DNA from: Candidatus Woesebacteria bacterium
GTDB lineage: Bacteria > Patescibacteriota > Microgenomatia > UBA8517
Length of the DNA stretch: 64,000 bases
Reading direction: 5' to 3'
Assembly (NCBI GenBank): GCA_013426185.1
Contig: CP058602.1
Location: 546,279-610,278, forward strand
The notes beneath the pieces are model-generated. The model was not told where the DNA came from. It was given only the letters and a program-made list of their open reading frames with translations, and made no database searches. Below are positions 1-64,000 of the stretch, piece after piece (within the stretch, counting starts at the first letter, position 1; each line of letters starts with the position of its first letter). The position numbers were made by a program, and so were the translations under genes.

Positions 1-1723
1 TAATTTTATTCTCATTGAGACTTGATTCAATATCACTAAAGAGCTTGTCTTCCAACTCTTTCTTCAAATCAGACAAGACGCTATCGTAATCTTTGGCTGA
101 GACGGCACTAATTTCTCTACTTGATCCACCAGAAAAAGCTTCCTCATTTTTCGCTTCAATAGTACTTAAGGCATAATTGCCCACTGAAAAAGATTCGCCT
201 GAGGCAAGGTTATACTCTGCTCCAATATCAAAAGCGGTAACTGAAGCTTCAGTCTTACTGGGAGTTGAAGCACTACCACTTGCCACTTCTACATCGTCAT
301 CAAGTGTAAAGACAAGACCAGAAGAGCTTTGTAATTTTGTCCCTTTAGTAAGCTTTAATTCGTCCCCTGTGCGATAAATCTGAACCTTACCTTTAGCTTT
401 ATCCCCAACCACCTTAGTTCCTGTAACAGAAATCGTCTTTTCTCCTTTTATCTCTTTTTTAACCTCACGAGCAGACAATATTCTTGAAGAAACATCAAGA
501 GAAGAAATATTCTTATCAAGCTTAAGATCAACACTCTCTTCTATTTTTTGCGGAGAGACGTAAATCTTAACATCAGCAGTCGGCAAAAACCACCAAGCCA
601 GAAATCCTCCTACTAAAAAGGCCAAAAAAGCCAAAAGGCCAAAAATCAAAGGCTTTTTGTCAAAAGCATAGCGAGGACCAGCCAAAACCTTTTTTTCTTT
701 CTTGGGCAACAACCCCTTAAGTTTATTAATAAAGGCCTTAACTGGAGAAACCTTGGAAACTTCATATTCTTCCCGATTTTCAGACTCAATAGCAACCGGC
801 TTCTCTTCTTGCAAAGGAATACCCATTACATCCTCCGAAACTTTCTTTATATCCTCACCCACAACAAACCCCAAGTCTTCATCTACCCTTTCAAAATTAT
901 CTTCTTTAACTTCTGTCTCTACCTTAGGCTCTCTTTTTTCTTCCCTTTCTCCGCCTGCTACTTCAACTTCTTTCGCGCCTTCAAGCTCTACACCACCAGC
1001 AAGCGAAGTAGCCAAGACCTTCTCTTCAGGTCTTATTATCTCAATTTTGGGAGGATGTAGAAACTTAATAGTTTGGTAGCTATCCCAATCAACGCTAATT
1101 AAACTTTGCCTTAAATCTTCAAGCTCTCCCTCTCGGCCGTCATAAAGAATAATTCTGGCAGGCAAAGGTTCATTAAAAGAAAAACGAGACAAGCCTTCAA
1201 CCAAATCCTCCACTAAAGAAACGCTTCTTGAAACTTGAGCTTCCCCTTTGGTTTCGCCGCGAACAACAAGCGATACTCCCAAATCCTCCTCGCCGATAGC
1301 CACAATAGTTGCGCTCAAAAAATCGCCCTCTTGAGACTTTAGATAATAAGCTATAGCTTCGGTCAGGGAAACAAAACCAACAGGCTTTAAAGACAATTCC
1401 TCACATACCTTTTTAATCTGCTCTTGATATTGAGGTTTAATTTGGCCATTTTCTACCCAGCTTGAAGGCAAACCAAAAACTGTTTTTGAAGGTTCTATTT
1501 CCTCATCGGCCAAGTTTTGGATAGCAACTGAAAGAGAAGAATCTATAGTCTCAACCAGATCTTGATCTTTTTGCCAAGAAAGCGGCGCGCCAAAGGAAAC
1601 AACCTCAACTTTCCCTTCTTCAACCTTCCAAATTCCAGATTGCACCCATTCTGATTCAATAACAACAGACCAGTAATGTTCTTTTTCTTCTCCTTTTTTG
1701 GGCAGTATACCTTTTAGATCCAT
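1..1723 (-). CDS. Partial CDS running off the window edge: membrane protein with an FtsA/PilM/GspL-like actin-fold cytoplasmic N-domain, one TM helix and a large extracytoplasmic domain.
   Basis: Hand translation of the minus strand from the ATG at 1723 gives more than 570 codons with no stop before the window edge (the ORF track misses it because no stop lies in the window). The N-terminus MDLKGILPKKGEEKEHYWSVVIESEWVQSGIWKVEEGKVEVVSFGAPLSW resembles the start of an FtsA/PilM fold. A hydrophobic helix PLIFGLLAFLAFLVGGFLAWWFL lies near residue 330. The plus-strand ORFs 177-377, 702-1079 and 809-1060 lie inside it. Confidence 0.5.
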   Translation of the reverse strand, partial: MDLKGILPKKGEEKEHYWSVVIESEWVQSGIWKVEEGKVEVVSFGAPLSWQKDQDLVETIDSSLSVAIQNLADEEIEPSKTVFGLPSSWVENGQIKPQYQEQIKKVCEELSLKPVGFVSLTEAIAYYLKSQEGDFLSATIVAIGEEDLGVSLVVRGETKGEAQVSRSVSLVEDLVEGLSRFSFNEPLPARIILYDGREGELEDLRQSLISVDWDSYQTIKFLHPPKIEIIRPEEKVLATSLAGGVELEGAKEVEVAGGEREEKREPKVETEVKEDNFERVDEDLGFVVGEDIKKVSEDVMGIPLQEEKPVAIESENREEYEVSKVSPVKAFINKLKGLLPKKEKKVLAGPRYAFDKKPLIFGLLAFLAFLVGGFLAWWFLPTADVKIYVSPQKIEESVDLKLDKNISSLDVSSRILSAREVKKEIKGEKTISVTGTKVVGDKAKGKVQIYRTGDELKLTKGTKLQSSSGLVFTLDDDVEVASGSASTPSKTEASVTAFDIGAEYNLASGESFSVGNYALSTIEAKNEEAFSGGSSREISAVSAKDYDSVLSDLKKELEDKLFSDIESSLNENKI

Positions 1724-1755
1724 TGATTAATTAAAGCAGAAAAAAGACTACCAAG

Positions 1756-3585
1756 CTAGCTTTCGGCAACAGCATAAATTCTAATAACACCAGCTCCAAG
1801 TTTTTCCTGCTTAATTATTTTAACACGTCCAATCTCTTTGGTGTTTTTAACATGAGGACCACCACAAACTTCCTTAGAAAAATATTCCCCTTCAGGATCG
1901 CCCACTGTATAAACTTTAACTGTCTTGCCATAACGCTCGGCAAAAAAATGAAGAGCGCCTTCTGATATTGCTTCATCAAGCGGCTTCTCTTCAAAAAAGA
2001 CAGGTAAACCCCTCTTGATAACTTCATTTACCATTTTTTCAACTTTATTAATTTCTTCATCTGTCAGCTTCCTATCAAAAGAAAAGTCAAAGCGCAATCT
2101 CTCGGAAGTTATATTTGAGCCTTTTTGAGAAACGCCTTCTCCCAACACCTTGCGCAAAGCTGAATGAATTAGGTGTGTTGCAGTATGTAATTTGGTAACT
2201 TCAAAAGAATGATCGGCAAGGCCGCCTTTAAAGATTCTTGCTGCTGTTTTTCTTGAAAGCTCTTTATGTTTTTCAAATTCAGACCTAAAAACCTCTTCTG
2301 CCTTCTTGTCAAAATTAATTCCTCTTTGCCCCAAAAACTCAAGTGTCAACTCAAGCGGAAAGCCATCGTTTTGATAAAGGTCAAAAGCCATCTTGCCATC
2401 GACCTTATTACCTTCTGAAATAATCTTGTCCAGCTTTCTTACTCCCTTTTCCATAATTTGCTTGAATTTGGCCTCCTCAAAATTAAGGTTTTCGTCTATA
2501 AAATCCCAATTTTTACTTATCTTCTCTTGTCCCTTTAATGAGGTAGCGATAAAAGAAAGGGCATTGTTTTTCTCTACACCCAAGAAATAAAGATGGAAAA
2601 CTGATTTCCTAATAAGCCTACGCGCCACATAGCCATGAAGCTTATTGGCAGGATAAACTCCTTCAGCAAGAATATTAACAGCAGCCCTTAAGTGATCGGC
2701 TACAATTCTGAAACTTTTATCCTTTTTCTCCTCCTCCCCATAATGAAAAGCTGAAACTTCTTCTATCTTTGATACCAGATCTTTGAGAGTGCCTATTTTA
2801 AAAATATCGTTCTGACTAGAAACTGCCATAGCAATTCTCTCAAGCCCACCACCAAAATCAACATTTTTTTGAGGCAATTCAACCAACTTGCCATTTTTCT
2901 TCTCATACTGGATAAAAACAGAATTGCCTATCTCCAAAAAACGACCGCAATCGCAATTTGGATGGCAACCTGAATGTTGAGGTTTCCCAAAATCATAAAA
3001 AACTTCAGAATCAGGTCCCCCAATTTCTCCCTCAGGCATAAGCTCAGGATCGCCAGACCTACTCCACCAATTTTTTTGAGGCCCATAAAAGAAGATCCTT
3101 TCCTTGGGAATACCCAACTTAAGCCAGATATTGTATGAAGTTTCGTCTCGAGGAACTATTTCTTTTCCTGACTTATCTTTCAAGCCCTCAAAGACAGAAA
3201 CCCAAAGTTTTTCTTTCTTAATTCCAAGCTCTTTGGTAAAAAATTCAAGACACCATGAAAGCTGTTCTTCCTTAAAATAATCACCCAAACTCCAATTTCC
3301 AAGCATTTCAAAAAAGGTGGTATGGCGATTATCTCCAACCTCCTCTATATCCTGAAGTCTTAAAGAAGGCTGGGAATCGCAAAGCCGTCTCCCTAAAGGA
3401 TGCTTTTCGCCCTTAAGGTAAGGTATCAAAGGCTGCATCCCGGCTGAAGTAAAAAGAGTAGTCGGATCTCCTTCCAAAACCAAAGGAGCAGGACTTATTT
3501 CCTTATGCCCCTTCTTTTTGAAAAAATCAAGATATTTTTTCCTAATCTCATCAACACTTACCATTGTGCTTGAATTATATAACAA
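1756..3585 (-). CDS. alaS: Alanyl-tRNA synthetase, short form with catalytic, tRNA-recognition and editing domains but no C-Ala domain.
   Basis: Class II AlaRS motifs FTSAGMQ and HTTFFEMLGNWSLGDYFK are present. Editing-domain motifs HTATHLIHSALRKVLG and CGGPHV are present. The 609 aa length is well short of the usual ~870 aa. Confidence 0.9.
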   Translation of the reverse strand: MLYNSSTMVSVDEIRKKYLDFFKKKGHKEISPAPLVLEGDPTTLFTSAGMQPLIPYLKGEKHPLGRRLCDSQPSLRLQDIEEVGDNRHTTFFEMLGNWSLGDYFKEEQLSWCLEFFTKELGIKKEKLWVSVFEGLKDKSGKEIVPRDETSYNIWLKLGIPKERIFFYGPQKNWWSRSGDPELMPEGEIGGPDSEVFYDFGKPQHSGCHPNCDCGRFLEIGNSVFIQYEKKNGKLVELPQKNVDFGGGLERIAMAVSSQNDIFKIGTLKDLVSKIEEVSAFHYGEEEKKDKSFRIVADHLRAAVNILAEGVYPANKLHGYVARRLIRKSVFHLYFLGVEKNNALSFIATSLKGQEKISKNWDFIDENLNFEEAKFKQIMEKGVRKLDKIISEGNKVDGKMAFDLYQNDGFPLELTLEFLGQRGINFDKKAEEVFRSEFEKHKELSRKTAARIFKGGLADHSFEVTKLHTATHLIHSALRKVLGEGVSQKGSNITSERLRFDFSFDRKLTDEEINKVEKMVNEVIKRGLPVFFEEKPLDEAISEGALHFFAERYGKTVKVYTVGDPEGEYFSKEVCGGPHVKNTKEIGRVKIIKQEKLGAGVIRIYAVAES

Positions 3586-3686
3586 AATAGACCAAACTAC
3601 ACACTAGATCTCTCAGTATAGCCTTTGAATCAGGAAAAAGATTCAAACACCAACTAGATAACTTCGGTCTAAAGTTTGAGGAAAAA

Positions 3687-3929
3687 CTAAAGATTATTCT
3701 CGCCGTGGGATTCCATTTTCTTACCCCTCTTAATCATTTCAATTACTCCTGTTAATTTCTCCGGTTTAATCAAGCCTCCGCCCAAAATTGCATCTTCCAA
3801 GATGCTGTTCAATCTTTTGATTGCCTGCCTTAAATCAGAAATTACCAAAAACACCTGAATACCAACAATCAAAAAAAGGACGGTTAAAGATATTGCTACA
3901 AAGGTAAGAACTTTCTGCGCTGTCTCCAT
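3687..3929 (-). CDS. Small hypothetical membrane protein, 80 aa.
   Basis: ORF lies between alaS and the rodZ-like gene. There is one hydrophobic helix, VLTFVAISLTVLFLIVGIQVFLVI. No recognisable domain. Confidence 0.35.
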   Translation of the reverse strand: METAQKVLTFVAISLTVLFLIVGIQVFLVISDLRQAIKRLNSILEDAILGGGLIKPEKLTGVIEMIKRGKKMESHGENNL

Positions 3930-3930
3930 A

Positions 3931-4554
3931 TTATTCTTCTACATTCAAAGGCCGACTTATTTGTCTTGTTTTACCCGCTCTTGATTTTGCTACAACAAAA
4001 AGCTCTTTTGTATTTTTATCAACCAAAAGCTCTGCTTCAAAACTGCCATCTTGATTAACCACCGCCTGCTGATTGTTAATTATAACAGTCGCATCAGTAT
4101 CCGTCTTCCCTGAAACCAAAACCTCACCCGCCTTTACAGTCTGACCTTCCCTGGGTTCAGACAAAACCAGAGAGGGAGGACTTAAGAAACGATAAGCCTG
4201 ATAGCCCAAGTAGCCGACGATAACAAGAAAAATAAGAATAACAAAAGAAATAAGAGTTAATTTAGGGCTCCAGACGAAACGCTTGAAAGTAGGCGGATTG
4301 GGATTTAAAGAAACTATTTTTGGAGGATAATCGCGGCGCAACAAGGAAACTGCACGGTTAGTATCAACTCCCAAAGTCCTGGCTATATTTTTAACAAACC
4401 CCAAAACAACAGGAAACTCAGGAAGAGACCCCCAATCTTCCTTCTCAAGAGCTTCTATAAATTCTTTTTTAATTTTAGTCTTCCTCTCCAGAGCCTCAAA
4501 GGAAATTTTCCTTGAGACTCTTTCTGTATTTAAAAACCTTCCAATGGTAATCAT
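3931..4554 (-). CDS. RodZ-like cytoskeleton protein: N-terminal XRE-type HTH, a TM segment and a C-terminal extracytoplasmic domain.
   Basis: The N-terminus MITIGRFLNTERVSRKISFEALERKTKIKKEFIEALEKEDW...LGFVKNIARTLGVD matches the RodZ HTH pattern. A TM helix LTLISFVILIFLVIVGYLGY follows. The gene is adjacent to ftsK. Confidence 0.5.
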   Translation of the reverse strand: MITIGRFLNTERVSRKISFEALERKTKIKKEFIEALEKEDWGSLPEFPVVLGFVKNIARTLGVDTNRAVSLLRRDYPPKIVSLNPNPPTFKRFVWSPKLTLISFVILIFLVIVGYLGYQAYRFLSPPSLVLSEPREGQTVKAGEVLVSGKTDTDATVIINNQQAVVNQDGSFEAELLVDKNTKELFVVAKSRAGKTRQISRPLNVEE

Positions 4555-4565
4555 AAGAAATTAAG

Positions 4566-6656
4566 CTAGCTTTTGTTTGAAGAGGCAAGAAAGCTTTCAG
4601 CATCGTCAATCAAAACTTCTCTTGGCTTTGAACCTTCAGCGGGGCCAACTACACCCGCCATTTCAAGCTGATCTATAATTTTGGCAGCGCGCGAATAACC
4701 GATAGAAAGTCTTCTCTGCAAAAGAGAAGTCGAGGCTCTGTCATACTGGCAAACTAACCTAACTGCATCAGGAAATAATTTATCAAGCTCACCGTCAATT
4801 CCGAAAGAAGTACCACTTCCTGATTCTGCCATCTTGGTTGCCTCATCAACATAATCAGGCAAAACACCTTGATTTTTAAGAAAAGAGGTTAAAGCTGTAA
4901 TTTCTTTATCTGAAACAAAGGCTCCTTGAATACGAATCGGCTTTGCCTGTTCAGGAGGTAGATAAAGCATATCTCCACGACCAAGAAGCTTTTCTGCTCC
5001 TGGCGAATCAATGATAACTCTTGAATCAACTTGAGAGGCAACAGCAAAGGCAATACGACAAGGAATATTGGCTTTGATCAAACCTGTAATAATATCAACT
5101 GAAGGCCTTTGGGTTGCCAAAACCATATGAATACCTGTTGCTCGGCTCATCTGGGCAATCCTTGCAATTTTTTCCTCAACCTGAGCTGGCGAAAAAAGCA
5201 TCACCTCAGCCAACTCATCAATAACAAGGACAATATAAGGCAAAGCCTGAAAACCAGACATCTCGTTATAACTGTCTATATTTCTCACTCCAACCTCAGC
5301 AAATTTCTTATAACGCCTCTCCATCTCTTCTAAAACCCACTTCAAAACAGAAACTGTTTCATCAAGATTAACAACAACAGGTGTCAAAAGATGCGGAATA
5401 TCAACATAATGGGTCATCTCTACTCGCTTTGGATCAACCAAAACCAGTTTCACCTCAGAAGGCGAAGTGCGAAACAAAAGGGAAGCTAAAAAAGTGTTAA
5501 TACAGACCGATTTACCAGAACCAGTTTGCCCTGCAATTAAAACATGTGGCATCTTCCCAAGATCGGCAACCACAGGTTTTCCTGAAACATCAAGGCCCAA
5601 AGCAACAAGAAGCCTCGATGGGTTATTTTTCATAACATCTGATTCAAGCATCTTCTTGAGAGAAACAAATTCTGGCATCCTGTTTGGCAATTCCAAACCG
5701 ACAAGACTTCTGCCAGGAATAGGAGCTTCAATTCTAATTGTGCCTGTGGGCGCAGCCAGAGCTAAAGCTAAATCCCGCTCAAGAGCTGTAATTTTTGAAA
5801 GCTTAGTACCTGAGGCGACTTGAATAGCATATTGAGTAACCGCAGGTCCGTAGTTAACCTCAACAACTTTGGCCAAAATGCCAAAATCGTCAAGCGTACG
5901 TTCAATCGTAGCTGCATTTTCATTAACATCGCCACGATCAGCTTTTCCACCTTGGCCTTCACTCAAAAGATCAAGCGGAGGATTATTCCAAGCCCCACTT
6001 TCACCTGGAGTGTTACTCACCAAAGCAGAAGATAGAGTTTTCTGTTGCATCAGCTCAATGTTCTGACTTGGTGTCTCCTGAGGCTTTCTATCGTTTTCAG
6101 GTAGTTTAAAGTTCAGCTTAGACCTAAGATATGGTTTACCCAACTTTACTTTGGAACCCTTTAAAGTCTGCTTTAAGACATCAATCAAATTAACCAAAAA
6201 AGCAATCACCTGCTCAAGAGGAGTGTTGAAAAGAACTATTAAACCTACTATTGAAGTAGTTAAAAGTAAAAGGAAAGAACCGGTCTTGGTTAAAAAAACT
6301 GCCATATTCTCCCAAAAATACTTGCCAATAACACCAGCTCTTCCCAGACTCATCACAGAAACAAAAAAAAGCAGAGCACCAACAACTACATTCGGCTGAG
6401 AAAGAGGAGTTTTAAATTTTGAAACAAGAAGACCAAAAACAATAAAAATAAAAGGCAGAAAAATAGAAGCCCAAGAAAAAAGAGAAATTAAAATATCGTT
6501 AACATATCTTAAAGCTAGACCCTGACGCGAAAAAGAAATAATCACCAAGAAAGCCAGAAGAAAGAAAACAATCTCAGTAATGGAATAGATCACCCCTGGT
6601 TTAAGCTTAACCTTAAACGCCTTTTTTGATTTTATCCTTTTGCTTTTTTTGCTCAT
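4566..6656 (-). CDS. ftsK: DNA translocase FtsK/SpoIIIE.
   Basis: N-terminal polytopic TM region is present. Walker A GQTGSGKSVCINTFLASLLF and the stretch VDPKRVEMTHYVDIPHLLTPVV are near-identical to FtsK. A C-terminal winged-helix gamma domain, LLQRRLSIGYSRAAKIIDQLE, is present. Confidence 0.9.
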   Translation of the reverse strand: MSKKSKRIKSKKAFKVKLKPGVIYSITEIVFFLLAFLVIISFSRQGLALRYVNDILISLFSWASIFLPFIFIVFGLLVSKFKTPLSQPNVVVGALLFFVSVMSLGRAGVIGKYFWENMAVFLTKTGSFLLLLTTSIVGLIVLFNTPLEQVIAFLVNLIDVLKQTLKGSKVKLGKPYLRSKLNFKLPENDRKPQETPSQNIELMQQKTLSSALVSNTPGESGAWNNPPLDLLSEGQGGKADRGDVNENAATIERTLDDFGILAKVVEVNYGPAVTQYAIQVASGTKLSKITALERDLALALAAPTGTIRIEAPIPGRSLVGLELPNRMPEFVSLKKMLESDVMKNNPSRLLVALGLDVSGKPVVADLGKMPHVLIAGQTGSGKSVCINTFLASLLFRTSPSEVKLVLVDPKRVEMTHYVDIPHLLTPVVVNLDETVSVLKWVLEEMERRYKKFAEVGVRNIDSYNEMSGFQALPYIVLVIDELAEVMLFSPAQVEEKIARIAQMSRATGIHMVLATQRPSVDIITGLIKANIPCRIAFAVASQVDSRVIIDSPGAEKLLGRGDMLYLPPEQAKPIRIQGAFVSDKEITALTSFLKNQGVLPDYVDEATKMAESGSGTSFGIDGELDKLFPDAVRLVCQYDRASTSLLQRRLSIGYSRAAKIIDQLEMAGVVGPAEGSKPREVLIDDAESFLASSNKS

Positions 6657-6709
6657 AAGTAAATTATATCAAGAAGATGCGCGAATCTTTAGTTGTAAAA
6701 AGGCAAATA

Positions 6710-8362
6710 TCAAACTTCCGCCACTACAGGCAAGACCATGGGTCTTCTGCCTGTTTCCTTATAAAAATGACGCTCCAAAAAATCAGCAGCCAAATTTTTC
6801 ACCATCCGACGGTCAAGCCCCCTTTTCTTCCTAAGGAAATTTTCAAGCTTTGAAGCCGATTTCTCCAAAAGATCACGACTTCCCTTATCAAAAACAAAGC
6901 CACGACTAATAATTTCAGGTTTGTTGACCAGTCTTCCTTCTGATTCATCAAATTGTAAAAGAACAATGGCAATACCTTCTTTGGCTAAAAGATTTCTATC
7001 GCGCAAAACCACTTGACCCACATCTCCAACTCCAAGACCATCAACTAAAACATTCCTAACCTCAACTTTTTCCCCTTTTTGAGCAGTTTGATTCTTAAAA
7101 TTAACCGACTCCCCTGGTTTAAGCTCAAAGACATTCTCTCTTTTAACACCAACCCCACTTGCCAAATTACTAAAAGCTCTCATATGCCTTATCGTTCCAC
7201 CAATAGGTATTGCATATTTGGGTTTGATAACCGATAAAAGAAGCTTTATATCCTCTTGGCTTGCATGACCTGAGACATGCAAATCTTCCTGAATATCGTA
7301 GTAATGGACTTCAACTTCTGATTCAATCAGTTTATCCACCAAAAAGTCAACATTAGTCTTTGAACCAGGCGGAGCAGGATCTGATGAGAAAATAACCACA
7401 TCACCCTCCTCAATTTTCAAAAAATCGTGCTCCCCTAAAGCCACACGATATAAAGCGCTGCCCGGCTGGCCATAACTACCGGAGATAATAAACATAACCT
7501 CGTCTCTTGGCATTTTTATGGCCTGGCGCGGATCAACAATTAGCCCACCAGGTAAATTAATATAACCCAAATCCTCAGATATCTTAACTTTTGAGTCAAT
7601 GGACCTTCCCACTATTGCCACTTTCCTTCCAAGTCTTGCGGCTACATTAACCGCCTGCTGGATTCTTGAGATATTAGAAGAGATAGTGGTAAAAAAGATT
7701 CTTCCTTTTTTATTAAGAATAATCTTTTCGATTCTTTCTTCTATCCCCTTTTCGCTTTCGGTATAACCAGGTGTGGTTGAACCAAGACAATCTGAAGCAA
7801 CAGCAAGAGCGCCACTTGAGGCTAAGATTGCCATTTTGGCAATATCAAAAGGACGAGCATCAACAGGAGTCCAATCAAATTTATAATCAGCTACATGGAA
7901 AATCTTCCCCTCAGGGGTATCAATAGCAAAGCCAACTCCATCAGGAACTGAATGGGAAATACGAAAAGGAGTAATTTTGAAAACCCCAAGAGAAATATTG
8001 TCTCGTTCAGGATCAAAGACATTTACCTTTACCCCTTTGATATCATAATCTTCTAACTTTTCCTCAATAAAGCCCGCAACTAGTTTAGTGGAAAAAACGG
8101 GAGCCTTTATTTCAGATAGCAAAAATGGCAAGGCACCAATATGGTCTTCGTGTCCATGAGTAATTAGTATCCCCCTCAATTTAGACCTGTTTTTTCTTAT
8201 ATAATCAAAATCGGGAATAACCAAATCAACTCCAAACATCTCAGGCTCGGGAAAACCCACGCCACAATCAACAACGATCAAATCGTTTTCAGATTCATAA
8301 ACATAAAAATTTTCTGTGACCTCAGTCGTTCCTGAGAGTGCGATAAAGCGAATCATAATCAA
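6710..8362 (-). CDS. rnj: Ribonuclease J (metallo-beta-lactamase / beta-CASP).
   Basis: The HGHEDHIGALPFLL zinc motif is present. The beta-CASP region and the C-terminal domain are present. The length of 550 aa is typical. Confidence 0.9.
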   Translation of the reverse strand: MIMIRFIALSGTTEVTENFYVYESENDLIVVDCGVGFPEPEMFGVDLVIPDFDYIRKNRSKLRGILITHGHEDHIGALPFLLSEIKAPVFSTKLVAGFIEEKLEDYDIKGVKVNVFDPERDNISLGVFKITPFRISHSVPDGVGFAIDTPEGKIFHVADYKFDWTPVDARPFDIAKMAILASSGALAVASDCLGSTTPGYTESEKGIEERIEKIILNKKGRIFFTTISSNISRIQQAVNVAARLGRKVAIVGRSIDSKVKISEDLGYINLPGGLIVDPRQAIKMPRDEVMFIISGSYGQPGSALYRVALGEHDFLKIEEGDVVIFSSDPAPPGSKTNVDFLVDKLIESEVEVHYYDIQEDLHVSGHASQEDIKLLLSVIKPKYAIPIGGTIRHMRAFSNLASGVGVKRENVFELKPGESVNFKNQTAQKGEKVEVRNVLVDGLGVGDVGQVVLRDRNLLAKEGIAIVLLQFDESEGRLVNKPEIISRGFVFDKGSRDLLEKSASKLENFLRKKRGLDRRMVKNLAADFLERHFYKETGRRPMVLPVVAEV

Positions 8363-8982
8363 AAAAGAGCCATCTGTTTTTCTTCTTCTTTCTCTTCTTT
8401 TTCTTTTGCCTTATCTAGACTAGCTAGAATCGCAGGCAACTTTAAGAAATCTTCACGCAACTTTACCATAATTTCATTACTTCTTAAAGCAGCAGCTGGG
8501 TGATACATAGGAACAACGGTGATTTCATCATCGCCCCATTTAACTAAAGAAGGATTGCCATGCACTTTACTGATTGCAGCACTGGGCAAAAACTTAGCCA
8601 TAGAAAAACGCCCTAAAGTCACTATTATTTTGGGAGATATTGTTTCAATAATTGCGTCAAGGTAGGGCCTGTAAGCTTCTATTTCTTGAGGAAGAGGATC
8701 GCGATTGTTGGGCGGGCGATGCATCACCACATTGGTAATAAATACTTCCTGCCTTTTGATATTAATCAATTCAAGAAGCTTGTCTAAAAGCCTACCTGCA
8801 GGACTAACAAATGGTTCTGATTTAACATTTTCCCAATAACCAGGGCCTTCTCCAATAAAGAGAATTTCTGCTTCTGGATTACCAACCCCAAAAACAAGAT
8901 TTGTCTCTTTTGTCCTAAGAGGTAATTTATCATCCGCTAAGGCTTTATTTTTAATTTCTTCAAGTTTTGACTTTTTATCCAT
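8359..8982 (-). CDS. Uracil-DNA glycosylase, family 4.
   Basis: Motif A GEGPG(YWEN) and motif B HPAAALR are present, with conserved FVSPAGRLLD. There is a 4-nt overlap with rnj. Confidence 0.8.
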   Translation of the reverse strand: MDKKSKLEEIKNKALADDKLPLRTKETNLVFGVGNPEAEILFIGEGPGYWENVKSEPFVSPAGRLLDKLLELINIKRQEVFITNVVMHRPPNNRDPLPQEIEAYRPYLDAIIETISPKIIVTLGRFSMAKFLPSAAISKVHGNPSLVKWGDDEITVVPMYHPAAALRSNEIMVKLREDFLKLPAILASLDKAKEKEEKEEEKQMALF

Positions 8983-8983
8983 C

Positions 8984-10139
8984 TTACTGGGGCAAAAACT
9001 CTTTCATATTGTCTGTTGTGATATGAAAAGAAGAGGTCTTGCCTTCAACCATCATTCTTGCCACCTTACGAACCACACCGTCAATTGTTCGCTCAAGCGT
9101 TCTAATACCAGCATCATAACCAAGAGGTCTAACAATAACAGGCCAGACATTATCATCTATAACAATGACACTAGGAGAAATACCTGCCGCCTTTAATTTT
9201 TCAGGCAAAACATATTTTGTTGCAATAGCAATCTTCTCACTATCAGTATAAGAAGGCATACTGATCGGCTCAAGCCTGTCCATTACCGCCGTTGCTATAT
9301 TATGAGTATTATTAGCGGTTGCAATAAAAAGTACTTGAGAAAGATCAATCGGGTAATCAATATAGTGATCAACAAAGGCAAAATTTTTGCTTTGGATCCA
9401 AAAGTTCTACCAAAACACCCATAATAGAACTTCTGCCTTCTTCAGTCACACGATCTATCTCATCAAGAAGAATCACAGGATTCATACTTTGAACCGAAAT
9501 CAAAGCCTTAACAATCTTTCCCGGTTCTGATTCAAGATGAAGCCTTGATTGACCCCTCAAATCAAGAGGATCTCCCATTCCACCAAAAGGAATTCTGGCA
9601 AATTTTCTTCCCAAAGCTTCAGCAATTGAGGGAGCAATAGTAGTTTTACCAGTACCAACAAGACCCACGAAAAAGAGAGTCGGTGCTTTTAAAACCTCGT
9701 TCTTTTCCCCTTTTTCAGCCTTAAGCTTCATCACCGACATATATTCAAGAACCCTGTTCTTGATATCTTCAAGCCCATAATGGTGACTATCCAAAATCTG
9801 ACGGGCGCGCTTTAGATCCAGTATATCTTCTGTGGTCTTATTCCACGGCACTTTTGTTACCCAATCAATATAGCGAGCAATGCGATCGTATTCATCAAGA
9901 TATGAAGGCGAATTGACCAATCTATTTAACTGGCCCAATCTAACGCTAATTCTGTCTTTAAGTTCTTGGGGAACAGAAGATGAATCAACTAAACTTTTAA
10001 GCCTCAAGAGTTCACTATCTGTAATTGGCAGGACTTCGTCTACTGTCTCTTTTGGAACGGAAAAGATCTGATTATTATCCTGATCATTATTAACAGGCTT
10101 CGGACTTTTAGTCACAGTATCACTTGAGAATAAACCCAT
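8984..10139 (-). pseudogene. Lon-like AAA+ module, frameshifted; it lacks both the N-terminal LON substrate domain and the C-terminal S16 protease domain.
   Basis: ORF 9369-10139 carries the LonA AAA core (VGLVGTGKTTIAPSIAEALGRKF...ILLDEIDRV...LLDPKQ) and stops. The Lon sequence continues in another frame (FAFVDHYIDYPIDLSQVLFIATANN...) and runs into ORF 8984-9283 (SYTDSEKIAIATKYV...RTLER). The frame break lies in an A4T5 run around 9379-9388. The protein ends exactly where the Lon protease domain would start. Confidence 0.55.
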
Positions 10140-10180
10140 ATCACAAATATAATAACATTATTCAAAAACCCAGTGAAGGC

Positions 10181-12406
10181 TTAGTATCTTTTCTTCTCAA
10201 AGTTATCAAGAAGACGACTTGTGGGGAAATGTGGACCAGAAGAGGACTTTTGCCTTCTAAAGTTCCTATTCTGCCTTCTATCACGACTGTGATTTTCTCT
10301 TGCCTGACTTTGTTGTTTCTCCTGAGTCTTATCCAAAATCATGGAAAGGTTAATCCTTCCCAAATCATCAATTCCCTTTACTCTCACTTCAACCTTATCA
10401 CCTAGTTTAAGAAGGTCATGAGGGTCGCGAACAAAATCGGTACTCATATCAGAGACATGAACCATACCTTCCTTACCAGGCAAAATCTCTATAAAGACAC
10501 CAAAAGGCTCTATCCTTTTGACCACTCCTTGATATATTTCATCTGCCTTAACCTCTTTGGTCAATTGTTCAATCCTACTAACTGCCAATAAGACCGATTC
10601 GTCGCTTGTTCCTGTTATATTAACTGTGCCATCATCCTCAACTTCAATTTGAGCTCCAGTCTCAGCAATTAAAGAACGAATCATTCTGCCTCCTGGACCT
10701 ATTAATTCACCAATCTTATCCTGAGGAATTTTAAGGCTTTTGATTCTTGGGGCGTAAACTGAAAGAGATTCCCTTGGTTTATCAATCACTTTTGTCATCG
10801 CCTCCATAATCTCAAGCCTTGCTTTCTTCGCCTGTTTCAAAGCTTCAGATAAAATGCTTGGTGTAAGCTTTGTTGTTTTAACATCAAGCTGAAGCGCAGT
10901 AACTCCTTCTTTTGTGCCAGCTACTTTAAAATCCATATCACCTGCTCCATCTTCAATTCCGGCAATATCGGTTAAAACAGCAAATTTCTTCTCGCTTTCA
11001 ACCACCAAACCCATAGCAATACCGGCAACAGGTGCTGTAATAGGAACTCCTGCATCCATCAAAGAAAGAGTTGAGCCACAAGTTGAAGCCATAGAAGTTG
11101 AACCGTTGGAAGATAGAACCTCAGAGACAACCCGGATGGTGTAAGGAAAGACATCTTCAGAAGGAATAACAGGCAAAAGCGCTCGTTCAGCAAGTGCACC
11201 GTGTCCGATTTCTCTTCTTGAAGGAAAACCAACTCTGCCTGTTTCGCCGCTTGAATAAGGAGGCATAGTGTAATGATGCATATAACGCTTGGTTTCCTCA
11301 CCCTCTGCAGTCTCAATCAACTGTTCAAGTGAAGGAGCACCTAAGGTTGTAATTGATAAAACTTGCGTTTCCCCACGCCTAAAGATAGCCGAACCGTGAG
11401 TGCGAGGCAAAACTCCTACTTCAACACCAAGTGGGCGAATTTCATCAGTCTTCCTTCCGTCTGGTCGCTTCCCCGAAAGAACCATTTTGCGGAATTTCGA
11501 CGATAAGAGTTCCTCAAAGATGAAGAACACTTCCTTTTTATCCTCGTCTGGGAGTTTCTCTGCAAGAGCATTTTTATATTCATCAACTTCAGCATACCCT
11601 ATTTCCTTTTTGGCCATCTGAATAAGTATTTTTTCAATCTCTTTTCCAAATTCCTTATCAATCTTTTCTTTGAAAGAAGTTTTATCTTTAGGTTTAAATT
11701 CAAAACCGACATTAGAACCGGCTTTCTTGGCAAATTCAGAAATAAAATCAATTAATTTCTGTCCCTCTTTTTGAGCAAACTCGATACCCTCAAGAATTTT
11801 TTCTTCAGGAACTTGCTTGGCTCCAGCTTCAATCATTATCACAGCGTCTTTTGTGGTTGAAACAACTAAATCAAGAGCCGATTTTTCTTGCTCACTAACA
11901 AGAGGATTAAGAACAAAATTATCTTCAATAAGACCAATTCGAGAAACAGCCACAGGACCTTTCCAAGGAATACCTGAAACAGACAAAGCTGCAGATGTGG
12001 CAATAGCAGCCACAATGTCTGGACTATTTTCGATATCAACTGATAAGACTGTTACTGTTACTTGGACTTCACTATCTTTATATTCCTTTGGAAAAAGAGG
12101 TCTGATACTTCTATCAATCAAGCGGCCTGTCAGAATTTCCTCATCAGAAGGTCTTCCTTCTCTTTTGACCCAGCGACTGCCTTTAATTTTTCCTCCTGCA
12201 TAAAGCCTTTCTTGATACTCAACTGAAAGAGGAAAATAACCAATGTCTTCTTTTAAAGGGGATGAAACCACAGCTGCCAAAACCACTGTCTCGCCATATT
12301 GGGCTAAAACAGCACCTGTGGCTTGAAAGGCTAAATTTCCGGAAGTAAGGATTAATTTCTTACCACCAAAATCAATTTCACTTTGAGTCTTTTGATTTTT
12401 TTTCAT
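10181..12406 (-). CDS. pnp: Polynucleotide phosphorylase (PNPase).
   Basis: Two RNase PH domains, a KH domain and an S1 domain ([15 protein letters not shown]) are present. The 741 aa length is typical. Classic rpsO-pnp gene order. Confidence 0.9.
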
Positions 12407-12701
12407 TTACTATTTCTTTCTTACCCAAGTCTAGCTTTTCAACCAAGCTATTATAGCGATTGATATCATGCTTCCTAAGGTAACTTAAAAGGCGACGTCT
12501 TTTGGCGATCATCGACAAAAGACCACGCCTTGAATGAATGTCTTTTTTGTGTTCTTTAAGATGCTTTGCTAACTTATCTATCTGAAAAGAAAGAAGGGCA
12601 ACTTGAACTTCAGGAGAACCTGTATCCCCCTTCTCGCGAGCAAATTTCTTTATTATCTCTTGTTTTTCTTCGGTTGTTAAAGCCATTGTCGTGTTAATCA
12701 A
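12378..12701 (-). CDS. rpsO: Ribosomal protein S15. The true start is probably the internal Met at about 12686 (MALTTEEK...).
   Basis: [33 protein letters not shown]...HSRRGLL...RRRLL is the canonical S15 sequence. The gene lies immediately upstream of pnp. Confidence 0.85.
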
Positions 12702-12778
12702 AGTAAACCCTAACAGGGTAAACCTTGGTTACATCAGTAGTATTTTAACAGAAAAATAGACAAACACAACCCTCAAAA

Positions 12779-13654
12779 CTAACTATTTGATGTGCTTTTA
12801 AAAATCTTGGGTGCCAACCAATCCTCTGGCGGATTTTCTTCAAGAGCTTGTTCTTGCGGTTTTTCTTCAATGGCAGCTACTGTCTGTTGAAAAGATTGAG
12901 GGGTAGGAATAGAACCCTGCGGATAATCTTTTTTAGGTAATTGTGGCAGTCTCTTTCCACCCAAACGCATAAGATCTGCTATCAGCTGAAAAGTATTGGC
13001 CGAAACTCCACCCGACATATAATGATTGCTACCCATTTCAATACCAGCAATTAAGTTCGAAGCAATATCGCTATCCACCTCAAGTTCTGCTTCTTTAATC
13101 AAATCAGCAACAATCTCAGAAACAGAGGAAGCGGGCTTGACAAAAGAGATAACACTAAGACCTTGAGTTAAGGAAAGCGGCCTTAAACCAATATGAATTT
13201 TAGGTAAATTTACCAAATCTTCGCTTGTCAACATAGGGAAATGGCTCTGATCAGCACCACCAATTAAGACAATCAAATCTGCCGAGACTCCAGAATGAGA
13301 AAGCATAACTTGATTTTCAAGAGGAGGATTGACTCCAGATTGAGGAATAACTGTTAGATAAAGCTCCTCATTTTTTACCTCGGAACTTACTCTTTCAATA
13401 TCACTTGCCTTGTAATTTGCAATTCTAATAACTAGATTTTTGTTCCCAAGCTCGGATTTTACTTTATCTACCCCAACCAGACGATTAAACTCAACTAGCA
13501 TCGGATTAGGACAAACAATATCAACTTCTTTTTTTCCAAGCAGGGCAAGGTATAAAGAAAGGCCTGCTGCCACCTGATCAAAATAAGGCTTTTTCGGCAA
13601 AATAATTAAAACTGACCTTGCTGAATCAAGATAAGAACGAAAATTATTTTCCAT
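12779..13654 (-). CDS. DHH/DHHA1-like protein (degenerate NrnA homolog), 291 aa, located between infB and rpsO.
   Basis: The position matches the nrnA gene of the nusA-infB-rbfA-nrnA arrangement known in other bacteria. The overall length and the hydrophobic and glycine patterns resemble DHH-DHHA1. The catalytic DHH and GGGH motifs are not conserved (only GGVS is present), so the protein is probably not an active phosphoesterase. Confidence 0.35.
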   Translation of the reverse strand: MENNFRSYLDSARSVLIILPKKPYFDQVAAGLSLYLALLGKKEVDIVCPNPMLVEFNRLVGVDKVKSELGNKNLVIRIANYKASDIERVSSEVKNEELYLTVIPQSGVNPPLENQVMLSHSGVSADLIVLIGGADQSHFPMLTSEDLVNLPKIHIGLRPLSLTQGLSVISFVKPASSVSEIVADLIKEAELEVDSDIASNLIAGIEMGSNHYMSGGVSANTFQLIADLMRLGGKRLPQLPKKDYPQGSIPTPQSFQQTVAAIEEKPQEQALEENPPEDWLAPKIFKSTSNS

Positions 13655-15083
13655 TAATTTGTGGGGCAGAAGCAGGATTACTTATTAATACTAACACATC
13701 ACCTACCTTAAAATCAAATTGGGGCGCAAAAAGAATACCAAATTCCTCGCCCTGGCCAACTTTACTAACAGCTTGTTTCTGTTTTTTAAGAGAGATTATT
13801 TTTACCTCACCCAAGACCTGTTCGCCCCTTTTCAAAATCAATTTATCCTTGATATTAATCTCTCCAAAAATCATTTTGCAGCCTGCTACTCTTTTTCCAT
13901 CAAAAGGAAATTCTGTCAAAATCTGTGCCTTGGCAATCTCTTTTATCTCAAGACCAGAAACTAGTTCATCTAGTCTCTCAAAAAGTTTATAGATTATACC
14001 AAACTCCTCTATCCTAACACCCTCTGATTCTGCCAATTTTTTAATTTCGCCTGTCACCTTGACTCCAAAGGTAAAAATCAAAGAACCTGTAGTTTTTGCC
14101 ATCAAGACATCATTTTTCGTAACCTCACCTATACCAAAATCTACTATCTTTACTTCGGGCTTTACCCCCCCCAAGATCGCCTCAAGTACACCTTGTGATT
14201 CAGCTTTAATAATCAAAGAGACTTTAAAATCAGAAGCTGCCGATTCTTCCTTCAACTGCGAGTCTTCTTCTGATTTAATATTTGTCTCAGGCGTATCAGT
14301 AATAACTCCACCTACTGGAGGTAATTCTTCAAAACCAAGAATTAAAGCGGGGTAACCTGGAAGTATCTCATTTACACTTTTTCCAAAAGCATCTATTAAA
14401 CCTCTGATTTTAGCTTTAACTGCACCTACGTATACTTCATCTTTTACCCTCAATGTACCCTGTTTGACAATAGCCGAAACAGTAAGGCCCGCCTTTGTCT
14501 TAGCAGTCTCAATAACCACAGCTTTAAGCTTTTCTTCAGGCAAACCTTCTAAATTAGAAACACCAGCCAAAAGCAGTATTAGCTCAAGAAGTTCATCTAT
14601 ACCAACTTTATTTCTGGCTGAAACGCTCGCAAAAGGAACATCTCCACCCAGGCCCTCAAGCAATACCCCTTCCTCAACGAGTTGTTTTTTTACCACTTCA
14701 ACTCTTGCTGATGGAAGATCTATTTTTGTAAAAGCAACCAAAAAGGGAATTTGCGCTTCTTTAATATATTTGATCGATTCTCTTGTCTGAGGTTTAACCC
14801 CATCATCACTAGCAACAACCAATACTGCCAAATCACAAGCATTAGCCCCACAGGAGCGCATCTTGGCAAAAGCAGCATGACCTGGTGTATCAATAAAAAC
14901 TATTTCCTGATTATTCTTAGTTTTAACAACCGAGGCTCCAATTCTCTGAGTTATACCACCAGCTTCTCTTGATTGGACATTAGTGGCGCGAATCACATCA
15001 AGAAGCGTTGTCTTGCCATGATCTACATGCCCCAAAACAGTCACAACAGGAGGTCTTTTTAAAATTATTTTTTCTTCTTTCAT
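13644..15083 (-). CDS. infB: Translation initiation factor IF-2, short form without the N-terminal extension.
   Basis: The G domain begins at residue 10 (VVTVLGHVDHGKTTLLD, DTPGH, TKID). The C-terminal beta-barrel domains are present. The 479 aa length is short for IF-2. Confidence 0.9.
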   Translation of the reverse strand: MKEEKIILKRPPVVTVLGHVDHGKTTLLDVIRATNVQSREAGGITQRIGASVVKTKNNQEIVFIDTPGHAAFAKMRSCGANACDLAVLVVASDDGVKPQTRESIKYIKEAQIPFLVAFTKIDLPSARVEVVKKQLVEEGVLLEGLGGDVPFASVSARNKVGIDELLELILLLAGVSNLEGLPEEKLKAVVIETAKTKAGLTVSAIVKQGTLRVKDEVYVGAVKAKIRGLIDAFGKSVNEILPGYPALILGFEELPPVGGVITDTPETNIKSEEDSQLKEESAASDFKVSLIIKAESQGVLEAILGGVKPEVKIVDFGIGEVTKNDVLMAKTTGSLIFTFGVKVTGEIKKLAESEGVRIEEFGIIYKLFERLDELVSGLEIKEIAKAQILTEFPFDGKRVAGCKMIFGEINIKDKLILKRGEQVLGEVKIISLKKQKQAVSKVGQGEEFGILFAPQFDFKVGDVLVLISNPASAPQINGK

Positions 15084-15113
15084 ACTCGTTTTGAAATAGA
15101 TAAAGGCTTCTCA

Positions 15114-16157
15114 TTATTCTTGAATCTTTTTATCTTCAGTAGCCTTTGTCTCTTCCTTTTCTTCTTTATCTTCCTTTTTAGGCTCTTTTGACTCAACTGA
15201 CTCAACCTTGATTCCCCAACCCGTAAGTTTAGCAGCAAGTCTTGCATTCTGACCATCACGGCCAATAGCAAGCGAAAGTTGATCTTCAGGAGCTAAAACA
15301 AAAGCAATTTTCTTCTCTTCATCAAGAGTAACTTCTAAATTTTCAGCAGGAGATAAAGCATTTTTGATAACCTCAGCTATATTGTCACTATAAGGGATAA
15401 CATCTACTCTTTCCCCTCCAAGTTCACTGGTCACTGTCTGGACTCTCACACCTTTTTGTCCAACACAAGAGCCAACAGGATCAACCCCAGGCTGATTTGA
15501 ATAAACAACCATCTTTGTTCTAATTCCAGGCTCTCTGACTATAGATTTAATTTCAACACTTTTTGAATTAATTTCTGGCACCTCACGAGCAAAAAGTTTA
15601 ACCACAAATTGAGGATCAGCTCTTGAAAGAATTAATTCCTTGCCCCTTATTCCTTCTCTGATTTCCTTTAGAAGGAAAGTCATTCTTTCACCTTGGTTTA
15701 ATTTCTCAGTAGGCACTCTCTCCTCCTGAGGCAAAATAGCCTCAGATCGGCCTAGATCAACTCGAACATTAGGTCCTTCAAATCTTAAAATAACCCCTGA
15801 GACTAAACCCCCAACCTTACCGGCAAACTCATCCATTACCAAAGTCTTCTCTGCTTCTCTAATCTTTTGATGGATAACTTGCTTTGCTGTTTGGGCTGCA
15901 ATACGACCAAAACCCGGCGGAGTAACATCTTTTCCTTCCCTAATTATTTTGGTCTCGCCCGTCACAGGATCAAGTTCCACTTCAATAGCCACATCTTCTG
16001 CTATCTCTTCTCCTCTTTCTCTGGCATCGCGGCGATAAGCGGCAACAATTGCTTGTTTAATTGCCTCCAAAATCACTTCGGGATCAAGGCCTCGCTCCAT
16101 AGCAATGGCCTTAATAGCCTGAGCAAACTCTGTCCTTGCGTTTCTTGTATTTATCAT
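15114..16157 (-). CDS. nusA: Transcription termination/antitermination factor NusA. The ORF track starts it at the TTG at 16166, but the ATG at 16157 is more likely.
   Basis: The NusA N-domain, S1 domain and two KH domains are present, with a C-terminal acidic tail. The gene is followed by infB, as expected for this operon. Confidence 0.9.
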   Translation of the reverse strand: MINTRNARTEFAQAIKAIAMERGLDPEVILEAIKQAIVAAYRRDARERGEEIAEDVAIEVELDPVTGETKIIREGKDVTPPGFGRIAAQTAKQVIHQKIREAEKTLVMDEFAGKVGGLVSGVILRFEGPNVRVDLGRSEAILPQEERVPTEKLNQGERMTFLLKEIREGIRGKELILSRADPQFVVKLFAREVPEINSKSVEIKSIVREPGIRTKMVVYSNQPGVDPVGSCVGQKGVRVQTVTSELGGERVDVIPYSDNIAEVIKNALSPAENLEVTLDEEKKIAFVLAPEDQLSLAIGRDGQNARLAAKLTGWGIKVESVESKEPKKEDKEEKEETKATEDKKIQE

Positions 16158-16164
16158 AGCTTGC

Positions 16165-16190
16165 AAAAAAAATGGTGGGCAAATCCCACC
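16165..16190 (-). terminator. Intrinsic-terminator-like hairpin plus U-tract, about 8 nt upstream of the nusA start codon (possible leader attenuator).
   Basis: The minus-strand RNA reads GGUGGGAUUUGCCCACC followed by AUUUUUUUUG (plus strand 16165-16190: aaaaaaaatggtgggcaaatcccacc). Confidence 0.45.
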
Positions 16191-16235
16191 CTCACCTCTC
16201 TAACCATTATCATTTTACTTTTATTTTGGCTCTAA

Positions 16236-16628
16236 GTCAACAATTAATAGGTAAAAGAGTAAAAGTTAAAAGGTAAAAGAAATTCAGACTTAAGAGTCGG
16301 ATGTCAGACATCGGACATCAGCCGTCGGACATCGACTATCGGCTGTCGGAGATTAGTCGAAGTCAGTATCAAGTATCACGAAGCAAGTATGATAATAGGT
16401 AAAAGGCAAGACCTGCCCGCAATGCTTTCAGCATAGCTGATGCAGGCGGGGGTAAAAGGTAAAAGAAACTCAAGTAGTAAGTAGAAAGCAAAATTCATAA
16501 CCAATAGTTAAAGTTTCAAAGTTAAAAGTTGTGCATTATCCTTTCTACTTTCTGCTTACTGCTTTCTACTAATTTTAAGTTTTGAATTTTAAGTTTTGAG
16601 TTAATTTGTTAACTGTTAATTGTTATCT
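16236..16628. repeat. Repeat-rich non-coding spacer between the dnaJ 3' end and the nusA 5' end.
   Basis: No ORF of 60 aa or more is present. GGTAAAAG occurs six times. A GC-richer block carries TCGGACATC/GTCGGA direct repeats and the cagccg...cggctg palindrome. An inverted pair agtagaaagca / tgctttctact sits about 65 nt apart. TTTTAAGTTTTGA occurs as a tandem direct repeat. Confidence 0.6.
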
Positions 16629-17495
16629 TTATAGTCCTACCTTTCGAAGCTCCTCTACTGCTTTTTTCTGTTCCCGGCTTAGCTTTTCAGGTACGGCTAC
16701 AATAAACCTAATATATTCATCTCCTTTACCACCACCATGAAGCCTTGTAATTCCTTTTCCTCTCAAGCGAATCATCGTTCCCGATTGGGTGCCGGGACGA
16801 ACCCTGAGTTTAACTTCCCCATCTAAAGTAGGAACTGTCACTTCCCCTCCTAAAACAGCAAGCGAAAAAGGGACAGCCATTCGGACATAGATATCCGCAC
16901 CGTCTCTTTCAAAAAGCTCATGCGGTCTGATATTAACCGAAAGGAGGAAATCGCCAAAATTAATTCTTGATCCTTCATCAACCCCAGCTGGAATTTTGAT
17001 TTTTCTCTTCTTGTCGTTAACAATAACTTCTTTCTCGCAACCCTTAACAGCTTCCATAAAATCAAGGGTAATAGAATAACGGGGAACCGATCTTCTTCTT
17101 GTAAAAGGGGAGCCACCAAAAAACTGCTCAAAGATATCAAACGGGTCTTCAAAATCAAATCCTTCAAAAGGAGAGCCGCCAGTAGTGGTGTAGGTATAAG
17201 TAAAAGGGCCCCAACGCCCGCTTTGTGAAAAAGGCGAGCCGGAGAATCCTGCTGCGCCACCAGGAGAAAAAGCATCGTGTCCAAACTGATCGTAAGCAGC
17301 TCTTTTTTGAGGGTCAGACAAAACCTGATAAGCCTCATTAATCTCCTTAAACTTCTTCTCTGCAAATTCTTTATCCTCGCTATGGCGATCAGGATGCCAC
17401 TCTAAAGCTTGCTTACGATAAGCTTTTTTGATTTCATCAAGAGTAGCATCTTTACTAACCCCTAAAACTTCATAATAATCCTGTCTTTCAGCCAT
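16629..17495 (-). CDS. dnaJ: DnaJ-family co-chaperone lacking the Zn-finger (CbpA-like class II J-protein).
   Basis: The J domain [33 protein letters not shown] with its HPD motif is present. A G/F-rich linker and C-terminal substrate-binding domains are present. There is no CxxCxGxG repeat. Confidence 0.8.
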
Positions 17496-17497
17496 TT

Positions 17498-19651
17498 TTA
17501 ATATTTAAGCGACATTTTTTGACCCGTAACTAGAAGCTCAAGTTTAGTTCCACTCCCGATTTTCCCTTCAATGATAAGAAGAGAAACTTCATCAAGAAGC
17601 TCTTCTTCTATTAGACGGCGAAGCGGCCTTGCTCCAAAAACAGGATCAAAACCTTTTTTGGCAAGATAATCTATCACCTTCTTGTCATAAATTAAATCTA
17701 TACCTTGGCTTGAAAGAATCTGGCTTGCTTTCTCCAGCTGATTTTTGGCTATATCAAGCATTATCTTTTCATCTAAAGGCTTAAAGATAATAACCTTATC
17801 AATTCTGTTGATAAATTCAGGACGAAAGAATTGAAAAAGCATTTTCTCGACTTCACTTTTGACTTCCTCCCACTTTCTGTTTTTATTCTGGCTAATAATA
17901 TCGCTACCCAAGTTACTGGTCATTACAATAATCGTATTTTTAAAATCAACAGTTATCCCTTTGCCATCAGTCAAGCGACCGTCATCAAGAACTTGAAGGA
18001 GCACATTAAAAACTTGCGGGTGAGCTTTCTCCACTTCATCAAGCAAAACCAAAGAATAAGGATGGCGCCTGACAGCTTCTGTTAGTTGTCCACCTTCCTC
18101 AAAACCAACATAACCAGGAGGGGCGCCAATCAAGCGAGAAACGCTGTGGGCTTCCTGATACTCGCCCATATCAATTCGCACAATTGCATCCTCATCGTTA
18201 AAAATAGCCTCAGCCAATGCCTTGGCTGTTTCAGTCTTTCCAACTCCTGTCGGTCCAAGAAAAAGAAAAGAGCCAATTGGTCTTCTTCCCTCACGCAAGC
18301 CTGAACGAGATCGTCTTATAGCATTTGCCACAAGATGCAAGGCCTCATCCTGGCCAATTACCCGCTTCCTCAATTCTTCTTCAAGATGAAGCAGCTTCTC
18401 ACTTTCTGCTGAAAGAAGCTTACCCAAAGGAATTCCGGTTATGCGAGAGACAACTTTGGCAATATCCTCCTCTCCGACTTCTTCACGCAAGACTTTCTCT
18501 TCCTGGGGAATTCTATTCCACTTCTCTTCAAGTTCTTTTAGCTTTGCTTCAAGTTCTGGTAATTTTCCATATTTAATTTCAGCCGCTTTTTCAAGATTAA
18601 CTTCCCGCTCTGATTTCTCAAGCTCAAGCCTCAATTTATCTATCTCAAGACGCACCTTTCTTATTTTCTCAATAATTTCTTTCTGGCTGCGCCATCTTTC
18701 TTCAAAAGAAGCTATACTTTCCTTTAACCTATTAATTTTTTCCTCAATCACTTTTATCCTATCTTCTGCTTCTTTTGTTCTCTCTCTTTTTAAAGCTGTT
18801 CTCTCAATTTCAAGGCGAGTGAGCTCCCGTTTCATCAAATCAAGGTCAGAGGGCATACTTTCCGTCTCTATTTTGATACTTGCTGCTGCCTCGTCAATTA
18901 AATCAATAGCCTTATCAGGCAAAAAACGATTTGTAATATAACGACTTGAGAGAGTAGCAGCAGCAATTAAAGCATCATCGGTAATTCGAATGCCATGATG
19001 AAGTTCATATTTATCTTTTATTCCTCTTAAAATAGCAATTGTATCCTCAACTGTTGGCTCCTCAACCAAAACTGTTTGAAAACGACGGGCAAGTGCTGCA
19101 TCCTTTTCAATATGTTTTCTATATTCTTCAACAGTTGTTGCCCCAATCATCCTTAAAGTTCCACGCGCAAGAGAAGGCTTTAAGATATTGGCAGCATCAA
19201 CCGCACCTTCCGCTTCGCCTCCGCCGACCAAAATATGAAGTTCATCTATAAAAACTATGTATTTTCCTTCGCCTTCTTCAATTCCCTTAATCACAGCCTT
19301 CAACCTTTCTTCAAATTCTCCTCTAAACTTGGTTCCAGCAACAAGAAGTGCAAAATCAAGAACTAGAAGCTCACGATCCTTAAGAGTTTCTGGCACATCC
19401 CCTGCAACAATTCTCTGAGCAAGCCCTTCAACTATCGCAGTTTTACCAACCCCAGGATCTCCAATTAAAACAGGATTGTTCTTAATCCTCCTTGAAAGAA
19501 TTTGCATCACCCGACGAATTTCAGAATCTCGACCTATGACAGGATCAAGCTTGCCCTCCTTTGCTTGTTCGGTTAGGTTATAGGTATATTTTTTAAGAGC
19601 TTCTTGAGGGCTTGGGGGTTTAAAAAGAGACTCAAGATCATTGTTATCCAT
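17498..19651 (-). CDS. clpB: Chaperone ClpB (two AAA+ modules plus a long coiled-coil M-domain), without the N-terminal domain.
   Basis: Two Walker A motifs are present, [18 protein letters not shown] and [16 protein letters not shown] coiled coil of roughly 120 aa ([32 protein letters not shown]...) is present. The gene lies in the dnaK operon. Confidence 0.9.
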
Positions 19652-19672
19652 AGGCTAAAAAAGAAGGAAAAA

Positions 19673-21559
19673 TTATTCAACAACTTCACCCTCTTCTACT
19701 TTACCGTCACCCTTCTTTGTTTTTTCCTCTTCCTTTTTTTCGCCTTCTTCAGTTTTAGTCTCTTGAGTTTGATACATTGCCTGACCAACTTCAGACAAAG
19801 CATCTGAAAGCTCCTTGGTTTTTGTTTCAAGCTCCTCTTTGCTGGCTGTTTCAAGAACGTCTTTTAGAGATTTAATTTTATCCTCCACTTTGCTTTTAAT
19901 CTCGGAAGAAATCTTATCGCCCGCATCTTTGAGAGCTTTTTCGGCTGTTGCAATAATGGCATCAGCTGCGTTTCTTGCCTTAACAAGTTGCGCCTTCGCT
20001 TCATCTTCTGCTTTGTGTTTTTCTGCCTCCTCTTGCATTCTTTTAACCTCATCTTCCGAAAGACCTATAGCACCTGTAATGGTAATATTTTGGCTTTTGC
20101 CGGTTGCCTTATCTTTGGCTGTGACCTTCAAAATACCTGAGGCGTCGATATCAAAAGTAACCTCGATTTGAGGAACACCGCGAGGCGCAGGCGGAATTCC
20201 ATCAAGAATAAAGCGACCCAAGCTCTTGTTGTCAGAGGCCATAGGGCGCTCTCCTTGAACAACATGAACCTCAACCTGAGTCTGATTATCAGCAGCTGTT
20301 GAAAAAATTTCCGTCTTTGAGGTCGGAATAGTGGTGTTGCGAGGAATCATTGGTGTTGCCACATTGCCAAGAGTTTCAATTGCCAAAGTCAAAGGAGTTA
20401 CATCCAAAAGCAAGATATCTTTTACCTCACCACCCAAAACTCCAGCCTGAATTGCAGCACCAATTGCCACAACCTCATCAGGATTAACCGACTTGTTAGG
20501 CTCCTTACCAAAGTATTCTTTAACAGTTTCAATAACTTTGGGCATCCTTGTCATCCCTCCAACCAAAATAACTTCATCTACATCATGAGGATCAAGCTTT
20601 GCATCCTTAAGACAAGCTTCAACTGGCTTTAGAGTTTTCTGAATTAGATGATCAACTAAGCTTTCTAATTTTGCCCTTGTTAATTTCATAGTAAGATGCA
20701 ATGGCTGGCCATCCTTCTGGGTAATATAAGGCTGGTTAATCTCAACCTCAGAAGCAGCAGAAAGCTCAATCTTTGCTTTTTCAGCTGCGTCTCTAATCCT
20801 TTGCAAAGCTTGTTTATCTGCCTTCAAGTCAACTGCATATTCTTTCTTAAATTCGCTGCAGATATAATCAACCAAAGCCTCATCGAAATCATCACCACCA
20901 AGGTGGGTATCACCATTGGTAGCTTTAACCTCAAAAACCCCGTCTCCAAGTTCAAGAATGGAAATATCAAAAGTACCACCGCCCAAATCATAAACAGCTA
21001 TCTTTTGAGCATTTTTCTTATCAAGACCATAAGCAAGCGAGGCAGCTGTTGGTTCGTTAATAATTCTCTCTACCTTAAGGCCAGCAATTTCTCCTGCTTG
21101 TTTTGTTGCTTGGCGCTGAGCATCATCAAAATAAGCAGGAACAGTAATTACAGCACGATCAACCGTCTCTCCCAAATAACTTTCTGCATCCTTCTTAAGC
21201 TTCATTAAAATCCTGGCTGAGATTTCTTGCGGAGTATAGGTTTTACCTTCTACCTCAACACAAGCGGAACCATCTTTCCCAGCAACAATCTCGTAAGGCA
21301 CCATCTCTTTTGTCCTTTTTACCTCAGGATCATTAATTCTTCTACCCATCAACCTCTTAATAGAGTAAATAGTATTCTTGGGATTTAAGATCATCTGCCT
21401 TTTTGCCACATCTCCCACTAGATTCTTAACCGGCTCAACCACAGACGGAGTAATATTGCGACCGGTATCTGCGGCCGGAATAACTTTGGGGCGGCCAGCT
21501 TCCATCACAGCCACCACTGAATTTGTTGTTCCAAGATCAATTCCAATTATCTTGCTCAT
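19673..21559 (-). CDS. dnaK: Chaperone DnaK (Hsp70).
   Basis: [14 protein letters not shown] and DLGGGTFD are present, with full-length Hsp70 architecture of 628 aa. Confidence 0.95.
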
Positions 21560-21633
21560 ATTTTTATTATAAAGTAATTATAACTAATCTAGATTCTGAT
21601 TTTAAAGCTTGCAAAAAGCTCTAAAATCAAAAC

Positions 21634-22083
21634 CTAGTCCTTGCTCTTAAAAACTTTAACTTTGCAATGTCTTATCACTGAACCATTCTTAAATTTAAAG
21701 CCGGGCAAAATGACTTCAATAATTTTACCAACTTTATCTTTATCGTCAGTTTCCTGAACTTCAACTGCTTCGCAGATCGTTTCGTCAAATTCGTCCCCAG
21801 GCTTAGGTCTGATTATTTCTATTCCTTCATCTGACAAAATCTGCTCAAAAGAATTGATGGTAATAGCCATCCCTGTATCATCAAGGTGCCTTTGCGCCGA
21901 CAAAAGCATATCATAAATCGGCAAAAACTTAATTATCAATTTTCGAGTTAGATCCTGTAAAGCCTCTTCTTTTTCCTTCGCTACCCTTTTTTCCAAATTT
22001 GCGTAATCAGCCAGAGCTCGTGCTAGCTGATTTTTCAATTCCTCTACTTCCTTATTTTTTACCTTATTTTTTACACCTTGCAT
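21634..22083 (-). CDS. grpE: Nucleotide exchange factor GrpE.
   Basis: The 149-aa protein has a coiled-coil N-terminus and a GrpE C-terminal beta domain. It sits between hrcA and dnaK. Confidence 0.85.
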   Translation of the reverse strand: MQGVKNKVKNKEVEELKNQLARALADYANLEKRVAKEKEEALQDLTRKLIIKFLPIYDMLLSAQRHLDDTGMAITINSFEQILSDEGIEIIRPKPGDEFDETICEAVEVQETDDKDKVGKIIEVILPGFKFKNGSVIRHCKVKVFKSKD

Positions 22084-22089
22084 CTCAAA

Positions 22090-22818
22090 TTACATTGTCA
22101 CCTGCTCAATTATATTGCCAAAATGCCTAAGTAAAGGAACTACTCGTGGATAGCTTAGACGCATAGGTCCAATCACTCCCAAAGCTCCCTGATGATTCTT
22201 AATATTAAAGTGGGTAGCAACTATGCCCACTGGCTCAAGAAAAGGTGAATTTAAATCTTCACCAAATAAAATCTCAACAGGAGACGAACCAGCAAGTCTT
22301 CTTAAAAAGATTTCCACCAGATTCTCATCTTCTTCAAGAAAAGAAAAAACACCAGCGCAAAGCCCTAAATCACTAAATTCAGGATTGGTAAAAACATTAG
22401 CCAAACCCGCATGCCAAGTCCTCCCATCATCAATGACTCCCACCGAAAGAGACCTAGTTCTGTCAGCCAAAATTCTAACCGCCTCTTCCATCAATTCATC
22501 AACATCATCTCTTGCTTCCCAAACTTCTTCCTTCATCTTGACTTCTTCTGCCAAACTCAACTGTTTTTCCTCCATCAATTGACCTACATAAAATTTCATC
22601 GCCTTTGAGGTGGGCACTCTGCCAGCCGAGATGTGAGGCTGCTTCAAATAACCCATCTGCGTCAAGTCTTGCATTTCGTTTCTGATAGTTGCTGAGGAAA
22701 CTCCCAAATTATATTTTTTTTCCAAGACCTCAGAGCCAACAGGCTCAGCTGTTTCTATATACTCATCAATCAAAGCCTTCAAAATTTGTGTTTGTCTTGA
22801 AGTTAGTGCATCTCCCAT
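22090..22818 (-). CDS. hrcA: Heat-inducible repressor HrcA, short form. The ATG at 22818 is preferred over the ORF-track TTG at 22824.
   Basis: The N-terminal winged helix matches HrcA: TSRQTQILKALIDEYIETAEPVGSEVLEKKYNLGVSSATIRNEMQDLTQMGYLKQPHISAGRVPT. An AAAGGAG RBS lies 9 nt upstream of the ATG. Confidence 0.85.
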   Translation of the reverse strand: MGDALTSRQTQILKALIDEYIETAEPVGSEVLEKKYNLGVSSATIRNEMQDLTQMGYLKQPHISAGRVPTSKAMKFYVGQLMEEKQLSLAEEVKMKEEVWEARDDVDELMEEAVRILADRTRSLSVGVIDDGRTWHAGLANVFTNPEFSDLGLCAGVFSFLEEDENLVEIFLRRLAGSSPVEILFGEDLNSPFLEPVGIVATHFNIKNHQGALGVIGPMRLSYPRVVPLLRHFGNIIEQVTM

Positions 22819-22833
22819 AAGCAAAATTCTCCT

Positions 22834-22860
22834 TTAGCAGTAATCTAACACGAGTGCTAA
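22834..22860 (-). promoter_or_regulatory. CIRCE operator (HrcA binding site) upstream of hrcA.
   Basis: The minus strand reads TTAGCACTC-gtgttagat-TACTGCTAA against the consensus TTAGCACTC-N9-GAGTGCTAA. The left half is perfect and the right half has 2 mismatches. Confidence 0.8.
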
Positions 22861-22870
22861 AAGTTGTCAA
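22842..22870 (-). promoter_or_regulatory. Sigma-70-type promoter for the hrcA operon (TTGACA-N17-TAGATT) overlapping CIRCE.
   Basis: The minus strand reads cTTGACAacttttagcactcgtgtTAGATTactgctaaAGGAGaattttgcttATG. Confidence 0.6.
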
Positions 22871-22885
22871 GAGGAAAACTAAAGA

Positions 22886-24619
22886 TCAGACTCCCCCATC
22901 ATTATTGGGCAAATTGACAGTTTCCTGTCCAAGCTCAGAGATCTTTAATTTCTTCCTAATAGGTAAAATCCTTTTGATAAGATTTGTAAAAGTCAAAAGC
23001 TCTTTATTTCCCAAGGCATAAGACAAAATCAGATAAACTAGAATTCCAAGGAAAGAAACGGTAATAGTCAAAATAAGGAGGTTAAAAGTATAACGGGTGT
23101 CAAGAACAAATTTTTCAAAAGAGAGTTTTTGTATTGCCTCAATTTTACCCAAGAAAGAGAGTTTTTTAATCCAAACGCTTCTGTCAAAAAACTTAAGTGT
23201 AAAAAACATAACAAGAGACGATCCCAAAGCCGCCAAGAACTTTTTAAAAAGAAGGTAAAGATTGGTAGATAAAAATCCTCCTCCCAAATTCTTCTCCAAA
23301 AAATAAAAAAGAAGAACTGATTGCAAAAAGCTACCCAAAGAAAAAGCTGCTGCCAAACCCCAAGCTGGCAATTTTAGTATGTATATAAAAACAAAATCAA
23401 AAAACACCACCAAAAAAATAGTCGCTATAGAAATAGAAACAGGAGTTTTAGTATTATGCATTGCATAAAAAGCTCGCGCTAAAAGAGAATTTACAGCCTG
23501 AAAAACTACGCCAAAAGCAAAAGCCGAAAGAACCATACCTGTTTGGACAGTTGCCTCCCAATCAAAAATGTCAGTTCCATAAACCAGCCTCACAATAGGA
23601 ATTCTTAAAACTATCAAAATTGAAGCAATAGGCAAAATTAGAAAGACCATTTCATTAAAGGTCTTCCACAAAGTCAAGCGGAAGACTTCTCTCTCATCTG
23701 CCTTATCAGCTAAATTGGGTAGAGCGGCTTTAGAAATTGAAGTTCCAACCAAAGACACAGGCAAAAGTTGTAAGGTATTACCAAAGGTATAATAAGCATA
23801 GGCAGCAGAGGAAATCAAAGAAGAAAAAAAGAGTTCTGCAAATTTGGAAATCTGCAAGAAAGAAACTTCTATTAATCTTGGCCAGGCTAGATCTTTAATT
23901 TTCTTAAGACCTTCTTTATCAGTAATTTTTAGACTAAAACGAAAGCCAAGACTGCGAGCCAAAGGATATTGAATTAAAAAATGAAAAGATGCCCCCAAGA
24001 CTACCCCTAAAACAGGAGCCATTAGGTGAAAACGATTAGAAAATAAAATAGTGCCTGCAATAATTCCCAAATTATAAAAAACGGGGGCCAAAGCCGGTAT
24101 TAAAAATCTTTTTAAAGATTCAAGAACCCCAGTTAAAACATAGCTTGCAACAAAAAAACCTTGGGCTAGAAAGAGATAACGGCTTAAAGCCACTATTTGC
24201 GCCTGTTGTAAAGAAGAAAATCCGGGAGTTGCCAGACTATAAAAAAATTCAGCGAACAAATTAAAGATAACAGCTATTAAAACAAACAAAATTACACCTA
24301 TGTTCAAAACGCTTGCTGCCAAGCCCCAAGCAAGATTCTCATCTTTCTTGGCAGTCCTTGCAAAAACCGGAACAAAAGCAGACGAGAAGGTTCCAAAAAC
24401 CAAGACCTCAAAGATAGTATCAGGCAGACGAAAGGCGGCAAAAAAAAGCGAGAGCTCATCAACCGAAAAATAATTAGCCAAAACACGCTGCCTTACAAGC
24501 CCTAAAAACCTTGAGGCAATAACCATCAGCATAATCAAAGTCGCAGCCGACAAGATAGAAGTCTGCTGAGAAGAAAGAAGCTGTCTGCCCTTTTTAATTA
24601 GATTCTCAATCATAATCAA
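22886..24619 (-). CDS. murJ: Lipid II flippase MurJ/MviN.
   Basis: The 577-aa polytopic membrane protein has the N-terminal pattern SAATLIMLMVIASRFLGLVRQRVLANYFSVDELSLFFAAFRLPDTIFEVLVFGTFSSAFVPVF, typical of MurJ. Confidence 0.85.
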   Translation of the reverse strand: MIMIENLIKKGRQLLSSQQTSILSAATLIMLMVIASRFLGLVRQRVLANYFSVDELSLFFAAFRLPDTIFEVLVFGTFSSAFVPVFARTAKKDENLAWGLAASVLNIGVILFVLIAVIFNLFAEFFYSLATPGFSSLQQAQIVALSRYLFLAQGFFVASYVLTGVLESLKRFLIPALAPVFYNLGIIAGTILFSNRFHLMAPVLGVVLGASFHFLIQYPLARSLGFRFSLKITDKEGLKKIKDLAWPRLIEVSFLQISKFAELFFSSLISSAAYAYYTFGNTLQLLPVSLVGTSISKAALPNLADKADEREVFRLTLWKTFNEMVFLILPIASILIVLRIPIVRLVYGTDIFDWEATVQTGMVLSAFAFGVVFQAVNSLLARAFYAMHNTKTPVSISIATIFLVVFFDFVFIYILKLPAWGLAAAFSLGSFLQSVLLFYFLEKNLGGGFLSTNLYLLFKKFLAALGSSLVMFFTLKFFDRSVWIKKLSFLGKIEAIQKLSFEKFVLDTRYTFNLLILTITVSFLGILVYLILSYALGNKELLTFTNLIKRILPIRKKLKISELGQETVNLPNNDGGV

Positions 24620-24627
24620 AATAGCCG

Positions 24628-24656
24628 TTGAAAAATCAACTAACTTGGATTATACT
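24628..24656 (+). promoter_or_regulatory. Promoter for rpsT (TTGAAA-N17-TATACT).
   Basis: The plus strand reads gTTGAAAaatcaactaacttggatTATACT, about 30 nt upstream of the rpsT ATG. Confidence 0.5.
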
Positions 24657-24687
24657 TTAGTCGGTTCAAGATAAAAATAACCAAAAT

Positions 24688-24963
24688 ATGCCAGTTACCA
24701 AAACCGCCAAAAGAGCGCTCAGAAGCTCAAAAAAGAAAGCTGAAGTCAATAAATCCATTCTTAAGAAGATGGAGATAGCAATTAGGCTAGCTAAAAAAAC
24801 ACTAAAGGAGACAGATATTATTAAAGCTATCTCTTTAGTTGATAAAGCAGCAAAAAAGAAAGTTATTCATAAAAATAAGGCTTCAAGAGCCAAAAGCACC
24901 CTTTCCAAACTAATTAAATCTAAAATTAAAAAGGTTACAAAATCCAAATCTAAGTCTAAGTAA
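24688..24963 (+). CDS. rpsT: Ribosomal protein S20.
   Basis: MPVTKTAKRALRSSKKKAEVNKSILKKMEIAIR... is a lysine/arginine-rich helical 91-aa protein matching the S20 N-terminus. Confidence 0.85.
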   Translation: MPVTKTAKRALRSSKKKAEVNKSILKKMEIAIRLAKKTLKETDIIKAISLVDKAAKKKVIHKNKASRAKSTLSKLIKSKIKKVTKSKSKSK

Positions 24964-24968
24964 AAAAT

Positions 24969-24995
24969 CCACGGCCTAAAGGCCGTGGCTTTCTT
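24969..24995 (+). terminator. Hairpin terminator 1 after rpsT.
   Basis: The plus strand reads ccacggcc-taaa-ggccgtgg-ctttctt: an 8-bp GC-rich stem, a tetraloop and a T-rich tail. Confidence 0.6.
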
Positions 24996-25019
24996 GGCTC
25001 CATCTAAACTATTCTACAT

Positions 25020-25046
25020 CCACGCGCTAAAGCGCGTGGCTTTATG
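25020..25046 (+). terminator. Hairpin terminator 2 (same architecture, different stem sequence).
   Basis: The plus strand reads ccacgcgc-taaa-gcgcgtgg-ctttatg. It is flanked by a second, outer inverted repeat ctacatc / gatgtag. Confidence 0.55.
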
Positions 25047-25062
25047 ATTAGATGTAGTAAAA

Positions 25063-25089
25063 CCACAGCTTGAAAATTGTGGCTCTTTT
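25063..25089 (+). terminator. Hairpin terminator 3.
   Basis: The plus strand reads ccacagcttgaaaattgtgg-ctctttt. The stem CCACA/TGTGG carries a G-U pair and the T-tract is the best of the three. Confidence 0.55.
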
Positions 25090-25216
25090 GACTCCAACAA
25101 ACAATTCTTTTCCTACTTACTAAAGCACAATCCAAACTTGGCATTATATACTCCTTGTAAGAATATTTTCTCAATCAAATTTTTATGCTACTATTATAGT
25201 TAGTTTAAATAAGGAA

Positions 25217-25789
25217 ATGGCTGCCCTTAAAAAAGAAAAAGAAATCAATCTATTGCCCAAAGATAGTTTTTCCGAAACCAGTATAGGAAGAATTATCTTA
25301 TGGTTCCTTTCCACCTTCAGAATAATGGTTATTGTGGTTGAGCTGGTAGTTGTTGCCGCTTTTCTCTCTCGCTTCTGGCTTGACTCAAAAAATGCTGATT
25401 TAACAGACGAGATAAAGCAAAAGCAAGCTCAAATCAAAGCTTCCGAAGCCACTGAAAAACTATTTAGAGAACTACAAAAAAGAGTCTCTGCCTTTTCCAT
25501 CTTAACATCACAACCAAAATTATCTTCCTCAATCACCTCTATTTCCAGCCTAATGCCACCAACAATTACTCTAAATTCCATCGGTTTTTCTGAACAAGGA
25601 ATAACAATAATAGGCAATACACCCAATGAGCAAGAACTAGCTCAATTCCTAGTAAATCTCAAAAAGAGCGAAGATTTTACCAAAGTATCACTTTCTCAAA
25701 TAGGACCCGATCAGGATAATAAAGACATTTTGAAATTTACCATCAGTTTAAACATTAAAAACAAAACAGCACCCGAGACTAATCAATAA
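25217..25789 (+). CDS. Type IV pilus assembly protein PilN-like.
   Basis: The conserved N-terminal INLLP motif is present (KEINLLPKD). A single TM helix and a coiled-coil periplasmic region are present. The length is 190 aa. Confidence 0.6.
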   Translation: MAALKKEKEINLLPKDSFSETSIGRIILWFLSTFRIMVIVVELVVVAAFLSRFWLDSKNADLTDEIKQKQAQIKASEATEKLFRELQKRVSAFSILTSQPKLSSSITSISSLMPPTITLNSIGFSEQGITIIGNTPNEQELAQFLVNLKKSEDFTKVSLSQIGPDQDNKDILKFTISLNIKNKTAPETNQ

Positions 25790-25790
25790 A

Positions 25791-26519
25791 ATGGCAGTTA
25801 ACTGGAAAGAAAATTATCAAAGATACAAAAACCTTTTCTGGAAAAATTATGAATATTACAGAAAAAGGGAAGATATTAGAAACTATGTGGAACTGATTCT
25901 AAACCTGGTAGCTATCAGTGTCTTTAGCCTTTTTGCTATCAAGCCAACAGTAATTACCATCATTGATTTAAATAAACAAATCAAAGCCAAAGAAGAGACT
26001 ATCCAAAAGATGAATACTAAAATAAAAAACTTGCAGCAAGCTCAAAATCTCATAGACCAGGAAAGATCTTCCATTGATCTTCTTGATAAAGCAATCCCTA
26101 AAGAACCGCAAGCAGAAGAATTCATTCATTCTCTAGGAGGAATCGCAACCTTAAATAATCTAACAATCAAAAACATAGGCACAAAAAGTATCACCATCTT
26201 AGGAACATCTCAGGAAGTTAGTAAAAGTAATCTCAATCTGCCAGAGGGAACAAATATGGTTACCTTTTCTGCTTCATTTATAGGAAAATTCACAGATTTA
26301 GACGAATTTATCAAAAAACTGGAAAACTTTTTGAGGCCAGTTGATTTTAAGCAACTTTCTATCAATAAGCCACAAGAGAAAGAAGGAGAAAAAACAGAAG
26401 ATCTAAACTTGGGAATAACCATAGATGCACCCTATTACCAATTAATTAAGACCCAAAGCCAACCAAAGACCGCTAACCAAAGCCAGACAAAAAAAGAAGA
26501 AGTTATTCCTGAAAAATAA
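25791..26519 (+). CDS. Type IV pilus assembly protein PilO-like.
   Basis: The gene starts 2 nt after the pilN-like stop. It has an N-terminal TM helix, a coiled coil and a C-terminal alpha/beta region. The length is 242 aa. Confidence 0.5.
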   Translation: MAVNWKENYQRYKNLFWKNYEYYRKREDIRNYVELILNLVAISVFSLFAIKPTVITIIDLNKQIKAKEETIQKMNTKIKNLQQAQNLIDQERSSIDLLDKAIPKEPQAEEFIHSLGGIATLNNLTIKNIGTKSITILGTSQEVSKSNLNLPEGTNMVTFSASFIGKFTDLDEFIKKLENFLRPVDFKQLSINKPQEKEGEKTEDLNLGITIDAPYYQLIKTQSQPKTANQSQTKKEEVIPEK

Positions 26520-26522
26520 AAG

Positions 26523-26858
26523 ATGGAAAAAAACAAAAAGACACCCAGCTTAATATCTACATTAATCTTAACTACCATAACCTTGGTTAGTTGGGTGTTC
26601 TTTAGTATTTATCGAGCTTTTGTCAAACCACAACCAGTGGTTGTGCCTCCTGAAATCCTTGAACCAATTGATCTCAAACTAGATACCGTCTCTCTAAACA
26701 AGCTTAAAGAAAGATTTTATCTTAACGAAGAAGAAGTACCAGAAATTACTCCTCCACCAAAAACGGAGACTCCAAGGCCAACTCTATCACCAACAATCAC
26801 ACCTTCTCCCACGAACGAAGCAGTTCCTACCGCAACCCCCATTAATACCAATCAATAA
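26523..26858 (+). CDS. Small membrane-anchored protein with a Pro/Thr-rich tail (a PilP-like position in the operon).
   Basis: A TM helix LISTLILTTITLVSWVFFSIY is present. The C-terminus PPPKTETPRPTLSPTITPSPTNEAVPTATP is a PT-rich linker. Confidence 0.35.
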   Translation: MEKNKKTPSLISTLILTTITLVSWVFFSIYRAFVKPQPVVVPPEILEPIDLKLDTVSLNKLKERFYLNEEEVPEITPPPKTETPRPTLSPTITPSPTNEAVPTATPINTNQ

Positions 26859-26920
26859 ATTGAGGCTTGAAGAATCAAAAAAGTTTGCTAATCATAATCA
26901 AAAAAAGATAAAATGAAGAA

Positions 26921-28243
26921 ATGAGAAAGATTAGAATTCCCACATTAGTCGCAATTTTAATCCTTACTTTGGGATTATCTTTTTCTATAGTTTTAACCCA
27001 ACAAAAACAATTCTTTCTACCATCGGCAAAGTCTCAAAATATACCCAAAGACGTAAAAATTTCAAATATTACCGACTCCTCTTTCACTATCACCTGGCTT
27101 ACTCAAGATAAAGCAGATGGATTTGTTGTTTGGGGAAAGAGTAAATCTTTAGGTCAAACCACAAACGAAGAAACAAAAGCTAAAGGTTACACTCATTCTG
27201 CAACTATTACCAATCTTGAGCCAGAAACAACATATTACTTCAAAATAAATTCAGGTGGAGATCTTTATGATAATGATGGTTCGCCTTGGGAGACAAAAAC
27301 CGCTCCCAAACTTTCTTCCAGTGAAACACCAGCTATCCAAAATATCTCAGGTTTTATTGTTAATGCTCTAGGAGCACCTGCCACGTCTGCCTTAGTTTTT
27401 GTAAAAGCTGGGGGGTCAAATCTTCTCTCAACTTATACCTCAGAAAACGGAAATTGGATTATACCCCTTAATAAAATAAGAACAAGTGACTTGAATAATT
27501 CTTACAAAATCAACGGGCAAGATTTGCTTGAAATCAATGTGCAAGCAGGACCGGAAGGAATAGCCTCAGCTCAAATATATGCTGAGAAAGCAACAGCCAC
27601 TCCTCTTATCACTCTAGGTCAAACATATGATTTTAGAAATCTGACTACCAATCAAAACGATTCACTCCCCAAGTCAGAGATTCAAGGCCCTCAAGAAACA
27701 AACAAACAACCCAAATTTGACATTAGCGGATATAGCACGTCCTCTCCTTCAAGCACCGTCAGTATCGAAAGTATAAAAGAAGGCGAAACAATTAACACCA
27801 CCTCGCCCGAATTCTTTGGTAAAGGACCTGCCAGTAAGCAGATAACTATTACTGTAGAATCAGAAAATCCACAGACGGGCACTGTCTTAGTTGGCACAAA
27901 CGGCATCTGGCGATGGAGTCCTCCTTCTGGTCTTACTCCCGGCACCCACAAAATCACTTTGACATATCGTGATGACAATGGAGTTTTAAGAAGCATTGTC
28001 AGAACTTTTGTGGTTCAAGCAGCAGAAGCTGGAGAACCCGCCTTTGAGGCTACCCCTTCCGCCAGTCTAACACCTACTCCAACAAGTATAGTAGCAACAG
28101 CCACTCCCTCTGCTCAAAAAACTGCCTCTCCTTCCGCCACACCTGCTCAACCAATCTCTGGAGTTAAAGCCCCCACTTTAATTCTCTTTGGAACTGGCTT
28201 ATTATTATTTGTAGCTAGCGGCTTTCTACTTTTTGCAAACTAA
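26921..28243 (+). CDS. Cell-surface protein: signal peptide, FN3-like domain, beta-rich domains, PT-rich linker and C-terminal hydrophobic anchor.
   Basis: An N-terminal signal/TM segment is present. An FN3-like stretch runs SNITDSSFTITWLT...ETTYYFKINSGG. The C-terminus is TPSASLTPTPTSIVATATPS...APTLILFGTGLLLFVASGFLLFAN. Confidence 0.5.
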   Translation: MRKIRIPTLVAILILTLGLSFSIVLTQQKQFFLPSAKSQNIPKDVKISNITDSSFTITWLTQDKADGFVVWGKSKSLGQTTNEETKAKGYTHSATITNLEPETTYYFKINSGGDLYDNDGSPWETKTAPKLSSSETPAIQNISGFIVNALGAPATSALVFVKAGGSNLLSTYTSENGNWIIPLNKIRTSDLNNSYKINGQDLLEINVQAGPEGIASAQIYAEKATATPLITLGQTYDFRNLTTNQNDSLPKSEIQGPQETNKQPKFDISGYSTSSPSSTVSIESIKEGETINTTSPEFFGKGPASKQITITVESENPQTGTVLVGTNGIWRWSPPSGLTPGTHKITLTYRDDNGVLRSIVRTFVVQAAEAGEPAFEATPSASLTPTPTSIVATATPSAQKTASPSATPAQPISGVKAPTLILFGTGLLLFVASGFLLFAN

Positions 28244-28792
28244 ATGCTAAACATAGTGGGCAAAATTACTTTACTCTTCAGACAACAAGGAATTACTACC
28301 AGCCCCACCTCTGGAATTGCCGAGCAGTTAAATACCTACATCACGCTTAAGAGTAATGAGGGAGTCACCTACAAGATTGAAGGTATCAAGCCAGCTGTTG
28401 GTTCCTCTGGCATCTGGACCGCTAGTTTTTCCCAAGACAGTCAAGGCAGATTTATACCTGCTGGAACATACGACATACTAATCAAGGGAGTCTCCCACCT
28501 ACAAAAGAAGTTTACCGGCATACAAATAAGTGACAACCAACAGAACAAAATCGATAAAAGCACCAATACCAAAGACGAGCTCAAAGCAGGTGATATCAAC
28601 AATGACAACTCCATCACCACTGAAGACCTCTCAACCATCCTGAAGTTCTATACCGATTTCAAAGTACCAGTTAACAAAAACGACCTCACGATGACCCAAT
28701 CAGACATTAACAAAGACGGCTTTATAACTATTGACTATGTAGCGCTTGTGGCATTAAACTGGTCTGATTTTGTTGTAAAAGGAGACGAATAG
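28244..28792 (+). CDS. Dockerin-domain protein.
   Basis: Two canonical dockerin Ca-binding repeats are present, DINNDNSITTEDLSTILKF and DINKDGFITIDYVALVALNW, each matching D-x-N-x-D-(G)-x-I-T-x-x-D followed by a helix. Confidence 0.6.
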   Translation: MLNIVGKITLLFRQQGITTSPTSGIAEQLNTYITLKSNEGVTYKIEGIKPAVGSSGIWTASFSQDSQGRFIPAGTYDILIKGVSHLQKKFTGIQISDNQQNKIDKSTNTKDELKAGDINNDNSITTEDLSTILKFYTDFKVPVNKNDLTMTQSDINKDGFITIDYVALVALNWSDFVVKGDE

Positions 28793-28794
28793 TT

Positions 28795-29355
28795 ATGAAA
28801 AACAAAAGATACCTAGAAATTTTCATTCCAGGGATTTTGGTTATCGGGCTTGCTTCCATAATTATTACCCAAACCCTTAAGATTAAAAATATTGCTACCA
28901 CGAATCGAGTTACCAAAGAAAATATCCAAGAGGAAAAGGGGGGGGATATATCCCTAAAAGTCATCAAGGAAAATTCAAGAGTAATTGTTCAAATAGCACC
29001 AGTAGGAAAGACTGTTAACTTAAGAGCTTTTGCTCTAAAAATAAGTATGGAGACAAAAGGAGGCGTGCCTAAGGTAGGCACTCAAGACTTAACCACCCGA
29101 GAAATTCCAAATCACACATCCTGGTCATTCCCTATAAAGAAGTTAGAGACCAACAATGTTGGTTTAACTCTTAGCCTTTCTGGCTTTACTGTAGGTGATC
29201 CTCTTTCTCTTGACGGGTCTGTTCCCTTAGTGATTATTAACCTGCCCTCAAGTACGCCAGAGGATCTGTCTATAAAATCTGTTATGGTGGACAATGATTC
29301 AACTCGTTTTATTGGCAACTTTTCTGAAATCATTCCATACCAACTTGGTTGGTAG
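28795..29355 (+). CDS. Secreted or membrane-anchored beta-sandwich protein, possibly cohesin-like.
   Basis: An N-terminal TM/signal segment ILVIGLASIIITQTL is present. The stretch VIVQIAPVGKTVNLRAFALKISMETKGG resembles a cohesin strand pattern. The call is weak. Confidence 0.35.
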   Translation: MKNKRYLEIFIPGILVIGLASIIITQTLKIKNIATTNRVTKENIQEEKGGDISLKVIKENSRVIVQIAPVGKTVNLRAFALKISMETKGGVPKVGTQDLTTREIPNHTSWSFPIKKLETNNVGLTLSLSGFTVGDPLSLDGSVPLVIINLPSSTPEDLSIKSVMVDNDSTRFIGNFSEIIPYQLGW

Positions 29356-29375
29356 TCAATTGAAAGACAGTTAAA

Positions 29376-30218
29376 ATGCAACCTGAAACAACCGACGACA
29401 AGATTATAACCCAGTCTAAAAAAAATAGAAACAAGGCTATATTGATCACCGCTCTTGGGACCCTCCTTCTTGGAGCAGGCCTTGCGGTGGGAATTTTATT
29501 AGTCAAACAAAGTCAACAAATAAAAGAAAAGGCTGCTACCCCCACAGGAACTGTCAAGGTCTTCCTTTCTCCTGAGACTAATAGCGTCCAGGTCGGTCAG
29601 GTCTTCTCGGTCAATGTTTTACTTGACACAGATAGCAGATACATCTCTGCTCTAACCCTCGATCTTAGCTATCCTTATACGGGAGACACGCCCCCCATCG
29701 AAGCTACAGACATACAAGTAAGTTCAAATCTTATTGTTGGCGGCAATTGGAATTTCCCCATCAAAACCATAAACACCGATAACCAGTTAGTACAAATAAG
29801 AATCGGGGGGTTAAACAGCTCAAGCCAGGGCTACAAAACCACAGGCGAAGAGACGGTGGCTACTATTAACTTCAAAGCCCAAGCGGCAGGATCAATAAAC
29901 TTATCCTTCAATCCAACCACCACCAAAGCCACAGATAAAACAACAGGAGAAGATATCCTTTTAACTCCTTCAAGTTATGGCTCTTATACCGCCAGCGGCC
30001 AGACAACGACAGCGACTCCTGTGCCAACAGCTACAATAAACAACATGCCAACCACTACAACAAGCGCAACACCACACATTACAACAACCCCAATTCCCAT
30101 TGCAACTCCGACTCCATCACTAGTCCCAGTCCCCGAATCAGGCATATCTCTGCCTACAGTTATGGGTATTGGGGGAGGAGTCTTACTTCTAGTTATAGCC
30201 CTTTCCCTAACACTCTGA
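29376..30218 (+). CDS. Surface-anchored cohesin-like protein with a PT-rich linker and a C-terminal hydrophobic anchor.
   Basis: The stretch TGTVKVFLSPETNSVQVGQVFSVNVLLDTDSRYISALTLDLSYPY fits the cohesin pattern V.V..G..F.V.V.L.......I..LD..L.Y. The C-terminus is TTTPIPIATPTPSLVPVPESGISLPTVMGIGGGVLLLVIALSLTL. Confidence 0.4.
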   Translation: MQPETTDDKIITQSKKNRNKAILITALGTLLLGAGLAVGILLVKQSQQIKEKAATPTGTVKVFLSPETNSVQVGQVFSVNVLLDTDSRYISALTLDLSYPYTGDTPPIEATDIQVSSNLIVGGNWNFPIKTINTDNQLVQIRIGGLNSSSQGYKTTGEETVATINFKAQAAGSINLSFNPTTTKATDKTTGEDILLTPSSYGSYTASGQTTTATPVPTATINNMPTTTTSATPHITTTPIPIATPTPSLVPVPESGISLPTVMGIGGGVLLLVIALSLTL

Positions 30219-30219
30219 C

Positions 30220-32688
30220 CTAACGCCAAGAATCAAACCAGTAGTAAGAATCATCAAGTGATCTTAGAACCGGAAAACCAATTAAATGTGGATAAAAATA
30301 AAGAAAGATAACCAAAGAAAAAGCCAAAAAAGGTAAAAAGAGCTTCATATTCTTTCTTAGAATAAAGCCAATAGATATTGCCAAAAAAGGAAGAGAGGGC
30401 AAATAATGGTAAAAAAACATAATTCTTGGCGAGACAGCCCAAGGCACAAAAAAGACAAGATAAGAAAAAACAACCCAAGATAACTTCTTGTTTCTTAGGA
30501 TATAGGCATAATATAACGTCGAAAAAACTGAAAACAAGCCAAACCAAAAAACGAGAGGATTACCAAAAGCATAGATATTGGCTACTTTACCACCGGCAAA
30601 GGAATTGGTATAAAGCCACATGGGCCTCAACAAAAGAGGCCAACTCCACCAGCTTGAAGTATAAGGATGAGTAGCTTTAAGTCCTGTGTGATACCACCAC
30701 ATCTGTTTTTGAACACCAATAAAGATATCAAAATTATGCCCTGTCAAAAACATCTGAGTGTAGCTTGCAATGTAGACCAATGGTGGTAAAACCAAAAACC
30801 AAAGGTAAGAGGCTTTGAGTTTCTTACCAAAAGCGAAAAACGCTGAAAAAAGAATTGGCACCACCCAAACTGCGCTCCACTTGGAAGAAAGAGCAAGGCC
30901 AAAAGCAAGACTTGAAAAAAACAACTTATCTTTCAAAAAAAGATAGATTGCCAAAAGAGAAAAAAAGACAAAATAAATATCATTCATTCCAATTCTACTC
31001 ATAACAAGAAATAGTCCATCCAGGCTTAAAGCCAAAGCTGAAAATAAAGCCGCTATCTTGTCATCAAAAATTTCTTTGGCAATAAGATAAACCAAAAAAA
31101 TTGAAAGCGTCCCAAGCAAAGCCGCCGGAGCCCGCCAACCAAAAGAATTCTCACCAAAAACAAACATCCCTAGTTGCATTCCTATCTTTGCTAAAGGCGG
31201 ATGTGACCATTCATAGGCATAACCTTCAGGATGTGGATTCCACCACTCCCAAGCTTTAGGCTCACCATGCATCATCAAGCGAGCAGTAAAAGCATGATAG
31301 ACTTCATCAAAATATTCTCTTTGCGGGTTTCCTAGATAAAAAAGCCTGCTTACAAAAGAGAATAGCAAAATAAAAGATATAAAAATATTGATCGTCCTTT
31401 TAGAAATTTCAACTTTATTAAAAAGTTTCCTAAAGCCATTTCTTGACCTTGGCATCTTTTTAATCTTTTCAAGCCAAAAAAACAAACTTTCCCTCTTTTT
31501 TGAAAAGAGATCTTTAACCCAGAAGATAAAAAGTGATAATTCAAGAAAAATAATTGCTTTAATTAAAAACGGAGAGAAAACTTCTCTGAAATCTTGGGTG
31601 ATCCAAATAAAAGAATAATAAAGATTAAGGCAGTAAATAAAAGAAAAAAGAACATAAACTAAGAAAAGATTGGAGTAGATTGAAGCTGAGATAAGAAGTG
31701 GGGCAAAAACAGGCAAAAGATGTCTCTCATGCATTCTAGGAAAAAAAAGAAAAGACACACCAAATACTAAAGCCAAGATCAAATACTCGCCACCCTTTGT
31801 CTTCTTAAACTTCAAAAAAGAAAAGAAGGAAACAAGAAAAAGAATAAGAAAGGCAAACAAAGAAGGAAAGATGTTTAAATCAGGCTTCCAAAAACCAAAA
31901 AGTCCCCAAAAGTTGAAAGCGTTAACTGAAGTATAAGGATATTGCCCCAAAGTCTGCTTTATTCTTTCTATTACAAAAACTGAGAATTCATTAAGAGTCT
32001 TACCAAACGGTAAGAAAGGCAAAAAACTAATAACAAAAACCGAAAAAGAGGTTAAAACATAAAAAACGAATTTACGAAAAGGAACTTTCTTTTGCCAAAA
32101 TAGAAACAAAAGTGGAATCACAGTCAGGGCTGCCTGAATCTTGACAGCCGTTCCAATAGAAAGGAAAATAGCCGAAAGATAAAGATCGCGGCTAAAAAAA
32201 TATAAAGAAAGAAGAGAAAAAAGAATAGTCAAGGAATCAACCTGCCCCCACAAAGAAGAATTGGCAAAAATGGCAGGGTTAAAAACATAAAAAATCAGGG
32301 CCCAAAAGGCGATCTTCTCACCTTTAAGACCTCTGATTATTTTGTAAAGCAAAAAACCTGAAATTAAATCGGCTAAAATAGCAGGCAATTTATAAAGAAT
32401 CTCGTTTGGAAAAAATGGCAAAGCATTTTTAATTTTGCCCAAGATAAAAAGGAAATAAAGATAACCCGGCAGGTAATCAGACCAAGCCTTGTAGAAATCG
32501 GGAAAGGGCAAATTAATCAGTCTCTGACTCCAGGCTACAAAAGTATTAAAATCAATCTCCAACGTCCCAAAAAATGACAAACAAAGCCTAAAAAATAAAG
32601 CAACAAAAAGAATCATAAAGACTTTACTCCTTGTGATTCTTGACCAAAAATTGGTCAAAAAAGAATAACTGTTAGAACGCGTTTTCAT
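30220..32688 (-). CDS. Large GT-C-fold membrane glycosyltransferase (PMT/ArnT-like, GT39/GT83 type), apparently a fusion of two polytopic modules.
   Basis: The 822-aa protein has more than 20 predicted TM helices. The second half carries DEVYHAFTARLMMHGEPKAWEWWNPHPEGYAYEWSHPPLAKIGMQLGMFVFGENSFGWR, typical of dolichyl/undecaprenyl-phosphate-sugar-dependent PMT-like transferases. Confidence 0.65.
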   Translation of the reverse strand: MKTRSNSYSFLTNFWSRITRSKVFMILFVALFFRLCLSFFGTLEIDFNTFVAWSQRLINLPFPDFYKAWSDYLPGYLYFLFILGKIKNALPFFPNEILYKLPAILADLISGFLLYKIIRGLKGEKIAFWALIFYVFNPAIFANSSLWGQVDSLTILFSLLSLYFFSRDLYLSAIFLSIGTAVKIQAALTVIPLLFLFWQKKVPFRKFVFYVLTSFSVFVISFLPFLPFGKTLNEFSVFVIERIKQTLGQYPYTSVNAFNFWGLFGFWKPDLNIFPSLFAFLILFLVSFFSFLKFKKTKGGEYLILALVFGVSFLFFPRMHERHLLPVFAPLLISASIYSNLFLVYVLFSFIYCLNLYYSFIWITQDFREVFSPFLIKAIIFLELSLFIFWVKDLFSKKRESLFFWLEKIKKMPRSRNGFRKLFNKVEISKRTINIFISFILLFSFVSRLFYLGNPQREYFDEVYHAFTARLMMHGEPKAWEWWNPHPEGYAYEWSHPPLAKIGMQLGMFVFGENSFGWRAPAALLGTLSIFLVYLIAKEIFDDKIAALFSALALSLDGLFLVMSRIGMNDIYFVFFSLLAIYLFLKDKLFFSSLAFGLALSSKWSAVWVVPILFSAFFAFGKKLKASYLWFLVLPPLVYIASYTQMFLTGHNFDIFIGVQKQMWWYHTGLKATHPYTSSWWSWPLLLRPMWLYTNSFAGGKVANIYAFGNPLVFWFGLFSVFSTLYYAYILRNKKLSWVVFSYLVFFVPWAVSPRIMFFYHYLPSLPFLAISIGFILRKNMKLFLPFLAFSLVIFLYFYPHLIGFPVLRSLDDSYYWFDSWR

Positions 32689-32762
32689 AATAAACAGCCT
32701 TGATTATAAACAAAGAAAAACTTAGTTTCCACAAGCAAAGCCTAAAACTATATAATTAACCT

Positions 32763-33914
32763 GTGAGAACAGAAACTAAAATATCCATTCTTATTTTTCT
32801 TGCTTTTTTGTTAATCTATTTTTTATCTTCCTCGGGAAAAATGCCTTACGATTATTTTCTAAGACTGGCTAATGCTTTTCTAAAAGGTAAATATTACCTT
32901 GAAGAAAATCCTCCCTGGCTTTCAGAATTAATACCTCAAGGTGAAAATAAATTTTTTGTTGTTCACCCACCAATGCCCGCTGTCCTTCTTGCTCCATTTG
33001 TTCTTATCTTTAAAGAAAGATTTGAGCAACAATATTTAGCTCATATTCTGGGGGCTTTAATTCCAGTTGTTGTCTTTAATCTTGCTCTTAAAATTAAAAA
33101 GGATTTAAAACTTGCTCTTTGGTCTTCAATTATCTCAGGAGCAGGAAATATAATTTGGTTTCTTTCCTCGGTCGGCTCTTCTTGGTACTTGGGACAAATC
33201 ACAGCTTGTCTTTTCTTAACCATCTCTATCAAAAATCTCATCTCCACCAAAGACGCCTTGAAAACAGGAGTATTTTTGGGAGCAGCATATCTTTCAAGGG
33301 TAAACATTCTTGTTTCTTTGCCATTCTTCCTACTAGGAATGGGGTCAAAAACAAAAAAAGATTACCTCAAGCTCCTCTTAGGTTTTCTTCCCTTTTTTGC
33401 TTTTAACAGTTTCTATAACTTTATCCGCTACAACACTATCTTTGATGTTGGCTATGCAAAAATTCCTGGCATATTTGATGAGCCTTGGTACCAAAAGGGC
33501 CTTGTTAACATTACCTATATTCCATCTCATCTAAAAATATTTCTTCTAGGACTACCTAAGATCAAGGATTCTTTCCCTTACATAATTCCCACCTGGGCAG
33601 GAATGGCAATTTGGCTAACAACTCCAGCTTTTATTTTCTCTTTTTTTGCACCTCTAAAAGAAAAATTAGTAAAACTAGCGTGGCTTTCCATTTTTCTTAT
33701 TTCCCTTATCATCTTTAGCCACGGCAGTACAGGATTCACTCAATTTGGCTACCGTTTTGCGGTTGATTTTTATCCCTTCCTCTTTTTTCTAACCATAAAG
33801 GGGGTCGCAAAAACAAAATTAAAAAAGATACATTGGTTGCTACTTATTATCTCGATTATAGTTAACCTGTGGGGTGTTTTGTGGATCAATAAATTCCAAT
33901 GGGTAAGTTTCTGA
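32763..33914 (+). CDS. Polytopic membrane protein, putative GT-C-type glycosyltransferase.
   Basis: The 383-aa protein has about 10 TM helices. It lies between two GT-C genes. No catalytic motif could be pinned down. Confidence 0.35.
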   Translation: MRTETKISILIFLAFLLIYFLSSSGKMPYDYFLRLANAFLKGKYYLEENPPWLSELIPQGENKFFVVHPPMPAVLLAPFVLIFKERFEQQYLAHILGALIPVVVFNLALKIKKDLKLALWSSIISGAGNIIWFLSSVGSSWYLGQITACLFLTISIKNLISTKDALKTGVFLGAAYLSRVNILVSLPFFLLGMGSKTKKDYLKLLLGFLPFFAFNSFYNFIRYNTIFDVGYAKIPGIFDEPWYQKGLVNITYIPSHLKIFLLGLPKIKDSFPYIIPTWAGMAIWLTTPAFIFSFFAPLKEKLVKLAWLSIFLISLIIFSHGSTGFTQFGYRFAVDFYPFLFFLTIKGVAKTKLKKIHWLLLIISIIVNLWGVLWINKFQWVSF

Positions 33915-35326
33915 AAAAATATTTCTCTCTAATACCAGCTATTTATCTTGCAATAATTTACCTAAAAACTCTTTTACCTGATGTTGGTTTTTGGGATACT
34001 GGGGAATTTCAGACTATTGGTTATACTTTTGATATCTCGCACCCGACAGGCTATCCGCTTTATATTATCTTACTTAAAATATTCACCTCCTTTTTGCCTA
34101 TCGGCAACATTGCCTATCGAGCCAATCTTCTCTCAGCACTTCTTTCTATTTTCGCCATATATTTTGTCTCAAAAACCATTTTTATTATTACCAAAAATAT
34201 CGCTCTCTCACTTTTTGTTCCCATTATTCTTGGCACAAACCCCTTCCTTTGGTCAACCTCGACAAGAGCCGATCCACACACGCTTCACTTCTTTTTTGTC
34301 TCACTTTTCATCTATATTCAAAGCTTAATAATAATCAAAAAGAAACATAAAATGCTTTACCTTCTATCTCTTGTTTTCGGCCTCTCCCTTACTAATCATC
34401 TGCTATCAATTTTTATCTTGCCTACCTTTATCTTAACTTTACTGCTTATTAAAATTCCTCTTAAGAAAAAGGTGATAACTAACGCTTTAGTTTTTATTCC
34501 TCTTTTGATTTATCTTATTATTCCAACTATTTATCACTTCAAAGGAGCCTACACCATAGACTACAATCTTAAAAATCCTCACAACTTTGTAAGATATATT
34601 TTGGGGCAGGATTTTTCACCTCAGTCAAGCTTCAAAATCAGCAAGGACCTTTTTGTCAATTTAGCTAATGGAGTCAAGCTACTTGAGAAAAATATGGGCC
34701 GTTTTTTATTTTTGACCTCAATTTTTGGACTAGTTGTCTTTGTCATCAAAGAAAAACTTGCCTTGGCGCTTCCCCCTCTTTTTCTCTTGAATCTATTCTT
34801 TTCAGCAAATTATCAAAACGCGGTAATAGAAAGATATTTCCTAACCAATCTGCTTTTACTTTTTCTCTCAACAGCGTATCTTCTCAACATATTTCTTAGA
34901 AATCTAGAACTAATCATTAGAAATAAAACAGGCAAATTCAAATTTACAAATCTCGGACTAAATTTTTTGATCGCCCTTCTATTAATTGCTCCTATCAGAG
35001 ACAACATTTTGAAAAACTACAAGAACATAAACCAAAGTAAAAACTATCACGCAAGAAACTGGGCTACTTCAACTTTGAACAGTCTTGAACCAAACGCTGT
35101 TATCTTCTCATGGTGGAGCTATTCCACTCCACTTTGGTATTTACAAAAGGTTGAAAAGACAAGACCAGATGTTCTTGTTATTAATGATGGCCAGAACAAT
35201 TGGGAAGAAAAAGCAAAATATTACTTAGGAAAAAGGCCTGTTTATTTTATAGAAAAGATAAAACTCAAAGATGAGAATTTAACACTAATAAACAAAGGGT
35301 CTGTTTTTAAACTTGAAGAAAATTAA
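33899..35326 (+). CDS. DUF2723/TMEM260-like GT-C membrane glycosyltransferase.
   Basis: The N-terminal motif DVGFWDTGEFQTIGYTFDISHPTGYPLYIIL resembles the DUF2723 (TMEM260 O-mannosyltransferase family) signature D[ST]GEF. The 475-aa protein is polytopic. Confidence 0.55.
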   Translation: MGKFLKKYFSLIPAIYLAIIYLKTLLPDVGFWDTGEFQTIGYTFDISHPTGYPLYIILLKIFTSFLPIGNIAYRANLLSALLSIFAIYFVSKTIFIITKNIALSLFVPIILGTNPFLWSTSTRADPHTLHFFFVSLFIYIQSLIIIKKKHKMLYLLSLVFGLSLTNHLLSIFILPTFILTLLLIKIPLKKKVITNALVFIPLLIYLIIPTIYHFKGAYTIDYNLKNPHNFVRYILGQDFSPQSSFKISKDLFVNLANGVKLLEKNMGRFLFLTSIFGLVVFVIKEKLALALPPLFLLNLFFSANYQNAVIERYFLTNLLLLFLSTAYLLNIFLRNLELIIRNKTGKFKFTNLGLNFLIALLLIAPIRDNILKNYKNINQSKNYHARNWATSTLNSLEPNAVIFSWWSYSTPLWYLQKVEKTRPDVLVINDGQNNWEEKAKYYLGKRPVYFIEKIKLKDENLTLINKGSVFKLEEN

Positions 35327-36426
35327 TTTCTCAAAAAACCATCTACCCACTTATAAACCTCTTCAAAATTAACTTCTTTGGGAACAAACACATAAAGATT
35401 GTCATATTTTGAGGATTTCAAAGGGACAATAAACAAATCCTTGGGTAAGACCTCGTTTTTGATATTGCTCCTTGCTGCCAAGAACTGTCTAGATAAGGCT
35501 ACCATTGTCCTTGTGTCAATATCAGTCTCAACATACTTAAAAACCAAATTGGCAAGGTTCTTTACCTTATCAAAAGAAGACCAAAATTCCCTTTTTTGAA
35601 GCGAGTTGATAATTGCTTTTATCACCAACTGCTGCCTTTTTGCTCGAGCAAGATCATTCCCCTCATCGCCTTGGGCTTTACGAGAGCGAACAAACTTTAA
35701 AGCAGTCTCACCATCCATCTTTTGCCACCCTTTTTCAAATCGAACTGTTTCATAACGGCACTTAAAAAGCGGGTCGCCATTACAATTATCATTTTCTCGA
35801 CCTGCTATCGGATACCATTCGTCAACAAAAGGCTCTTCAACATAAACATCAATACCGCCCAAGCTATCAATAACCTCTTTAAACAAAGAAAAATCAACCA
35901 CCAAAGCGTAATGAACAGGCTCACCTGTTACTTCTTCAACCACCGCTTTTGATAAGACCAATCCTCCTCCCACCTCTTTTTTATTGCCCCAATAATAGAC
36001 ACTATTTAATTTAGCCCTTAAAGGCTCGATCCAGATGTCACGAGGTAAGGAAATTAAATAAATTCCAGGTTTTTGTTCTTTATCTTTCAATTTTAAAGAA
36101 ACAAAAATCATAGTATCTGTCAAGTCAGGTGCTTCATGCCCCGCCCCTCCTTTACCCAAGATTAAAAAGTTAACTCTTGTGCCAGTTGATCTAAAATCAG
36201 AAGTTGAAGAAAAAGCAAAAGCACGAAATAGATCAAGGTAATAATGAACTCTTGTATTTTGGATAAGCTTTATAAGACCAAAGACCAAGATAAAAAACAA
36301 AACCAAAATGGAAGAAAAAATGACCCCTCTTACAAACCAGACATTTTTAAAAATTTTCCTTCTGATTTTTAAAACACTAGCTCTTAACTTCAAAATCCGC
36401 CTTGATATTTTTTTTTCCTTTGCCAT
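35323..36426 (-). CDS. LytR-CpsA-Psr (LCP) family cell-wall glycopolymer phosphotransferase.
   Basis: An N-terminal TM anchor is present. The LCP core is FLILGKGGAGHEAPDLTDTMIFVSLKL...IYLISLPRD, with DTM and SLPRD motifs. Confidence 0.75.
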   Translation of the reverse strand: MAKEKKISRRILKLRASVLKIRRKIFKNVWFVRGVIFSSILVLFFILVFGLIKLIQNTRVHYYLDLFRAFAFSSTSDFRSTGTRVNFLILGKGGAGHEAPDLTDTMIFVSLKLKDKEQKPGIYLISLPRDIWIEPLRAKLNSVYYWGNKKEVGGGLVLSKAVVEEVTGEPVHYALVVDFSLFKEVIDSLGGIDVYVEEPFVDEWYPIAGRENDNCNGDPLFKCRYETVRFEKGWQKMDGETALKFVRSRKAQGDEGNDLARAKRQQLVIKAIINSLQKREFWSSFDKVKNLANLVFKYVETDIDTRTMVALSRQFLAARSNIKNEVLPKDLFIVPLKSSKYDNLYVFVPKEVNFEEVYKWVDGFLRN

Positions 36427-36456
36427 ACTAACTAAAGTAGTTTAAACCATAAAACA

Positions 36457-38349
36457 ATGACAAACAACCTGCTTGAAGGATTAAACAAAGAACAAAAGGA
36501 GGCGGTAACCTACGACGGATCTTCTCTTTTGGTTTTAGCAGGAGCAGGAAGCGGCAAAACCAAAGTCTTGACCTATAGAGCTGCTTGGCTGATTGAAACT
36601 CAAAAAGCAAACCCTGAAAACATACTCCTCTTGACATTTACCAATAAAGCAGCCGGTGAAATGAGGCAAAGGATAGCCTTTTTAACCAAAAACAAACCTG
36701 CTTTCGCTGGGACTTTCCATTCTTTCTGTGCCAAATTGTTAAGAATAGACGGAAATTATATTGGCGTGTCTCGTGATTTTGTTATTTATGATGAAGAGGA
36801 TAGCAAAGATTTAATCAAAGAAATCACAGAGTCAAGAAATTTATCACCTGATTTTTATAAACCCAAAATCATTCTTGGCGAAATATCAGAACTCAAAAAT
36901 AATTTGATTACACCTGATGATTACTTTCAAATTGCCCATGGCGAGTGGCAAGAAAATATCAGTCTCGTCTATCAAACCTATCAGAAAAAACTTAAAAAAG
37001 CAGGCGCTTTAGATTTTGACGATCTTCTTGTTTACGCTTTAAACCTCCTTAAAGAAAATCAAAAAATCAAAGAAAAATGGCAGGAAAAACTAAAATTTGT
37101 TTTGGTTGATGAATGGCAAGACACCAACAAAGTCCAATATCTTTTGACCAAAAACCTGGTTGAAATTCACAAAAATATAACCGCGGTTGGTGATGCTTCA
37201 CAATCAATTTACTCTTGGCGCGGTGCTGATTTCAGAAACATTAACTACCTTATACGCGACTTTCCTCAAATCAAGATTATTAATCTCGAGCAAAATTACC
37301 GCTCAACTCAAAATATACTTGATGCCGCAAACTCAATAATCGCCAAAAATTCATCACACCCCATACTTCGGCTTTGGACCAAAAACCAAAAAGGAGAAAA
37401 AATAACGCTTTATTTTGCTTCAAGCGGTAAAGATGAAGCAAACTTCGTAGCTGAAAAAGTAAAAGAGCTTCTTGAAAAGAAAGAAAACAAAAAGAAAGAT
37501 ATTGCTGTACTTTATCGCACCAACGCCCAATCAAGAACCATTGAAGAAGCTTTCTTAAACCAGGGTATAGCTTACCGTCTGGTTGGAGGGATTAGATTTT
37601 ATGGCAGAGCAGAAATTAAAGATATCGTCTCTTTCTTAAGACTTATTGCAAATCCAAAGGATTCTGTCTCCAAAAAAAGAATACTAAAACTTGGCAAAAG
37701 ACGTTTTGAAAAATTTATCTCACTAAAAGAAGAAATAAAAGACAAAACCGAAAATTTGTCCACCCTTGAAATAATGGATCTGGTTATTGAAAAAACGGAT
37801 TACCTTAAACGCTTCCAGAAAGAAAGTGAAGAAAATATAGCCAAGCTTGAAAATATCAAAGAATTAAGGTCGGTGGCTCGCGAGTTTACTAGCTTATCTG
37901 ATTTCTTGGAAAATGTAGCTTTAATTGAGGCTGAACAAGAAAAAGGTGGCAAAATAAAAAGCCAAGACGAGAACCAAGATATGGTTACTTTAATGACTCT
38001 TCATGCTTCAAAAGGCCTTGAGTTTAAAATCGTCTTTATTGTTGGCATGGAGGAAGGCATTTTCCCTCACTCAAGAAGCCTTGATGATATAAACCAGCTT
38101 GAGGAAGAAAGAAGACTTGCTTATGTTGGCATAACTCGTGCTAAAGAAATGCTTTTTCTCTCGTGCGCTGTCAAGAGGCTTTTCTTTGGCGAAAACATAT
38201 CAAACCCCCCATCTCGCTTTTTAGAAGACATACCAGAAGACTTGATAAATAAAATAGAAAATAATTTGGAAGAAATTTCAAAAAAAGACCTCAAAGAAAA
38301 AATAGACGATTTCTATTCCTTCGAGAGTATAATTAAGAAATACCTCTAA
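36457..38349 (+). CDS. ATP-dependent DNA helicase, UvrD/PcrA/Rep family.
   Basis: Motif I is LLVLAGAGSGKTKVLTYR. Motif II is VDEWQDTN. Motif VI, VGITRAKE, is present in the C-terminal region. The length is 630 aa. Confidence 0.85.
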   Translation: MTNNLLEGLNKEQKEAVTYDGSSLLVLAGAGSGKTKVLTYRAAWLIETQKANPENILLLTFTNKAAGEMRQRIAFLTKNKPAFAGTFHSFCAKLLRIDGNYIGVSRDFVIYDEEDSKDLIKEITESRNLSPDFYKPKIILGEISELKNNLITPDDYFQIAHGEWQENISLVYQTYQKKLKKAGALDFDDLLVYALNLLKENQKIKEKWQEKLKFVLVDEWQDTNKVQYLLTKNLVEIHKNITAVGDASQSIYSWRGADFRNINYLIRDFPQIKIINLEQNYRSTQNILDAANSIIAKNSSHPILRLWTKNQKGEKITLYFASSGKDEANFVAEKVKELLEKKENKKKDIAVLYRTNAQSRTIEEAFLNQGIAYRLVGGIRFYGRAEIKDIVSFLRLIANPKDSVSKKRILKLGKRRFEKFISLKEEIKDKTENLSTLEIMDLVIEKTDYLKRFQKESEENIAKLENIKELRSVAREFTSLSDFLENVALIEAEQEKGGKIKSQDENQDMVTLMTLHASKGLEFKIVFIVGMEEGIFPHSRSLDDINQLEEERRLAYVGITRAKEMLFLSCAVKRLFFGENISNPPSRFLEDIPEDLINKIENNLEEISKKDLKEKIDDFYSFESIIKKYL

Positions 38350-38350
38350 T

Positions 38351-39331
38351 ATGACAAAAAAGGATGCACAGAATTTTAATCTTAAAGTAGATCATCCTCT
38401 TCAAAGCTGGGAATGGGGAGAGTTTAGAAAAGAATGGGGAAATAAAGTTGTAAGAAAAGAAAACTACCAGATAATCTTTAGTAAAATTCCCAAGACCAGC
38501 TTTACAATTGGGACTTTAATTCGTGGCGGGATGCCAAGTGCAAGCGTGCTTAGTGATATAAAGAAAATTGCAAGAGAAAATAAAGCTATTTTTATAAAAC
38601 TTGAGCCAAATATTACCTATGAAGAAAAAGAAAAAGCAAAAAAAGCAGAATCAATACTCAAAAAAGAAGGTTGCGTCAATGGAAAACGCCTTTTTACACC
38701 CGAATCTTTTTGGATAGATTTGACAAAAAGCGAGGAAGAGCTCTTTTCATCATTTCACCCAAAAACAAGATATAACATCCGTTATGCCCAAAGAAAGGGT
38801 GTAACAGTTGAAGAAGACAACTCAGACGCTGCTTTTGAAAAATATCTCAAACTTACCTTTGAAACAGCTAAAAGACAAAATTTTTATGCCCACACTCCGC
38901 TTTATCACAAACTTATGTGGAGACATCTTTATCTTTTACCCAAAAAAGAAGGGAGAGAGCCTGTTGCTCATTTACTTGTTGCCAAATACAGAAAAAAAAT
39001 AATCGTAGCCTGGATTGTTTTTGCCTTCAAAGACTTTCTTTACTACCCTTACGGCGCTTCAGATTACAGATATCACAAACTAATGGCAAGCAATTTAATG
39101 ATGTGGGAAGCAATTAGATTTGGAAAAAAGTTAGGTCTTAAAACCTTTGACCTCTGGGGCAAAGAAGAAGGCAAAGGCTTCACTCGCTTTAAAGAAGGTT
39201 ATAACCCCAAGGTGGTTAAATTCATAGGTAGCTATGATTTAATCATCAATAAGCCCTTTTATCGTATTTATTCTCTAGCAGATAAACTAAGATGGATAAT
39301 CTTAAAAAAGATTCTGCCAATTCTTAGATGA
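38351..39331 (+). CDS. FemAB-family peptidoglycan aminoacyltransferase-like protein (paralog 1).
   Basis: The FemX-like N-terminus is HPLQSWEWGEFRKEWGNKVVR. The C-terminal lobe is IVAWIVFAFKDFLYYPYGASDYRYHKLMASNLMMWEAIRFGKKLGLKTFDLWG, comparable to the FemX YAGS...YAPY...W...DLGG region. Confidence 0.55.
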   Translation: MTKKDAQNFNLKVDHPLQSWEWGEFRKEWGNKVVRKENYQIIFSKIPKTSFTIGTLIRGGMPSASVLSDIKKIARENKAIFIKLEPNITYEEKEKAKKAESILKKEGCVNGKRLFTPESFWIDLTKSEEELFSSFHPKTRYNIRYAQRKGVTVEEDNSDAAFEKYLKLTFETAKRQNFYAHTPLYHKLMWRHLYLLPKKEGREPVAHLLVAKYRKKIIVAWIVFAFKDFLYYPYGASDYRYHKLMASNLMMWEAIRFGKKLGLKTFDLWGKEEGKGFTRFKEGYNPKVVKFIGSYDLIINKPFYRIYSLADKLRWIILKKILPILR

Positions 39332-40149
39332 ATGATATCAGGCAAGACCAAACTTACGCTTTTTACCTTTCAAGGCTTGGCTGGAAGATAAAAAAACAAA
39401 AAAATGTCTACTATTTTATTCGCAAGATTCTACCTTTTTTGCAAATAACTAAAGTTCAACGGCCTGAAACTCTTGACACATCCTTTCTTAAAAAAATTAT
39501 CCTGGAGGAGAAAATAACAATTACCATAGTTGAGCCCAAAGATGAAAGACAAGCTGAAATTCTCAAAAAATTAAACTTCAGGCAAATAAAACCTTATCTA
39601 CCCTCAAAAACTTTGGTAATTGATCTTTCGCAAAAGCTTGAAACAATACTAAAAAAGACGAAAAAAGACTGTCGTCTTTCAATCAAAAAAACAAAAAACA
39701 TCAAAATCAAAAAATGTCAAAGAAAAGACTTGGCAGAATTTTATTCTCTTTGGAAAAAATCAGTTGGCTTCAAAAGGTATGTACCTCCTTTTAATCAAAT
39801 TAAAAACTTGTCACAAATTTTTAAAGAAAACGCCCTGTTTTTGCTTTATAAGGATAGTCAAGGAGCAGCGTCTGGCGCTATTTTTTTAAAAAATAAGTGG
39901 AACGCCTACTACTGGCAAGCCTTTACCAACAAAAAAGCAAGAGAAAAATTAATTCAATATCAAATTGTCTGGCAGGGAGTTCTCTGGGCCAAAAAGAACA
40001 AATGTCTCAACTTTGATTTTGAAGGCGTTTTTGATCCCCGCTTTCCTGACAAAAAATGGCTTGGCTTCTCACACTTCAAGAAAAGTTTTGGTGGAGAAGA
40101 AATCACCTATCCCGGAGCGTTTTTTAAAATCAATTTAAACTTTTGGTGA
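39328..40149 (+). CDS. FemAB-family protein (paralog 2, 4-nt overlap with paralog 1).
   Basis: YAFYLSRLGWKIKKQKNVYYF and LFLLYKDSQGAASGAIFLKNKWNAYYWQAFTNKKAREKLIQYQIVWQGVLWAKKNKCLNFDFEGV follow the FemAB fold pattern. Confidence 0.5.
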   Translation: MNDIRQDQTYAFYLSRLGWKIKKQKNVYYFIRKILPFLQITKVQRPETLDTSFLKKIILEEKITITIVEPKDERQAEILKKLNFRQIKPYLPSKTLVIDLSQKLETILKKTKKDCRLSIKKTKNIKIKKCQRKDLAEFYSLWKKSVGFKRYVPPFNQIKNLSQIFKENALFLLYKDSQGAASGAIFLKNKWNAYYWQAFTNKKAREKLIQYQIVWQGVLWAKKNKCLNFDFEGVFDPRFPDKKWLGFSHFKKSFGGEEITYPGAFFKINLNFW

Positions 40150-43056
40150 GCAAAAAACTTTAAATTCGCAATTTTTGCAAAGAAAGCTTCCGGAACACTC
40201 AAAATCTGAGTTCTCAATCTCATCTCTAATTTTAAAGATTTCATTTTTCACCTCTTCAAGCTGCTTTGCACTTCTGACTGTACTTATCTTTTTGCCATCC
40301 TCAAAATAATAGAAAGTTAAAACAACTTCTTCAGGTTTTTTGCCAAATGGAACTTCACGAAGGGTGGTTGCAGCAAGTGCGTAAAAAGACATCTGTAAAT
40401 CTTTATCAATTTGCTTTTGAGTTGGCACATTCGCACCAGTTTTGTAATCAACAATCTCAATTCTACCATCATCCAAAATATCAACTCTATCAATTCTTCC
40501 TCCTATTTTAAGAGGTCTTTCTTTATAATTAGTGTTAAGCGGTATAACAAAAGATTCCTCGGTCAAAACAGTTTTTACTTTAGGGTCAAATTGTTTCAAG
40601 ATATACTCTTCCAAGTACCTTTTACCTTTTTCAAAAAATTTATTCTCATGTGACTTTGACATATAACCTTCTTGAATCCAATTTTTCTCAAAAAGATCAA
40701 GCACCATTTCTATAAGCTTTTTCTTATCTTGAAAAGCAAATGAGCTTTTCATTGAAAGCCGGTAAAAATCCCGCAATGCAAGGTGAATAGAAGTACCAAA
40801 ACTTTGAGACGCAGAAGGAGGAGTTGGAACCTTTAAAATATATTTCAACTTATAGTGAAGGGGGCAAGTCCTAAAAGACTCAATCTGAGAATAAGAAAGA
40901 TAATCTATAAAAAGTTTCTCTTTTTGAGGCAAGGCTGAATCAACTAAAGGCGCATAATCAAGCAGACTTAACTGCTTTTCTTCTTCATCTTTTTTAACCC
41001 TGGCAGCCTCACTCCCCAAAGTTTCTATTACAAAAGGCGAAAGTCTCCTTTCTCTTTTTGCATCGCCATAAAAACTGGCAGCTGTTAAGTAAAGCCTTTC
41101 TTTAGCTCGAGTCATCCCCACATAAAAAAGCCGCCTTTCCTCCTCCAGGTGATAATCTCCTCTAGGCAAAATCTCTTTTATCAATTCATCAGGGATGGGG
41201 ATTGTCTCGCTTCTCTCACGAGAGGGGAAACGCTCAACTACCAAATTAACCAAGAAAACAACCGGAAACTCAAGACCTTTGGCTGAGTGAACCGTTAAGA
41301 TGTTAACGGCATTCCCCTCGGACCAATCAATTCCTGTCGCAAGAGGCGACTCCCCTAATTCGCTTGACAGGTCAAGCCAGTTAACAACTGACCTGACACT
41401 TGCATCTTGGTGATTGGTTTCATAATTTTTGATTTTTTCAAAAAACTTGGCAATATTTGCTGCCTTACTTTGGGCATCTGGAGTATCAGGAGAAACAAGT
41501 TTTGTTAAAAGACCTGTGTCCTCAAGAAAATAATAAAGAATTTGTCCTGCCGTATCTTTACTTAAAAGACCAAAGTGTCTTTTGATAATCTCAAGTATTT
41601 TCTTAATTTTTTCTTTTGTTTCAAGTGATATACCTATCTCATCAATTTTTTCACAAGCCTCAAACAAAGAAAGGTTCTTCTTTTTAGTAAAACTTCCAAT
41701 TAAGGCAAGATCTCTTCCTGAAATGTCAAAATGATCAAGAGTTAAAAGTCGGTAAAAAGAAACAGAATCTGACACGTCATCAAGAACTTTAAGATAAGAA
41801 ATTAAATCAATAACTTCAGGCTGCCTGAAAAGCTTCCCTGGTCCTAAAAATTGGTAAGGCAAACCATGTCGGGAAAGAGCGCGGATAAAAGAATCAGCAT
41901 GATTATTGGCACGCACTAAAATTGCGATATCAGAATAAGAATAGCCTTCTTCCTTGACAAGCCTTGATATTTCTTGTGTCACTTTTTCTGCCTCATCCTC
42001 CGCTTTCTTAGTCTTAATGAAAGAAACTTCTTCACCTTTTTTCTTGTTAACAGCTATCAGTCTTTTGTCAATTTTCTCTACAGCTTCAAGCCTGTCAGGG
42101 TTATTATTCTGAATTAAAACATAAGCCTTATCCAAAATTTGTTGAGTAGAACGATAGTTTTTGGTCAAAACTACAACCTTTGCTTTGGGAAAATCTTTTT
42201 TAAACTGAATGATATTACTAACCGCCGCCCCTCTAAAGCGATAAATACTCTGATCATCATCACCTACTACCGTTAAATTTCCATTTTTGCCTGCAATAAG
42301 CTTTACCAATTGGTTTTGGGCAAAATTAGTATCCTGAAACTCATCAACTAAAATATATTTAAAACGCTTTTGATATTTTTTCAGAATATTTTGCCTTTCG
42401 CGAAAAAGCTTCAATGTTTTAACAATCAAATCACCAAAATCCATCAAACTACCAGTAGTCTTAATCTCATCATAGGCATAATAAGCGGAAGAAAGCTCTT
42501 TCCATTTTGAAATTTCTATCTTTTCCTCTTCTTTTAAACCTTTAGTCTTAAGTTTTGTTTCAACCCAATCTTGATACTCCTTAGGAGAGACATCCTCATC
42601 CTGAAGGCGAGAAAAATGTTTTAATAAACTTTCCAAAAATTTGGTGGGGTTACCGAGTGGACGAAAATAATCAAGTTCAAGCTTAAAAAGATTATCTCTT
42701 AAAAGCTGGACAGACTCCGCTTCAGTCAAAAGACGATAGCGGCTATCAAGACCGATATTCAAAGCTTCTTCTTTCAAAACTCGATCACAAAAAGAATGAA
42801 ATGTTGAAATCCACATCTCAAGATAACCATAAGGCAAGGCTTCTTCAACTCTTGATTCCATTTCAGAAGCCGCTTTTTCAGTAAAGGTTAAGGCTAAAAT
42901 TTCAGAAGGCTTGGCAAAACCCTTTTGAATAAGATATTTTATTTTTTCAACGATCACAGTAGTCTTGCCAGTTCCCGCGCCAGCAATAATCAAAAGCGGT
43001 CCTTTATCGTGCTTAATTGCTGCTAACTGCTCAGGGTTCAATCTTTTATTTGCCAT
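40135..43056 (-). CDS. AddA/UvrD-family helicase-nuclease: N-terminal UvrD-like helicase plus C-terminal PD-(D/E)xK nuclease with a Cas4/AddB-type 4-Cys cluster.
   Basis: The helicase motifs are LLIIAGAGTGKTTVIV and VDEFQDTNFAQ. The C-terminus carries YSQIESFRTCPLHYKL...RIDRVDILDDGRIEIVDYKTG...CSGSFLCKNCEFKVFCSP, a DxK nuclease core bracketed by four Cys. Confidence 0.8.
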   Translation of the reverse strand: MANKRLNPEQLAAIKHDKGPLLIIAGAGTGKTTVIVEKIKYLIQKGFAKPSEILALTFTEKAASEMESRVEEALPYGYLEMWISTFHSFCDRVLKEEALNIGLDSRYRLLTEAESVQLLRDNLFKLELDYFRPLGNPTKFLESLLKHFSRLQDEDVSPKEYQDWVETKLKTKGLKEEEKIEISKWKELSSAYYAYDEIKTTGSLMDFGDLIVKTLKLFRERQNILKKYQKRFKYILVDEFQDTNFAQNQLVKLIAGKNGNLTVVGDDDQSIYRFRGAAVSNIIQFKKDFPKAKVVVLTKNYRSTQQILDKAYVLIQNNNPDRLEAVEKIDKRLIAVNKKKGEEVSFIKTKKAEDEAEKVTQEISRLVKEEGYSYSDIAILVRANNHADSFIRALSRHGLPYQFLGPGKLFRQPEVIDLISYLKVLDDVSDSVSFYRLLTLDHFDISGRDLALIGSFTKKKNLSLFEACEKIDEIGISLETKEKIKKILEIIKRHFGLLSKDTAGQILYYFLEDTGLLTKLVSPDTPDAQSKAANIAKFFEKIKNYETNHQDASVRSVVNWLDLSSELGESPLATGIDWSEGNAVNILTVHSAKGLEFPVVFLVNLVVERFPSRERSETIPIPDELIKEILPRGDYHLEEERRLFYVGMTRAKERLYLTAASFYGDAKRERRLSPFVIETLGSEAARVKKDEEEKQLSLLDYAPLVDSALPQKEKLFIDYLSYSQIESFRTCPLHYKLKYILKVPTPPSASQSFGTSIHLALRDFYRLSMKSSFAFQDKKKLIEMVLDLFEKNWIQEGYMSKSHENKFFEKGKRYLEEYILKQFDPKVKTVLTEESFVIPLNTNYKERPLKIGGRIDRVDILDDGRIEIVDYKTGANVPTQKQIDKDLQMSFYALAATTLREVPFGKKPEEVVLTFYYFEDGKKISTVRSAKQLEEVKNEIFKIRDEIENSDFECSGSFLCKNCEFKVFCSPKV

Positions 43057-43059
43057 AAA

Positions 43060-44142
43060 TTAACTTTCTTCAAGAAGTTTTCCCTTTTTGTCTCCACCGA
43101 GGTTTTGAGTCAAGTTAATCTTTTGCCCAAGCTGGGTAAAGGAGGAAAAGACATTGCCCATCATATTAAAAGCGTTGGTTAAGTGCTTCTGAAGAGTATT
43201 CAAATTTTCACCCACTCGATCATAATCTTTTTTAATCGCCCTTAAAGAAGATAAAATCTCCCGCGCTTGGGCTTCAATTTTCTGACCTTCAAAACTCATA
43301 AGAATTGCCTTGATATAGGCATAAAAAGTAGTAGGAGAAACAGGCAAAACTCTTTTTGAAGCCGCGTAGTCAAAAAGATCTTGATTATTAACAACCTCGT
43401 AATAAACAGCTTCAGAAGGTATATACATCAAGGCATAGTCAATAGTTCCCTCATCTGTCAGAATATATTTTTTGGAGATATTGTCTATATGTTTTTTAAC
43501 ATCGCGCACAAAAAGTTTTTCAAATTCACTTCTTTTTGAATCAGAAGAGGACGCCATTTGTCTAAAATTTTCCATTGGAAATTTTGAATCAACAGGAATA
43601 ATTCCAGCTTGGGTCTTAATTGCAGCGTCAACCTTTTCTCCTGATCTAAAAGTATATTGCAAGTTAAAAGAACTCTTGGGTAAAAACTGTCCCAATATTT
43701 CCTTTAAAACCTGCTCTCCAATATTTCCCCTTAATTTTGGCGACTGCAAGAATTCCTGCAAATCCTTCATACTCCTTCCTATCTCACTCATCTCACCTAT
43801 ATTTCTTTGGACCGAGGCAATAACACGAGCTGCATTATCAAGCCTTTCGTTTAAGACTTTGGTTGATTCGCCCAAAGTCTGGCTAAAATGCTTTGTCTGT
43901 TCATCAAGCCTTCGGTTTGTGGTGCGCAAGTATTCAAGAAGTTCATCAGACGGTTTTGATTTATCAGCAACTTCTGAGAGCTTTTTATTAATTAAAAAAG
44001 CTAAAAACAAAAAACCTGCTAAAATCAAAAGAAGTAATATGTTATTTTCCATAAACAGAATTAAAAGGCGACTTAGATATTTTAACACTTTAAAGCCAAA
44101 ACCCCAACCAAAAGCGCTTTTTTTGAATAAACCAAGAAACAA
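43060..44142 (-). CDS. rmuC: DNA recombination protein RmuC.
   Basis: An N-terminal TM helix and a long coiled coil are present. The C-terminal RmuC nuclease-like domain reads IPVDSKFPMENF...YALMYIPSEAVYYE. Confidence 0.7.
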   Translation of the reverse strand: MFLGLFKKSAFGWGFGFKVLKYLSRLLILFMENNILLLLILAGFLFLAFLINKKLSEVADKSKPSDELLEYLRTTNRRLDEQTKHFSQTLGESTKVLNERLDNAARVIASVQRNIGEMSEIGRSMKDLQEFLQSPKLRGNIGEQVLKEILGQFLPKSSFNLQYTFRSGEKVDAAIKTQAGIIPVDSKFPMENFRQMASSSDSKRSEFEKLFVRDVKKHIDNISKKYILTDEGTIDYALMYIPSEAVYYEVVNNQDLFDYAASKRVLPVSPTTFYAYIKAILMSFEGQKIEAQAREILSSLRAIKKDYDRVGENLNTLQKHLTNAFNMMGNVFSSFTQLGQKINLTQNLGGDKKGKLLEES

Positions 44143-44467
44143 GGCAAAAATTCTAGCAAAATCAAGAAAAAATTACCTGCCTACTTTTATTTTAACCCTC
44201 GTTCTTTGGACTTTACTTACCCTACTTTTCTTTCTAACAAGCCCCGAGTCAACCCTTATTGTCATTACCTTTATCATTATCCTTTGGCTAGCTATCTTTT
44301 TTACCCTCTCTGCAATTCTTTTAAATGCAAGAAGAAGTTTTATAATCGCGACCCTTATTGTAGAAATACTTTTTCTAAGGCATTTGGGTATTATCTACCC
44401 GCCAGCTGTGCTAATTCTCATTACTGTAGTCGTCCTTTTTCTAACTTTTGTTTTGATCAGAAATTAA
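44123..44467 (+). CDS. Possible small 3-TM membrane protein (the 3' part of ORF-track 43472-44467; the upstream part is antisense to rmuC).
   Basis: An in-frame TTG at 44123 or ATG at 44039 is available. The protein has a Lys-rich N-terminus followed by three hydrophobic helices (FILTLVLWTLLTLLFFL, IVITFIIILWLAIFFTLSAILL, IIATLIVEILFL...LILITVVVLFLTFVLI). Confidence 0.3.
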   Translation: MNKPRNKAKILAKSRKNYLPTFILTLVLWTLLTLLFFLTSPESTLIVITFIIILWLAIFFTLSAILLNARRSFIIATLIVEILFLRHLGIIYPPAVLILITVVVLFLTFVLIRN

Positions 44468-44503
44468 AAAACCATAAATTTATAAACCAGATCTTGTTAA
44501 TAA

Positions 44504-44881
44504 ATGAAAGAAAATAGAAAAAACACTAAAAACAAGACAATAAAGACGCCTTTCCCTTATGGAAAATTTGAAGAATATAAAAGGAAGGTTGGCATAGTAA
44601 GCGAAAAAGACATCAAATTAAGCAAAATCAAAAAATTGTTTTTGCTTGCTATAGATGAATTCAAGAAAGGCTTGATATCAAGTGACGATCTCTCCGCTAT
44701 CTCAAACAAGCTTTTCGTGTATCTTCTAAAAGATAATTTATTTAAAGAAGACCAAGAACTTTTCGGAGCTATTGAGGCTGCATCTGAAATTGACTTTTAT
44801 ATAAGAAATCCCGAATCCAAAAATTTAAATCGTTTCTTAAAAGAAGTCCTAGAATACTTAAAAAAAGAGTCAAAGAATTAG
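44504..44881 (+). CDS. Hypothetical protein, 125 aa.
   Basis: The ORF has coding-like composition. It converges with ksgA with a 4-nt overlap. No motif was recognised. Confidence 0.4.
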   Translation: MKENRKNTKNKTIKTPFPYGKFEEYKRKVGIVSEKDIKLSKIKKLFLLAIDEFKKGLISSDDLSAISNKLFVYLLKDNLFKEDQELFGAIEAASEIDFYIRNPESKNLNRFLKEVLEYLKKESKN

Positions 44882-45687
44882 GCAGCAAATCTTTCCTCAA
44901 CAATCTTGTAAATTTTAGGGCTTTTAGGATGACTCTCAAGTAAATCTTTGTCAATTTTCTTTTCTTGAATAATCCTTCTTGCTTCGTTTTTCGTCACTTT
45001 CTTTGAATAAACTAGTCTTTTATATTTGATTATCCCCTCCATCAAAGAATTCTTGACTAACTGCCCTTCGTGCTGATACATATACTGGCGCAAAAACAAT
45101 CCCAAATTTTTAGTCTTAACAGGATCGTCAAGTTTCAATAGATCTACAACCACCGAATTATTTCTTGGCACTGGGTAAAACTTCTCTTTTGGCACCTCAA
45201 GCAAAACTTTGGCTTTGAAAAAAGAAGCAAAAACTCCATTCTCCTTAATCTTTTTTAGAAACTTAAGCGGGACAAGAAGAATAACTTTATCATATTCAAG
45301 GAAAGTCAAATTGTGGAAAAACGGCTCGATGAATGAATATGGAAGGTTGGATATTACCTTGTTATATTCTTTTCTCTTCTTGTACTTACCATGAAGCTGC
45401 ACATAATTCCAAGCATCTTCATAATAGACTTTCACATTCCTTGGAAGTTCCTCTAAAAAAGGCCTAAATTTTCTATCAATCTCAAAAACAATTACTTTTC
45501 CGGCTCTTTTGGCAAGCTCTTTTGTAAGAAATCCTGTTCCTGCCCCAATTTCAAGAACAATATCATCTTTACTCAAATCCGCAAATCTTACAATCTCATC
45601 AACTATTTTTTTATCCTTTAAGAAAAACTGGTCTTTTAGAGGATCGGGGATTATGTTATATTTTTTCAATTCTTCTTGAATATCCAT
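44878..45687 (-). CDS. rsmA: 16S rRNA (adenine1518/1519-N6)-dimethyltransferase KsgA/RsmA.
   Basis: The SAM motif is DIVLEIGAGTGFLTKELA. The catalytic motif is ISNLPYSF (NLPY). Confidence 0.85.
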   Translation of the reverse strand: MDIQEELKKYNIIPDPLKDQFFLKDKKIVDEIVRFADLSKDDIVLEIGAGTGFLTKELAKRAGKVIVFEIDRKFRPFLEELPRNVKVYYEDAWNYVQLHGKYKKRKEYNKVISNLPYSFIEPFFHNLTFLEYDKVILLVPLKFLKKIKENGVFASFFKAKVLLEVPKEKFYPVPRNNSVVVDLLKLDDPVKTKNLGLFLRQYMYQHEGQLVKNSLMEGIIKYKRLVYSKKVTKNEARRIIQEKKIDKDLLESHPKSPKIYKIVEERFAA

Positions 45688-45769
45688 ATTTGAATTATAA
45701 ATTAAAAAATAATTGACCCCAAAGAACTTTCTGCTATACTAAAAATAGTAGTTTAATCAATCAAAGACG

Positions 45770-46126
45770 ATGAGAGTCTCAAGACAAAAATTAAATCCTA
45801 TTTTAAGAGAGCAAATAATCAAAACTTTCGCCCAAGTGATAGCTGACTTAAAAGACATAAAGGAAGCAATTTTATTCCTCAACGACTTCTTTATGGAAAA
45901 TGAGCTTGAAGCTTTTGCTAAAAGACTGGCTGTTGGCTACTGGCTTAAAAAAGGAAGAAGTTACAGCAATATCAGAGACAACTTAAAAGTTTCATCAGCC
46001 ACGATTGCCGATGTTGCCTTTATGTATAAAAACAAAGGCTTTGACCTGGGTCTTAAAAAAATAGAGGCTGAAGAGTGGGCAACTATTTGGGCAGATAAAA
46101 TCAAAAAAATTACTGGCTCCTCTTAA
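45770..46126 (+). CDS. TrpR-like DNA-binding protein (YerC/YecD family).
   Basis: The 118-aa protein has the pattern ...ELEAFAKRLAVGYWLKKGRSYSNIRDNLKVSSATIADVA, matching the YerC/YecD HTH arrangement. Confidence 0.5.
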   Translation: MRVSRQKLNPILREQIIKTFAQVIADLKDIKEAILFLNDFFMENELEAFAKRLAVGYWLKKGRSYSNIRDNLKVSSATIADVAFMYKNKGFDLGLKKIEAEEWATIWADKIKKITGSS

Positions 46127-46164
46127 TTCTGGCTTATTAGACTCACTTGCAGTAAAATAGCCTT

Positions 46165-47556
46165 ATGCAAAAGAAATTTTTTGTCACAACCGCTATTGAT
46201 TATGCAAATGATGTTGTTCACATAGGCCATTCTTATCAAAAAATATTGGCCGACTCACTTGCCCGTTATCACCGCCAGAAAAAAGAAAAAACTTTCTTTC
46301 TGACAGGAACAGACGAACATGGCCAAAAAGTTGAAAAAAACGCAAAAGAAAGCGGCAAAGACCCCCAAGCTTTTGTTGATGAAATAGCAGAGCTTGATAA
46401 AAAGGAATGGGAAGCGCTTGATATCTCCCATGACAGATTTATAAGAACTACGGATTCTGACCACGTCAAATTTGCTCAAGAATTTTATCTTAAATCCAAA
46501 AAAAACGGCGATATTTATCTTGGAAAGTATAAGGGCTTTTATTGTGAGGGTTGCGAAAATTTTCTTAACGAATCAGATCTCAAAGACGGCAAATGCCCTT
46601 TTCATCCTCATCTTCAGCCTTTGGAGATAGAGGAAGAAAATTATTTCTTCCGCCTTTCCAGATACCAAGATTTCCTTCTTGACCATATTAAAAAACATCC
46701 AGAGTTTGTCTGGCCTGAAACAAAAAGAAATGAAGTAATTGCTTTTATCAAAAATGGTCTAAAAGACTTTTCTGTCTCAAGGCAAGATGTTAAATGGGGT
46801 ATTCCTGTGCCCGATGATCCAAAGCATACAATTTATGTCTGGTTTGACGCTCTTATCAACTACCTAACTTATGGTGCTAGCGAAAATTGTTGGCCGGCGG
46901 ACGTTCATATCTTAGGGAAAGACAACTTAAGGTTTCATGCCATTTATTGGCCGGCGATGCTTAAAAGCGCAGGATATCCTCTTCCAAAGACAATACTCGC
47001 TCACGACTTTATTTCATTAAATGGCCAAAAAATCTCAAAATCTCTTGGAAATGTTATCAGACCATCAGAACTGGTAAACCAGTTTGGTAGTGATGCTGTG
47101 CGTTATTTCTTCCTAAAATATGGACCGCTAACAAGCGATGTAGATATTAATTTAGACAAAATCAAAGAAGTTTATAATAGTGAACTAGCTAATGGTCTTG
47201 GTAATTTGGTTGCAAGAGTCAGTCGTTTGGCAGAAATAGCTGACATCAAAATAGAGGAAAAAGAAAAATCAGAATTTTACCAAGAAGTAGAAAATCATCT
47301 TGATTCGTTTAGAGTTGACCTTGCTTTGGAATTTATCTGGCAAAAGATCTCGGAGCTTGACGGCGTCGTCAACAAAAACGAGCTTTGGGTGAATACAAAA
47401 GAGAAAACTAATATTCTTAACACTCTAATCAAAGAAATTAGAAAAATTGCTTTTAATGTTAAGCCATTTATTCCGATGTCAGCCAAAAAAATAGAAAAAC
47501 AATTTTCGGGCAAAATAGAAAAAATAAAAGAGCCTCTCTTTAAAAGATTACCCTAA
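46165..47556 (+). CDS. metG: Methionyl-tRNA synthetase, minimal form.
   Basis: The HIGH motif is VVHIGHSY and the KMSKS motif is KISKSLGN. A Zn knuckle CEGCENF...CPFHPH is present. The 463 aa length is short for MetRS. Confidence 0.9.
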   Translation: MQKKFFVTTAIDYANDVVHIGHSYQKILADSLARYHRQKKEKTFFLTGTDEHGQKVEKNAKESGKDPQAFVDEIAELDKKEWEALDISHDRFIRTTDSDHVKFAQEFYLKSKKNGDIYLGKYKGFYCEGCENFLNESDLKDGKCPFHPHLQPLEIEEENYFFRLSRYQDFLLDHIKKHPEFVWPETKRNEVIAFIKNGLKDFSVSRQDVKWGIPVPDDPKHTIYVWFDALINYLTYGASENCWPADVHILGKDNLRFHAIYWPAMLKSAGYPLPKTILAHDFISLNGQKISKSLGNVIRPSELVNQFGSDAVRYFFLKYGPLTSDVDINLDKIKEVYNSELANGLGNLVARVSRLAEIADIKIEEKEKSEFYQEVENHLDSFRVDLALEFIWQKISELDGVVNKNELWVNTKEKTNILNTLIKEIRKIAFNVKPFIPMSAKKIEKQFSGKIEKIKEPLFKRLP

Positions 47557-47562
47557 AAGAAT

Positions 47563-49056
47563 ATGGCTGAAATAAAACTAAGCCAAAAAGAAAAACTAGT
47601 CCAAAGATTTCTTGAAATCATTCCTGGTTTTATCTCTTGGAATCTGATACTTTTCCCTTATTGGGGTATTATTTTAATACCAAACGCTGTTGCCTACTTT
47701 ATCCTCGCTTACAATATCTACTGGTTTTACCAGTCCTTGCAAATTGCTATTGTCTCTCTTATCTCTCATACAAGAATCCAGGCGGCAATGAGATATGACT
47801 GGCTTAAAGATCTAAAATCATTCCCCGACTATCAAAAAGTGAAACATTTTGTCATTATTCCAACATATAAGGAACCTCTTCACATCTTGGAAAGAACCAT
47901 TGGCTCGCTTGAAAAACAAACTCTCCCAAGAAAACAAATTTTGGTGGTTGTTGCAATGGAGGAAAAAGAAGATAGAAAAGAAAGAGAGAAAAAAATCAAA
48001 GCCCTTAAAAAAAGGTTTAAAAATATTTTTGGAGGGCTTTATTTTACCCATCACAAGTTAACCTCTGGCGAAGCGGTGGGCAAATCTTCAAATGAAAGAT
48101 ATGCAGCAATTTGGGCAAAAGAAAATGTCATCAAAAAGAAAAAACTGGATATGAAATATCTAACAGTAACAAGCTGCGACGCAGATCATAAATATCATCC
48201 CAACCACTTTGCTTGTCTTACTTATAAATTTCTTGACAACCCTAAAAGATACAATTACTTCTGGCAACCAGCAATACTTTTCTACAACAACATCTGGGAT
48301 CTGCCTGCTATTACCCGCGTCCCCAATACTCTTGGATCAATCTGGAACCTTTCACAACTACCAAGAAAGGATAGATTAATTAACCAACAAAATTATTCTC
48401 TTTCATTCAAGCTTCTTGATGAGACAGATTACTGGGATCCCGACAAAATCCCTGAAGATTGGGGAATATTCTTTAAAGCTTTCTTCAAGAAAAACGGAAG
48501 GGTGGAAGTAGAACCAATTTATTTGCCCATCTATGTGGATGCAGCACTTGCTAAAGGTTTTTGGGCAACTATCAAAAATCAATATAACCAATATAAACGC
48601 TGGGCTTGGGGAGTATCTGATTTACCTTGGATCATAAAAAATTACTTTTCAAGCACAAAAATTCCTTTCTGGGATAAAACTACCCGTATCATACACGCCC
48701 TCTGGGCGCACCTTCTCTGGCCTGTAAATTGGTTTGCCATCACCATCGGTTTAACTTTGCCAACCATTCTTAATCCTGCTTTTGGCAGAACCACCCTTGG
48801 CTATATGGTACCCAAGATATCCTCTGCAATCCTAACAACCGCACTTTTATTCCTTGGTATCACTTTAATTCTTGATAGCAAATACAAGCCCGAAAAGCCA
48901 AAGAATTACCCTTTAATTAAAACTATTCTCACTCCCTTAGAATTTATACTTATGCCAATTGCTGGTTTTTTCCTCTCAGCTTTGCCTGGAATTGATGCTC
49001 ACACGAGGCTAATGCTTGGAAAATACCTTGAGTATAAAGTTACTGAAAAGGTATAA
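47563..49056 (+). CDS. Processive family-2 glycosyltransferase, membrane-integrated (cellulose/chitin/hyaluronan-synthase-like).
   Basis: TM helices flank a GT-A domain. The start of that domain is FVIIPTYKEP, the DxD motif is TSCDADH, and the Q-x-x-R-W motif is QYKRWAWG. Confidence 0.75.
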   Translation: MAEIKLSQKEKLVQRFLEIIPGFISWNLILFPYWGIILIPNAVAYFILAYNIYWFYQSLQIAIVSLISHTRIQAAMRYDWLKDLKSFPDYQKVKHFVIIPTYKEPLHILERTIGSLEKQTLPRKQILVVVAMEEKEDRKEREKKIKALKKRFKNIFGGLYFTHHKLTSGEAVGKSSNERYAAIWAKENVIKKKKLDMKYLTVTSCDADHKYHPNHFACLTYKFLDNPKRYNYFWQPAILFYNNIWDLPAITRVPNTLGSIWNLSQLPRKDRLINQQNYSLSFKLLDETDYWDPDKIPEDWGIFFKAFFKKNGRVEVEPIYLPIYVDAALAKGFWATIKNQYNQYKRWAWGVSDLPWIIKNYFSSTKIPFWDKTTRIIHALWAHLLWPVNWFAITIGLTLPTILNPAFGRTTLGYMVPKISSAILTTALLFLGITLILDSKYKPEKPKNYPLIKTILTPLEFILMPIAGFFLSALPGIDAHTRLMLGKYLEYKVTEKV

Positions 49057-49094
49057 CTTTTTTCTTCTTCACATTTTCTGCTAAAATTATTCTA

Positions 49095-50462
49095 ATGCTC
49101 AATCAATTTAATACCAGTCTGTGGGGAGATGAAGCTTTCTCGGCTGTTCTTTCCAAAAATCAGCCTCTTGAAATTATAAAAATAATCATTCGCGACACCT
49201 CGCCCCCCTTATACAACCTAACTCTTCACTTTTGGTATCAAATCTTCGGCATCAGCGAAGTCTCAATTAGAGCTTTATCTTTCACTTACTTTGTTATCAC
49301 TATATTTTTTGTCTATCTAATAGCAAAACTACTTTGGGGAAAAAAGACAGGAATTATCTCAGCTATTTTAACTTTCCTAAATCCATTTTTCTTCACCTAT
49401 GCTTTTGAGGGGAGAATGTATTCAATACTTGCTCTTGGAGTCACCTCATCAACTTACTTTTTCTTAAAGTTAATTAAAAGGGAGGAGAAAAAGAAAAAGG
49501 AGTCGTCTTTGGCTCTTGTTGTTGCTTATGCTCTTTCTGTTGATTGGGCTTTGTACTCTCACCACTTTGCCATTTTTGCTGTTTTTCTACAAGCTTTGTG
49601 GATGATATTTGAATTCTTGTTTGGCAATAGGGCCGGCGCTAAAAAAGTTTTCCGAGGCCTTGTTATTGCTGCAATTTTATATTTACCATGGGTTTATCCT
49701 CTTTACCTTCAGACCAAAATGGTAACAGGAGGTTTCTGGCTAGGGAAACCTACCTTAATTGATTTAAGAAATTTAATTTATGAGTACCTGGCTGAAGGAA
49801 TTAAAAATCCAGTTATCAAATTAACCTTTGTCAATAAGACTCTGGGACAAATTGCCCTTTATCTAATTTTTGCTATTCTCATTTTAAGAAAATGGCATAA
49901 AGAGATTAAAAAGAGCTTTTTTATTCTTAGCTTTTTTATTTTCCCTATTATCATCACTTGGGTCATCTCCCAAAAAATGCAATCTATTTTCTTTAACCGC
50001 TACCTTCTCTATACCATTCCTGCTGCTATGATTCTTGTGTCTTCAAACAGAAGAAAAATCTCAACTGCCATAATTATTGCTGTTATTATCCTTTTTGGCA
50101 TCATCGACTATAACTACTTTTTTCACCCCACCAAAAAACCTTTTTCTGAACTTGCAAATTATGTCAAAGAAACTAAAACTAAAGACAACTTTCTTATCAA
50201 TTGGAATTCATCAGCTCATCATCTTTGGGAAAGTAAATTCTATGGCCTTGAAGCACCTATTTACAACCCATCAGAAAGCTTGCCTTACTATGTAGGCACC
50301 GCTCAAATGACAAAAGATGATGTTATCAAAGAAATACCAAATGCTAAAAGAATAGGAGTTATCACAAGCGGAAGCGAGGATGAGATAAAAATTAAAAACT
50401 ACTCAATTGACGAAGTCAAAAAGTTTGGCGAATTGAAAGTTGTTTGGCTCAAGAAAAAATGA
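49095..50462 (+). CDS. GT-C membrane glycosyltransferase (ArnT/PMT_2-like, polyprenyl-phosphate-sugar dependent).
   Basis: The 455-aa polytopic protein has WGDEAFSAVL in its first extracytoplasmic loop, positioned like the ArnT DE motif. Confidence 0.55.
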   Translation: MLNQFNTSLWGDEAFSAVLSKNQPLEIIKIIIRDTSPPLYNLTLHFWYQIFGISEVSIRALSFTYFVITIFFVYLIAKLLWGKKTGIISAILTFLNPFFFTYAFEGRMYSILALGVTSSTYFFLKLIKREEKKKKESSLALVVAYALSVDWALYSHHFAIFAVFLQALWMIFEFLFGNRAGAKKVFRGLVIAAILYLPWVYPLYLQTKMVTGGFWLGKPTLIDLRNLIYEYLAEGIKNPVIKLTFVNKTLGQIALYLIFAILILRKWHKEIKKSFFILSFFIFPIIITWVISQKMQSIFFNRYLLYTIPAAMILVSSNRRKISTAIIIAVIILFGIIDYNYFFHPTKKPFSELANYVKETKTKDNFLINWNSSAHHLWESKFYGLEAPIYNPSESLPYYVGTAQMTKDDVIKEIPNAKRIGVITSGSEDEIKIKNYSIDEVKKFGELKVVWLKKK

Positions 50463-51949
50463 AAGACCAAATCAAAAAAATACCAAGATGGCTAATTATT
50501 CTTCTTGTTCTAGTTTCGCTTTTAAGAATTCCAACACTTTTTATGCCTTATTCCTATGGAGACGAAACAATATACCTTACCTTAGGACAAGGAATAAGGC
50601 AAAATTTGACTCTTTATAAAGACATTCACGACAACAAACCTCCACTAATTTATCTTTTGGCAGCAGCAGCAGGTAATTTGGCTAGTTTCAAGGCAATTTT
50701 GGCTGTTTGGAATCTTTTAACTGTCTTCATCTTCTTTAAGCTAAGTGAGAATCTTTTCTCTAAAAATAAAGATATGGTTAAAGTGTCTACCATAATTTTT
50801 GCTCTTTTGACAAATCTCCCTCTTCTTGAAGGGAATATTGTTAACTCAGAAATCTTGATGATCGGGCCAATAATGCTTTCCTTCTTAATTGCCATATTAA
50901 AAGATAAGCCAAAATATCTTCTTCTTTCAGGTCTTATTTTTTCAATAGCAGTTCTTTTGAAAGCGCCGGCAATTTTTGACTTGCCTGCAATTATTTTTCT
51001 TTGGATTTTAAGCATTAAAAAAATAGACAATAAAGAAATTAAAAATATAATCAAAAAGACTTTTTATCTAAGTATTGGCGTCCTCACACCAATTTTTCTA
51101 ACCTTGATCTGGTATTTTGCTAAAGGAGGGCTTTCTGATTATATCAAGGCAGCCTTCCTGCAGAATGTTGGTTATCTCTCATCTTGGCGACCGGATACCA
51201 AAACTCTGCCTTTTTATATCAGAAATGCTCCGCTTTTAATTCGAGCTTCGGTTGTTCTTTCGGGCTTGATCTTAATTTATCTTACAAGAAAAAAAATAAA
51301 CAAAAATTTTGCCTTTATTTCAGGCTGGCTTCTTCTGTCACTTTTTGCCGCAACACTCTCTGAAAGGCCATATCCTCATTATCTAGTCCAAACAATACCC
51401 TCAATTTCTCTTCTTTTGGGGATAATTTTTGCCGGGAACGATCTTGCCCAATCTCTTGCTGTCATCCCTTTAACTCTTGCCTTCTTTGTACCTGTTTACT
51501 TCAAATTTTGGTATTATCCTAGTTTTCCTTTTTATAAAAACTTTATAAACCTTGCAACCGGTCAAATAACCAAAAGAGAATATCTCAATCATTTTGGGAA
51601 GGAGGTAGAAAGAAATTACACAATTGCTAAATTCATAAGAGAAACCACTAGTAAAAAAGACAGAATTTTTGTTTGGGGAGATGACGCCAAAGTTTACGCG
51701 CTGTCGCGAAGGTTGCCACCAATAAAATATGTCACAGATTACCATATCAAGGATTTCTGGAGCAAAGATGAAGCTCAAGAAAAAATAATTGCCTCAAGAC
51801 CAAAAATCGTTGTTATTTTTCCCAATTCAGAAAATCTCCCCAAACTTGAAAGCTGGCTTGAAGTAAATTATCTAAAAATAAACCTTCAAGAGATAAAGGA
51901 TGGGACAAGATTATACGTTCTTCCATCCACCAAAGTGGCATCTCTTTGA
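50444..51949 (+). CDS. GT-C membrane glycosyltransferase (ArnT-like), paralog.
   Basis: The 501-aa polytopic protein has YSYGDETIYLTLGQ in its first loop. It overlaps the previous GT-C gene by 19 nt. Confidence 0.55.
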   Translation: MAQEKMKDQIKKIPRWLIILLVLVSLLRIPTLFMPYSYGDETIYLTLGQGIRQNLTLYKDIHDNKPPLIYLLAAAAGNLASFKAILAVWNLLTVFIFFKLSENLFSKNKDMVKVSTIIFALLTNLPLLEGNIVNSEILMIGPIMLSFLIAILKDKPKYLLLSGLIFSIAVLLKAPAIFDLPAIIFLWILSIKKIDNKEIKNIIKKTFYLSIGVLTPIFLTLIWYFAKGGLSDYIKAAFLQNVGYLSSWRPDTKTLPFYIRNAPLLIRASVVLSGLILIYLTRKKINKNFAFISGWLLLSLFAATLSERPYPHYLVQTIPSISLLLGIIFAGNDLAQSLAVIPLTLAFFVPVYFKFWYYPSFPFYKNFINLATGQITKREYLNHFGKEVERNYTIAKFIRETTSKKDRIFVWGDDAKVYALSRRLPPIKYVTDYHIKDFWSKDEAQEKIIASRPKIVVIFPNSENLPKLESWLEVNYLKINLQEIKDGTRLYVLPSTKVASL

Positions 51950-52410
51950 TTTTTAAGCTAAAATCAAAGAACAAAATGACTGACCGCAAAGCCACTTTTT
52001 TAAAACAGTTTAAAAATCTTTCCTTTGCCAAAAAGGAAATAAATCTCCCACTTACAAATAATATCCCTATCCAAAAAGACAAGGAAATGGATACATTTAA
52101 AAAGATTTTTCTTGCCGTAATTTTTATCAATCTTGTTCTCATTGGAACAGTCGTTTTATTAAGGAAAAACCTTCCTCCTGAAGTACCGCTTCTTTATGGA
52201 ATGCCTGAAGGGGAAACACAACTGGTAAAGACAATTTTTCTTACTCTGCCTGCTTTCCTAATCATTTTTTTCTCTATCATCAACTTCTTGATTTCTATTT
52301 TTGTCAAAGAAAAATTTGCAAGACAGATTTTAATTTACTCTCTTTTCTTCTTGTCTTTCTTTTCTCTTGTCTCAATTGCCAAAATCATTTTTCTAGTTGG
52401 AAATATCTAA
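51946..52410 (+). CDS. Small polytopic membrane protein; a GtrA-like flippase role is speculative.
   Basis: 3-4 TM helices are predicted. It sits between the GT-C pair and the WecA-like gene with overlapping stop and start codons. Confidence 0.35.
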   Translation: MIFKLKSKNKMTDRKATFLKQFKNLSFAKKEINLPLTNNIPIQKDKEMDTFKKIFLAVIFINLVLIGTVVLLRKNLPPEVPLLYGMPEGETQLVKTIFLTLPAFLIIFFSIINFLISIFVKEKFARQILIYSLFFLSFFSLVSIAKIIFLVGNI

Positions 52411-53477
52411 TGAATAGAAATTTTATCGGCGCTTTTTTATTGCCTGCTTTAATTACCTGGCTTTTTACTCCCTTGGTAATTAAACTCGCATGGAAATTTA
52501 ATCTCATCGACGACCCCAAAAAAAATCGCCAACCGAAGACCATTCACACCTATCCTGTTCCAAGAGGTGGGGGACTTGCAATTTTTGTGGGAATTGCGAT
52601 TTCCACTTTTCTTTTTCTCCCTTTTGACAAATACTTAATTGCCATAATGTCAGGCGCCTTCTTTATTCTTCTTCTAGGACTTCTTGACGACAAATTTAAC
52701 CTCAATCCATATTTGAGAATAATCAGCCAACTTCTAATACTCACAATTCCTGTAGTCTCAGGTATCAGCATCAATTTCATCACCAACCCCAAAGGCGGAA
52801 TAATAAATCTTTCAGGACCTGAAGTTACTGCAAATTTTTTCGGTGACAAGTTTCAAATTCATATTTTAGGCAGTCTTCTTGCTATCTTTTGGGTTTTCGT
52901 GGTGATGAATATGGTAAATATGGGAGCAAAGGGAATTGATGGTCAACTTCCTGGCGTAATTGTTGTCGCGGCTCTAACCATCGCCGCCTTATCTCTAAAA
53001 TTTTCAGCTGATATCACCCAGTGGCCTGTTATTATTCTAGCTTTAATTACAGCCGGCGCCTATCTTGGTTTTCTACCCTGGAACTTCTATCCTCAAAAAA
53101 TAATGCCTTCCTATTCAGGTTCAACGTTGGGTGGATATCTTCTGGCTATTTTAGCCATTCTTTCAACTGCCAAAGTTGGCACCTTGATTGTTGTTCTTGG
53201 CGTTCCCATTATTGACACTATTTATGTTATCATAAGAAGAATAAGCCAAGGAAAATCACCTGTTTGGGGGGATAGAGGCCATCTTCACCACAGGCTCCTT
53301 GATTCCGGTTTTTCAAAAAGGCAAGTGGCTGTCTTTTATTGGCTGACGTCATTAATACTTGGCATCTTGGCACTTAATTTAAACAGCTCAAGCAAAATTT
53401 ATACTATAATTGGGATAGCCATATTTGTCGGAGGCTTAATCTTATGGACACAAAACAAACAAAAGGAAAAACTTTAG
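52410..53477 (+). CDS. Polyprenyl-phosphate N-acetylhexosamine-1-phosphate transferase (MraY/WecA family, GT4).
   Basis: DDKFNL and VNMVNMGAKGIDGQ match the NxxNxxDGxDGL motif. The C-terminal signature is VIIRRISQGKSPVWGDRGHLHH. Confidence 0.8.
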   Translation: MNRNFIGAFLLPALITWLFTPLVIKLAWKFNLIDDPKKNRQPKTIHTYPVPRGGGLAIFVGIAISTFLFLPFDKYLIAIMSGAFFILLLGLLDDKFNLNPYLRIISQLLILTIPVVSGISINFITNPKGGIINLSGPEVTANFFGDKFQIHILGSLLAIFWVFVVMNMVNMGAKGIDGQLPGVIVVAALTIAALSLKFSADITQWPVIILALITAGAYLGFLPWNFYPQKIMPSYSGSTLGGYLLAILAILSTAKVGTLIVVLGVPIIDTIYVIIRRISQGKSPVWGDRGHLHHRLLDSGFSKRQVAVFYWLTSLILGILALNLNSSSKIYTIIGIAIFVGGLILWTQNKQKEKL

Positions 53478-54406
53478 ATATCTTAATAAGTATGGTTTTG
53501 GTAGCAAGGCCTGTTCACTGGGTCAAGAATATTTCTGTCTTTGCTGCCTTAATCTTCTCAGGAACTCTTTTTGTTCCCTTCTACCTAAAAGAAAGCGCTT
53601 TTGCTTTTGTGGCTTTTTGTCTTGCCTCCTCAAGTGCCTATATTTTCAATGATATTATTGATAGAAACAAAGACAAATTGCATCCTTTCAAAAAAAACAG
53701 GCCGATTGCATCAGGCAGGCTGCCCATTGACATTGCCCTATCAGAAAGCTTGGCTTTAGCTTCATTGGCTGTTGTTTTTTCCTTTCGCTTAGATGATATT
53801 TTTACTTTAATCATCGTTTTTTATTTAGTCCTGCAGGTCCTCTACAGTCTTTGGCTTAAAAACTTAGCTGTTATTGACATTTTGGTTATTGCCACTGGCT
53901 TTATCTTACGAGTCTATGGAGGAGCTTTTGCCATCAACGCTCATCTTTCTGTCTGGTTTTTGCTTTGTGTAATTTCAGTATCGCTTTTTCTTGCTTCAGG
54001 AAAAAGAAAAGCTGAGCTAAATATTACAGAAGGGAAAGAAGCAAAAACAAGAAGCTCTCTTTCAAACTACCAAAGAGAACTTTTAAATTCCTATGTGACG
54101 ATGTTTGGCAACGCCGCCTGGATGAGCTGGTCGCTTTTTTCTTTTTTTGAATCACCAAAGGCTTCAACGCCGCTTTGGGTGTTCCTAGCCGAAATTTCAA
54201 AAACCATTACCGTCAATAAGCTTCTAATGACCACGATTCCTGTTGTTATCTTTGGTATTATGCGCTATCAAAGCTTAATTTTTGCCGGCAAAACTGAAAG
54301 GCCGGAAAAACTTATACTAACTGATACTGCCCTGGTTTTTGCTGTTTTGATTTGGACCGTAATGGTAATTTGGATACTTTATAGCGGAGCTGCTGTTTGG
54401 ATTTAA
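53444..54406 (+). CDS. UbiA-superfamily prenyltransferase resembling decaprenyl-phosphate phosphoribosyltransferase (DPPR synthase).
   Basis: The N-terminus ARPVHWVKNISVFAALIFSG is DPPR-synthase-like. The UbiA motif is YIFNDIIDRNKDKLHPFKKNRPIASG (NDxxDxxxD). Confidence 0.65.
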   Translation: MDTKQTKGKTLDILISMVLVARPVHWVKNISVFAALIFSGTLFVPFYLKESAFAFVAFCLASSSAYIFNDIIDRNKDKLHPFKKNRPIASGRLPIDIALSESLALASLAVVFSFRLDDIFTLIIVFYLVLQVLYSLWLKNLAVIDILVIATGFILRVYGGAFAINAHLSVWFLLCVISVSLFLASGKRKAELNITEGKEAKTRSSLSNYQRELLNSYVTMFGNAAWMSWSLFSFFESPKASTPLWVFLAEISKTITVNKLLMTTIPVVIFGIMRYQSLIFAGKTERPEKLILTDTALVFAVLIWTVMVIWILYSGAAVWI

Positions 54407-55218
54407 TTACCTTCAATCTTTTTAGTATATTGGCTTGGTATCCAACCTAAACTTACATCTTCTTTGCCAATTCTATACCACTCTTTATTTTCAGTTTCTT
54501 CAAGAACACTGTATTCCTCATCCTCCTTAACTTGGCCCACTTCGCTTGAAGATAAATCAGGCTTTTCCCTAACATTAAGCCCATCTTTTCCAACCTTTAC
54601 TATCTGGACCTTAAAATTAAGACTCTTTTGTACTGTTTGCTCCTGAGGTGGCACTGGAGCCAGTTTAAAAAAGGCTGTCAATTTGTATCCGGGGTAAGTC
54701 CTGATATTTACCTCTTTAGTCATAAAATCAAAAAGAGAAAGAGAAAGTTTATGCTCTCCCGAGTCAATAGAGCCAAGCTCCAAGGGGGTAAAGCCGCGCA
54801 CTTGATCATCTAGCTTAACTTGAGCTTTATCAGGATCAGATATTACCGAAATTACAGGATTTTTACCAACCACCTTCTCAAAAGAGACTAAAATTCCACT
54901 AGATTTCTCATCGCTTTCTGCAAGGTCCCTTTGCAAAACCGTCTTTACTTTCGCTACAAGCCTTACTCTTGTCTCATAAGAAGTAAGACGTGGGTCAAGA
55001 GGAGCTATCTTAATCAAGACTTCTTTTGGCTTTAAAGCAGCATCATAAGGAGTTTCGCCAACTTTAACGCCGTCTATAAAAACATCTGCCTTGGGATTTG
55101 AAACAACCAAAAGCCCGGCCTTGGGAGGAAAAAAATAGCCAATTAAGAAAAAGACAATAATAATTGTCAAAAAAACTGAAATTAAAATTGTAAAAATTAA
55201 TTTTATTTTTTTAATCAT
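54403..55218 (-). CDS. Membrane-anchored protein with PEGA-like and C-terminal SH3b domains.
   Basis: An N-terminal TM helix is present. The PEGA-like motif is LLVVSNPKADVFIDGVKVGETPYDAALKPKEVLIKIA. The SH3b-like C-terminus is LNVREKPDLSSSEVGQVKEDEEYSVLEETENKEWYRIG. Confidence 0.45.
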   Translation of the reverse strand: MIKKIKLIFTILISVFLTIIIVFFLIGYFFPPKAGLLVVSNPKADVFIDGVKVGETPYDAALKPKEVLIKIAPLDPRLTSYETRVRLVAKVKTVLQRDLAESDEKSSGILVSFEKVVGKNPVISVISDPDKAQVKLDDQVRGFTPLELGSIDSGEHKLSLSLFDFMTKEVNIRTYPGYKLTAFFKLAPVPPQEQTVQKSLNFKVQIVKVGKDGLNVREKPDLSSSEVGQVKEDEEYSVLEETENKEWYRIGKEDVSLGWIPSQYTKKIEGN

Positions 55219-55271
55219 TTTTTATTTTTAACACCCAAACTAGTTTAGCAGTTTAACAACTAAAGATCCTC

Positions 55272-55299
55272 TTGACAACACACTTCCCTATTTTATATT
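55272..55299 (+). promoter_or_regulatory. Sigma-70-type promoter of hsp20 (TTGACA-N16-TATATT).
   Basis: The plus strand reads cTTGACAacacacttccctatttTATATTatc. Confidence 0.6.
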
Positions 55300-55305
55300 A
55301 TCTTA

Positions 55306-55332
55306 TTAGCACTCAATAGTCTTGAGTGCTAG
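55306..55332 (+). promoter_or_regulatory. CIRCE operator upstream of hsp20.
   Basis: The plus strand reads TTAGCACTC-aatagtctt-GAGTGCTAg, with 1 mismatch to the consensus. It lies between the promoter and the RBS. Confidence 0.85.
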
Positions 55333-55350
55333 AGAAAGGGGGTGAGAAAG

Positions 55351-55752
55351 ATGGTAAACTTACTCGTCCGCGATCCTTTCCGAAATCTCTTTACTCTTCC
55401 CTCTTGGGACGAAGAGTGGGAAGAATTTCAGCCTCAAAGAGGTTTGAAGATTTATGCCACTGACAAAGATATCATCGCTGAGGCGGTGGTGGCAGGTGTT
55501 CCAGCCGAAAATATTGAAATCGAAATAGAAAATGGAGTTTTAACCATCAAGGCTGAAACCAAGGAAGAAAAGAAAACTAAAGGAGAATATCATGCTTCAA
55601 GCTTCAAATACTACTACACCACTGCCCTTTCAGGCGGTGACTGGCACAAAGCTAAGGCTGAAGTTAAAAACGGCATTGTAACAGTCACTATTCCCAAGAC
55701 TGAAGCGGCAAGGCCAAAGAAAATCACTGTCAAAGCAAAAGAAAGCAAATGA
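55351..55752 (+). CDS. Small heat-shock protein (Hsp20/alpha-crystallin family). The ATG at 55351 is preferred over the ORF-track GTG at 55342.
   Basis: The alpha-crystallin domain reads AVVAGVPAENIEIEIENGVLTIKAE...KNGIVTVTIPK. The RBS aaagggggtgag lies 4 nt upstream of the ATG. Confidence 0.85.
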   Translation: MVNLLVRDPFRNLFTLPSWDEEWEEFQPQRGLKIYATDKDIIAEAVVAGVPAENIEIEIENGVLTIKAETKEEKKTKGEYHASSFKYYYTTALSGGDWHKAKAEVKNGIVTVTIPKTEAARPKKITVKAKESK

Positions 55753-55758
55753 TTAAAA

Positions 55759-55788
55759 AAGCCGCCTTCAAAGGGCGGCTTTTTTTTG
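55759..55788 (+). terminator. Rho-independent terminator of hsp20.
   Basis: The plus strand reads aagccgcc-ttcaaag-ggcggctt followed by ttttttt. Confidence 0.75.
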
Positions 55789-55817
55789 TTAAGAAAAAAA
55801 GGTAAAATAACAAAGTC

Positions 55818-55889
55818 GGCACGATGGTGAAGTGGAAACACGGCTGTCTGCAAAACAGCTATGCGGGGGTTCGATTCCCCCTCGTGCCT
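55818..55889 (+). tRNA. tRNA-Cys (anticodon GCA).
   Basis: The acceptor stem GGCACGA/TCGTGCC has 7 bp. The anticodon stem gctgt/acagc flanks the loop cTGCAaa. The T-arm is ggggg-TTCGATT-ccccc. The discriminator is U and no CCA is encoded. Confidence 0.75.
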
Positions 55890-56043
55890 CAAATAAATAC
55901 TCTTTTTGACCCTTTACTTTTTCAACCATCTCCATGTAATTAACTTCGGGTAAAAAATGAATCACATTCCAAAAGCCGCATTATCGCGGATTTTATAAAA
56001 AGATCCTAAGGGGCTCTTTTTTTAAAGAAAGGGGGTGAGAAAA

Positions 56044-56199
56044 ATGAAAGAAAAAGCACCTCAAGTTAGAACCGGAAAGATCCTAACCCCTGATAAAAAA
56101 AGAGAATTTACTATTGTAGATAATGGTGAGAAATTTGAAAACAAAGGATCAATCCCCAATCACGACAAAGTAGAAATTATTTATCAAAAACAAAATTAA
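56044..56199 (+). CDS. Possible small protein (51 aa) with a 5' region duplicated from hsp20.
   Basis: The 17 nt gaaagggggtgagaaa, including the RBS, are identical to the hsp20 leader, and aaagatcct lies further upstream in both. The ATG at 56044 opens a 51-codon ORF, MKEKAPQVRTGKILTPDKKREF..., which is below the track cutoff. Confidence 0.3.
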   Translation: MKEKAPQVRTGKILTPDKKREFTIVDNGEKFENKGSIPNHDKVEIIYQKQN

Positions 56200-56284
56200 A
56201 AAAAATCAAACCGGCAAGATTTATCTTGTAACAAGTGGTCTTATTTTTTTCAAAAAAGACAAACTCCAAATTAATTCATCAATC

Positions 56285-56358
56285 CTATTATTTTATTACG
56301 AGTTAATTATTTCAACTCGTCAACTCGCCAATAAACAATAAATTAATAGATATTAACT
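56285..56358 (+). repeat. Intergenic repeat element, copy A (CGAGTT/AACTCG palindromic units plus an AATAAATTAATAGAT...TTAACT tail).
   Basis: Copy A reads ttattttattacgagttaattatttcaactcgtcaactcgccaataaacaataaattaatagatattaact. It is near-identical to copy C. A TTCACA-N17-TATAAT promoter for the next gene follows. Confidence 0.7.
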
Positions 56359-56458
56359 ATCCAACTTGCTAATAAATAATAACGAACTTGCCAATGACTA
56401 ATAATTAATAAAAAAATACTCTTCACATTCTTGCAATTATAGGGTATAATATATTTAT

Positions 56459-56674
56459 ATGAGTGCGGAAAGACCAAAAGGAGAAACAACAATTCCTTTA
56501 ACACCAGAACAAACTAAAGGAGTAGTCGAAAAAATCCTTGAAAAATGGGGTGGAGAAAATGGAATATGTCTTACTGAAAAAAGCTTGAAAGAGCTAATGG
56601 ATCAGCTTGGACCCAATACAACCGTACAGGAGGCGATTAAAATCTTAAAAGGAAAGGAAAAAACTTCGGATTAA
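56459..56674 (+). CDS. Hypothetical small protein, 71 aa.
   Basis: The ORF follows repeat copy A and its promoter. No domain was recognised. Confidence 0.4.
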   Translation: MSAERPKGETTIPLTPEQTKGVVEKILEKWGGENGICLTEKSLKELMDQLGPNTTVQEAIKILKGKEKTSD

Positions 56675-56684
56675 AAGCACCACC

Positions 56685-56797
56685 CTATTTTATTGCGAGT
56701 TAGTTTATTACGAGTTCATTATTACGAGTTATTTATTAAGAGTTATTTATTCCAACTCGCTACCTCGAAAATAAATAATAAATTAATAATCTTAACT
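56685..56797 (+). repeat. Intergenic repeat element, copy B (expanded: about 4 tandem TTATT(A/G)CGAGTT units).
   Basis: Copy B reads ttattgcgagttagt / ttattacgagttcatt / attacgagttattt / attaagagttattt, then ccaactcgctacctcg aaaataaataataaattaataatcttaact. A TTGAGA-N17-TAAAAT promoter follows. Confidence 0.7.
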
Positions 56798-56871
56798 CTC
56801 AAAAATAATTAATGACAAATAAAGGAAAGGTCTAAGTTGAGAAAATTAATCAATTGTTTTAAAATTCAGTT

Positions 56872-57675
56872 ATGACTATAATAGAAAAAGGCCTGAATAT
56901 AGCCCAAACTGTCGCTCACGGCGCCTCAAGAGACTACCCCTACAATCACTTAATCCGCCAGCGGCCAGAAAGTTATCGTATTTCAAATCCTGCTCCAGAA
57001 AATACATTAGACGACCTTCTCAGTGTTATAAATAAAGATGGCGCATCTCTTAAACCATTTAAATCTCAACTAGGGATCGATAAAACAGAAATTTTAAAGT
57101 TCTATGTCGCTTTCGCCGACCAACACCGTCTCCCATTTTCAGAAAATTTGACCCAGATTCTCAAACAAGCAGAAGAATTGGTAGGGACAATCGAACATAA
57201 ATTCAGAGAAAAAGGCCGCCCAATAACAATAACCGAACAATTAAATATTGCTCTTGAATTATTCAAAGGCGATCTTTCAAAAGCTTTAATTAACCTGGCT
57301 GTTGCAACAAGAGCTGTAGCGCGAGGATGCGATACTCGTCTTGTTCCTCAAATTCCAACACCACCATCAAGAATTCTCAACTGGCAAAAAGTGGCAGCTC
57401 CTTTCGGATTTAGCCCCCATGATGAGGACCCTGCTGGAGATACCTATCATTTCTGGGAGGCAATGGTTCTAGCAATTTCAGCTTGCGAAAGAGACGGATT
57501 ATATAACCGCTTTACAGGCACTATTGCTGAATTTATGGGGCGAATAACTCCTGAGGCAACAGAAATTTTACGCCATAAAATTTGTAGAAAAGAAGGAAAA
57601 ACACATCCTGAAGCAGACATTTTAGGATTCGAGATTGGTAAAGCTTTGGCTCTCATCCTCCCAACTTCACAATAA
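56872..57675 (+). CDS. Hypothetical protein, 267 aa, with noticeably GC-richer codon usage than its neighbours.
   Basis: The ORF has coding periodicity and is flanked by repeat copies B and C. No motif was recognised. Confidence 0.5.
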   Translation: MTIIEKGLNIAQTVAHGASRDYPYNHLIRQRPESYRISNPAPENTLDDLLSVINKDGASLKPFKSQLGIDKTEILKFYVAFADQHRLPFSENLTQILKQAEELVGTIEHKFREKGRPITITEQLNIALELFKGDLSKALINLAVATRAVARGCDTRLVPQIPTPPSRILNWQKVAAPFGFSPHDEDPAGDTYHFWEAMVLAISACERDGLYNRFTGTIAEFMGRITPEATEILRHKICRKEGKTHPEADILGFEIGKALALILPTSQ

Positions 57676-57698
57676 TTTTCTATAAAAGAAAATATTAC

Positions 57699-57794
57699 TT
57701 ATTATTTTATTTCGAGTTAAATTATTACGAGTTAATTATTACTACTCGTCAACTCGTCAATAATTAATAAACAATAAATTAATAGATGTTAACT
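57699..57794 (+). repeat. Intergenic repeat element, copy C.
   Basis: Copy C reads ttattattttatttcgagttaaattattacgagttaattattactactcgtcaactcgtcaataattaataaacaataaattaatagatgttaact. Confidence 0.7.
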
Positions 57795-57801
57795 CGCTAA
57801 C

Positions 57802-58437
57802 TTGTTAATAAAAAGAGAGTCAATAAATGATGAAAAAATACGAAAGATATTGTACAATCAACATATTATGACAGAGGGTCAAAGTGAAAACCCCATAGAA
57901 GAAAAACTTAGAAACTTGTCAATTACTGAGTTGTCGCAAGCAACAAATAATTTCTTGTCCCTTCTTAAAAATCATGACCATAGATATATACCTCAGGTTG
58001 CTAACAAGGAGGGATTGGTCCTAATAGCAAGACGCTATTTAGAAGAATATAGTCCGCTATTAAGAGAATGGGAAAGAAGACAAAACGAAAGAGAATACAG
58101 GCCAGATCTACACCAAAAGCTACAAGGACAAATCCCCGATGAAATACTAAACGAACTACGGGAATTAGAGAAAAGACAAGCAACTAGCCTTGACTGGAAA
58201 CCCCAAGAAGAGGGAAAACGTTTAATATTACTGCAAAAAATCAGAAGATCATATAATAACGGTATCCTAAAGATCCCTTATCCATGGCTTGATTTTTGTC
58301 TAGAAAACAAGGAACAAATAAAACAAATTGTAAGAGGATTAGAAAGAAAGCAATCAGGAGAAGGACTTACGGGAGAAGAAACTCTGATTCTAAATTTCCT
58401 TGAAAGAAGTGGGGTTGGAGAAATTCTAAAAGACTAA
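57802..58437 (+). CDS. Hypothetical protein. The track start is the TTG at 57802; the in-frame ATG at 57860 (MTEGQSENP...) may be the real start.
   Basis: The ORF immediately follows repeat copy C. The protein is charged and helical (RRYLEEYSPLLREWERRQNEREYRPDLHQKLQ). No domain was recognised. Confidence 0.45.
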   Translation: MLIKRESINDEKIRKILYNQHIMTEGQSENPIEEKLRNLSITELSQATNNFLSLLKNHDHRYIPQVANKEGLVLIARRYLEEYSPLLREWERRQNEREYRPDLHQKLQGQIPDEILNELRELEKRQATSLDWKPQEEGKRLILLQKIRRSYNNGILKIPYPWLDFCLENKEQIKQIVRGLERKQSGEGLTGEETLILNFLERSGVGEILKD

Positions 58438-58492
58438 AAAACAAGACTCTTAGACTTATAATACTTCTTTAACACGCCTTCCTAAAAGAACA

Positions 58493-59212
58493 TCAATCAT
58501 CCAACTCCTCAATCAACCTGCGACATCGGCAAAACTCGCAATTATCCCCTGCTTCAGGAATTATGTCTGAATCAAGACATTCCTTCATAGCAAAAATTGC
58601 TGGCTCAACCCAAGAAGTGTCGCCTTTATGAGAAATAATCTCAAGTTCAAACTCAAGTCTTCCATCAAACTTAGGCCTGTTTTTCCCAGCATTGGCATAG
58701 ACAAAATAAGCAATAGGCGAAACTGAAAAACCGCTTTTTAGGAAAATCCACTGATAAACTTCAACTTGCTTCTTAAACATCTGTTTATATTCATCTTCCA
58801 AAGATATTTCGTTTTCAGTTGATGTTGACTTATAGTCAACAATATGAAGCTCGCCCTTTTTGTTTATCCAAATATCATCCACTGCCCCAAAAATTAAAAA
58901 ATTAGTTTCTTTGTGATAAAACTCCTTGCCTTTGAAATTATTTCTCCAAATATCAAGCTCTTTATGCTTAAAAGGAACAGCCTCAATTTTATACTTTTTC
59001 ATCAATTCGTGCGGCTGTCCGCTTTCCCTAAGCAGATCAAATTCTTTCTTCAGAAGAGCGTCAACCGCTGAATTTAAAGAAAAAGCAGGCATTCCCGGAC
59101 GGCTAATTCCCTTTTTTCTGTCAAGCCAAAAGCCCAGCGGACACTCCAAAAACAAATCAATCTTGATTCGTGAGATTCTAAAAGGAAGATCCCCGTTCTT
59201 GTCGTAAATCAT
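58493..59212 (-). CDS. Cas4-like PD-(D/E)xK nuclease with a 4-Cys cluster (RecB/Cas4/DUF83 family), stand-alone.
   Basis: The N-terminal Cys is in IKIDLFLECPLGFWL. The nuclease core is GAVDDIWINKKGELHIVDYKST (D...E.K). The QhxxY motif is QVEVYQW. The C-terminal cysteines are CEFCRCRR. Confidence 0.7.
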   Translation of the reverse strand: MIYDKNGDLPFRISRIKIDLFLECPLGFWLDRKKGISRPGMPAFSLNSAVDALLKKEFDLLRESGQPHELMKKYKIEAVPFKHKELDIWRNNFKGKEFYHKETNFLIFGAVDDIWINKKGELHIVDYKSTSTENEISLEDEYKQMFKKQVEVYQWIFLKSGFSVSPIAYFVYANAGKNRPKFDGRLEFELEIISHKGDTSWVEPAIFAMKECLDSDIIPEAGDNCEFCRCRRLIEELDD

Positions 59213-59303
59213 ATTGCTTAATTATACTCTAAAGACATTTCTAACAGAAAATTTTTTGACTAATTCTCAACGCCACCAAATCAATAACTTGATAACTAAT
59301 AAT

Positions 59304-59337
59304 CAACTCGTCATAAATAATAAATCAATAAAAAAAT
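59304..59337 (+). repeat. Partial copy D of the intergenic repeat.
   Basis: The fragment caactcgtcataaataataaatcaataaaaaaat matches the AACTCG plus AATAAAT tail of copies A and C. Confidence 0.45.
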
Positions 59338-59571
59338 CTGATAGGTGATATCTTTAAGGGAATCCATATCTATCAAAACCGCCATCTGGCAATTCTATCT
59401 GTTTTTTAACCTAGGTGAATCTCAGGCTGTAATTATTCCACCACATTTTATTCCATTCCACCCCCAATTACTGTTTGTTTAAAAAATATTATAACCGTTC
59501 TTTTCGTCATACTCTTATTTTTACCTCTCACCACAAAGTGGCCGCAGAAGACTCCTTAATTCTGACTCTAT

Positions 59572-59820
59572 CTACAATCTTAGTTGAGAATTAGGCACTT
59601 CCAAGAAGGCCAACCAGATTTGCAATCCATTCGCATATTTATACCATTCCTGCTTTCTTTCATGATTAGACATTCTAGAGCCCAACTTGTCAGTTTCACC
59701 TACATCTAACCAATTTTTGGTAGTGTAAATTACATAAACACCAGGTACTTCATTAAATGAGGATTCTAAACGGTATGACCCATCAAAATCATAGTTACCT
59801 ATCCTTACCATTTTTCTCAC
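59572..59820 (-). CDS. Minimal GIY-YIG nuclease-domain protein, 82 aa.
   Basis: PGVYVIYTTKNWLDVGETDKLGSRMSNHERKQEWYKYAN fits GIY...YIG..(x)R...H...E...N, in the same spacing as the UvrC N-domain. Its own TTGACA-N15/16-TATAAA promoter lies at about 59845-59875 on the minus strand. Confidence 0.5.
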   Translation of the reverse strand: MRKMVRIGNYDFDGSYRLESSFNEVPGVYVIYTTKNWLDVGETDKLGSRMSNHERKQEWYKYANGLQIWLAFLEVPNSQLRL

Positions 59821-59979
59821 CCCCTTTCGGGTTTATTTAGGCCAAATTTATAGCGAGTTCAGAAAGTTGTCAATATCAATAACAATATCAAAAGACACCA
59901 GTCTAGGCCAAACTGAGCGTGATATTTAAAAAACTACTGAAGCTAAATTGGCAATCAATGCCAAGATGCGGTAATTAAT

Positions 59980-62163
59980 CTAAAAAACTACATCCTCTTG
60001 GGTGTGGGGATAAAACCATCGCCCACGATAATTTCTTTGGTCGGTATTAGCAATTATTCCGCCAAAAAGTTTCTTACCTTTCTTATTTTGCTCATCAATA
60101 TATTTGTTCAACCCTTCAGACTTTGGACCGAAATCGCTCAACTGCGTTCCATGAGGATCAAATAAACCAAGCCTCCCATCTTTCAACTTCACGATAAAAT
60201 CAACATAAAACGGTTTTTGTTTTCCATTTTCATAAGGTACAGCAAAAAAGGTAGCATCTCTATCTCCATTTTTAAACCACCATTCAACATTCTCCGATTT
60301 TTCCAAAAAATCAATAAAGACCGCTTCCGATTTCCATTTCTCATCGCTGTAAAATGGCTTCATAATTGACTTTTTCGTTTCGATCTTTTTGTATTCGCTA
60401 CCAAAAGAAAGGGTTTCTGGTATATTCCAATTTGGCACATAAACCATCTCGCTTTCTCTTTTCTCAACTTCTTCTTTATATTTTTCTTTCGCTTTGTCTA
60501 AAACATTAACAAAATGTTGAGAATTTTCCTCACTTAAAACAATCTGGACTATATCCTCCCAAACATCTTCATACGGCATTTTTAGTTCCTGCTCAAAAAA
60601 TTTATAAATTGCTTCTTTTACTCTACCAACTGATCTATCCTCAGGATAGAAAGGCGTTAGATTATTTCTTACAAAAAAATCGAATAATTTTTGTAAATCA
60701 AAGCCACCAACTTTTATTGCCTTATCCCCAATAATTTTTGCGCCGGCCAATGCGTCAACATCTTCAGCCTTGTAGTCAGAGATAATTTTCAAATCAATTT
60801 TTCTTGCCTTTATATCAACATTCTTTTTCAAACCATATTCTTTGGCTTTTTCTAAAAATATCTCAATAAAAAGTGGCGATAATCTTGTCTTTTCTCGGTG
60901 TCTTTTGTGATAGCAAGAAAGCAATCTTAAATTAGGGTCAAAACTCCTCTTACTTGTATAAATAGTGATGTAATCTTTGGCAATGTCTTCTTTAATTTCT
61001 ATATCGCCTAAATTGGTATAAACATAGCCGTAATTTAAACTCTCATTTTTGTAATGACCTTTATCCGGTTCCGGCATACGCATAATTCTGCCGACAGTCT
61101 GGATTGAGAAAATTGGGCTGTGCCACTCTCTAAACAAAACTAAAATCTGCGCTCTTGGACAATCCCAGCCCAAAGCAATCGCTTGCTTGAAAAGCAAAAC
61201 TTCCACATAATTGTCTGGTTTTTCTACCTCTTCTTTATTGATATGCTCGCCCGAAAGCCAGATTGCTAATTTATTATTTTCTTTTTCTGTTGAGATTTTA
61301 TATTTATTTTTCAAAATACTTTCCACTCGTTCTCTTATTCTGTCTTCTAAACTTGTTTTTCTGTCGGGTAATTGAATTAAAACTAATGGATTAACATTAA
61401 CCCCTTCTTTTTTATATGCTTCTACTAATTCCTGTCTTTTCTTTATCGCAGCATCTATGACTAACTCTTCACTACCACCGCTTAATTTCTGCGTCTGGAT
61501 TTTCCCATGTTTGATAAAATTAACAAAATCATCATTCAATATAATTCCTTTCTTAATCATTCCTTCTTTTTTGACATCTTCAATAGCAACAGAAACCATA
61601 TCATCTGGATCTCTTAAAACGGGAGTAGCTGAAACCTCAATTGTTAATTTGGGACCAATCATTTGAATTAACCCCTGAGAGATTTTGCTGGTTGCGTGGT
61701 GGTGGGCTTCGTCAATAACTAAAATTATTTCTCGTCCTTCTTCCTTTGTTCTTTCTAATACCTTTGACAAGTTAAAATCCTGCTCATTATCGCGAATATA
61801 GATATTATCTGCCTTGTTGATACTTTCCCAATTAAAAAACAGAATTTCATTTTCACTTATTTTTCTATCGTCCAAATCCTCAAAATAAGAACATTCTAAC
61901 GCTCTGCTTGTTTCAAAATAATTTTCTAACTTTTCTCGGCTTTGAATATGTAGTTGTCTTGGAGCCGTCCAAATAAAACCAAGCGATTTTCTAACCTCTC
62001 TATCATTAACTAATTGCTTTAAAAATTCTGCCATCATTATTGTTTTCCCCGACCCCGTCGGTGCTTTGAAAACTAATTTTTTTCCGCCACCTAAACTCAA
62101 AAGTTTCTTAGCTTTTGTTAACAACTCATCTATTGCATTTTGTTGGTAAATTTTTAGTTGCAT
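59980..62163 (-). CDS. SF2 DEAH-box helicase (ResIII-like N-terminus) with a C-terminal Type III Res / HsdR-like endonuclease-type motif.
   Basis: The Walker A motif is FKAPTGSGKTIMMAEF. The DEAH box is VIDEAHH. Motif VI is QTVGRIMR. The C-terminus carries KPFYVDFIVKLKDGRLGLFDPHG, which resembles the PDFIV...DG...VvEtKG nuclease motif of Res/HsdR subunits but with D-P-H in place of E-x-K. Confidence 0.7.
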   Translation of the reverse strand: MQLKIYQQNAIDELLTKAKKLLSLGGGKKLVFKAPTGSGKTIMMAEFLKQLVNDREVRKSLGFIWTAPRQLHIQSREKLENYFETSRALECSYFEDLDDRKISENEILFFNWESINKADNIYIRDNEQDFNLSKVLERTKEEGREIILVIDEAHHHATSKISQGLIQMIGPKLTIEVSATPVLRDPDDMVSVAIEDVKKEGMIKKGIILNDDFVNFIKHGKIQTQKLSGGSEELVIDAAIKKRQELVEAYKKEGVNVNPLVLIQLPDRKTSLEDRIRERVESILKNKYKISTEKENNKLAIWLSGEHINKEEVEKPDNYVEVLLFKQAIALGWDCPRAQILVLFREWHSPIFSIQTVGRIMRMPEPDKGHYKNESLNYGYVYTNLGDIEIKEDIAKDYITIYTSKRSFDPNLRLLSCYHKRHREKTRLSPLFIEIFLEKAKEYGLKKNVDIKARKIDLKIISDYKAEDVDALAGAKIIGDKAIKVGGFDLQKLFDFFVRNNLTPFYPEDRSVGRVKEAIYKFFEQELKMPYEDVWEDIVQIVLSEENSQHFVNVLDKAKEKYKEEVEKRESEMVYVPNWNIPETLSFGSEYKKIETKKSIMKPFYSDEKWKSEAVFIDFLEKSENVEWWFKNGDRDATFFAVPYENGKQKPFYVDFIVKLKDGRLGLFDPHGTQLSDFGPKSEGLNKYIDEQNKKGKKLFGGIIANTDQRNYRGRWFYPHTQEDVVF

Positions 62164-62165
62164 AG

Positions 62166-62885
62166 TTAAATTTTCCCCTGTAAAAATTTTTGTATATCGT
62201 TTTTGAAAGTTTCTATTGGTGGATTTTCCCAGTCAAACAAATAAATTAAATCTAAAAAAGCATCGAGAGCAAATTGATCTGGTTTATTTAATACATCATT
62301 AACTAAAAAACTGTGCGTATGATAATTCCACGGTTCAGTAATTTTTGCTATGCGAGGGAACATAAAAGGTAATCTGTTATAAGAATCAACAACAAGCTGG
62401 CGATTATTCAAATCATAAAGTTTAATATCAATAATCATATTATCGTCGAAAATACTTTGAGTTGCTAGCCGTTTAGCAAATTCAAAAATTTCCGTCAAAG
62501 TATATAAAGTTCCGAGCACGCCAAGCCATTTTTTCCCTTTTAATTCATCACCTCTTGACCAAATATTCCGATATTCAACATCTTCCATCCAATCTTCGCG
62601 CAAAGCTAAAAGATGGTAAAAATTAGCGCTTTTAGTCATTCTCCAAAATTCAATATGGTTGGACCAGTTAATAATTTTCTCTATTCCGTCCAAAATAGGA
62701 TATGGCTCACCTTCGTTATCTCTAAAATGCGGATAATCCCAACCACGAAGCTCAACTACGGCAGAACGGACAATGTCTTTTATTCTTCGTTTCTCAAGTC
62801 TTTGGGAGTTATAAATATCTGGGCGTATATTTATTTCCCAGTAGCCTTTAGATTTTATTTTTTTTATAATTTCGTCTTTATTCAT
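62166..62885 (-). CDS. Hypothetical Trp-rich protein, 239 aa, whose stop lies 2 nt before the helicase start.
   Basis: The ORF is in a HamA-like position relative to the helicase. No PD-(D/E)xK or other motif could be confirmed by eye. Confidence 0.45.
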   Translation of the reverse strand: MNKDEIIKKIKSKGYWEINIRPDIYNSQRLEKRRIKDIVRSAVVELRGWDYPHFRDNEGEPYPILDGIEKIINWSNHIEFWRMTKSANFYHLLALREDWMEDVEYRNIWSRGDELKGKKWLGVLGTLYTLTEIFEFAKRLATQSIFDDNMIIDIKLYDLNNRQLVVDSYNRLPFMFPRIAKITEPWNYHTHSFLVNDVLNKPDQFALDAFLDLIYLFDWENPPIETFKNDIQKFLQGKI

Positions 62886-62887
62886 AG

Positions 62888-63544
62888 TTATTTTACATCT
62901 TTTAATTCTTCTTGAAACCTATTTTCATCAGTTACAGTGCTTTTTGGCACCTTTACACTTGAAATCGTTCTAAAAAATCTTTGTATTCTAACCGAAAATA
63001 AATCTAATTCTTTCTCAATGGCTAAATCTATTATCTCCCTCATCTCTGAAGGTTCAGCTATTCTTTTCGTTTCCGGTTTATCGGTCCTTATGTAAATTGC
63101 CGCGTTTTCAAGTTGATTCAAGTTTCTTTTATTTTTGCAGATAATAGGGGAAAATATAAAACTTTGAACAGCGAAAACTATAAAATTTTTATCGCCGTAT
63201 TTAATATTTAAAACTTGAAACTTAGGTTCTGGCTCTCCAAAATTTCTAACGTGTTCAAAAATTAAATCTTGATCGTATGTTTTTAAATCATTTTCATCCA
63301 TTCCTTTAAGTAAATATTTCTTTTCTTCGCTATCTTTTTCCACGCCTAGAATTATTTTTCCACCATCACGTGTATTGGACATAGCAAGAATACTTTTAAT
63401 AATTTCTTGAATTTTATTATTTTGCTGGACACCATTAATATCACTTGGCCAAGAAACCGAAGGTTTAAATTCTATGGTTCTACTCTCGTTTGGAGATTCT
63501 AGTATACCACTAATAATTTTGTCTGCTTTTGTTGGATTTATCAT
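62888..63544 (-). CDS. AlbA_2 / Schlafen-like (divergent AAA-4) domain protein.
   Basis: ESRTIEFKPSVSW...IIKSILAMSNTRDGGKIILGVEKD matches the AlbA_2 signature E..lEFK ... AfaNt.GG.l.iGV.d. Confidence 0.55.
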   Translation of the reverse strand: MINPTKADKIISGILESPNESRTIEFKPSVSWPSDINGVQQNNKIQEIIKSILAMSNTRDGGKIILGVEKDSEEKKYLLKGMDENDLKTYDQDLIFEHVRNFGEPEPKFQVLNIKYGDKNFIVFAVQSFIFSPIICKNKRNLNQLENAAIYIRTDKPETKRIAEPSEMREIIDLAIEKELDLFSVRIQRFFRTISSVKVPKSTVTDENRFQEELKDVK

Positions 63545-63548
63545 ACTT

Positions 63549-64000
63549 CTACTTAAAAATCCCCCTATACATCCTCAAAATTGCTTCGGGGATAGGAGAT
63601 AATTTAACCTTTTGTTTAATATCAGTAAATTCTTCATCAAAAGTTTCATCGCCTAATGAGAAAACATAGACGCTGATTTTGCCTTTTATGTCTTTAATCA
63701 CTTTTTTAAATTCTGGAATTGCGGTTTGGTCCCAAATAATGCCGGTATAATGGTTTGAATTTTTAAAAATTTTAAATCTTTCGTTATCTATCACCTTTTC
63801 AAAAGTTCCTTCTTTAACACAAAGCATCTCTGTTGCTTGATGAGTAAGTCTAATTTTATTTTTATCGCTTGGTTCAGCATCAACAAAATCGGTTTTAAAA
63901 TATTTTAGATTGCCGCCCAAACCTTCAACCTGTTCACCTTTTAAATTTTTATATCCTTCAATAACTTTTTTAATTCTCGGGTAGCAAATATACTCGGCGA
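63549..64000 (-). CDS. C-terminal part of a larger protein running off the window (5' end beyond 64000), resembling the C-terminus of Type III Mod / PglX-type N6-adenine methyltransferases.
   Basis: The track start at 63920 is a TTG, and the reading frame stays open upstream to the window edge (...AEYICYPRIKKVIEGYKNLKGEQVEGLGGNLKYFKTDFVD...). RIKKVIEGY plus GGNLKYFKTD resembles the ERIRRxxxx ... GFKVFKL(D) block of Type III Mod C-termini. The call rests on memory of that family. Confidence 0.35.
   Translation of the reverse strand, partial: AEYICYPRIKKVIEGYKNLKGEQVEGLGGNLKYFKTDFVDAEPSDKNKIRLTHQATEMLCVKEGTFEKVIDNERFKIFKNSNHYTGIIWDQTAIPEFKKVIKDIKGKISVYVFSLGDETFDEEFTDIKQKVKLSPIPEAILRMYRGIFK

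Follow-up and report, generated by a model that had tools for sequence, protein, structure and literature searches.

A conserved dockerin-cohesin-cohesin gene order and a truncated dockerin protein beside pilN and pilO in Candidatus Woesebacteria

The window analysed here is a 64-kb stretch (64,000 nucleotides) of the genome of Candidatus Woesebacteria Ch104c, a CPR bacterium with a tiny genome, which bears out the CPR-like organism that the earlier note had guessed from the letters. On its plus strand the genes for PilN (190 aa, 25217..25789) and PilO (242 aa, 25791..26519) are followed by those for p3, a small bitopic protein (111 aa, 26523..26858), p4, an anchored surface protein (440 aa, 26921..28243), p5, a truncated X-module and dockerin protein (182 aa, 28244..28792), p6, a short cohesin protein (186 aa, 28795..29355), and p7, a stalked cohesin protein (280 aa, 29376..30218). 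The last three are the open reading frames singled out before, and all were found where they had been placed. The gaps between the genes measure 0-62 bp, the ATG of p5 directly abutting the stop codon of p4. The upstream boundary of the cassette is marked by two terminator-like hairpins, rich in G+C, that follow rpsT (S20) at 24969..25039 on the plus strand, and promoter-like sigma-70 sequences, which are consensus matches only, lie just 5' of pilN on the same strand (25138..25197). Because the gaps are so short, the terminators precede pilN and no plus-strand terminator falls within 25217-30218, the stretch from PilN to p7 looks like one operon. A convergent gene on the minus strand (30220..32688), outside the triad of p5, p6 and p7, encodes a PMT-family (GT-C) protein O-mannosyltransferase-like product. 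Its position is conserved in related loci, and the product may glycosylate the PT-rich stalks.

Both Pil proteins exceed the Pfam gathering score, PilN with 42.9 bits against a threshold of 22.8 (PF05137, E 4.9e-11) and PilO with 28.7 against 22 (PF04350, E 1.6e-6). As in pilMNOPQ operons, PilN keeps an INLLP motif, read from the sequence at its N-terminus. Unlike in those operons, the neighbouring genes include none for PilM, PilP, PilQ, a pilin or an ATPase, and anchored surface proteins follow PilO; the 64-kb window as a whole contains no gene for a pilin, PilM, PilB, PilC or PilT. The next protein, p3, has a transmembrane helix and a PT-rich tail; it gave no Pfam match and always lies 3' of PilO in related loci. 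p4 consists of a signal or transmembrane helix, an FN3/Pur_ac_phosph_N region, a CarboxypepD_reg-like domain, a Big_13 domain, a PT linker, a C-terminal motif and a transmembrane helix. Pfam matches to fn3 (6.5e-9), Pur_ac_phosph_N (3e-12) and Big_13 (2e-9), together with an FN3 match in the PDB, agree with the earlier description of an FN3-containing anchored protein next to pilN and pilO.

The dockerin assignment of p5 was made at the level of the family. On its own p5 scores 21.0 bits against Pfam Dockerin_1 (PF00404, E 4e-4), just below the gathering score of 22.9, and searches of PDB sequences with single-sequence and profile HMMs returned only weak dockerin and EF-hand matches. Orthologs score above the gathering threshold (P0023, 27.8 bits; L008, 23.8; L044, 28.3; L026, 28.4), and 44 of the 92 representatives of the p5-tail family match Dockerin_1 at E <= 1e-4. 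A profile of this 92-member family, to whose first member the window p5 is 95% identical, matched PDB chains containing an X-module and a type II dockerin across both modules (3kcp_A, 1.7e-14; 2b59_B, 1.4e-13; 4wi0_B, 2.9e-13; 4u3s_B, 8.8e-13). Judged by this homology, the p5 tail is an X-module and dockerin dyad of the kind found in CipA-type cellulosomal scaffoldins. An AlphaFold2 model of p5 from a two-sequence alignment was unusable (pLDDT 44.6).

The dockerin module itself spans residues ~115-176 (28586..28771, plus strand). The criterion for a dockerin is a pair of duplicated segments of ~22 residues, in each of which a helix comes after a 12-residue calcium loop (Asp or Asn at positions 1, 3 and 5, Asp or Glu at position 12). 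p5 ends in two EF-hand-type loops. The first, D117-D128 (28592-28627, plus strand), fits this loop pattern. The second, D154-Y165 (28703-28738, plus strand), has a tyrosine at position 12, where five of five aligned relatives have aspartate (D165Y), and is not the textbook segment that the earlier note took it for.

A second lesion was found at the other end of the protein. Compared with the closest full-length allele (L016), p5 carries an in-frame deletion of 252 bp (84 codons) with its junction at 28253..28254 on the plus strand, and alignments to L005 and L016 showed that the deletion takes out the signal anchor and the PT linker. The window p5 begins MLNIVGKITLLF and has neither a hydrophobic N-terminus nor a signal peptide; its relatives begin MI(S/N)RK..LKIFLILALLVGTTAGIVL. 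An assembly artefact was ruled out, as an independent metagenome contig (L015) has the identical junction. Since the deletion removed the signal anchor, p5 is probably not exported in this strain, to judge from its sequence, and with a conserved calcium ligand lost as well it is most probably a decaying remnant that does not leave the cell. The truncated protein may still be translated and could have some role. The alleles of p5 are 182, 266, 322 and 515-528 aa long, the three shorter ones being 95-97% identical over the shared part and the 515-528 aa alleles ~74%. We also considered relaxed selection on p5 (nonsynonymous/synonymous changes 4/2, against 0/1 in p6 and 2/0 in p7), but the changes are too few for significance.

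Both cohesin receptors, p6 and p7, appear intact. Searches of PDB sequences with single-sequence and profile HMMs gave nothing significant for either protein; with no cohesin and only weak dockerin matches from this source, the assignments had to come from comparing folds and from a deeper profile of the family. In p7 a transmembrane helix with a QSQQIKEKA motif of the form Q-x-Q-x-I-R/K-E-K/R-A (residues ~22-53) is followed by the cohesin domain (residues 58-208, 29547-29999), a PT stalk (residues 209-250), the motif P253-ESGISLP-T261 (30132-30158) and a C-terminal transmembrane helix (residues 262-280), all on the plus strand; the PT-rich stalk and hydrophobic anchor noticed earlier are thus present. 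p7 reaches 19.2 bits against Pfam Cohesin (PF00963; E 1.5e-3), short of the 24.1-bit gathering threshold, and 8 of 19 members of the p7 family match this model at E < 0.1 (best 2.9e-5). The AlphaFold2 model has a core, residues 58-208, with pLDDT > 90, and in a Foldseek search of the PDB its top 50 matches were all cohesins (E 3e-10 to 8e-6; target-normalised TM <= 0.78), type I cohesins fitting slightly better than type II. The model therefore predicts a nine-stranded beta-sandwich (jelly-roll) cohesin fold, and by homology we class the p7 family as a divergent cohesin subfamily.

p6, which is preceded by a strong Shine-Dalgarno sequence (AAAGGAG), has an N-terminal transmembrane anchor; its cohesin-like domain (residues ~54-186, 28954-29352) is divergent. 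It gave no direct match in Pfam or among PDB sequences. The profile of the p6 type (A8) aligned with that of the p7 family (A1) over the whole domain in HHalign (98.7%, E 3.9e-16, 182 columns; 95.8% in an earlier comparison of p6 with p7), which identifies p6 as a paralog of p7 and hence as cohesin-like. The cohesin-like character proposed for both reading frames was accordingly recovered, for p7 through its fold and for p6 through this relationship. Mean identity is 38% for p6, 64% for p7 and 73% for the dockerin, and because p6 evolves so much faster than the other two the cognate cohesin partner is ambiguous. A mirror-tree style comparison of rates (dockerin-p7, r 0.91; dockerin-p6, r 0.83) was discarded as a partner test, as phylogeny confounds it.

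The C-terminal tails of p4 and p7 have a common form, x-P-x-S/T-G-x3-P-T and then a transmembrane helix, mostly without a basic tail; in p4 the motif is P411-ISGVKAP-T419 (28151-28177, plus strand) and precedes the helix. No match was obtained for the C-terminal tails with the NCBIfam LPXTG_anchor model and other sorting models (best E 0.92, for one ortholog), nor for an N-terminal motif with the NCBIfam sorting-signal models. Of the features that the earlier note proposed to look for, a common C-terminal motif is present in the two proteins but fits no known sorting model, and no sortase or exosortase gene was found in the 64-kb window. With a different motif, a basic tail that is mostly missing and no sortase gene in the window, p4 and p7 do not qualify as LPXTG sortase substrates. 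The tails may serve for wall anchoring.

As in the window, a dockerin gene is followed by a short and then a stalked cohesin in many Patescibacteria loci. Of a non-redundant set of 40 dockerin genes, each with 700 bp or more of sequence after it, 22 have a cohesin-like gene as their immediate successor, whose cohesin domain starts 92-219 bp past the end of the dockerin domain; one further neighbour pair was spotted by eye (L065), and tandem dockerin-cohesin arrays occur in L046, L047 and L056. The 18 genes in which no cohesin neighbour was detected are mostly weak matches and include one CBM-headed subfamily. A search for related loci with a trimmed p7 alignment yielded six species-level loci. 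The triad lies within a PilN-PilO-p3-p4 cassette in only one Woesebacteria-like clade and stands without PilN and PilO in L010, L037, L044, L060 and L027, so that the association with pilN and pilO is a real adjacency kept in a single clade. The more distant L012 and L014 retain PilN-PilO-p3-p4. L002 keeps p7 and lacks p5 and p6, so p7 has a role for which this dockerin is not required.

Across the family the p5 tail is joined to subtilases, glycosidases, other peptidases (C1, M23), CBMs, cohesins and Cys-rich heads. Glycoside hydrolase-type heads and CBMs among the X-Doc relatives comprise Glyco_hydro_cc (three times), GH5, GH42, GH99, CBM_11 and CBM_4_9, and proteases are at least as frequent as glycosidases. 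No enzyme head is attached to the dockerin protein in the window or elsewhere in its clade, where it carries just Cys-rich modules or a bare linker; the Cys-rich heads of this clade are hypervariable. The range of partners makes the X-Doc tail look like a general docking tag that is not specific for cellulose. Because it carries subtilases, glycoside hydrolases, peptidases and CBMs, tethering of hydrolases or adaptors is as likely a function as adhesion, and host attachment, which the earlier note suggested in place of cellulosome assembly, is one possibility among these.

We consider it probable, though by no means certain, that p5, p6 and p7 form a conserved cohesin-dockerin module that tethers p5 heads at the cell surface, with p5 decayed in this strain. 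In the relatives the N-terminal signal anchor would export p5, and its dockerin would then plug, non-covalently and in a calcium-dependent manner, into the cohesin domain of p6, of p7 or of both. Each of the two would present one cohesin: p6 is tied to the membrane by its N-terminal transmembrane helix, and p7 bears its domain on a PT-rich stalk and has an LPXTG-like motif and a transmembrane helix at its C-terminus. Docking would tether the head of p5, whichever it carries, to the cell surface. With the plug protein deprived of its export signal, the system is probably disabled in this strain. The small surface-display scaffold proposed in the earlier note thus has a conserved gene order behind it (22 of 40), but display is probably switched off here through the deletion and the Asp-to-Tyr change.

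The setting of the genes invites a different explanation, in which p3, p4 and p7, with or without p6, are accessories of a PilN/PilO type IV pilus alignment subcomplex and build a wall-spanning collar or attachment organelle. The cohesin would then be a generic beta-sandwich and the dockerin a later, dispensable insertion. PilN-PilO-p3-p4-p7 is kept as a compact cassette by the Woesebacteria-like clade, even by L002, where p5 and p6 are missing, and its first four genes persist in L012 and L014; p3 and p4 also stand in what we take to be the positions of PilP and PilQ in diderm pilMNOPQ operons. We nevertheless think such a complex unlikely, given a window devoid of pilin, PilM, PilB, PilC and PilT and a triad that occurs without PilN and PilO in L010, L037, L044 and L060; a physical link, moreover, is not demonstrable from synteny alone. 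A hybrid of the two ideas, to which we give only a slim chance, would make the PilN/PilO-linked p3, p4 and p7 together with an exchangeable p5/p6 pair a pilus-associated attachment organelle of Woesebacteria, whose cohesin-dockerin joint allows the hypervariable Cys-rich heads, and with them the specificity for partner or host, to be exchanged. Diversifying selection would then act on the strain-level indels in p5, which would switch the system on or off and alter its specificity.

Equally improbable, in our view, is a miniature polysaccharide-degrading cellulosome, in which p6 and p7 would receive glycoside hydrolases that carry a dockerin tag, have their genes in other parts of the genome and attack plant or microbial glycans. 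This is how Microgenomates CPR have been read before: 'cellulosome' components have been reported for Cand. Shapirobacterales from cohesin and dockerin domain annotations and, in a paper cited there, for Roizmanbacterium (PMC9123182), and some X-Doc relatives do bear glycoside hydrolase-type heads and CBMs. A cellulosome, however, combines a multi-cohesin scaffoldin with multiple polysaccharide-degrading enzymes that bear dockerins. The window encodes single-cohesin proteins and one head-less dockerin, with no further dockerin or cohesin besides p5, p6 and p7, and neither the dockerin protein of the clade, which lacks an enzyme head, nor the frequency of protease heads in the family favours glycan degradation. 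It is very unlikely that there is no working system at all, the domain resemblances being real but the genes chance neighbours, with cohesin-like surface proteins that bind a ligand other than dockerin. The sub-threshold Pfam scores in the window and the degenerate p5 of this strain would fit such a view, and for many of the cohesin and dockerin modules outside cellulosomes no partner is known. Against it stand the recurrence of the dockerin-cohesin order across very divergent loci, the tandem arrays and the profile-level homologs of the tail, which are X-Doc dyads and are not known to do anything but bind cohesins.

The proposed tethering module has its closest parallel in the XDocII of Clostridium thermocellum CipA (PDB 2b59, 3kcp), in which a C-terminal beta-module likewise precedes a two-loop dockerin (E 1.7e-14). 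XDocII binds the type II cohesins of anchoring scaffoldins, and the role presumed for the CPR proteins is the same, to attach an exported protein to one cohesin fixed on the cell. The cargo of CipA is a multi-cohesin scaffoldin, whereas here it is a small Cys-rich head and, in this strain, none; the cohesins there are anchored by SLH domains, in contrast to the transmembrane helices and PT stalk of this CPR system. p7 shares the layout of Ruminococcus flavefaciens ScaE, in which a signal and one cohesin are followed by a Thr/Pro-rich linker and, at the C-terminus, a sorting-type motif and a hydrophobic helix. ScaE cohesin structures are among the Foldseek matches of p7, and an X-Doc is carried both by the partner of ScaE, CttA/ScaB (PDB 2zf9, 4iu2), and by the presumed partner of p7. 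ScaE differs in having a canonical LPXTG sortase signal in place of the p7 motif and its usually missing basic tail. A non-cellulosomal cohesin of Archaeoglobus fulgidus, an organism without a classical cellulosome, ranks seventh among the fold matches of p7 (2xdh).

CPR bacteria are believed to need physical contact with other cells, and the organisation of their surface is largely obscure. A dockerin-cohesin-cohesin module offers a concrete, testable mechanism for the non-covalent display of proteases, glycosidases and binding heads in Patescibacteria, with cohesins that Pfam mostly misses. For Microgenomates CPR, cohesin and dockerin domains are already reported at the level of annotation, and an essential dockerin protein has been described in Southlakia, a member of the Saccharibacteria (PMC10633639). 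These precedents are domain annotations or a single protein (PMC9123182, PMC10633639), as opposed to the conserved three-gene triad described here, and our literature search returned no report of a conserved dockerin-cohesin-cohesin triad, of strain-level variation of the heads or of a link between cohesins and PilN/PilO. The variation of the heads between strains, together with a natural signal-less allele, provides a ready comparison for tests of function, and the X-Doc and cohesin pair could become a small, orthogonal part for protein assembly. Our analysis suggests that the 'cellulosome' annotations in Microgenomates may read better as a general system for tethering proteins to the cell surface.

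In the closed 0.83 Mb genome of the CPR bacterium Candidatus Woesebacteria Ch104c, from an aquifer 2.8 km deep (PMC7509429), which encodes a protein 100% identical to p7 of the window, seven ORFs are packed closely on the + strand at 25217-30218, with gaps of 0-62 bp. PilN (25217-25789, Pfam E 4.9e-11) and PilO (25791-26519, Pfam E 1.6e-6) are followed by p3 (26523-26858), a small protein with a TM helix and a Pro/Thr-rich (PT) segment, and by p4 (26921-28243), in which Pfam finds FN3/Pur_ac_phosph_N, CarboxypepD_reg-like and Big_13 domains, with a PT linker and a helix at its C-terminus. The dockerin protein p5 (28244-28792) and the cohesin-like p6 (28795-29355) and p7 (29376-30218) complete the run, close to pilN/pilO, as the earlier note had it. 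The rpsT-pilN interval contains strong terminator-like hairpins and promoter-like sites, and a search inside the run found no + strand terminator; together with the short gaps this is consistent with a single operon. Three similar tandem G+C-rich hairpins 3' of rpsT (24969-25082; CCACGGCC..GGCCGTGG, CCACGCGC..GCGCGTGG, CCACAGC..TTGTGG) may represent either a small repeat element or a cluster of terminators acting in both directions. The flanks hold housekeeping genes, several GT-C/PMT-family glycosyltransferases, one LytR-CpsA-Psr gene and two FemAB genes, and no pilin or PilM/B/C/T gene occurs within the 64-kb window. The order after PilN-PilO, of a small, Pro-rich, membrane-anchored protein and a large multi-beta-domain protein, is that of PilP-PilQ in diderm pilMNOPQ operons; p3 and p4 share the position but no sequence similarity, and might do the corresponding job in monoderm bacteria or specifically in CPR.

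The window's p5 scores 21.0 bits against Pfam Dockerin_1, slightly below the gathering score of 22.9, and its orthologs pass. A phmmer search of 1.84 billion representative proteins (E <= 1e-3) returned 310 clusters, the aligned part being almost always the extreme C-terminus. The best PDB matches of a 92-cluster family profile were X-module plus type II dockerin dyads of cellulosomal scaffoldins, namely CipA chains (3kcp_A, 1.7e-14; 2b59_B, 1.4e-13) and 4wi0_B and 4u3s_B, two chains whose deposited name is 'Cellulosomal scaffoldin' (~1e-13). Because these alignments cover both beta-module and dockerin, the p5 tail is, on profile evidence, an X-module-dockerin (X-Doc) dyad, more than a dockerin alone. 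Among the 92 representatives the tail carries Peptidase_S8 (8), Cohesin (8) and Glyco_hydro_cc (3) heads, single cases of GH5, GH42, GH99, peptidases C1 and M23, CBM_11, CBM_4_9 and beta-helix, and many heads without a Pfam domain. Heads in the window's clade are Cys-rich, and protein lengths vary strongly (182, 266, 322, 381, 418 and 515-528 aa).

Against Pfam Cohesin p7 reaches 19.2 bits, below the gathering score of 24.1, and 8 of 19 homologs match. AlphaFold2, run on the family alignment of 19 sequences, gave a model whose beta-sandwich core (residues 58-208, pLDDT >90) lies between two long helices (residues 18-53 and 259-279). The best 50 PDB matches in Foldseek were all cohesins, led by CaCohA2 (3e-10) and a non-cellulosomal A. 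fulgidus cohesin (9e-9), then OlpA/OlpC, CipA, ScaB/ScaC/ScaE and others, so that p7 does have a predicted cohesin fold, contrary to the outcome that would have refuted the earlier note. p6 had no match in Pfam or PDB sequences; it shares a W-x-F-P-I-K motif with p7, and a p6-type profile (9 sequences) aligned over the whole domain with the p7 family (HHalign 98.7%, E 3.9e-16), which argues for a cohesin-like p6 as well. Pfam misses most such cohesins, PF00963 matching 3 of 18 next-gene proteins. Profile and fold matches thus confirm the overall observation of a dockerin and cohesin-like ORFs near pilN/pilO.

HMMs made from the p5, p6 and p7 families were run on 65 loci, and found 66 X-Doc genes (44 clusters at 95% nucleotide identity). 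Forty of these clusters have 700 bp or more of downstream sequence, and in 22 of the 40 a cohesin-like domain begins 92-219 bp past the dockerin domain end, a spacing that places it in the next gene. The gene after X-Doc in L065 encodes a two-cohesin protein missed by the HMM; clusters without a cohesin neighbour were mostly weak dockerin-only matches, and one is a CBM-headed X-Doc subfamily whose next gene encodes an unrelated enzyme. Woesebacteria-like relatives (L001, L004-6, L008, L009, L017, L023, L025, L026, L028) keep the order MurJ(-), S20, PilN, PilO, p3, p4, [p5, p6], p7, ..., PMT(-), and L002 has this cassette minus p5 and p6. Linkage to PilN/PilO is limited to one clade; the complete triad of dockerin gene, short N-anchored cohesin (p6 type) and stalked C-anchored cohesin (p7 type) occurs without nearby PilN/PilO in L010, L027, L037, L044 and L060. 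Tandem dockerin-cohesin arrays are present in L046, L047 and L056, and single chains with cohesin and X-Doc, which resemble adaptor scaffoldins, in L010 (Cohesin 30.1 bits), L037, L038, L047 and L056. In one tandem array (L047:6275-7062; also L045, L046) an in-frame stop breaks one cohesin gene into ORFs of 82 and 180 aa, a further sign of fast gain and loss of function in these modules. Two loci labelled 'uncultured Gammaproteobacteria' (L011, CAYSEQ010000006.1; L013, CAZLDC010000053.1) encode p7-type cohesins with Patescibacteria-type N- and C-terminal motifs, and their bins are probably mis-assigned.

Strains with p5 95-97% identical to the window's encode longer forms of 266 aa (L016) and 322 aa (L005, L006). 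At their N-terminus is a signal anchor of hydrophobic residues (MI[S/N]RK..LKIFLILALLVGTTAGIVL), after which come the motif Q-x-R-Q-D-I-R-E-R-A, a PT linker and, in some, a Cys-rich module. Identity between the window and L016 over the region is 99.6%, but the window has a clean in-frame deletion of 252 bp (84 codons; junction ATGCTAAACA/TAGTGGGC at 28253/28254), which takes out the p5 signal anchor and linker. An identical allele in an independent metagenome contig (L015) excludes an assembly artefact as the cause of the truncation. In its second Ca loop the window's p5 has Tyr at position 12, where 5 of 5 aligned relatives have Asp (D165Y), and the first loop carries T118I; p6 and p7 differ from L016 by 0 and 2 amino acids. 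Substitutions in p5 are too few for proof of relaxed selection; given the deletion together with D165Y and T118I, p5 of this strain is most likely unexported and decaying, and the allele in the window seems to be disabled. The dockerin stands as a domain call, with a Tyr-substituted second loop, and the proposal of a surface-display scaffold is supported in part, by domains and gene order, but not by the anchorless p5 found here.

Non-cellulosomal cohesins and dockerins have long been known. The triad system is not a cellulosome, from which this locus differs in having neither multi-cohesin scaffoldin nor enzymes; it is more like the cellulosome anchoring end, where CipA X-DocII enters SdbA/OlpB-type cohesins, or like R. 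flavefaciens X-Doc in ScaE, a C-terminally sorted protein with a single cohesin. By analogy with established X-Doc/cohesin behaviour in cellulosomes, a p5-family protein would be exported, its X-Doc would plug Ca2+-dependently into a membrane-held cohesin, and the head would be displayed on the cell surface. Adjacency favours p6 as the partner, and similarly slow evolution favours p7 (mean identity 73% for the dockerin, 64% for p7, 38% for p6), a rate comparison that is confounded by phylogeny. Earlier reports of cohesin and dockerin domains in Microgenomates CPR, made from annotation or expression, took them for components of a cellulosome (PMC9123182, which cites work on Roizmanbacterium), and a Saccharibacterium has an essential dockerin protein (PMC10633639). 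Our literature searches turned up no account of the triad, of its cohesins (mostly invisible to Pfam), or of its cargo breadth, strain-level head variation or PilN/PilO embedding. Host attachment, as raised in the earlier note, and a link to the pilus are hypothetical.

p4 (28151-28243), p7 (30132-30215) and orthologs in all related loci end in x-P-x-S/T-G-x3-P-T and then a TM helix; a basic tail is usually lacking. The motif is similar in form to LPXTG signals, but it matched none of the known sorting-signal models, so wall anchoring is speculative; the window has no sortase or exosortase gene. Many surface proteins of the lineage begin with a TM helix and L-[VT]-x-Q-x-Q-x-I-[RK]-E-[KR]-A (p7, 29376-29540; L005:5030-5140; L008:5367-5530 and 8888-9260; L009:8891-9000), which matched no NCBIfam model and does not resemble the AXA site of classical signal peptidases. 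It could mark proteins for export or processing in a way particular to this lineage. GT-C/PMT-family membrane glycosyltransferases (protein O-mannosyltransferase-like, TMEM260-like) are unusually concentrated in the window, at 30220-32688(-), 32763-33914, 33899-35326, 49095-50462 and 50444-51949. The first three adjoin the surface-protein cassette, a position kept in relatives, which suggests that p3, p4, p5 and p7 may receive O-linked sugars from these enzymes on their PT-rich stalks. Two small envelope-type proteins, an HTH_25 (RodZ-like)-Glucodextran_B/Big_6 beta-domain fusion and a PEGA and SH3_3 protein, are encoded at 3931-4554(-) and 54403-55218(-). A LytR-CpsA-Psr ligase gene (35323-36426(-)) and adjacent FemAB-family genes (38351-39331, 39328-40149) represent Gram-positive-type wall functions, wall-polymer attachment and peptide cross-bridges, and bear on the possible wall anchoring of surface proteins in this CPR organism.

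Follow-up and report, generated by a model that had tools for sequence, protein, structure and literature searches.

REP/BIME elements of enterobacteria are short imperfect palindromes found in intergenic DNA, often within operons, in either orientation and with a variable number of tandem sub-units; they are known hot spots for recombinational deletion and duplication. In E. coli operons, REP hairpins stop or pause transcription or shield mRNA from 3' exonucleases. The BOX elements of pneumococci, likewise intergenic, have the structure boxA–boxB(n)–boxC, in which the terminal modules are partly complementary and the internal tandem module varies in number by locus and strain; a role for them as boundaries of exchangeable gene cassettes is not known. 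Integron arrays and CALINs (attC clusters without an integrase) consist of unrelated small genes separated by imperfect palindromes of one orientation, and vary between strains through gain, loss and reordering of cassettes. DNA uptake sequences (DUS, USS) are normally dense genome-wide, genes included, and in Neisseria are often found as inverted pairs in intergenic DNA. Finally, TIGR arrays (TIGR-Tas), reported in phages and parasitic/CPR bacteria, are built from two alternating 8–12-nt repeats with 9-nt spacers, forming a 36-nt unit present 5–15 times, and adjoin a Nop-domain Tas gene (PMC12045711).

Candidatus Woesebacteria Ch104c, a tiny groundwater bacterium, carries a palindromic repeat whose family shares with REP/BIME elements the short imperfect palindrome, the intergenic location, often within operons, the occurrence in either orientation, the variable number of tandem sub-units and the association with deletion and duplication. 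However, it is unrelated to them in sequence, its arms being built from tandem units of 8 nt and 14 nt that surround an invariant CGAGTT; no transposase of the RAYT type was seen for it, and in Ch104c all copies are gathered in a single 3-kb array and point the same way, whereas BIMEs alternate in orientation. It resembles BOX elements in its modular build and intergenic location, but there is no sequence relationship and its units are much shorter. Short tandem repeats, partly palindromic units and CPR-type host genomes are common to this repeat and to TIGR arrays; the Woesebacteria units, by contrast, are 14–15 nt long with 2–3 variable bases, occur in 1–5 copies and have no Tas gene beside them. 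As the initial annotation had supposed, no described family fits: the repeat matched no Rfam family and no description was found in the literature, so that it apparently represents a family, present in several CPR lineages, which is undescribed so far. On balance we favour, with rather more confidence than doubt, a REP/BIME-like palindromic element of CPR bacteria whose same-orientation copies drive cassette turnover via general recombination and slippage.

Repeat copies in the Woesebacteria array

In its canonical form the element consists of two arms that can pair as nested helices and are flanked by AT-rich sequence: a 'loose' one, in which TTATTNCGAGTT units repeat every 14 nt, and a 'tight' one, in which AACTCGNN units repeat every 8 nt. 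The window, the 64-kb stretch of DNA analysed here, holds three full copies (56282–56352, 56685–56797 and 57696–57812) and one weak remnant, in an array downstream of tRNA-Cys (GCA; 55818–55890, plus strand; ARAGORN, Rfam tRNA 65 bits). The presence of copies in this region, already reported in the initial annotation, was confirmed together with a local enrichment of the motif. Common to the copies are tandem TTATTNCGAGTT units, here with a period of 14–15 nt, tandem AACTCGYY units with a period of 8 nt, and an AT-rich module; nothing resembling the repeat was found in the rest of the 64-kb window. Pairwise alignments extend over 47 nt at 89% and over 74 nt at 73–78%, and the copies are thus alike beyond their short palindromes.

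A covariance model, R1, built from nine elements that all come from CPR genomes other than the host's, recovered the three full copies at 50–51 bits (E 3–6e-7), with no other significant match in the 64 kb. Copy 1 (56282–56404, plus strand; R1 match 56282–56352, 51.2 bits, E 3.4e-7) has a single loose-arm unit, TTATTACGAGTT, at 56293, a tight-arm doublet, AACTCGTC AACTCGCC, at 56314–56329 and the AT module AATAAACAATAAATTAATAGAT at 56330–56351, and ends in degenerate AACTTG units arranged as a 22-nt tandem (56363–56404). Copy 2 (56685–56797, plus strand; R1 match 56694–56785, 50.6 bits, E 4.4e-7) has four loose-arm units at 56690–56744 (period 14, 4.4 copies by TRF), followed by the doublet AACTCGCT ACCTCGAA at 56754–56769 and the AT module at 56770–56791. 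The two loose-arm units of copy 3 (57696–57812, plus strand; R1 match 57696–57773, 49.8 bits, E 6.3e-7) have a period of 15 (57707–57733) and precede a tight doublet (57743–57758), the AT module (57766–57787) and a second doublet (57791–57806). The partial copy annotated further downstream does exist, 5' of the PD-(D/E)XK nuclease gene, but as a weak remnant which R1 matches on the minus strand only (59282–59337; match 59282–59327, 22.5 bits, E 0.1); it is missing from the L002 sequence.

With up to one mismatch allowed, the 12-mer of the repeat has 12 matches in the window against 1.6 expected, nine of them within 56293–59859, while the 22-mer AT module has three matches against none expected, all inside copies. 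The window contains 25 CGAGTT/AACTCG hexamers, 14 of which lie within 55.8–60 kb. By analogy with uptake sequences, the 12-mer might be the preferred uptake sequence of a CPR competence machinery, its concentration here causing cassettes to be taken up preferentially. The intergenic inverted pairs in which a short conserved motif occurs in several CPR lineages would suit such a signal, but the 60-kb core of the window has 11 hexamers where about 24 are predicted by composition; the motif is not over-represented there, and this explanation is extremely improbable. A palindrome had also been noted at the GIY-YIG gene. A single unit with one mismatch is found there, but it is marginal, three comparable background matches occurring in the ~60 kb of the window outside the array, and the suggested co-regulation with the nuclease genes, which has this one half-site as its basis, is not supported.

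Genes of the array

The left anchor of the array is formed by hsp20 (55342–55752) and tRNA-Cys, and is conserved in L016, L026, L034, L064 and L065. The first small gene (56044–56199, plus strand), encoding 51 aa from an ATG or 54 aa from a GTG and provided with a Shine-Dalgarno site, is kept by most strains and missing from L016; it belongs to no Pfam, PADLOC or PHROGs family. Each full repeat copy starts 10–40 nt past the stop codon of the gene upstream and stands 60–110 nt 5' of a promoter-like site. In the 71-aa cassette (56422–56674, plus strand) this site is TTCACA-17-TATAAT (56422–56450, 11/12 matches), and the ORF (56459–56674) starts 8 nt 3' of the -10 box. The 267-aa cassette (56837–57675, plus strand) has TTGAGA-17-TAAAAT (56837–56865, 10/12) ahead of an ORF at 56872–57675, and the 189-aa cassette (57830–58437, plus strand) has ATGAAA-17-TACAAT (57830–57858, 9/12) ahead of an ORF from ATG 57868. 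These sites bear out the annotated promoter after each full copy. The annotated gene sizes of 71 and 267 aa also stand, whereas the third gene, given as 211 aa from a TTG, almost certainly starts at ATG 57868, because M-T-E is found in every homologue without exception, and the stretch added by the 211-aa reading contains the predicted -10 box.

The 267-aa protein is predicted to be an all-helical orphan (AlphaFold2 mean pLDDT 87), and its predicted structure had no fold match in the PDB; homologues with 50–55% identity adjoin ychF amid housekeeping genes. Its gene had been described as visibly GC-richer than its surroundings, but core genes span its GC of 0.41 (window 0.37; hsp20, 0.43), and there is nothing unusual about its GC3 of 0.29. 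The C-terminal two-thirds of the 189-aa gene form a highly divergent allele from strain to strain.

Beyond the cassettes lies a Cas4-like PD-(D/E)XK nuclease gene (58493–59212, minus strand; Pfam PF12705, 3.6e-10; PADLOC Cas4 models), whose product has a Cys cluster at its C-terminus. It has 7896 homologues; the best-listed are about 60–82% identical, the named ones come from CPR MAGs, and those at 80–82% identity are found amid housekeeping genes without an array. Rather than being a partner of the cassettes, this widely conserved CPR gene anchors the array on the right. Signs of a classical island were absent: no match to phages or plasmids was found, nor any direct repeat of the tRNA 3' end.

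Gain, loss and reordering of cassettes

Fourteen related contigs retain hsp20–tRNA-Cys on the left, PD-(D/E)XK on the right or both, as far as the contigs reach. At least six gene arrangements occur between the two anchors, and the repeat occupies nearly every junction. Written as product lengths in aa, they are 51-71-267-189 (window, L002, L003, L064, L065), 52-71-149-<124 (L026), 50-267-<67 (L034, L042), 267-71 (L016), 64-267 (L050) and 267-189-like (L021); in L062 the 149-aa and 189-aa cassettes have homologues that are direct neighbours. The locus is a cassette array, as the initial annotation had suggested, in which content and order vary by strain and breakpoints fall in the repeats.

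The 71-aa cassette illustrates this variation, being missing in L050, L034 and L042 and following the 267-aa gene in L016. L050 corresponds to the window up to 56308 fused to the window from 56686, the junction lying inside loose-arm units. In L016 a 90-nt stretch matching both copies holds the joint between the element that follows the 267-aa gene and the one that precedes the 71-aa gene. At the junction after the first gene the number of loose-arm units is 1, 3, 4 or 5, depending on the strain, and copies within an array have one common orientation. Other breakpoints are intragenic (L002, L064 and L065) or fall within the 3' end of the PD-(D/E)XK gene (L026 and L042). In two divergent blocks (57155–57515 and 58055–58535) identity is 62–80% while the repeats are 100% identical; because some boundaries are inside genes in this way, the repeats are not the sole crossover sites. 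A 23S_rRNA_IVP cassette (four-helix bundle) travels to an unrelated locus together with the element 5' of it: gene and element are 75% identical in nucleotide sequence over 478 nt between L026 and L037, and in L037 the gene sits after a type I hsdS gene with an element on either side.

Under the recombination reading, direct repeat copies would be substrates for replication slippage and for unequal or homologous recombination, and such events would delete or duplicate the cassettes in between. Being conserved across lineages, the element could also act as portable homology, and incoming DNA bearing an element-flanked gene could enter the array by recombination at the element. Against this reading, identical stretches common to the copies span only 12–47 nt, which is marginal for RecA-dependent exchange.

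An integron-like system would account for the same variation through a recombinase encoded elsewhere, with the nested palindromes serving as attC-like sites, folded as single strands, and the cassettes excised and captured as units. The array does have one element per cassette junction in a single orientation throughout, cassette gain, loss and reordering, imperfect palindromes whose arm asymmetries are kept across copies, and a GTT/AAC core; GTTAAAT in copy 3 fits GTTRRRY. Most 7-mers, however, misfit RYYYAAC/GTTRRRY, and the coding-strand order GTT...AAC is the reverse of attC. The gene tables of the window and strain contigs contain no integrase family (and no IntI), and none of the strain contigs has a tyrosine or serine recombinase within about 10 kb. 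Each cassette comes with a promoter-like site, and the breakpoint position is not constant, falling in the loose arm in L050, at the promoter in L016, in genes in L002, L064 and L065 and in the PD-(D/E)XK 3' end in L026 and L042. The same element also stands singly in core-gene regions, at two repeatedly recovered loci with constant gene content. An integron-like system is consequently very unlikely.

The element family in other CPR genomes

In sister strains R1 matched the array and nowhere else. Outside the host, 16 distinct elements were found in MAGs labelled Roizmanbacteria, Gribaldobacteria, Patescibacteria and 'Gammaproteobacteria' and in unlabelled metagenome contigs. They occupy intergenic gaps, mostly 1–45 nt from the flanking genes, and stand singly between housekeeping genes (nusB–rnc, hrcA–grpE, efp–aaRS, fpg–macB, MazG–UDG). 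The gaps may be co-directional, convergent (fpg–macB; L024) or divergent (L008), and the elements take either orientation relative to co-directional genes. Two loci were recovered repeatedly, with identical gene content in every metagenome contig, and one Roizmanbacteria genome has five elements in 24 kb; this interspersed distribution is that of 8–16-kb samples chosen for containing an element. The initial annotation had asked whether the repeat was confined to this island or spread as a generic REP-like element. Confinement holds around the host locus: no copy lies outside the island in the 64-kb window of Ch104c, which is unusual for a REP-type family, or in 16-kb flanks in two sister strains, and the tandem-unit pattern is absent outside the island from sister contigs of 80 kb and 283 kb. 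REP-like spread is met with in the other CPR genomes, not in the host's neighbourhood.

Unlike the spacers, which vary, the CGAGTT hexamer is near-invariant even between lineages as far apart as Roizmanbacteria and Gribaldobacteria, which hints at a conserved trans-acting factor as a candidate. The units might then be an operator or iteron array recognised by a DNA-binding protein conserved in CPR bacteria, for instance a global regulator or nucleoid-associated protein, which would insulate or silence cassettes from a position 5' of their promoters, turnover being a side effect of repeated regulatory DNA. The helix shows hardly any covariation (7 of its 13 pairs are invariant, and only two cells are compensatory), and the arms have different periods (14 and 8 nt), fixed in several lineages, that a simple hairpin does not require. 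The spacing of copies from promoter-like sites also suits an operator, as does the loose arm that two unrelated genomes have ~20 nt 5' of the start of the IVP gene. On the other hand, unit number (1–5) and arm-to-arm distance vary between strains at one junction, unusual for an operator; elements also occur in convergent gaps and in either orientation; and the array encodes no candidate binding protein, its cassette proteins matching no DNA-binding family. The initial proposal of a shared regulatory module was not upheld, since cassettes bring their own promoters: homology of L016 to the 267-aa cassette begins exactly at 56837, its -35 box. We consider an operator array unlikely.

The element itself might be a selfish or neutral repeat, a site bound by protein, or a hairpin at which transcripts end or are insulated. 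Because of the mixed orientation relative to genes and the near-invariant hexamers, comparison of the sequences leads us to prefer sequence recognition or recent spread to an RNA structure specific to one strand.

Folding and termination

Canonical copies in other genomes form strong nested hairpins on both strands equally (-24 to -27 kcal/mol, z -5.4 to -7.9). If transcribed at the end of the preceding cassette, such a stem-loop might stop or pause transcription or block 3' exonucleases; the location of canonical copies within apparent operons and the start of the window copies just past the upstream stop codon are consistent with this. The window copies, however, fold weakly (z -0.5 to -4.2): copy 2 (z -0.5) does not surpass shuffled sequence, and the plus-strand values are z -2.6 for copy 1 and -3.2 for copy 3. 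Neither a T-run nor a match in the terminator scan was present at any window copy. In addition, orientation to transcription is mixed, and elements in divergent gaps would not come to lie at the 3' end of a transcript. An RNA-level hairpin thus appears distinctly improbable, and the window copies are not canonical terminators, contrary to the terminator module first suggested. The host genome does use ordinary terminators with a GC stem and T-run, for example after hsp20 at about 55750–55790.

Structure of the repeat in the window

Three full copies of the CGAGTT/AACTCG palindrome and one remnant were found where the initial annotation had placed them: copy 1 at 56282–56352, copy 2 at 56685–56797, copy 3 at 57696–57812 and, on the minus strand, the remnant at 59282–59337. 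Each full copy opens with a run of TTATTNCGAGTT units, which form a loose arm; there is one such unit in copy 1, four in copy 2 and two in copy 3 (TRF reports 4.4 copies of period 14 at 56690–56751 and 2.5 copies of period 15 at 57707–57742). A hinge of 9–10 nt leads into the tight arm, in which AACTCGYY units repeat every 8 nt as a doublet. This is followed by the module AATAAAYAATAAATTAATA(GAT) and, in copies 1 and 3, by a second doublet. The copies align beyond the hexamer palindrome, as had been proposed, over 47–74 nt at 73–89% identity. Within the window the 12-mer of the element has 12 matches against 1.6 expected, nine of them within 56293–59859, and the 22-nt AT module occurs three times against 0 expected; no second repeated palindrome family is present there. 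The half copy described earlier does exist, but only as a weak remnant that scores on the minus strand alone, and the ‘palindrome’ reported near the GIY-YIG gene is reduced to a single marginal half-site.

A repeat family of several CPR lineages

A pattern scan covering one genome per species returned seven loci. Five of these are in labelled CPR MAGs (Roizmanbacteria, with three contigs, Gribaldobacteria and Patescibacteria), and two are labelled Gammaproteobacteria yet have CPR-like sequence. With metagenome loci included, 16 distinct elements were recovered in other genomes. They are of two types: a symmetric one with three 8–9-nt units in each arm, and an asymmetric one, which includes the window copies, with two 14-nt units (TTATTNCGAGTT) facing three 8-nt units (AACTCGNN). 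A covariance model, R1, was trained exclusively on asymmetric elements of other genomes, nine in number; in the 64 kb it matched the three window copies at 50–51 bits (E 3–6e-7), the remnant weakly, and nothing else.

All 16 distinct elements and all array copies sit between ORFs. In other genomes the element takes up narrow spaces between neighbouring housekeeping genes (nusB|rnc, hrcA|grpE, efp|aaRS, fpg|macB, MazG|UDG) and also neighbours alaS, ruvB and folD; it occurs there in either orientation, and the flanking genes are co-directional, convergent or divergent. Roizmanbacteria GW2011_GWC2_34_23 carries five copies in 24 kb, a density that is biased upward, as is that of every locus fetched for carrying the motif. 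In Ch104c the copies are confined to the array within the 64 kb, and the same holds in the 16-kb flanks of sister strains. The window array is best described as a local cluster of a REP-like element family present in several CPR lineages. This description should take the place of an island-specific regulatory or terminator module, the family being found singly among housekeeping genes in other CPR lineages.

Canonical copies give strongly folded nested hairpins, whichever strand is taken (z −5.4 to −7.9). Folding of the window copies is weak (z −0.5 to −4.2), and shuffled sequence does as well as copy 2. Pairing in the nested helices reaches 94.7%, yet seven of the 13 pairs are invariant and only two compensatory cells were found, so that the palindrome is maintained by sequence conservation, without visible covariation. 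A canonical terminator, with its GC-rich stem and T-run, was rejected for these copies, which have AT-rich stems and A-rich downstream sequence; a terminator scan found no site at any copy, and both this and the folding of copy 2 speak against the terminator role that had been suggested.

Two further arrangements of the units were noted among other metagenome matches. In L038 an array of 12 CGAGTT-containing units lies at 603–824 with irregular spacing, commonly of 14–15 nt. At some loci (in L033, L048 and L044) TTATTNCGAGTT units directly abut a GC-rich structured repeat (…gggaaattcgggttcgcttcgctcacgaatttccc…).

Variation of the array between strains

The suggestion that the locus is a cassette array is supported by the comparison of strains. 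Fourteen contigs of the same or sister populations were collected through exact-protein look-ups and one metagenome pattern scan. Hsp20–tRNA-Cys on the left and the Cas4-like PD-(D/E)XK gene (58493–59212, minus strand) on the right are kept wherever a contig extends that far, and the content between these anchors differs. Genes of 51, 71, 267 and 189 aa follow one another in the window and in L002, L003, L064 and L065. In L026 the order is 52, 71 and 149 aa and then, on the minus strand, a 124-aa gene for a 23S_rRNA_IVP four-helix-bundle protein. L034 and L042 have genes of 50 and 267 aa and a 67-aa gene on the minus strand, and L050 has 64 and 267 aa. In L016 the first gene is missing and the 267-aa gene precedes the 71-aa gene, while L021 combines the 267-aa gene with an allele of the 189-aa gene at 55% identity.

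Nearly every junction carries a full or partial repeat, the exception being the convergent junction between the 189-aa and PD-(D/E)XK genes in the window, and a single orientation is common to all array copies. Several joints can be placed precisely. L050 corresponds to the window up to 56308 fused to the window from 56686, with loss of the 71-aa cassette; its joint therefore lies inside the 14-nt units. In L016 the element that follows the 267-aa gene is joined to the element that precedes the 71-aa gene within a 90-nt stretch matching both copies, and homology to the 267-aa cassette starts exactly at the predicted −35 box, at 56837. Depending on the strain, 1, 3, 4 or 5 of the 14-nt units stand at the junction after the first gene.

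The window repeats are 100% identical to those of L002, L064 and L065, and identity to these strains is 62–80% in 57155–57515, inside the 267-aa gene, and in 58055–58535, from the C-terminus of the 189-aa gene into the 3′ end of the PD-(D/E)XK gene. Recombination is not confined to the repeats, and the mosaic alleles point to frequent recombination or to diversifying selection on the orphan proteins. The switch from about 100% to 62–80% identity is sharp at the edges of both mosaic blocks.

Cassette genes and their products

A sigma-70-like site precedes each plus-strand cassette, with a −10 box that ends 6–10 nt ahead of the start codon; the same placement was seen by eye for the 149-aa and PD-(D/E)XK genes. 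The −10-like boxes lie near the starts of the 71-aa (56445–56461), 267-aa (56860–56874), 189-aa (57853–57870) and PD-(D/E)XK (59212–59235, minus strand) genes, and no Shine-Dalgarno site is present at any of these four. Strong Shine-Dalgarno sites are found at hsp20, at the first small gene and at the GIY-YIG gene. The predicted −10 placement suggests that cassette transcripts are leaderless or have a very short leader, and the region may thus mix leaderless and leadered genes. The last cassette gene had been annotated at 211 aa; its length is almost certainly 189 aa, from an ATG at 57868.

Cassettes are self-contained and drawn from a shared pool. L026 and L037, a contig of an unrelated genome, share the IVP cassette and the element upstream of it in colinear order, with 75% identity over 478 nt of DNA and 78.5% at the amino acid level. 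In L037 this cassette (3296–3880) stands directly after a type I hsdS gene, with a full CGAGTT element on either side. Homologues of the 189-aa and 149-aa cassettes are adjacent in L062, beside a PD-(D/E)XK gene, where the junction repeat differs and is a tandem 8-nt unit, TAATYCGT. At 50–55% identity, homologues of the 267-aa protein adjoin ychF among housekeeping genes, without repeats. The 267-aa gene had also been described as visibly richer in GC than its surroundings, and a foreign origin by composition was considered; its GC of 0.41 and GC3 of 0.29 are inside the range of core genes, and the idea was rejected.

The IVP protein is the sole cassette product with a match in Pfam, PADLOC or PHROGs. 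AlphaFold2 gave confident, all-helical models for the 267-aa (pLDDT 87) and 189-aa (pLDDT 86) proteins, and neither predicted structure has a significant fold match in the PDB. Within the family of the 267-aa protein (gene 56872–57675) the residues D83, H85, R147, R151, R156, G189-D190, Y192-H193-F194-W195, H245 and D249 are invariant; they look like the active site of an uncharacterised enzyme, possibly metal-dependent.

Some details of the relatives are recorded here. The L037 IVP gene, taken together with the element upstream of it, matches the minus-strand cassette of L026, L034 and L042 colinearly, and the stop codon of this L037 gene falls within an AACTCG unit. L062, a more distant relative, has TAATYCGT tandems in five intergenic regions (570–625, 1041–1096, 1840–1912, 3275–3431 and 3906–3971), in one orientation and without an inverted partner; they may represent a form that is sister to the tight arm.

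Comparison with known systems

Integrons carry an adjacent IntI tyrosine recombinase, and a CALIN has at least two bona fide attC sites. The attC site lies 3′ of the cassette ORF in the order R″ (RYYYAAC)–L″…L′–R′ (GTTRRRY); crossover occurs at a fixed G/TT, and the cassettes are promoterless. Here, in contrast, GTT units precede AAC units on the coding strand, GTTRRRY is matched only by GTTAAAT in copy 3, and TTTCAAC and CGTCAAC fail RYYYAAC. Breakpoints fall at several positions inside and outside the element, and the cassettes bear their own predicted promoters. The Pfam tables of the window contig list no recombinase family, nor do those of sister contigs reaching 8–10 kb either side. An integron attC array was therefore rejected, on the wrong core order, the promoters, the scattered breakpoints and the lack, in every strain, of an integrase in the surrounding 10 kb or so. 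An integrase-type tRNA island was likewise set aside, there being no integrase and no tRNA 3′ direct repeat: the 3′ 18-mer of the tRNA, with up to three mismatches, has no second copy in the window, L001, L002, L026 or L034.

REP/BIME repeats are marked by many dispersed copies per genome, by a cognate RAYT (a Y1 transposase, which may be located anywhere) and by a conserved 5′ GTAG/GGAG. The present element resembles them in being a short imperfect palindrome that is extragenic only. A Y1 transposase was not found in the gene tables of the fetched contigs, and the 5′ tetranucleotide is missing from the element consensus.

TIGR arrays alternate edge with loop repeats at a 36-nt period, have spacers of 9 nt and lie next to a Tas (Nop-domain) gene (PMC12045711). 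Here the periods are 14–15 and 8 nt with 2–3 variable bases, and the gene annotations of the locus contain no Nop-domain protein. With the wrong period, no spacers and neither Cas nor Tas genes, a CRISPR or TIGR array was dismissed. The CIRCE operator was considered for the likeness of TTAGCGAGTT...AACTCGCTAA, and one element does sit between hrcA and grpE; this reading was abandoned, as the half-site is a different one and the majority of copies lie away from heat-shock genes. An origin in phages or plasmids was rejected too: the repeat pattern has no match in viral contigs, blastn of 55891–58500 found none among 50,697 phage and 72,556 plasmid records, and PHROGs were negative.

Rfam, searched over 55000–60500 at E up to 1, gave the tRNA as its only real match; no known RNA family fits the repeat. 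The literature searches found no relevant description of a CPR repeat, and the earlier view that no described family matches holds. Several proteins encoded by the window are identical to ‘Candidatus Woesebacteria bacterium’ Ch104c proteins in the range QLG69845–QLG69867. The host, Ch104c, has a closed CPR genome of 0.83 Mb and comes from an aquifer 2.8 km deep in Western Siberia; the searched passages of its genome paper do not mention the repeat (PMC7509429).

A possible route of cassette turnover

The copies are best read as the repeated DNA on which slippage and unequal or homologous recombination would act, with cassettes deleted, duplicated and reordered as the result. We infer this role from the same-orientation repeats at junctions, the joints within repeats, the polymorphism in unit number, the cassette that travels with its element and the lack of a local recombinase. 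Conservation of the element across lineages would also offer a ready homology patch to incoming DNA.

In its primary role the element may be selfish DNA of the REP-like kind, may bind a protein or may form a hairpin at transcript ends. A trans-acting factor is hinted at most strongly by the invariant hexamers and the fixed 14- and 8-nt periods of the arms. It is conceivable, though we think it improbable, that a factor peculiar to CPR bacteria, acting in recombination or DNA processing, recognises the CGAGTT nested palindrome, that the tRNA-Cys array is a dedicated cassette-capture platform, an IntI-less analogue of the integron, and that element-flanked genes such as IVP are exchangeable among distant CPR bacteria. 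Such exchange would be possible because the site is conserved between Roizmanbacteria and Gribaldobacteria.

CPR bacteria have tiny genomes, and to our knowledge very little is known of their non-coding DNA and routes of gene exchange. The intergenic palindromes form a conserved family that is built on an invariant CGAGTT core, common to Microgenomates (Roizmanbacteria, Woesebacteria) and Parcubacteria (Gribaldobacteria), absent from Rfam and without a description in the literature searched. The family may be a CPR-specific repeat of the REP-like kind or may act in cis-regulation, and a covariance model is now available for mapping it. The array offers a natural case in which same-orientation copies bound strain-variable orphan genes beside a hot spot of defence genes, and would show one way in which reduced genomes turn over accessory genes without an integrase. 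Recognition of the element by a dedicated factor, if it occurs, would make this a new cassette system.

Flanks of the array

The array starts just beyond hsp20 (55342–55752) and tRNA-Cys (55818–55890). To its right are the genes for the Cas4-like PD-(D/E)XK nuclease, a GIY-YIG protein, the helicase of a type III restriction system and a Schlafen/AlbA_2 protein, followed past the right end of the window by an N6/N4 methyltransferase, ParE/Phd and RadC. A functional tie between the PD-(D/E)XK nuclease and the array was considered and is unsupported. The gene has 7896 homologues and is ubiquitous among the CPR matches, and its relatives at 80–82% identity have housekeeping neighbours, without repeats or array. 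Because the array is absent beside these homologues, the gene is an anchor of the array and not a partner.

A perfect 20-nt inverted repeat, GAAAGGGGGTGAGAAAAATG, occurs at 56027–56046 and 59809–59828. At the first small gene and at the GIY-YIG gene alike it takes in the ribosome-binding site together with the start codon, and so it brackets the entire array. The start context of hsp20 (55341–55353) is nearly the same, and the 13-mer occurs four times against 0.2 expected.

The right flank of the PD-(D/E)XK gene is a second hypervariable site, since in sister strains its 5′ end and upstream region recur as a truncated second copy past an inserted NYN-domain gene (L002, 4254–4374; L026, about 11708–11791; window counterpart 59127–59245). 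The defence genes at this site differ between strains: GIY-YIG with type III R-M, NYN with Tsp45I, NYN with HNH and an Eco57I/MmeI-type gene, or DUF4268.
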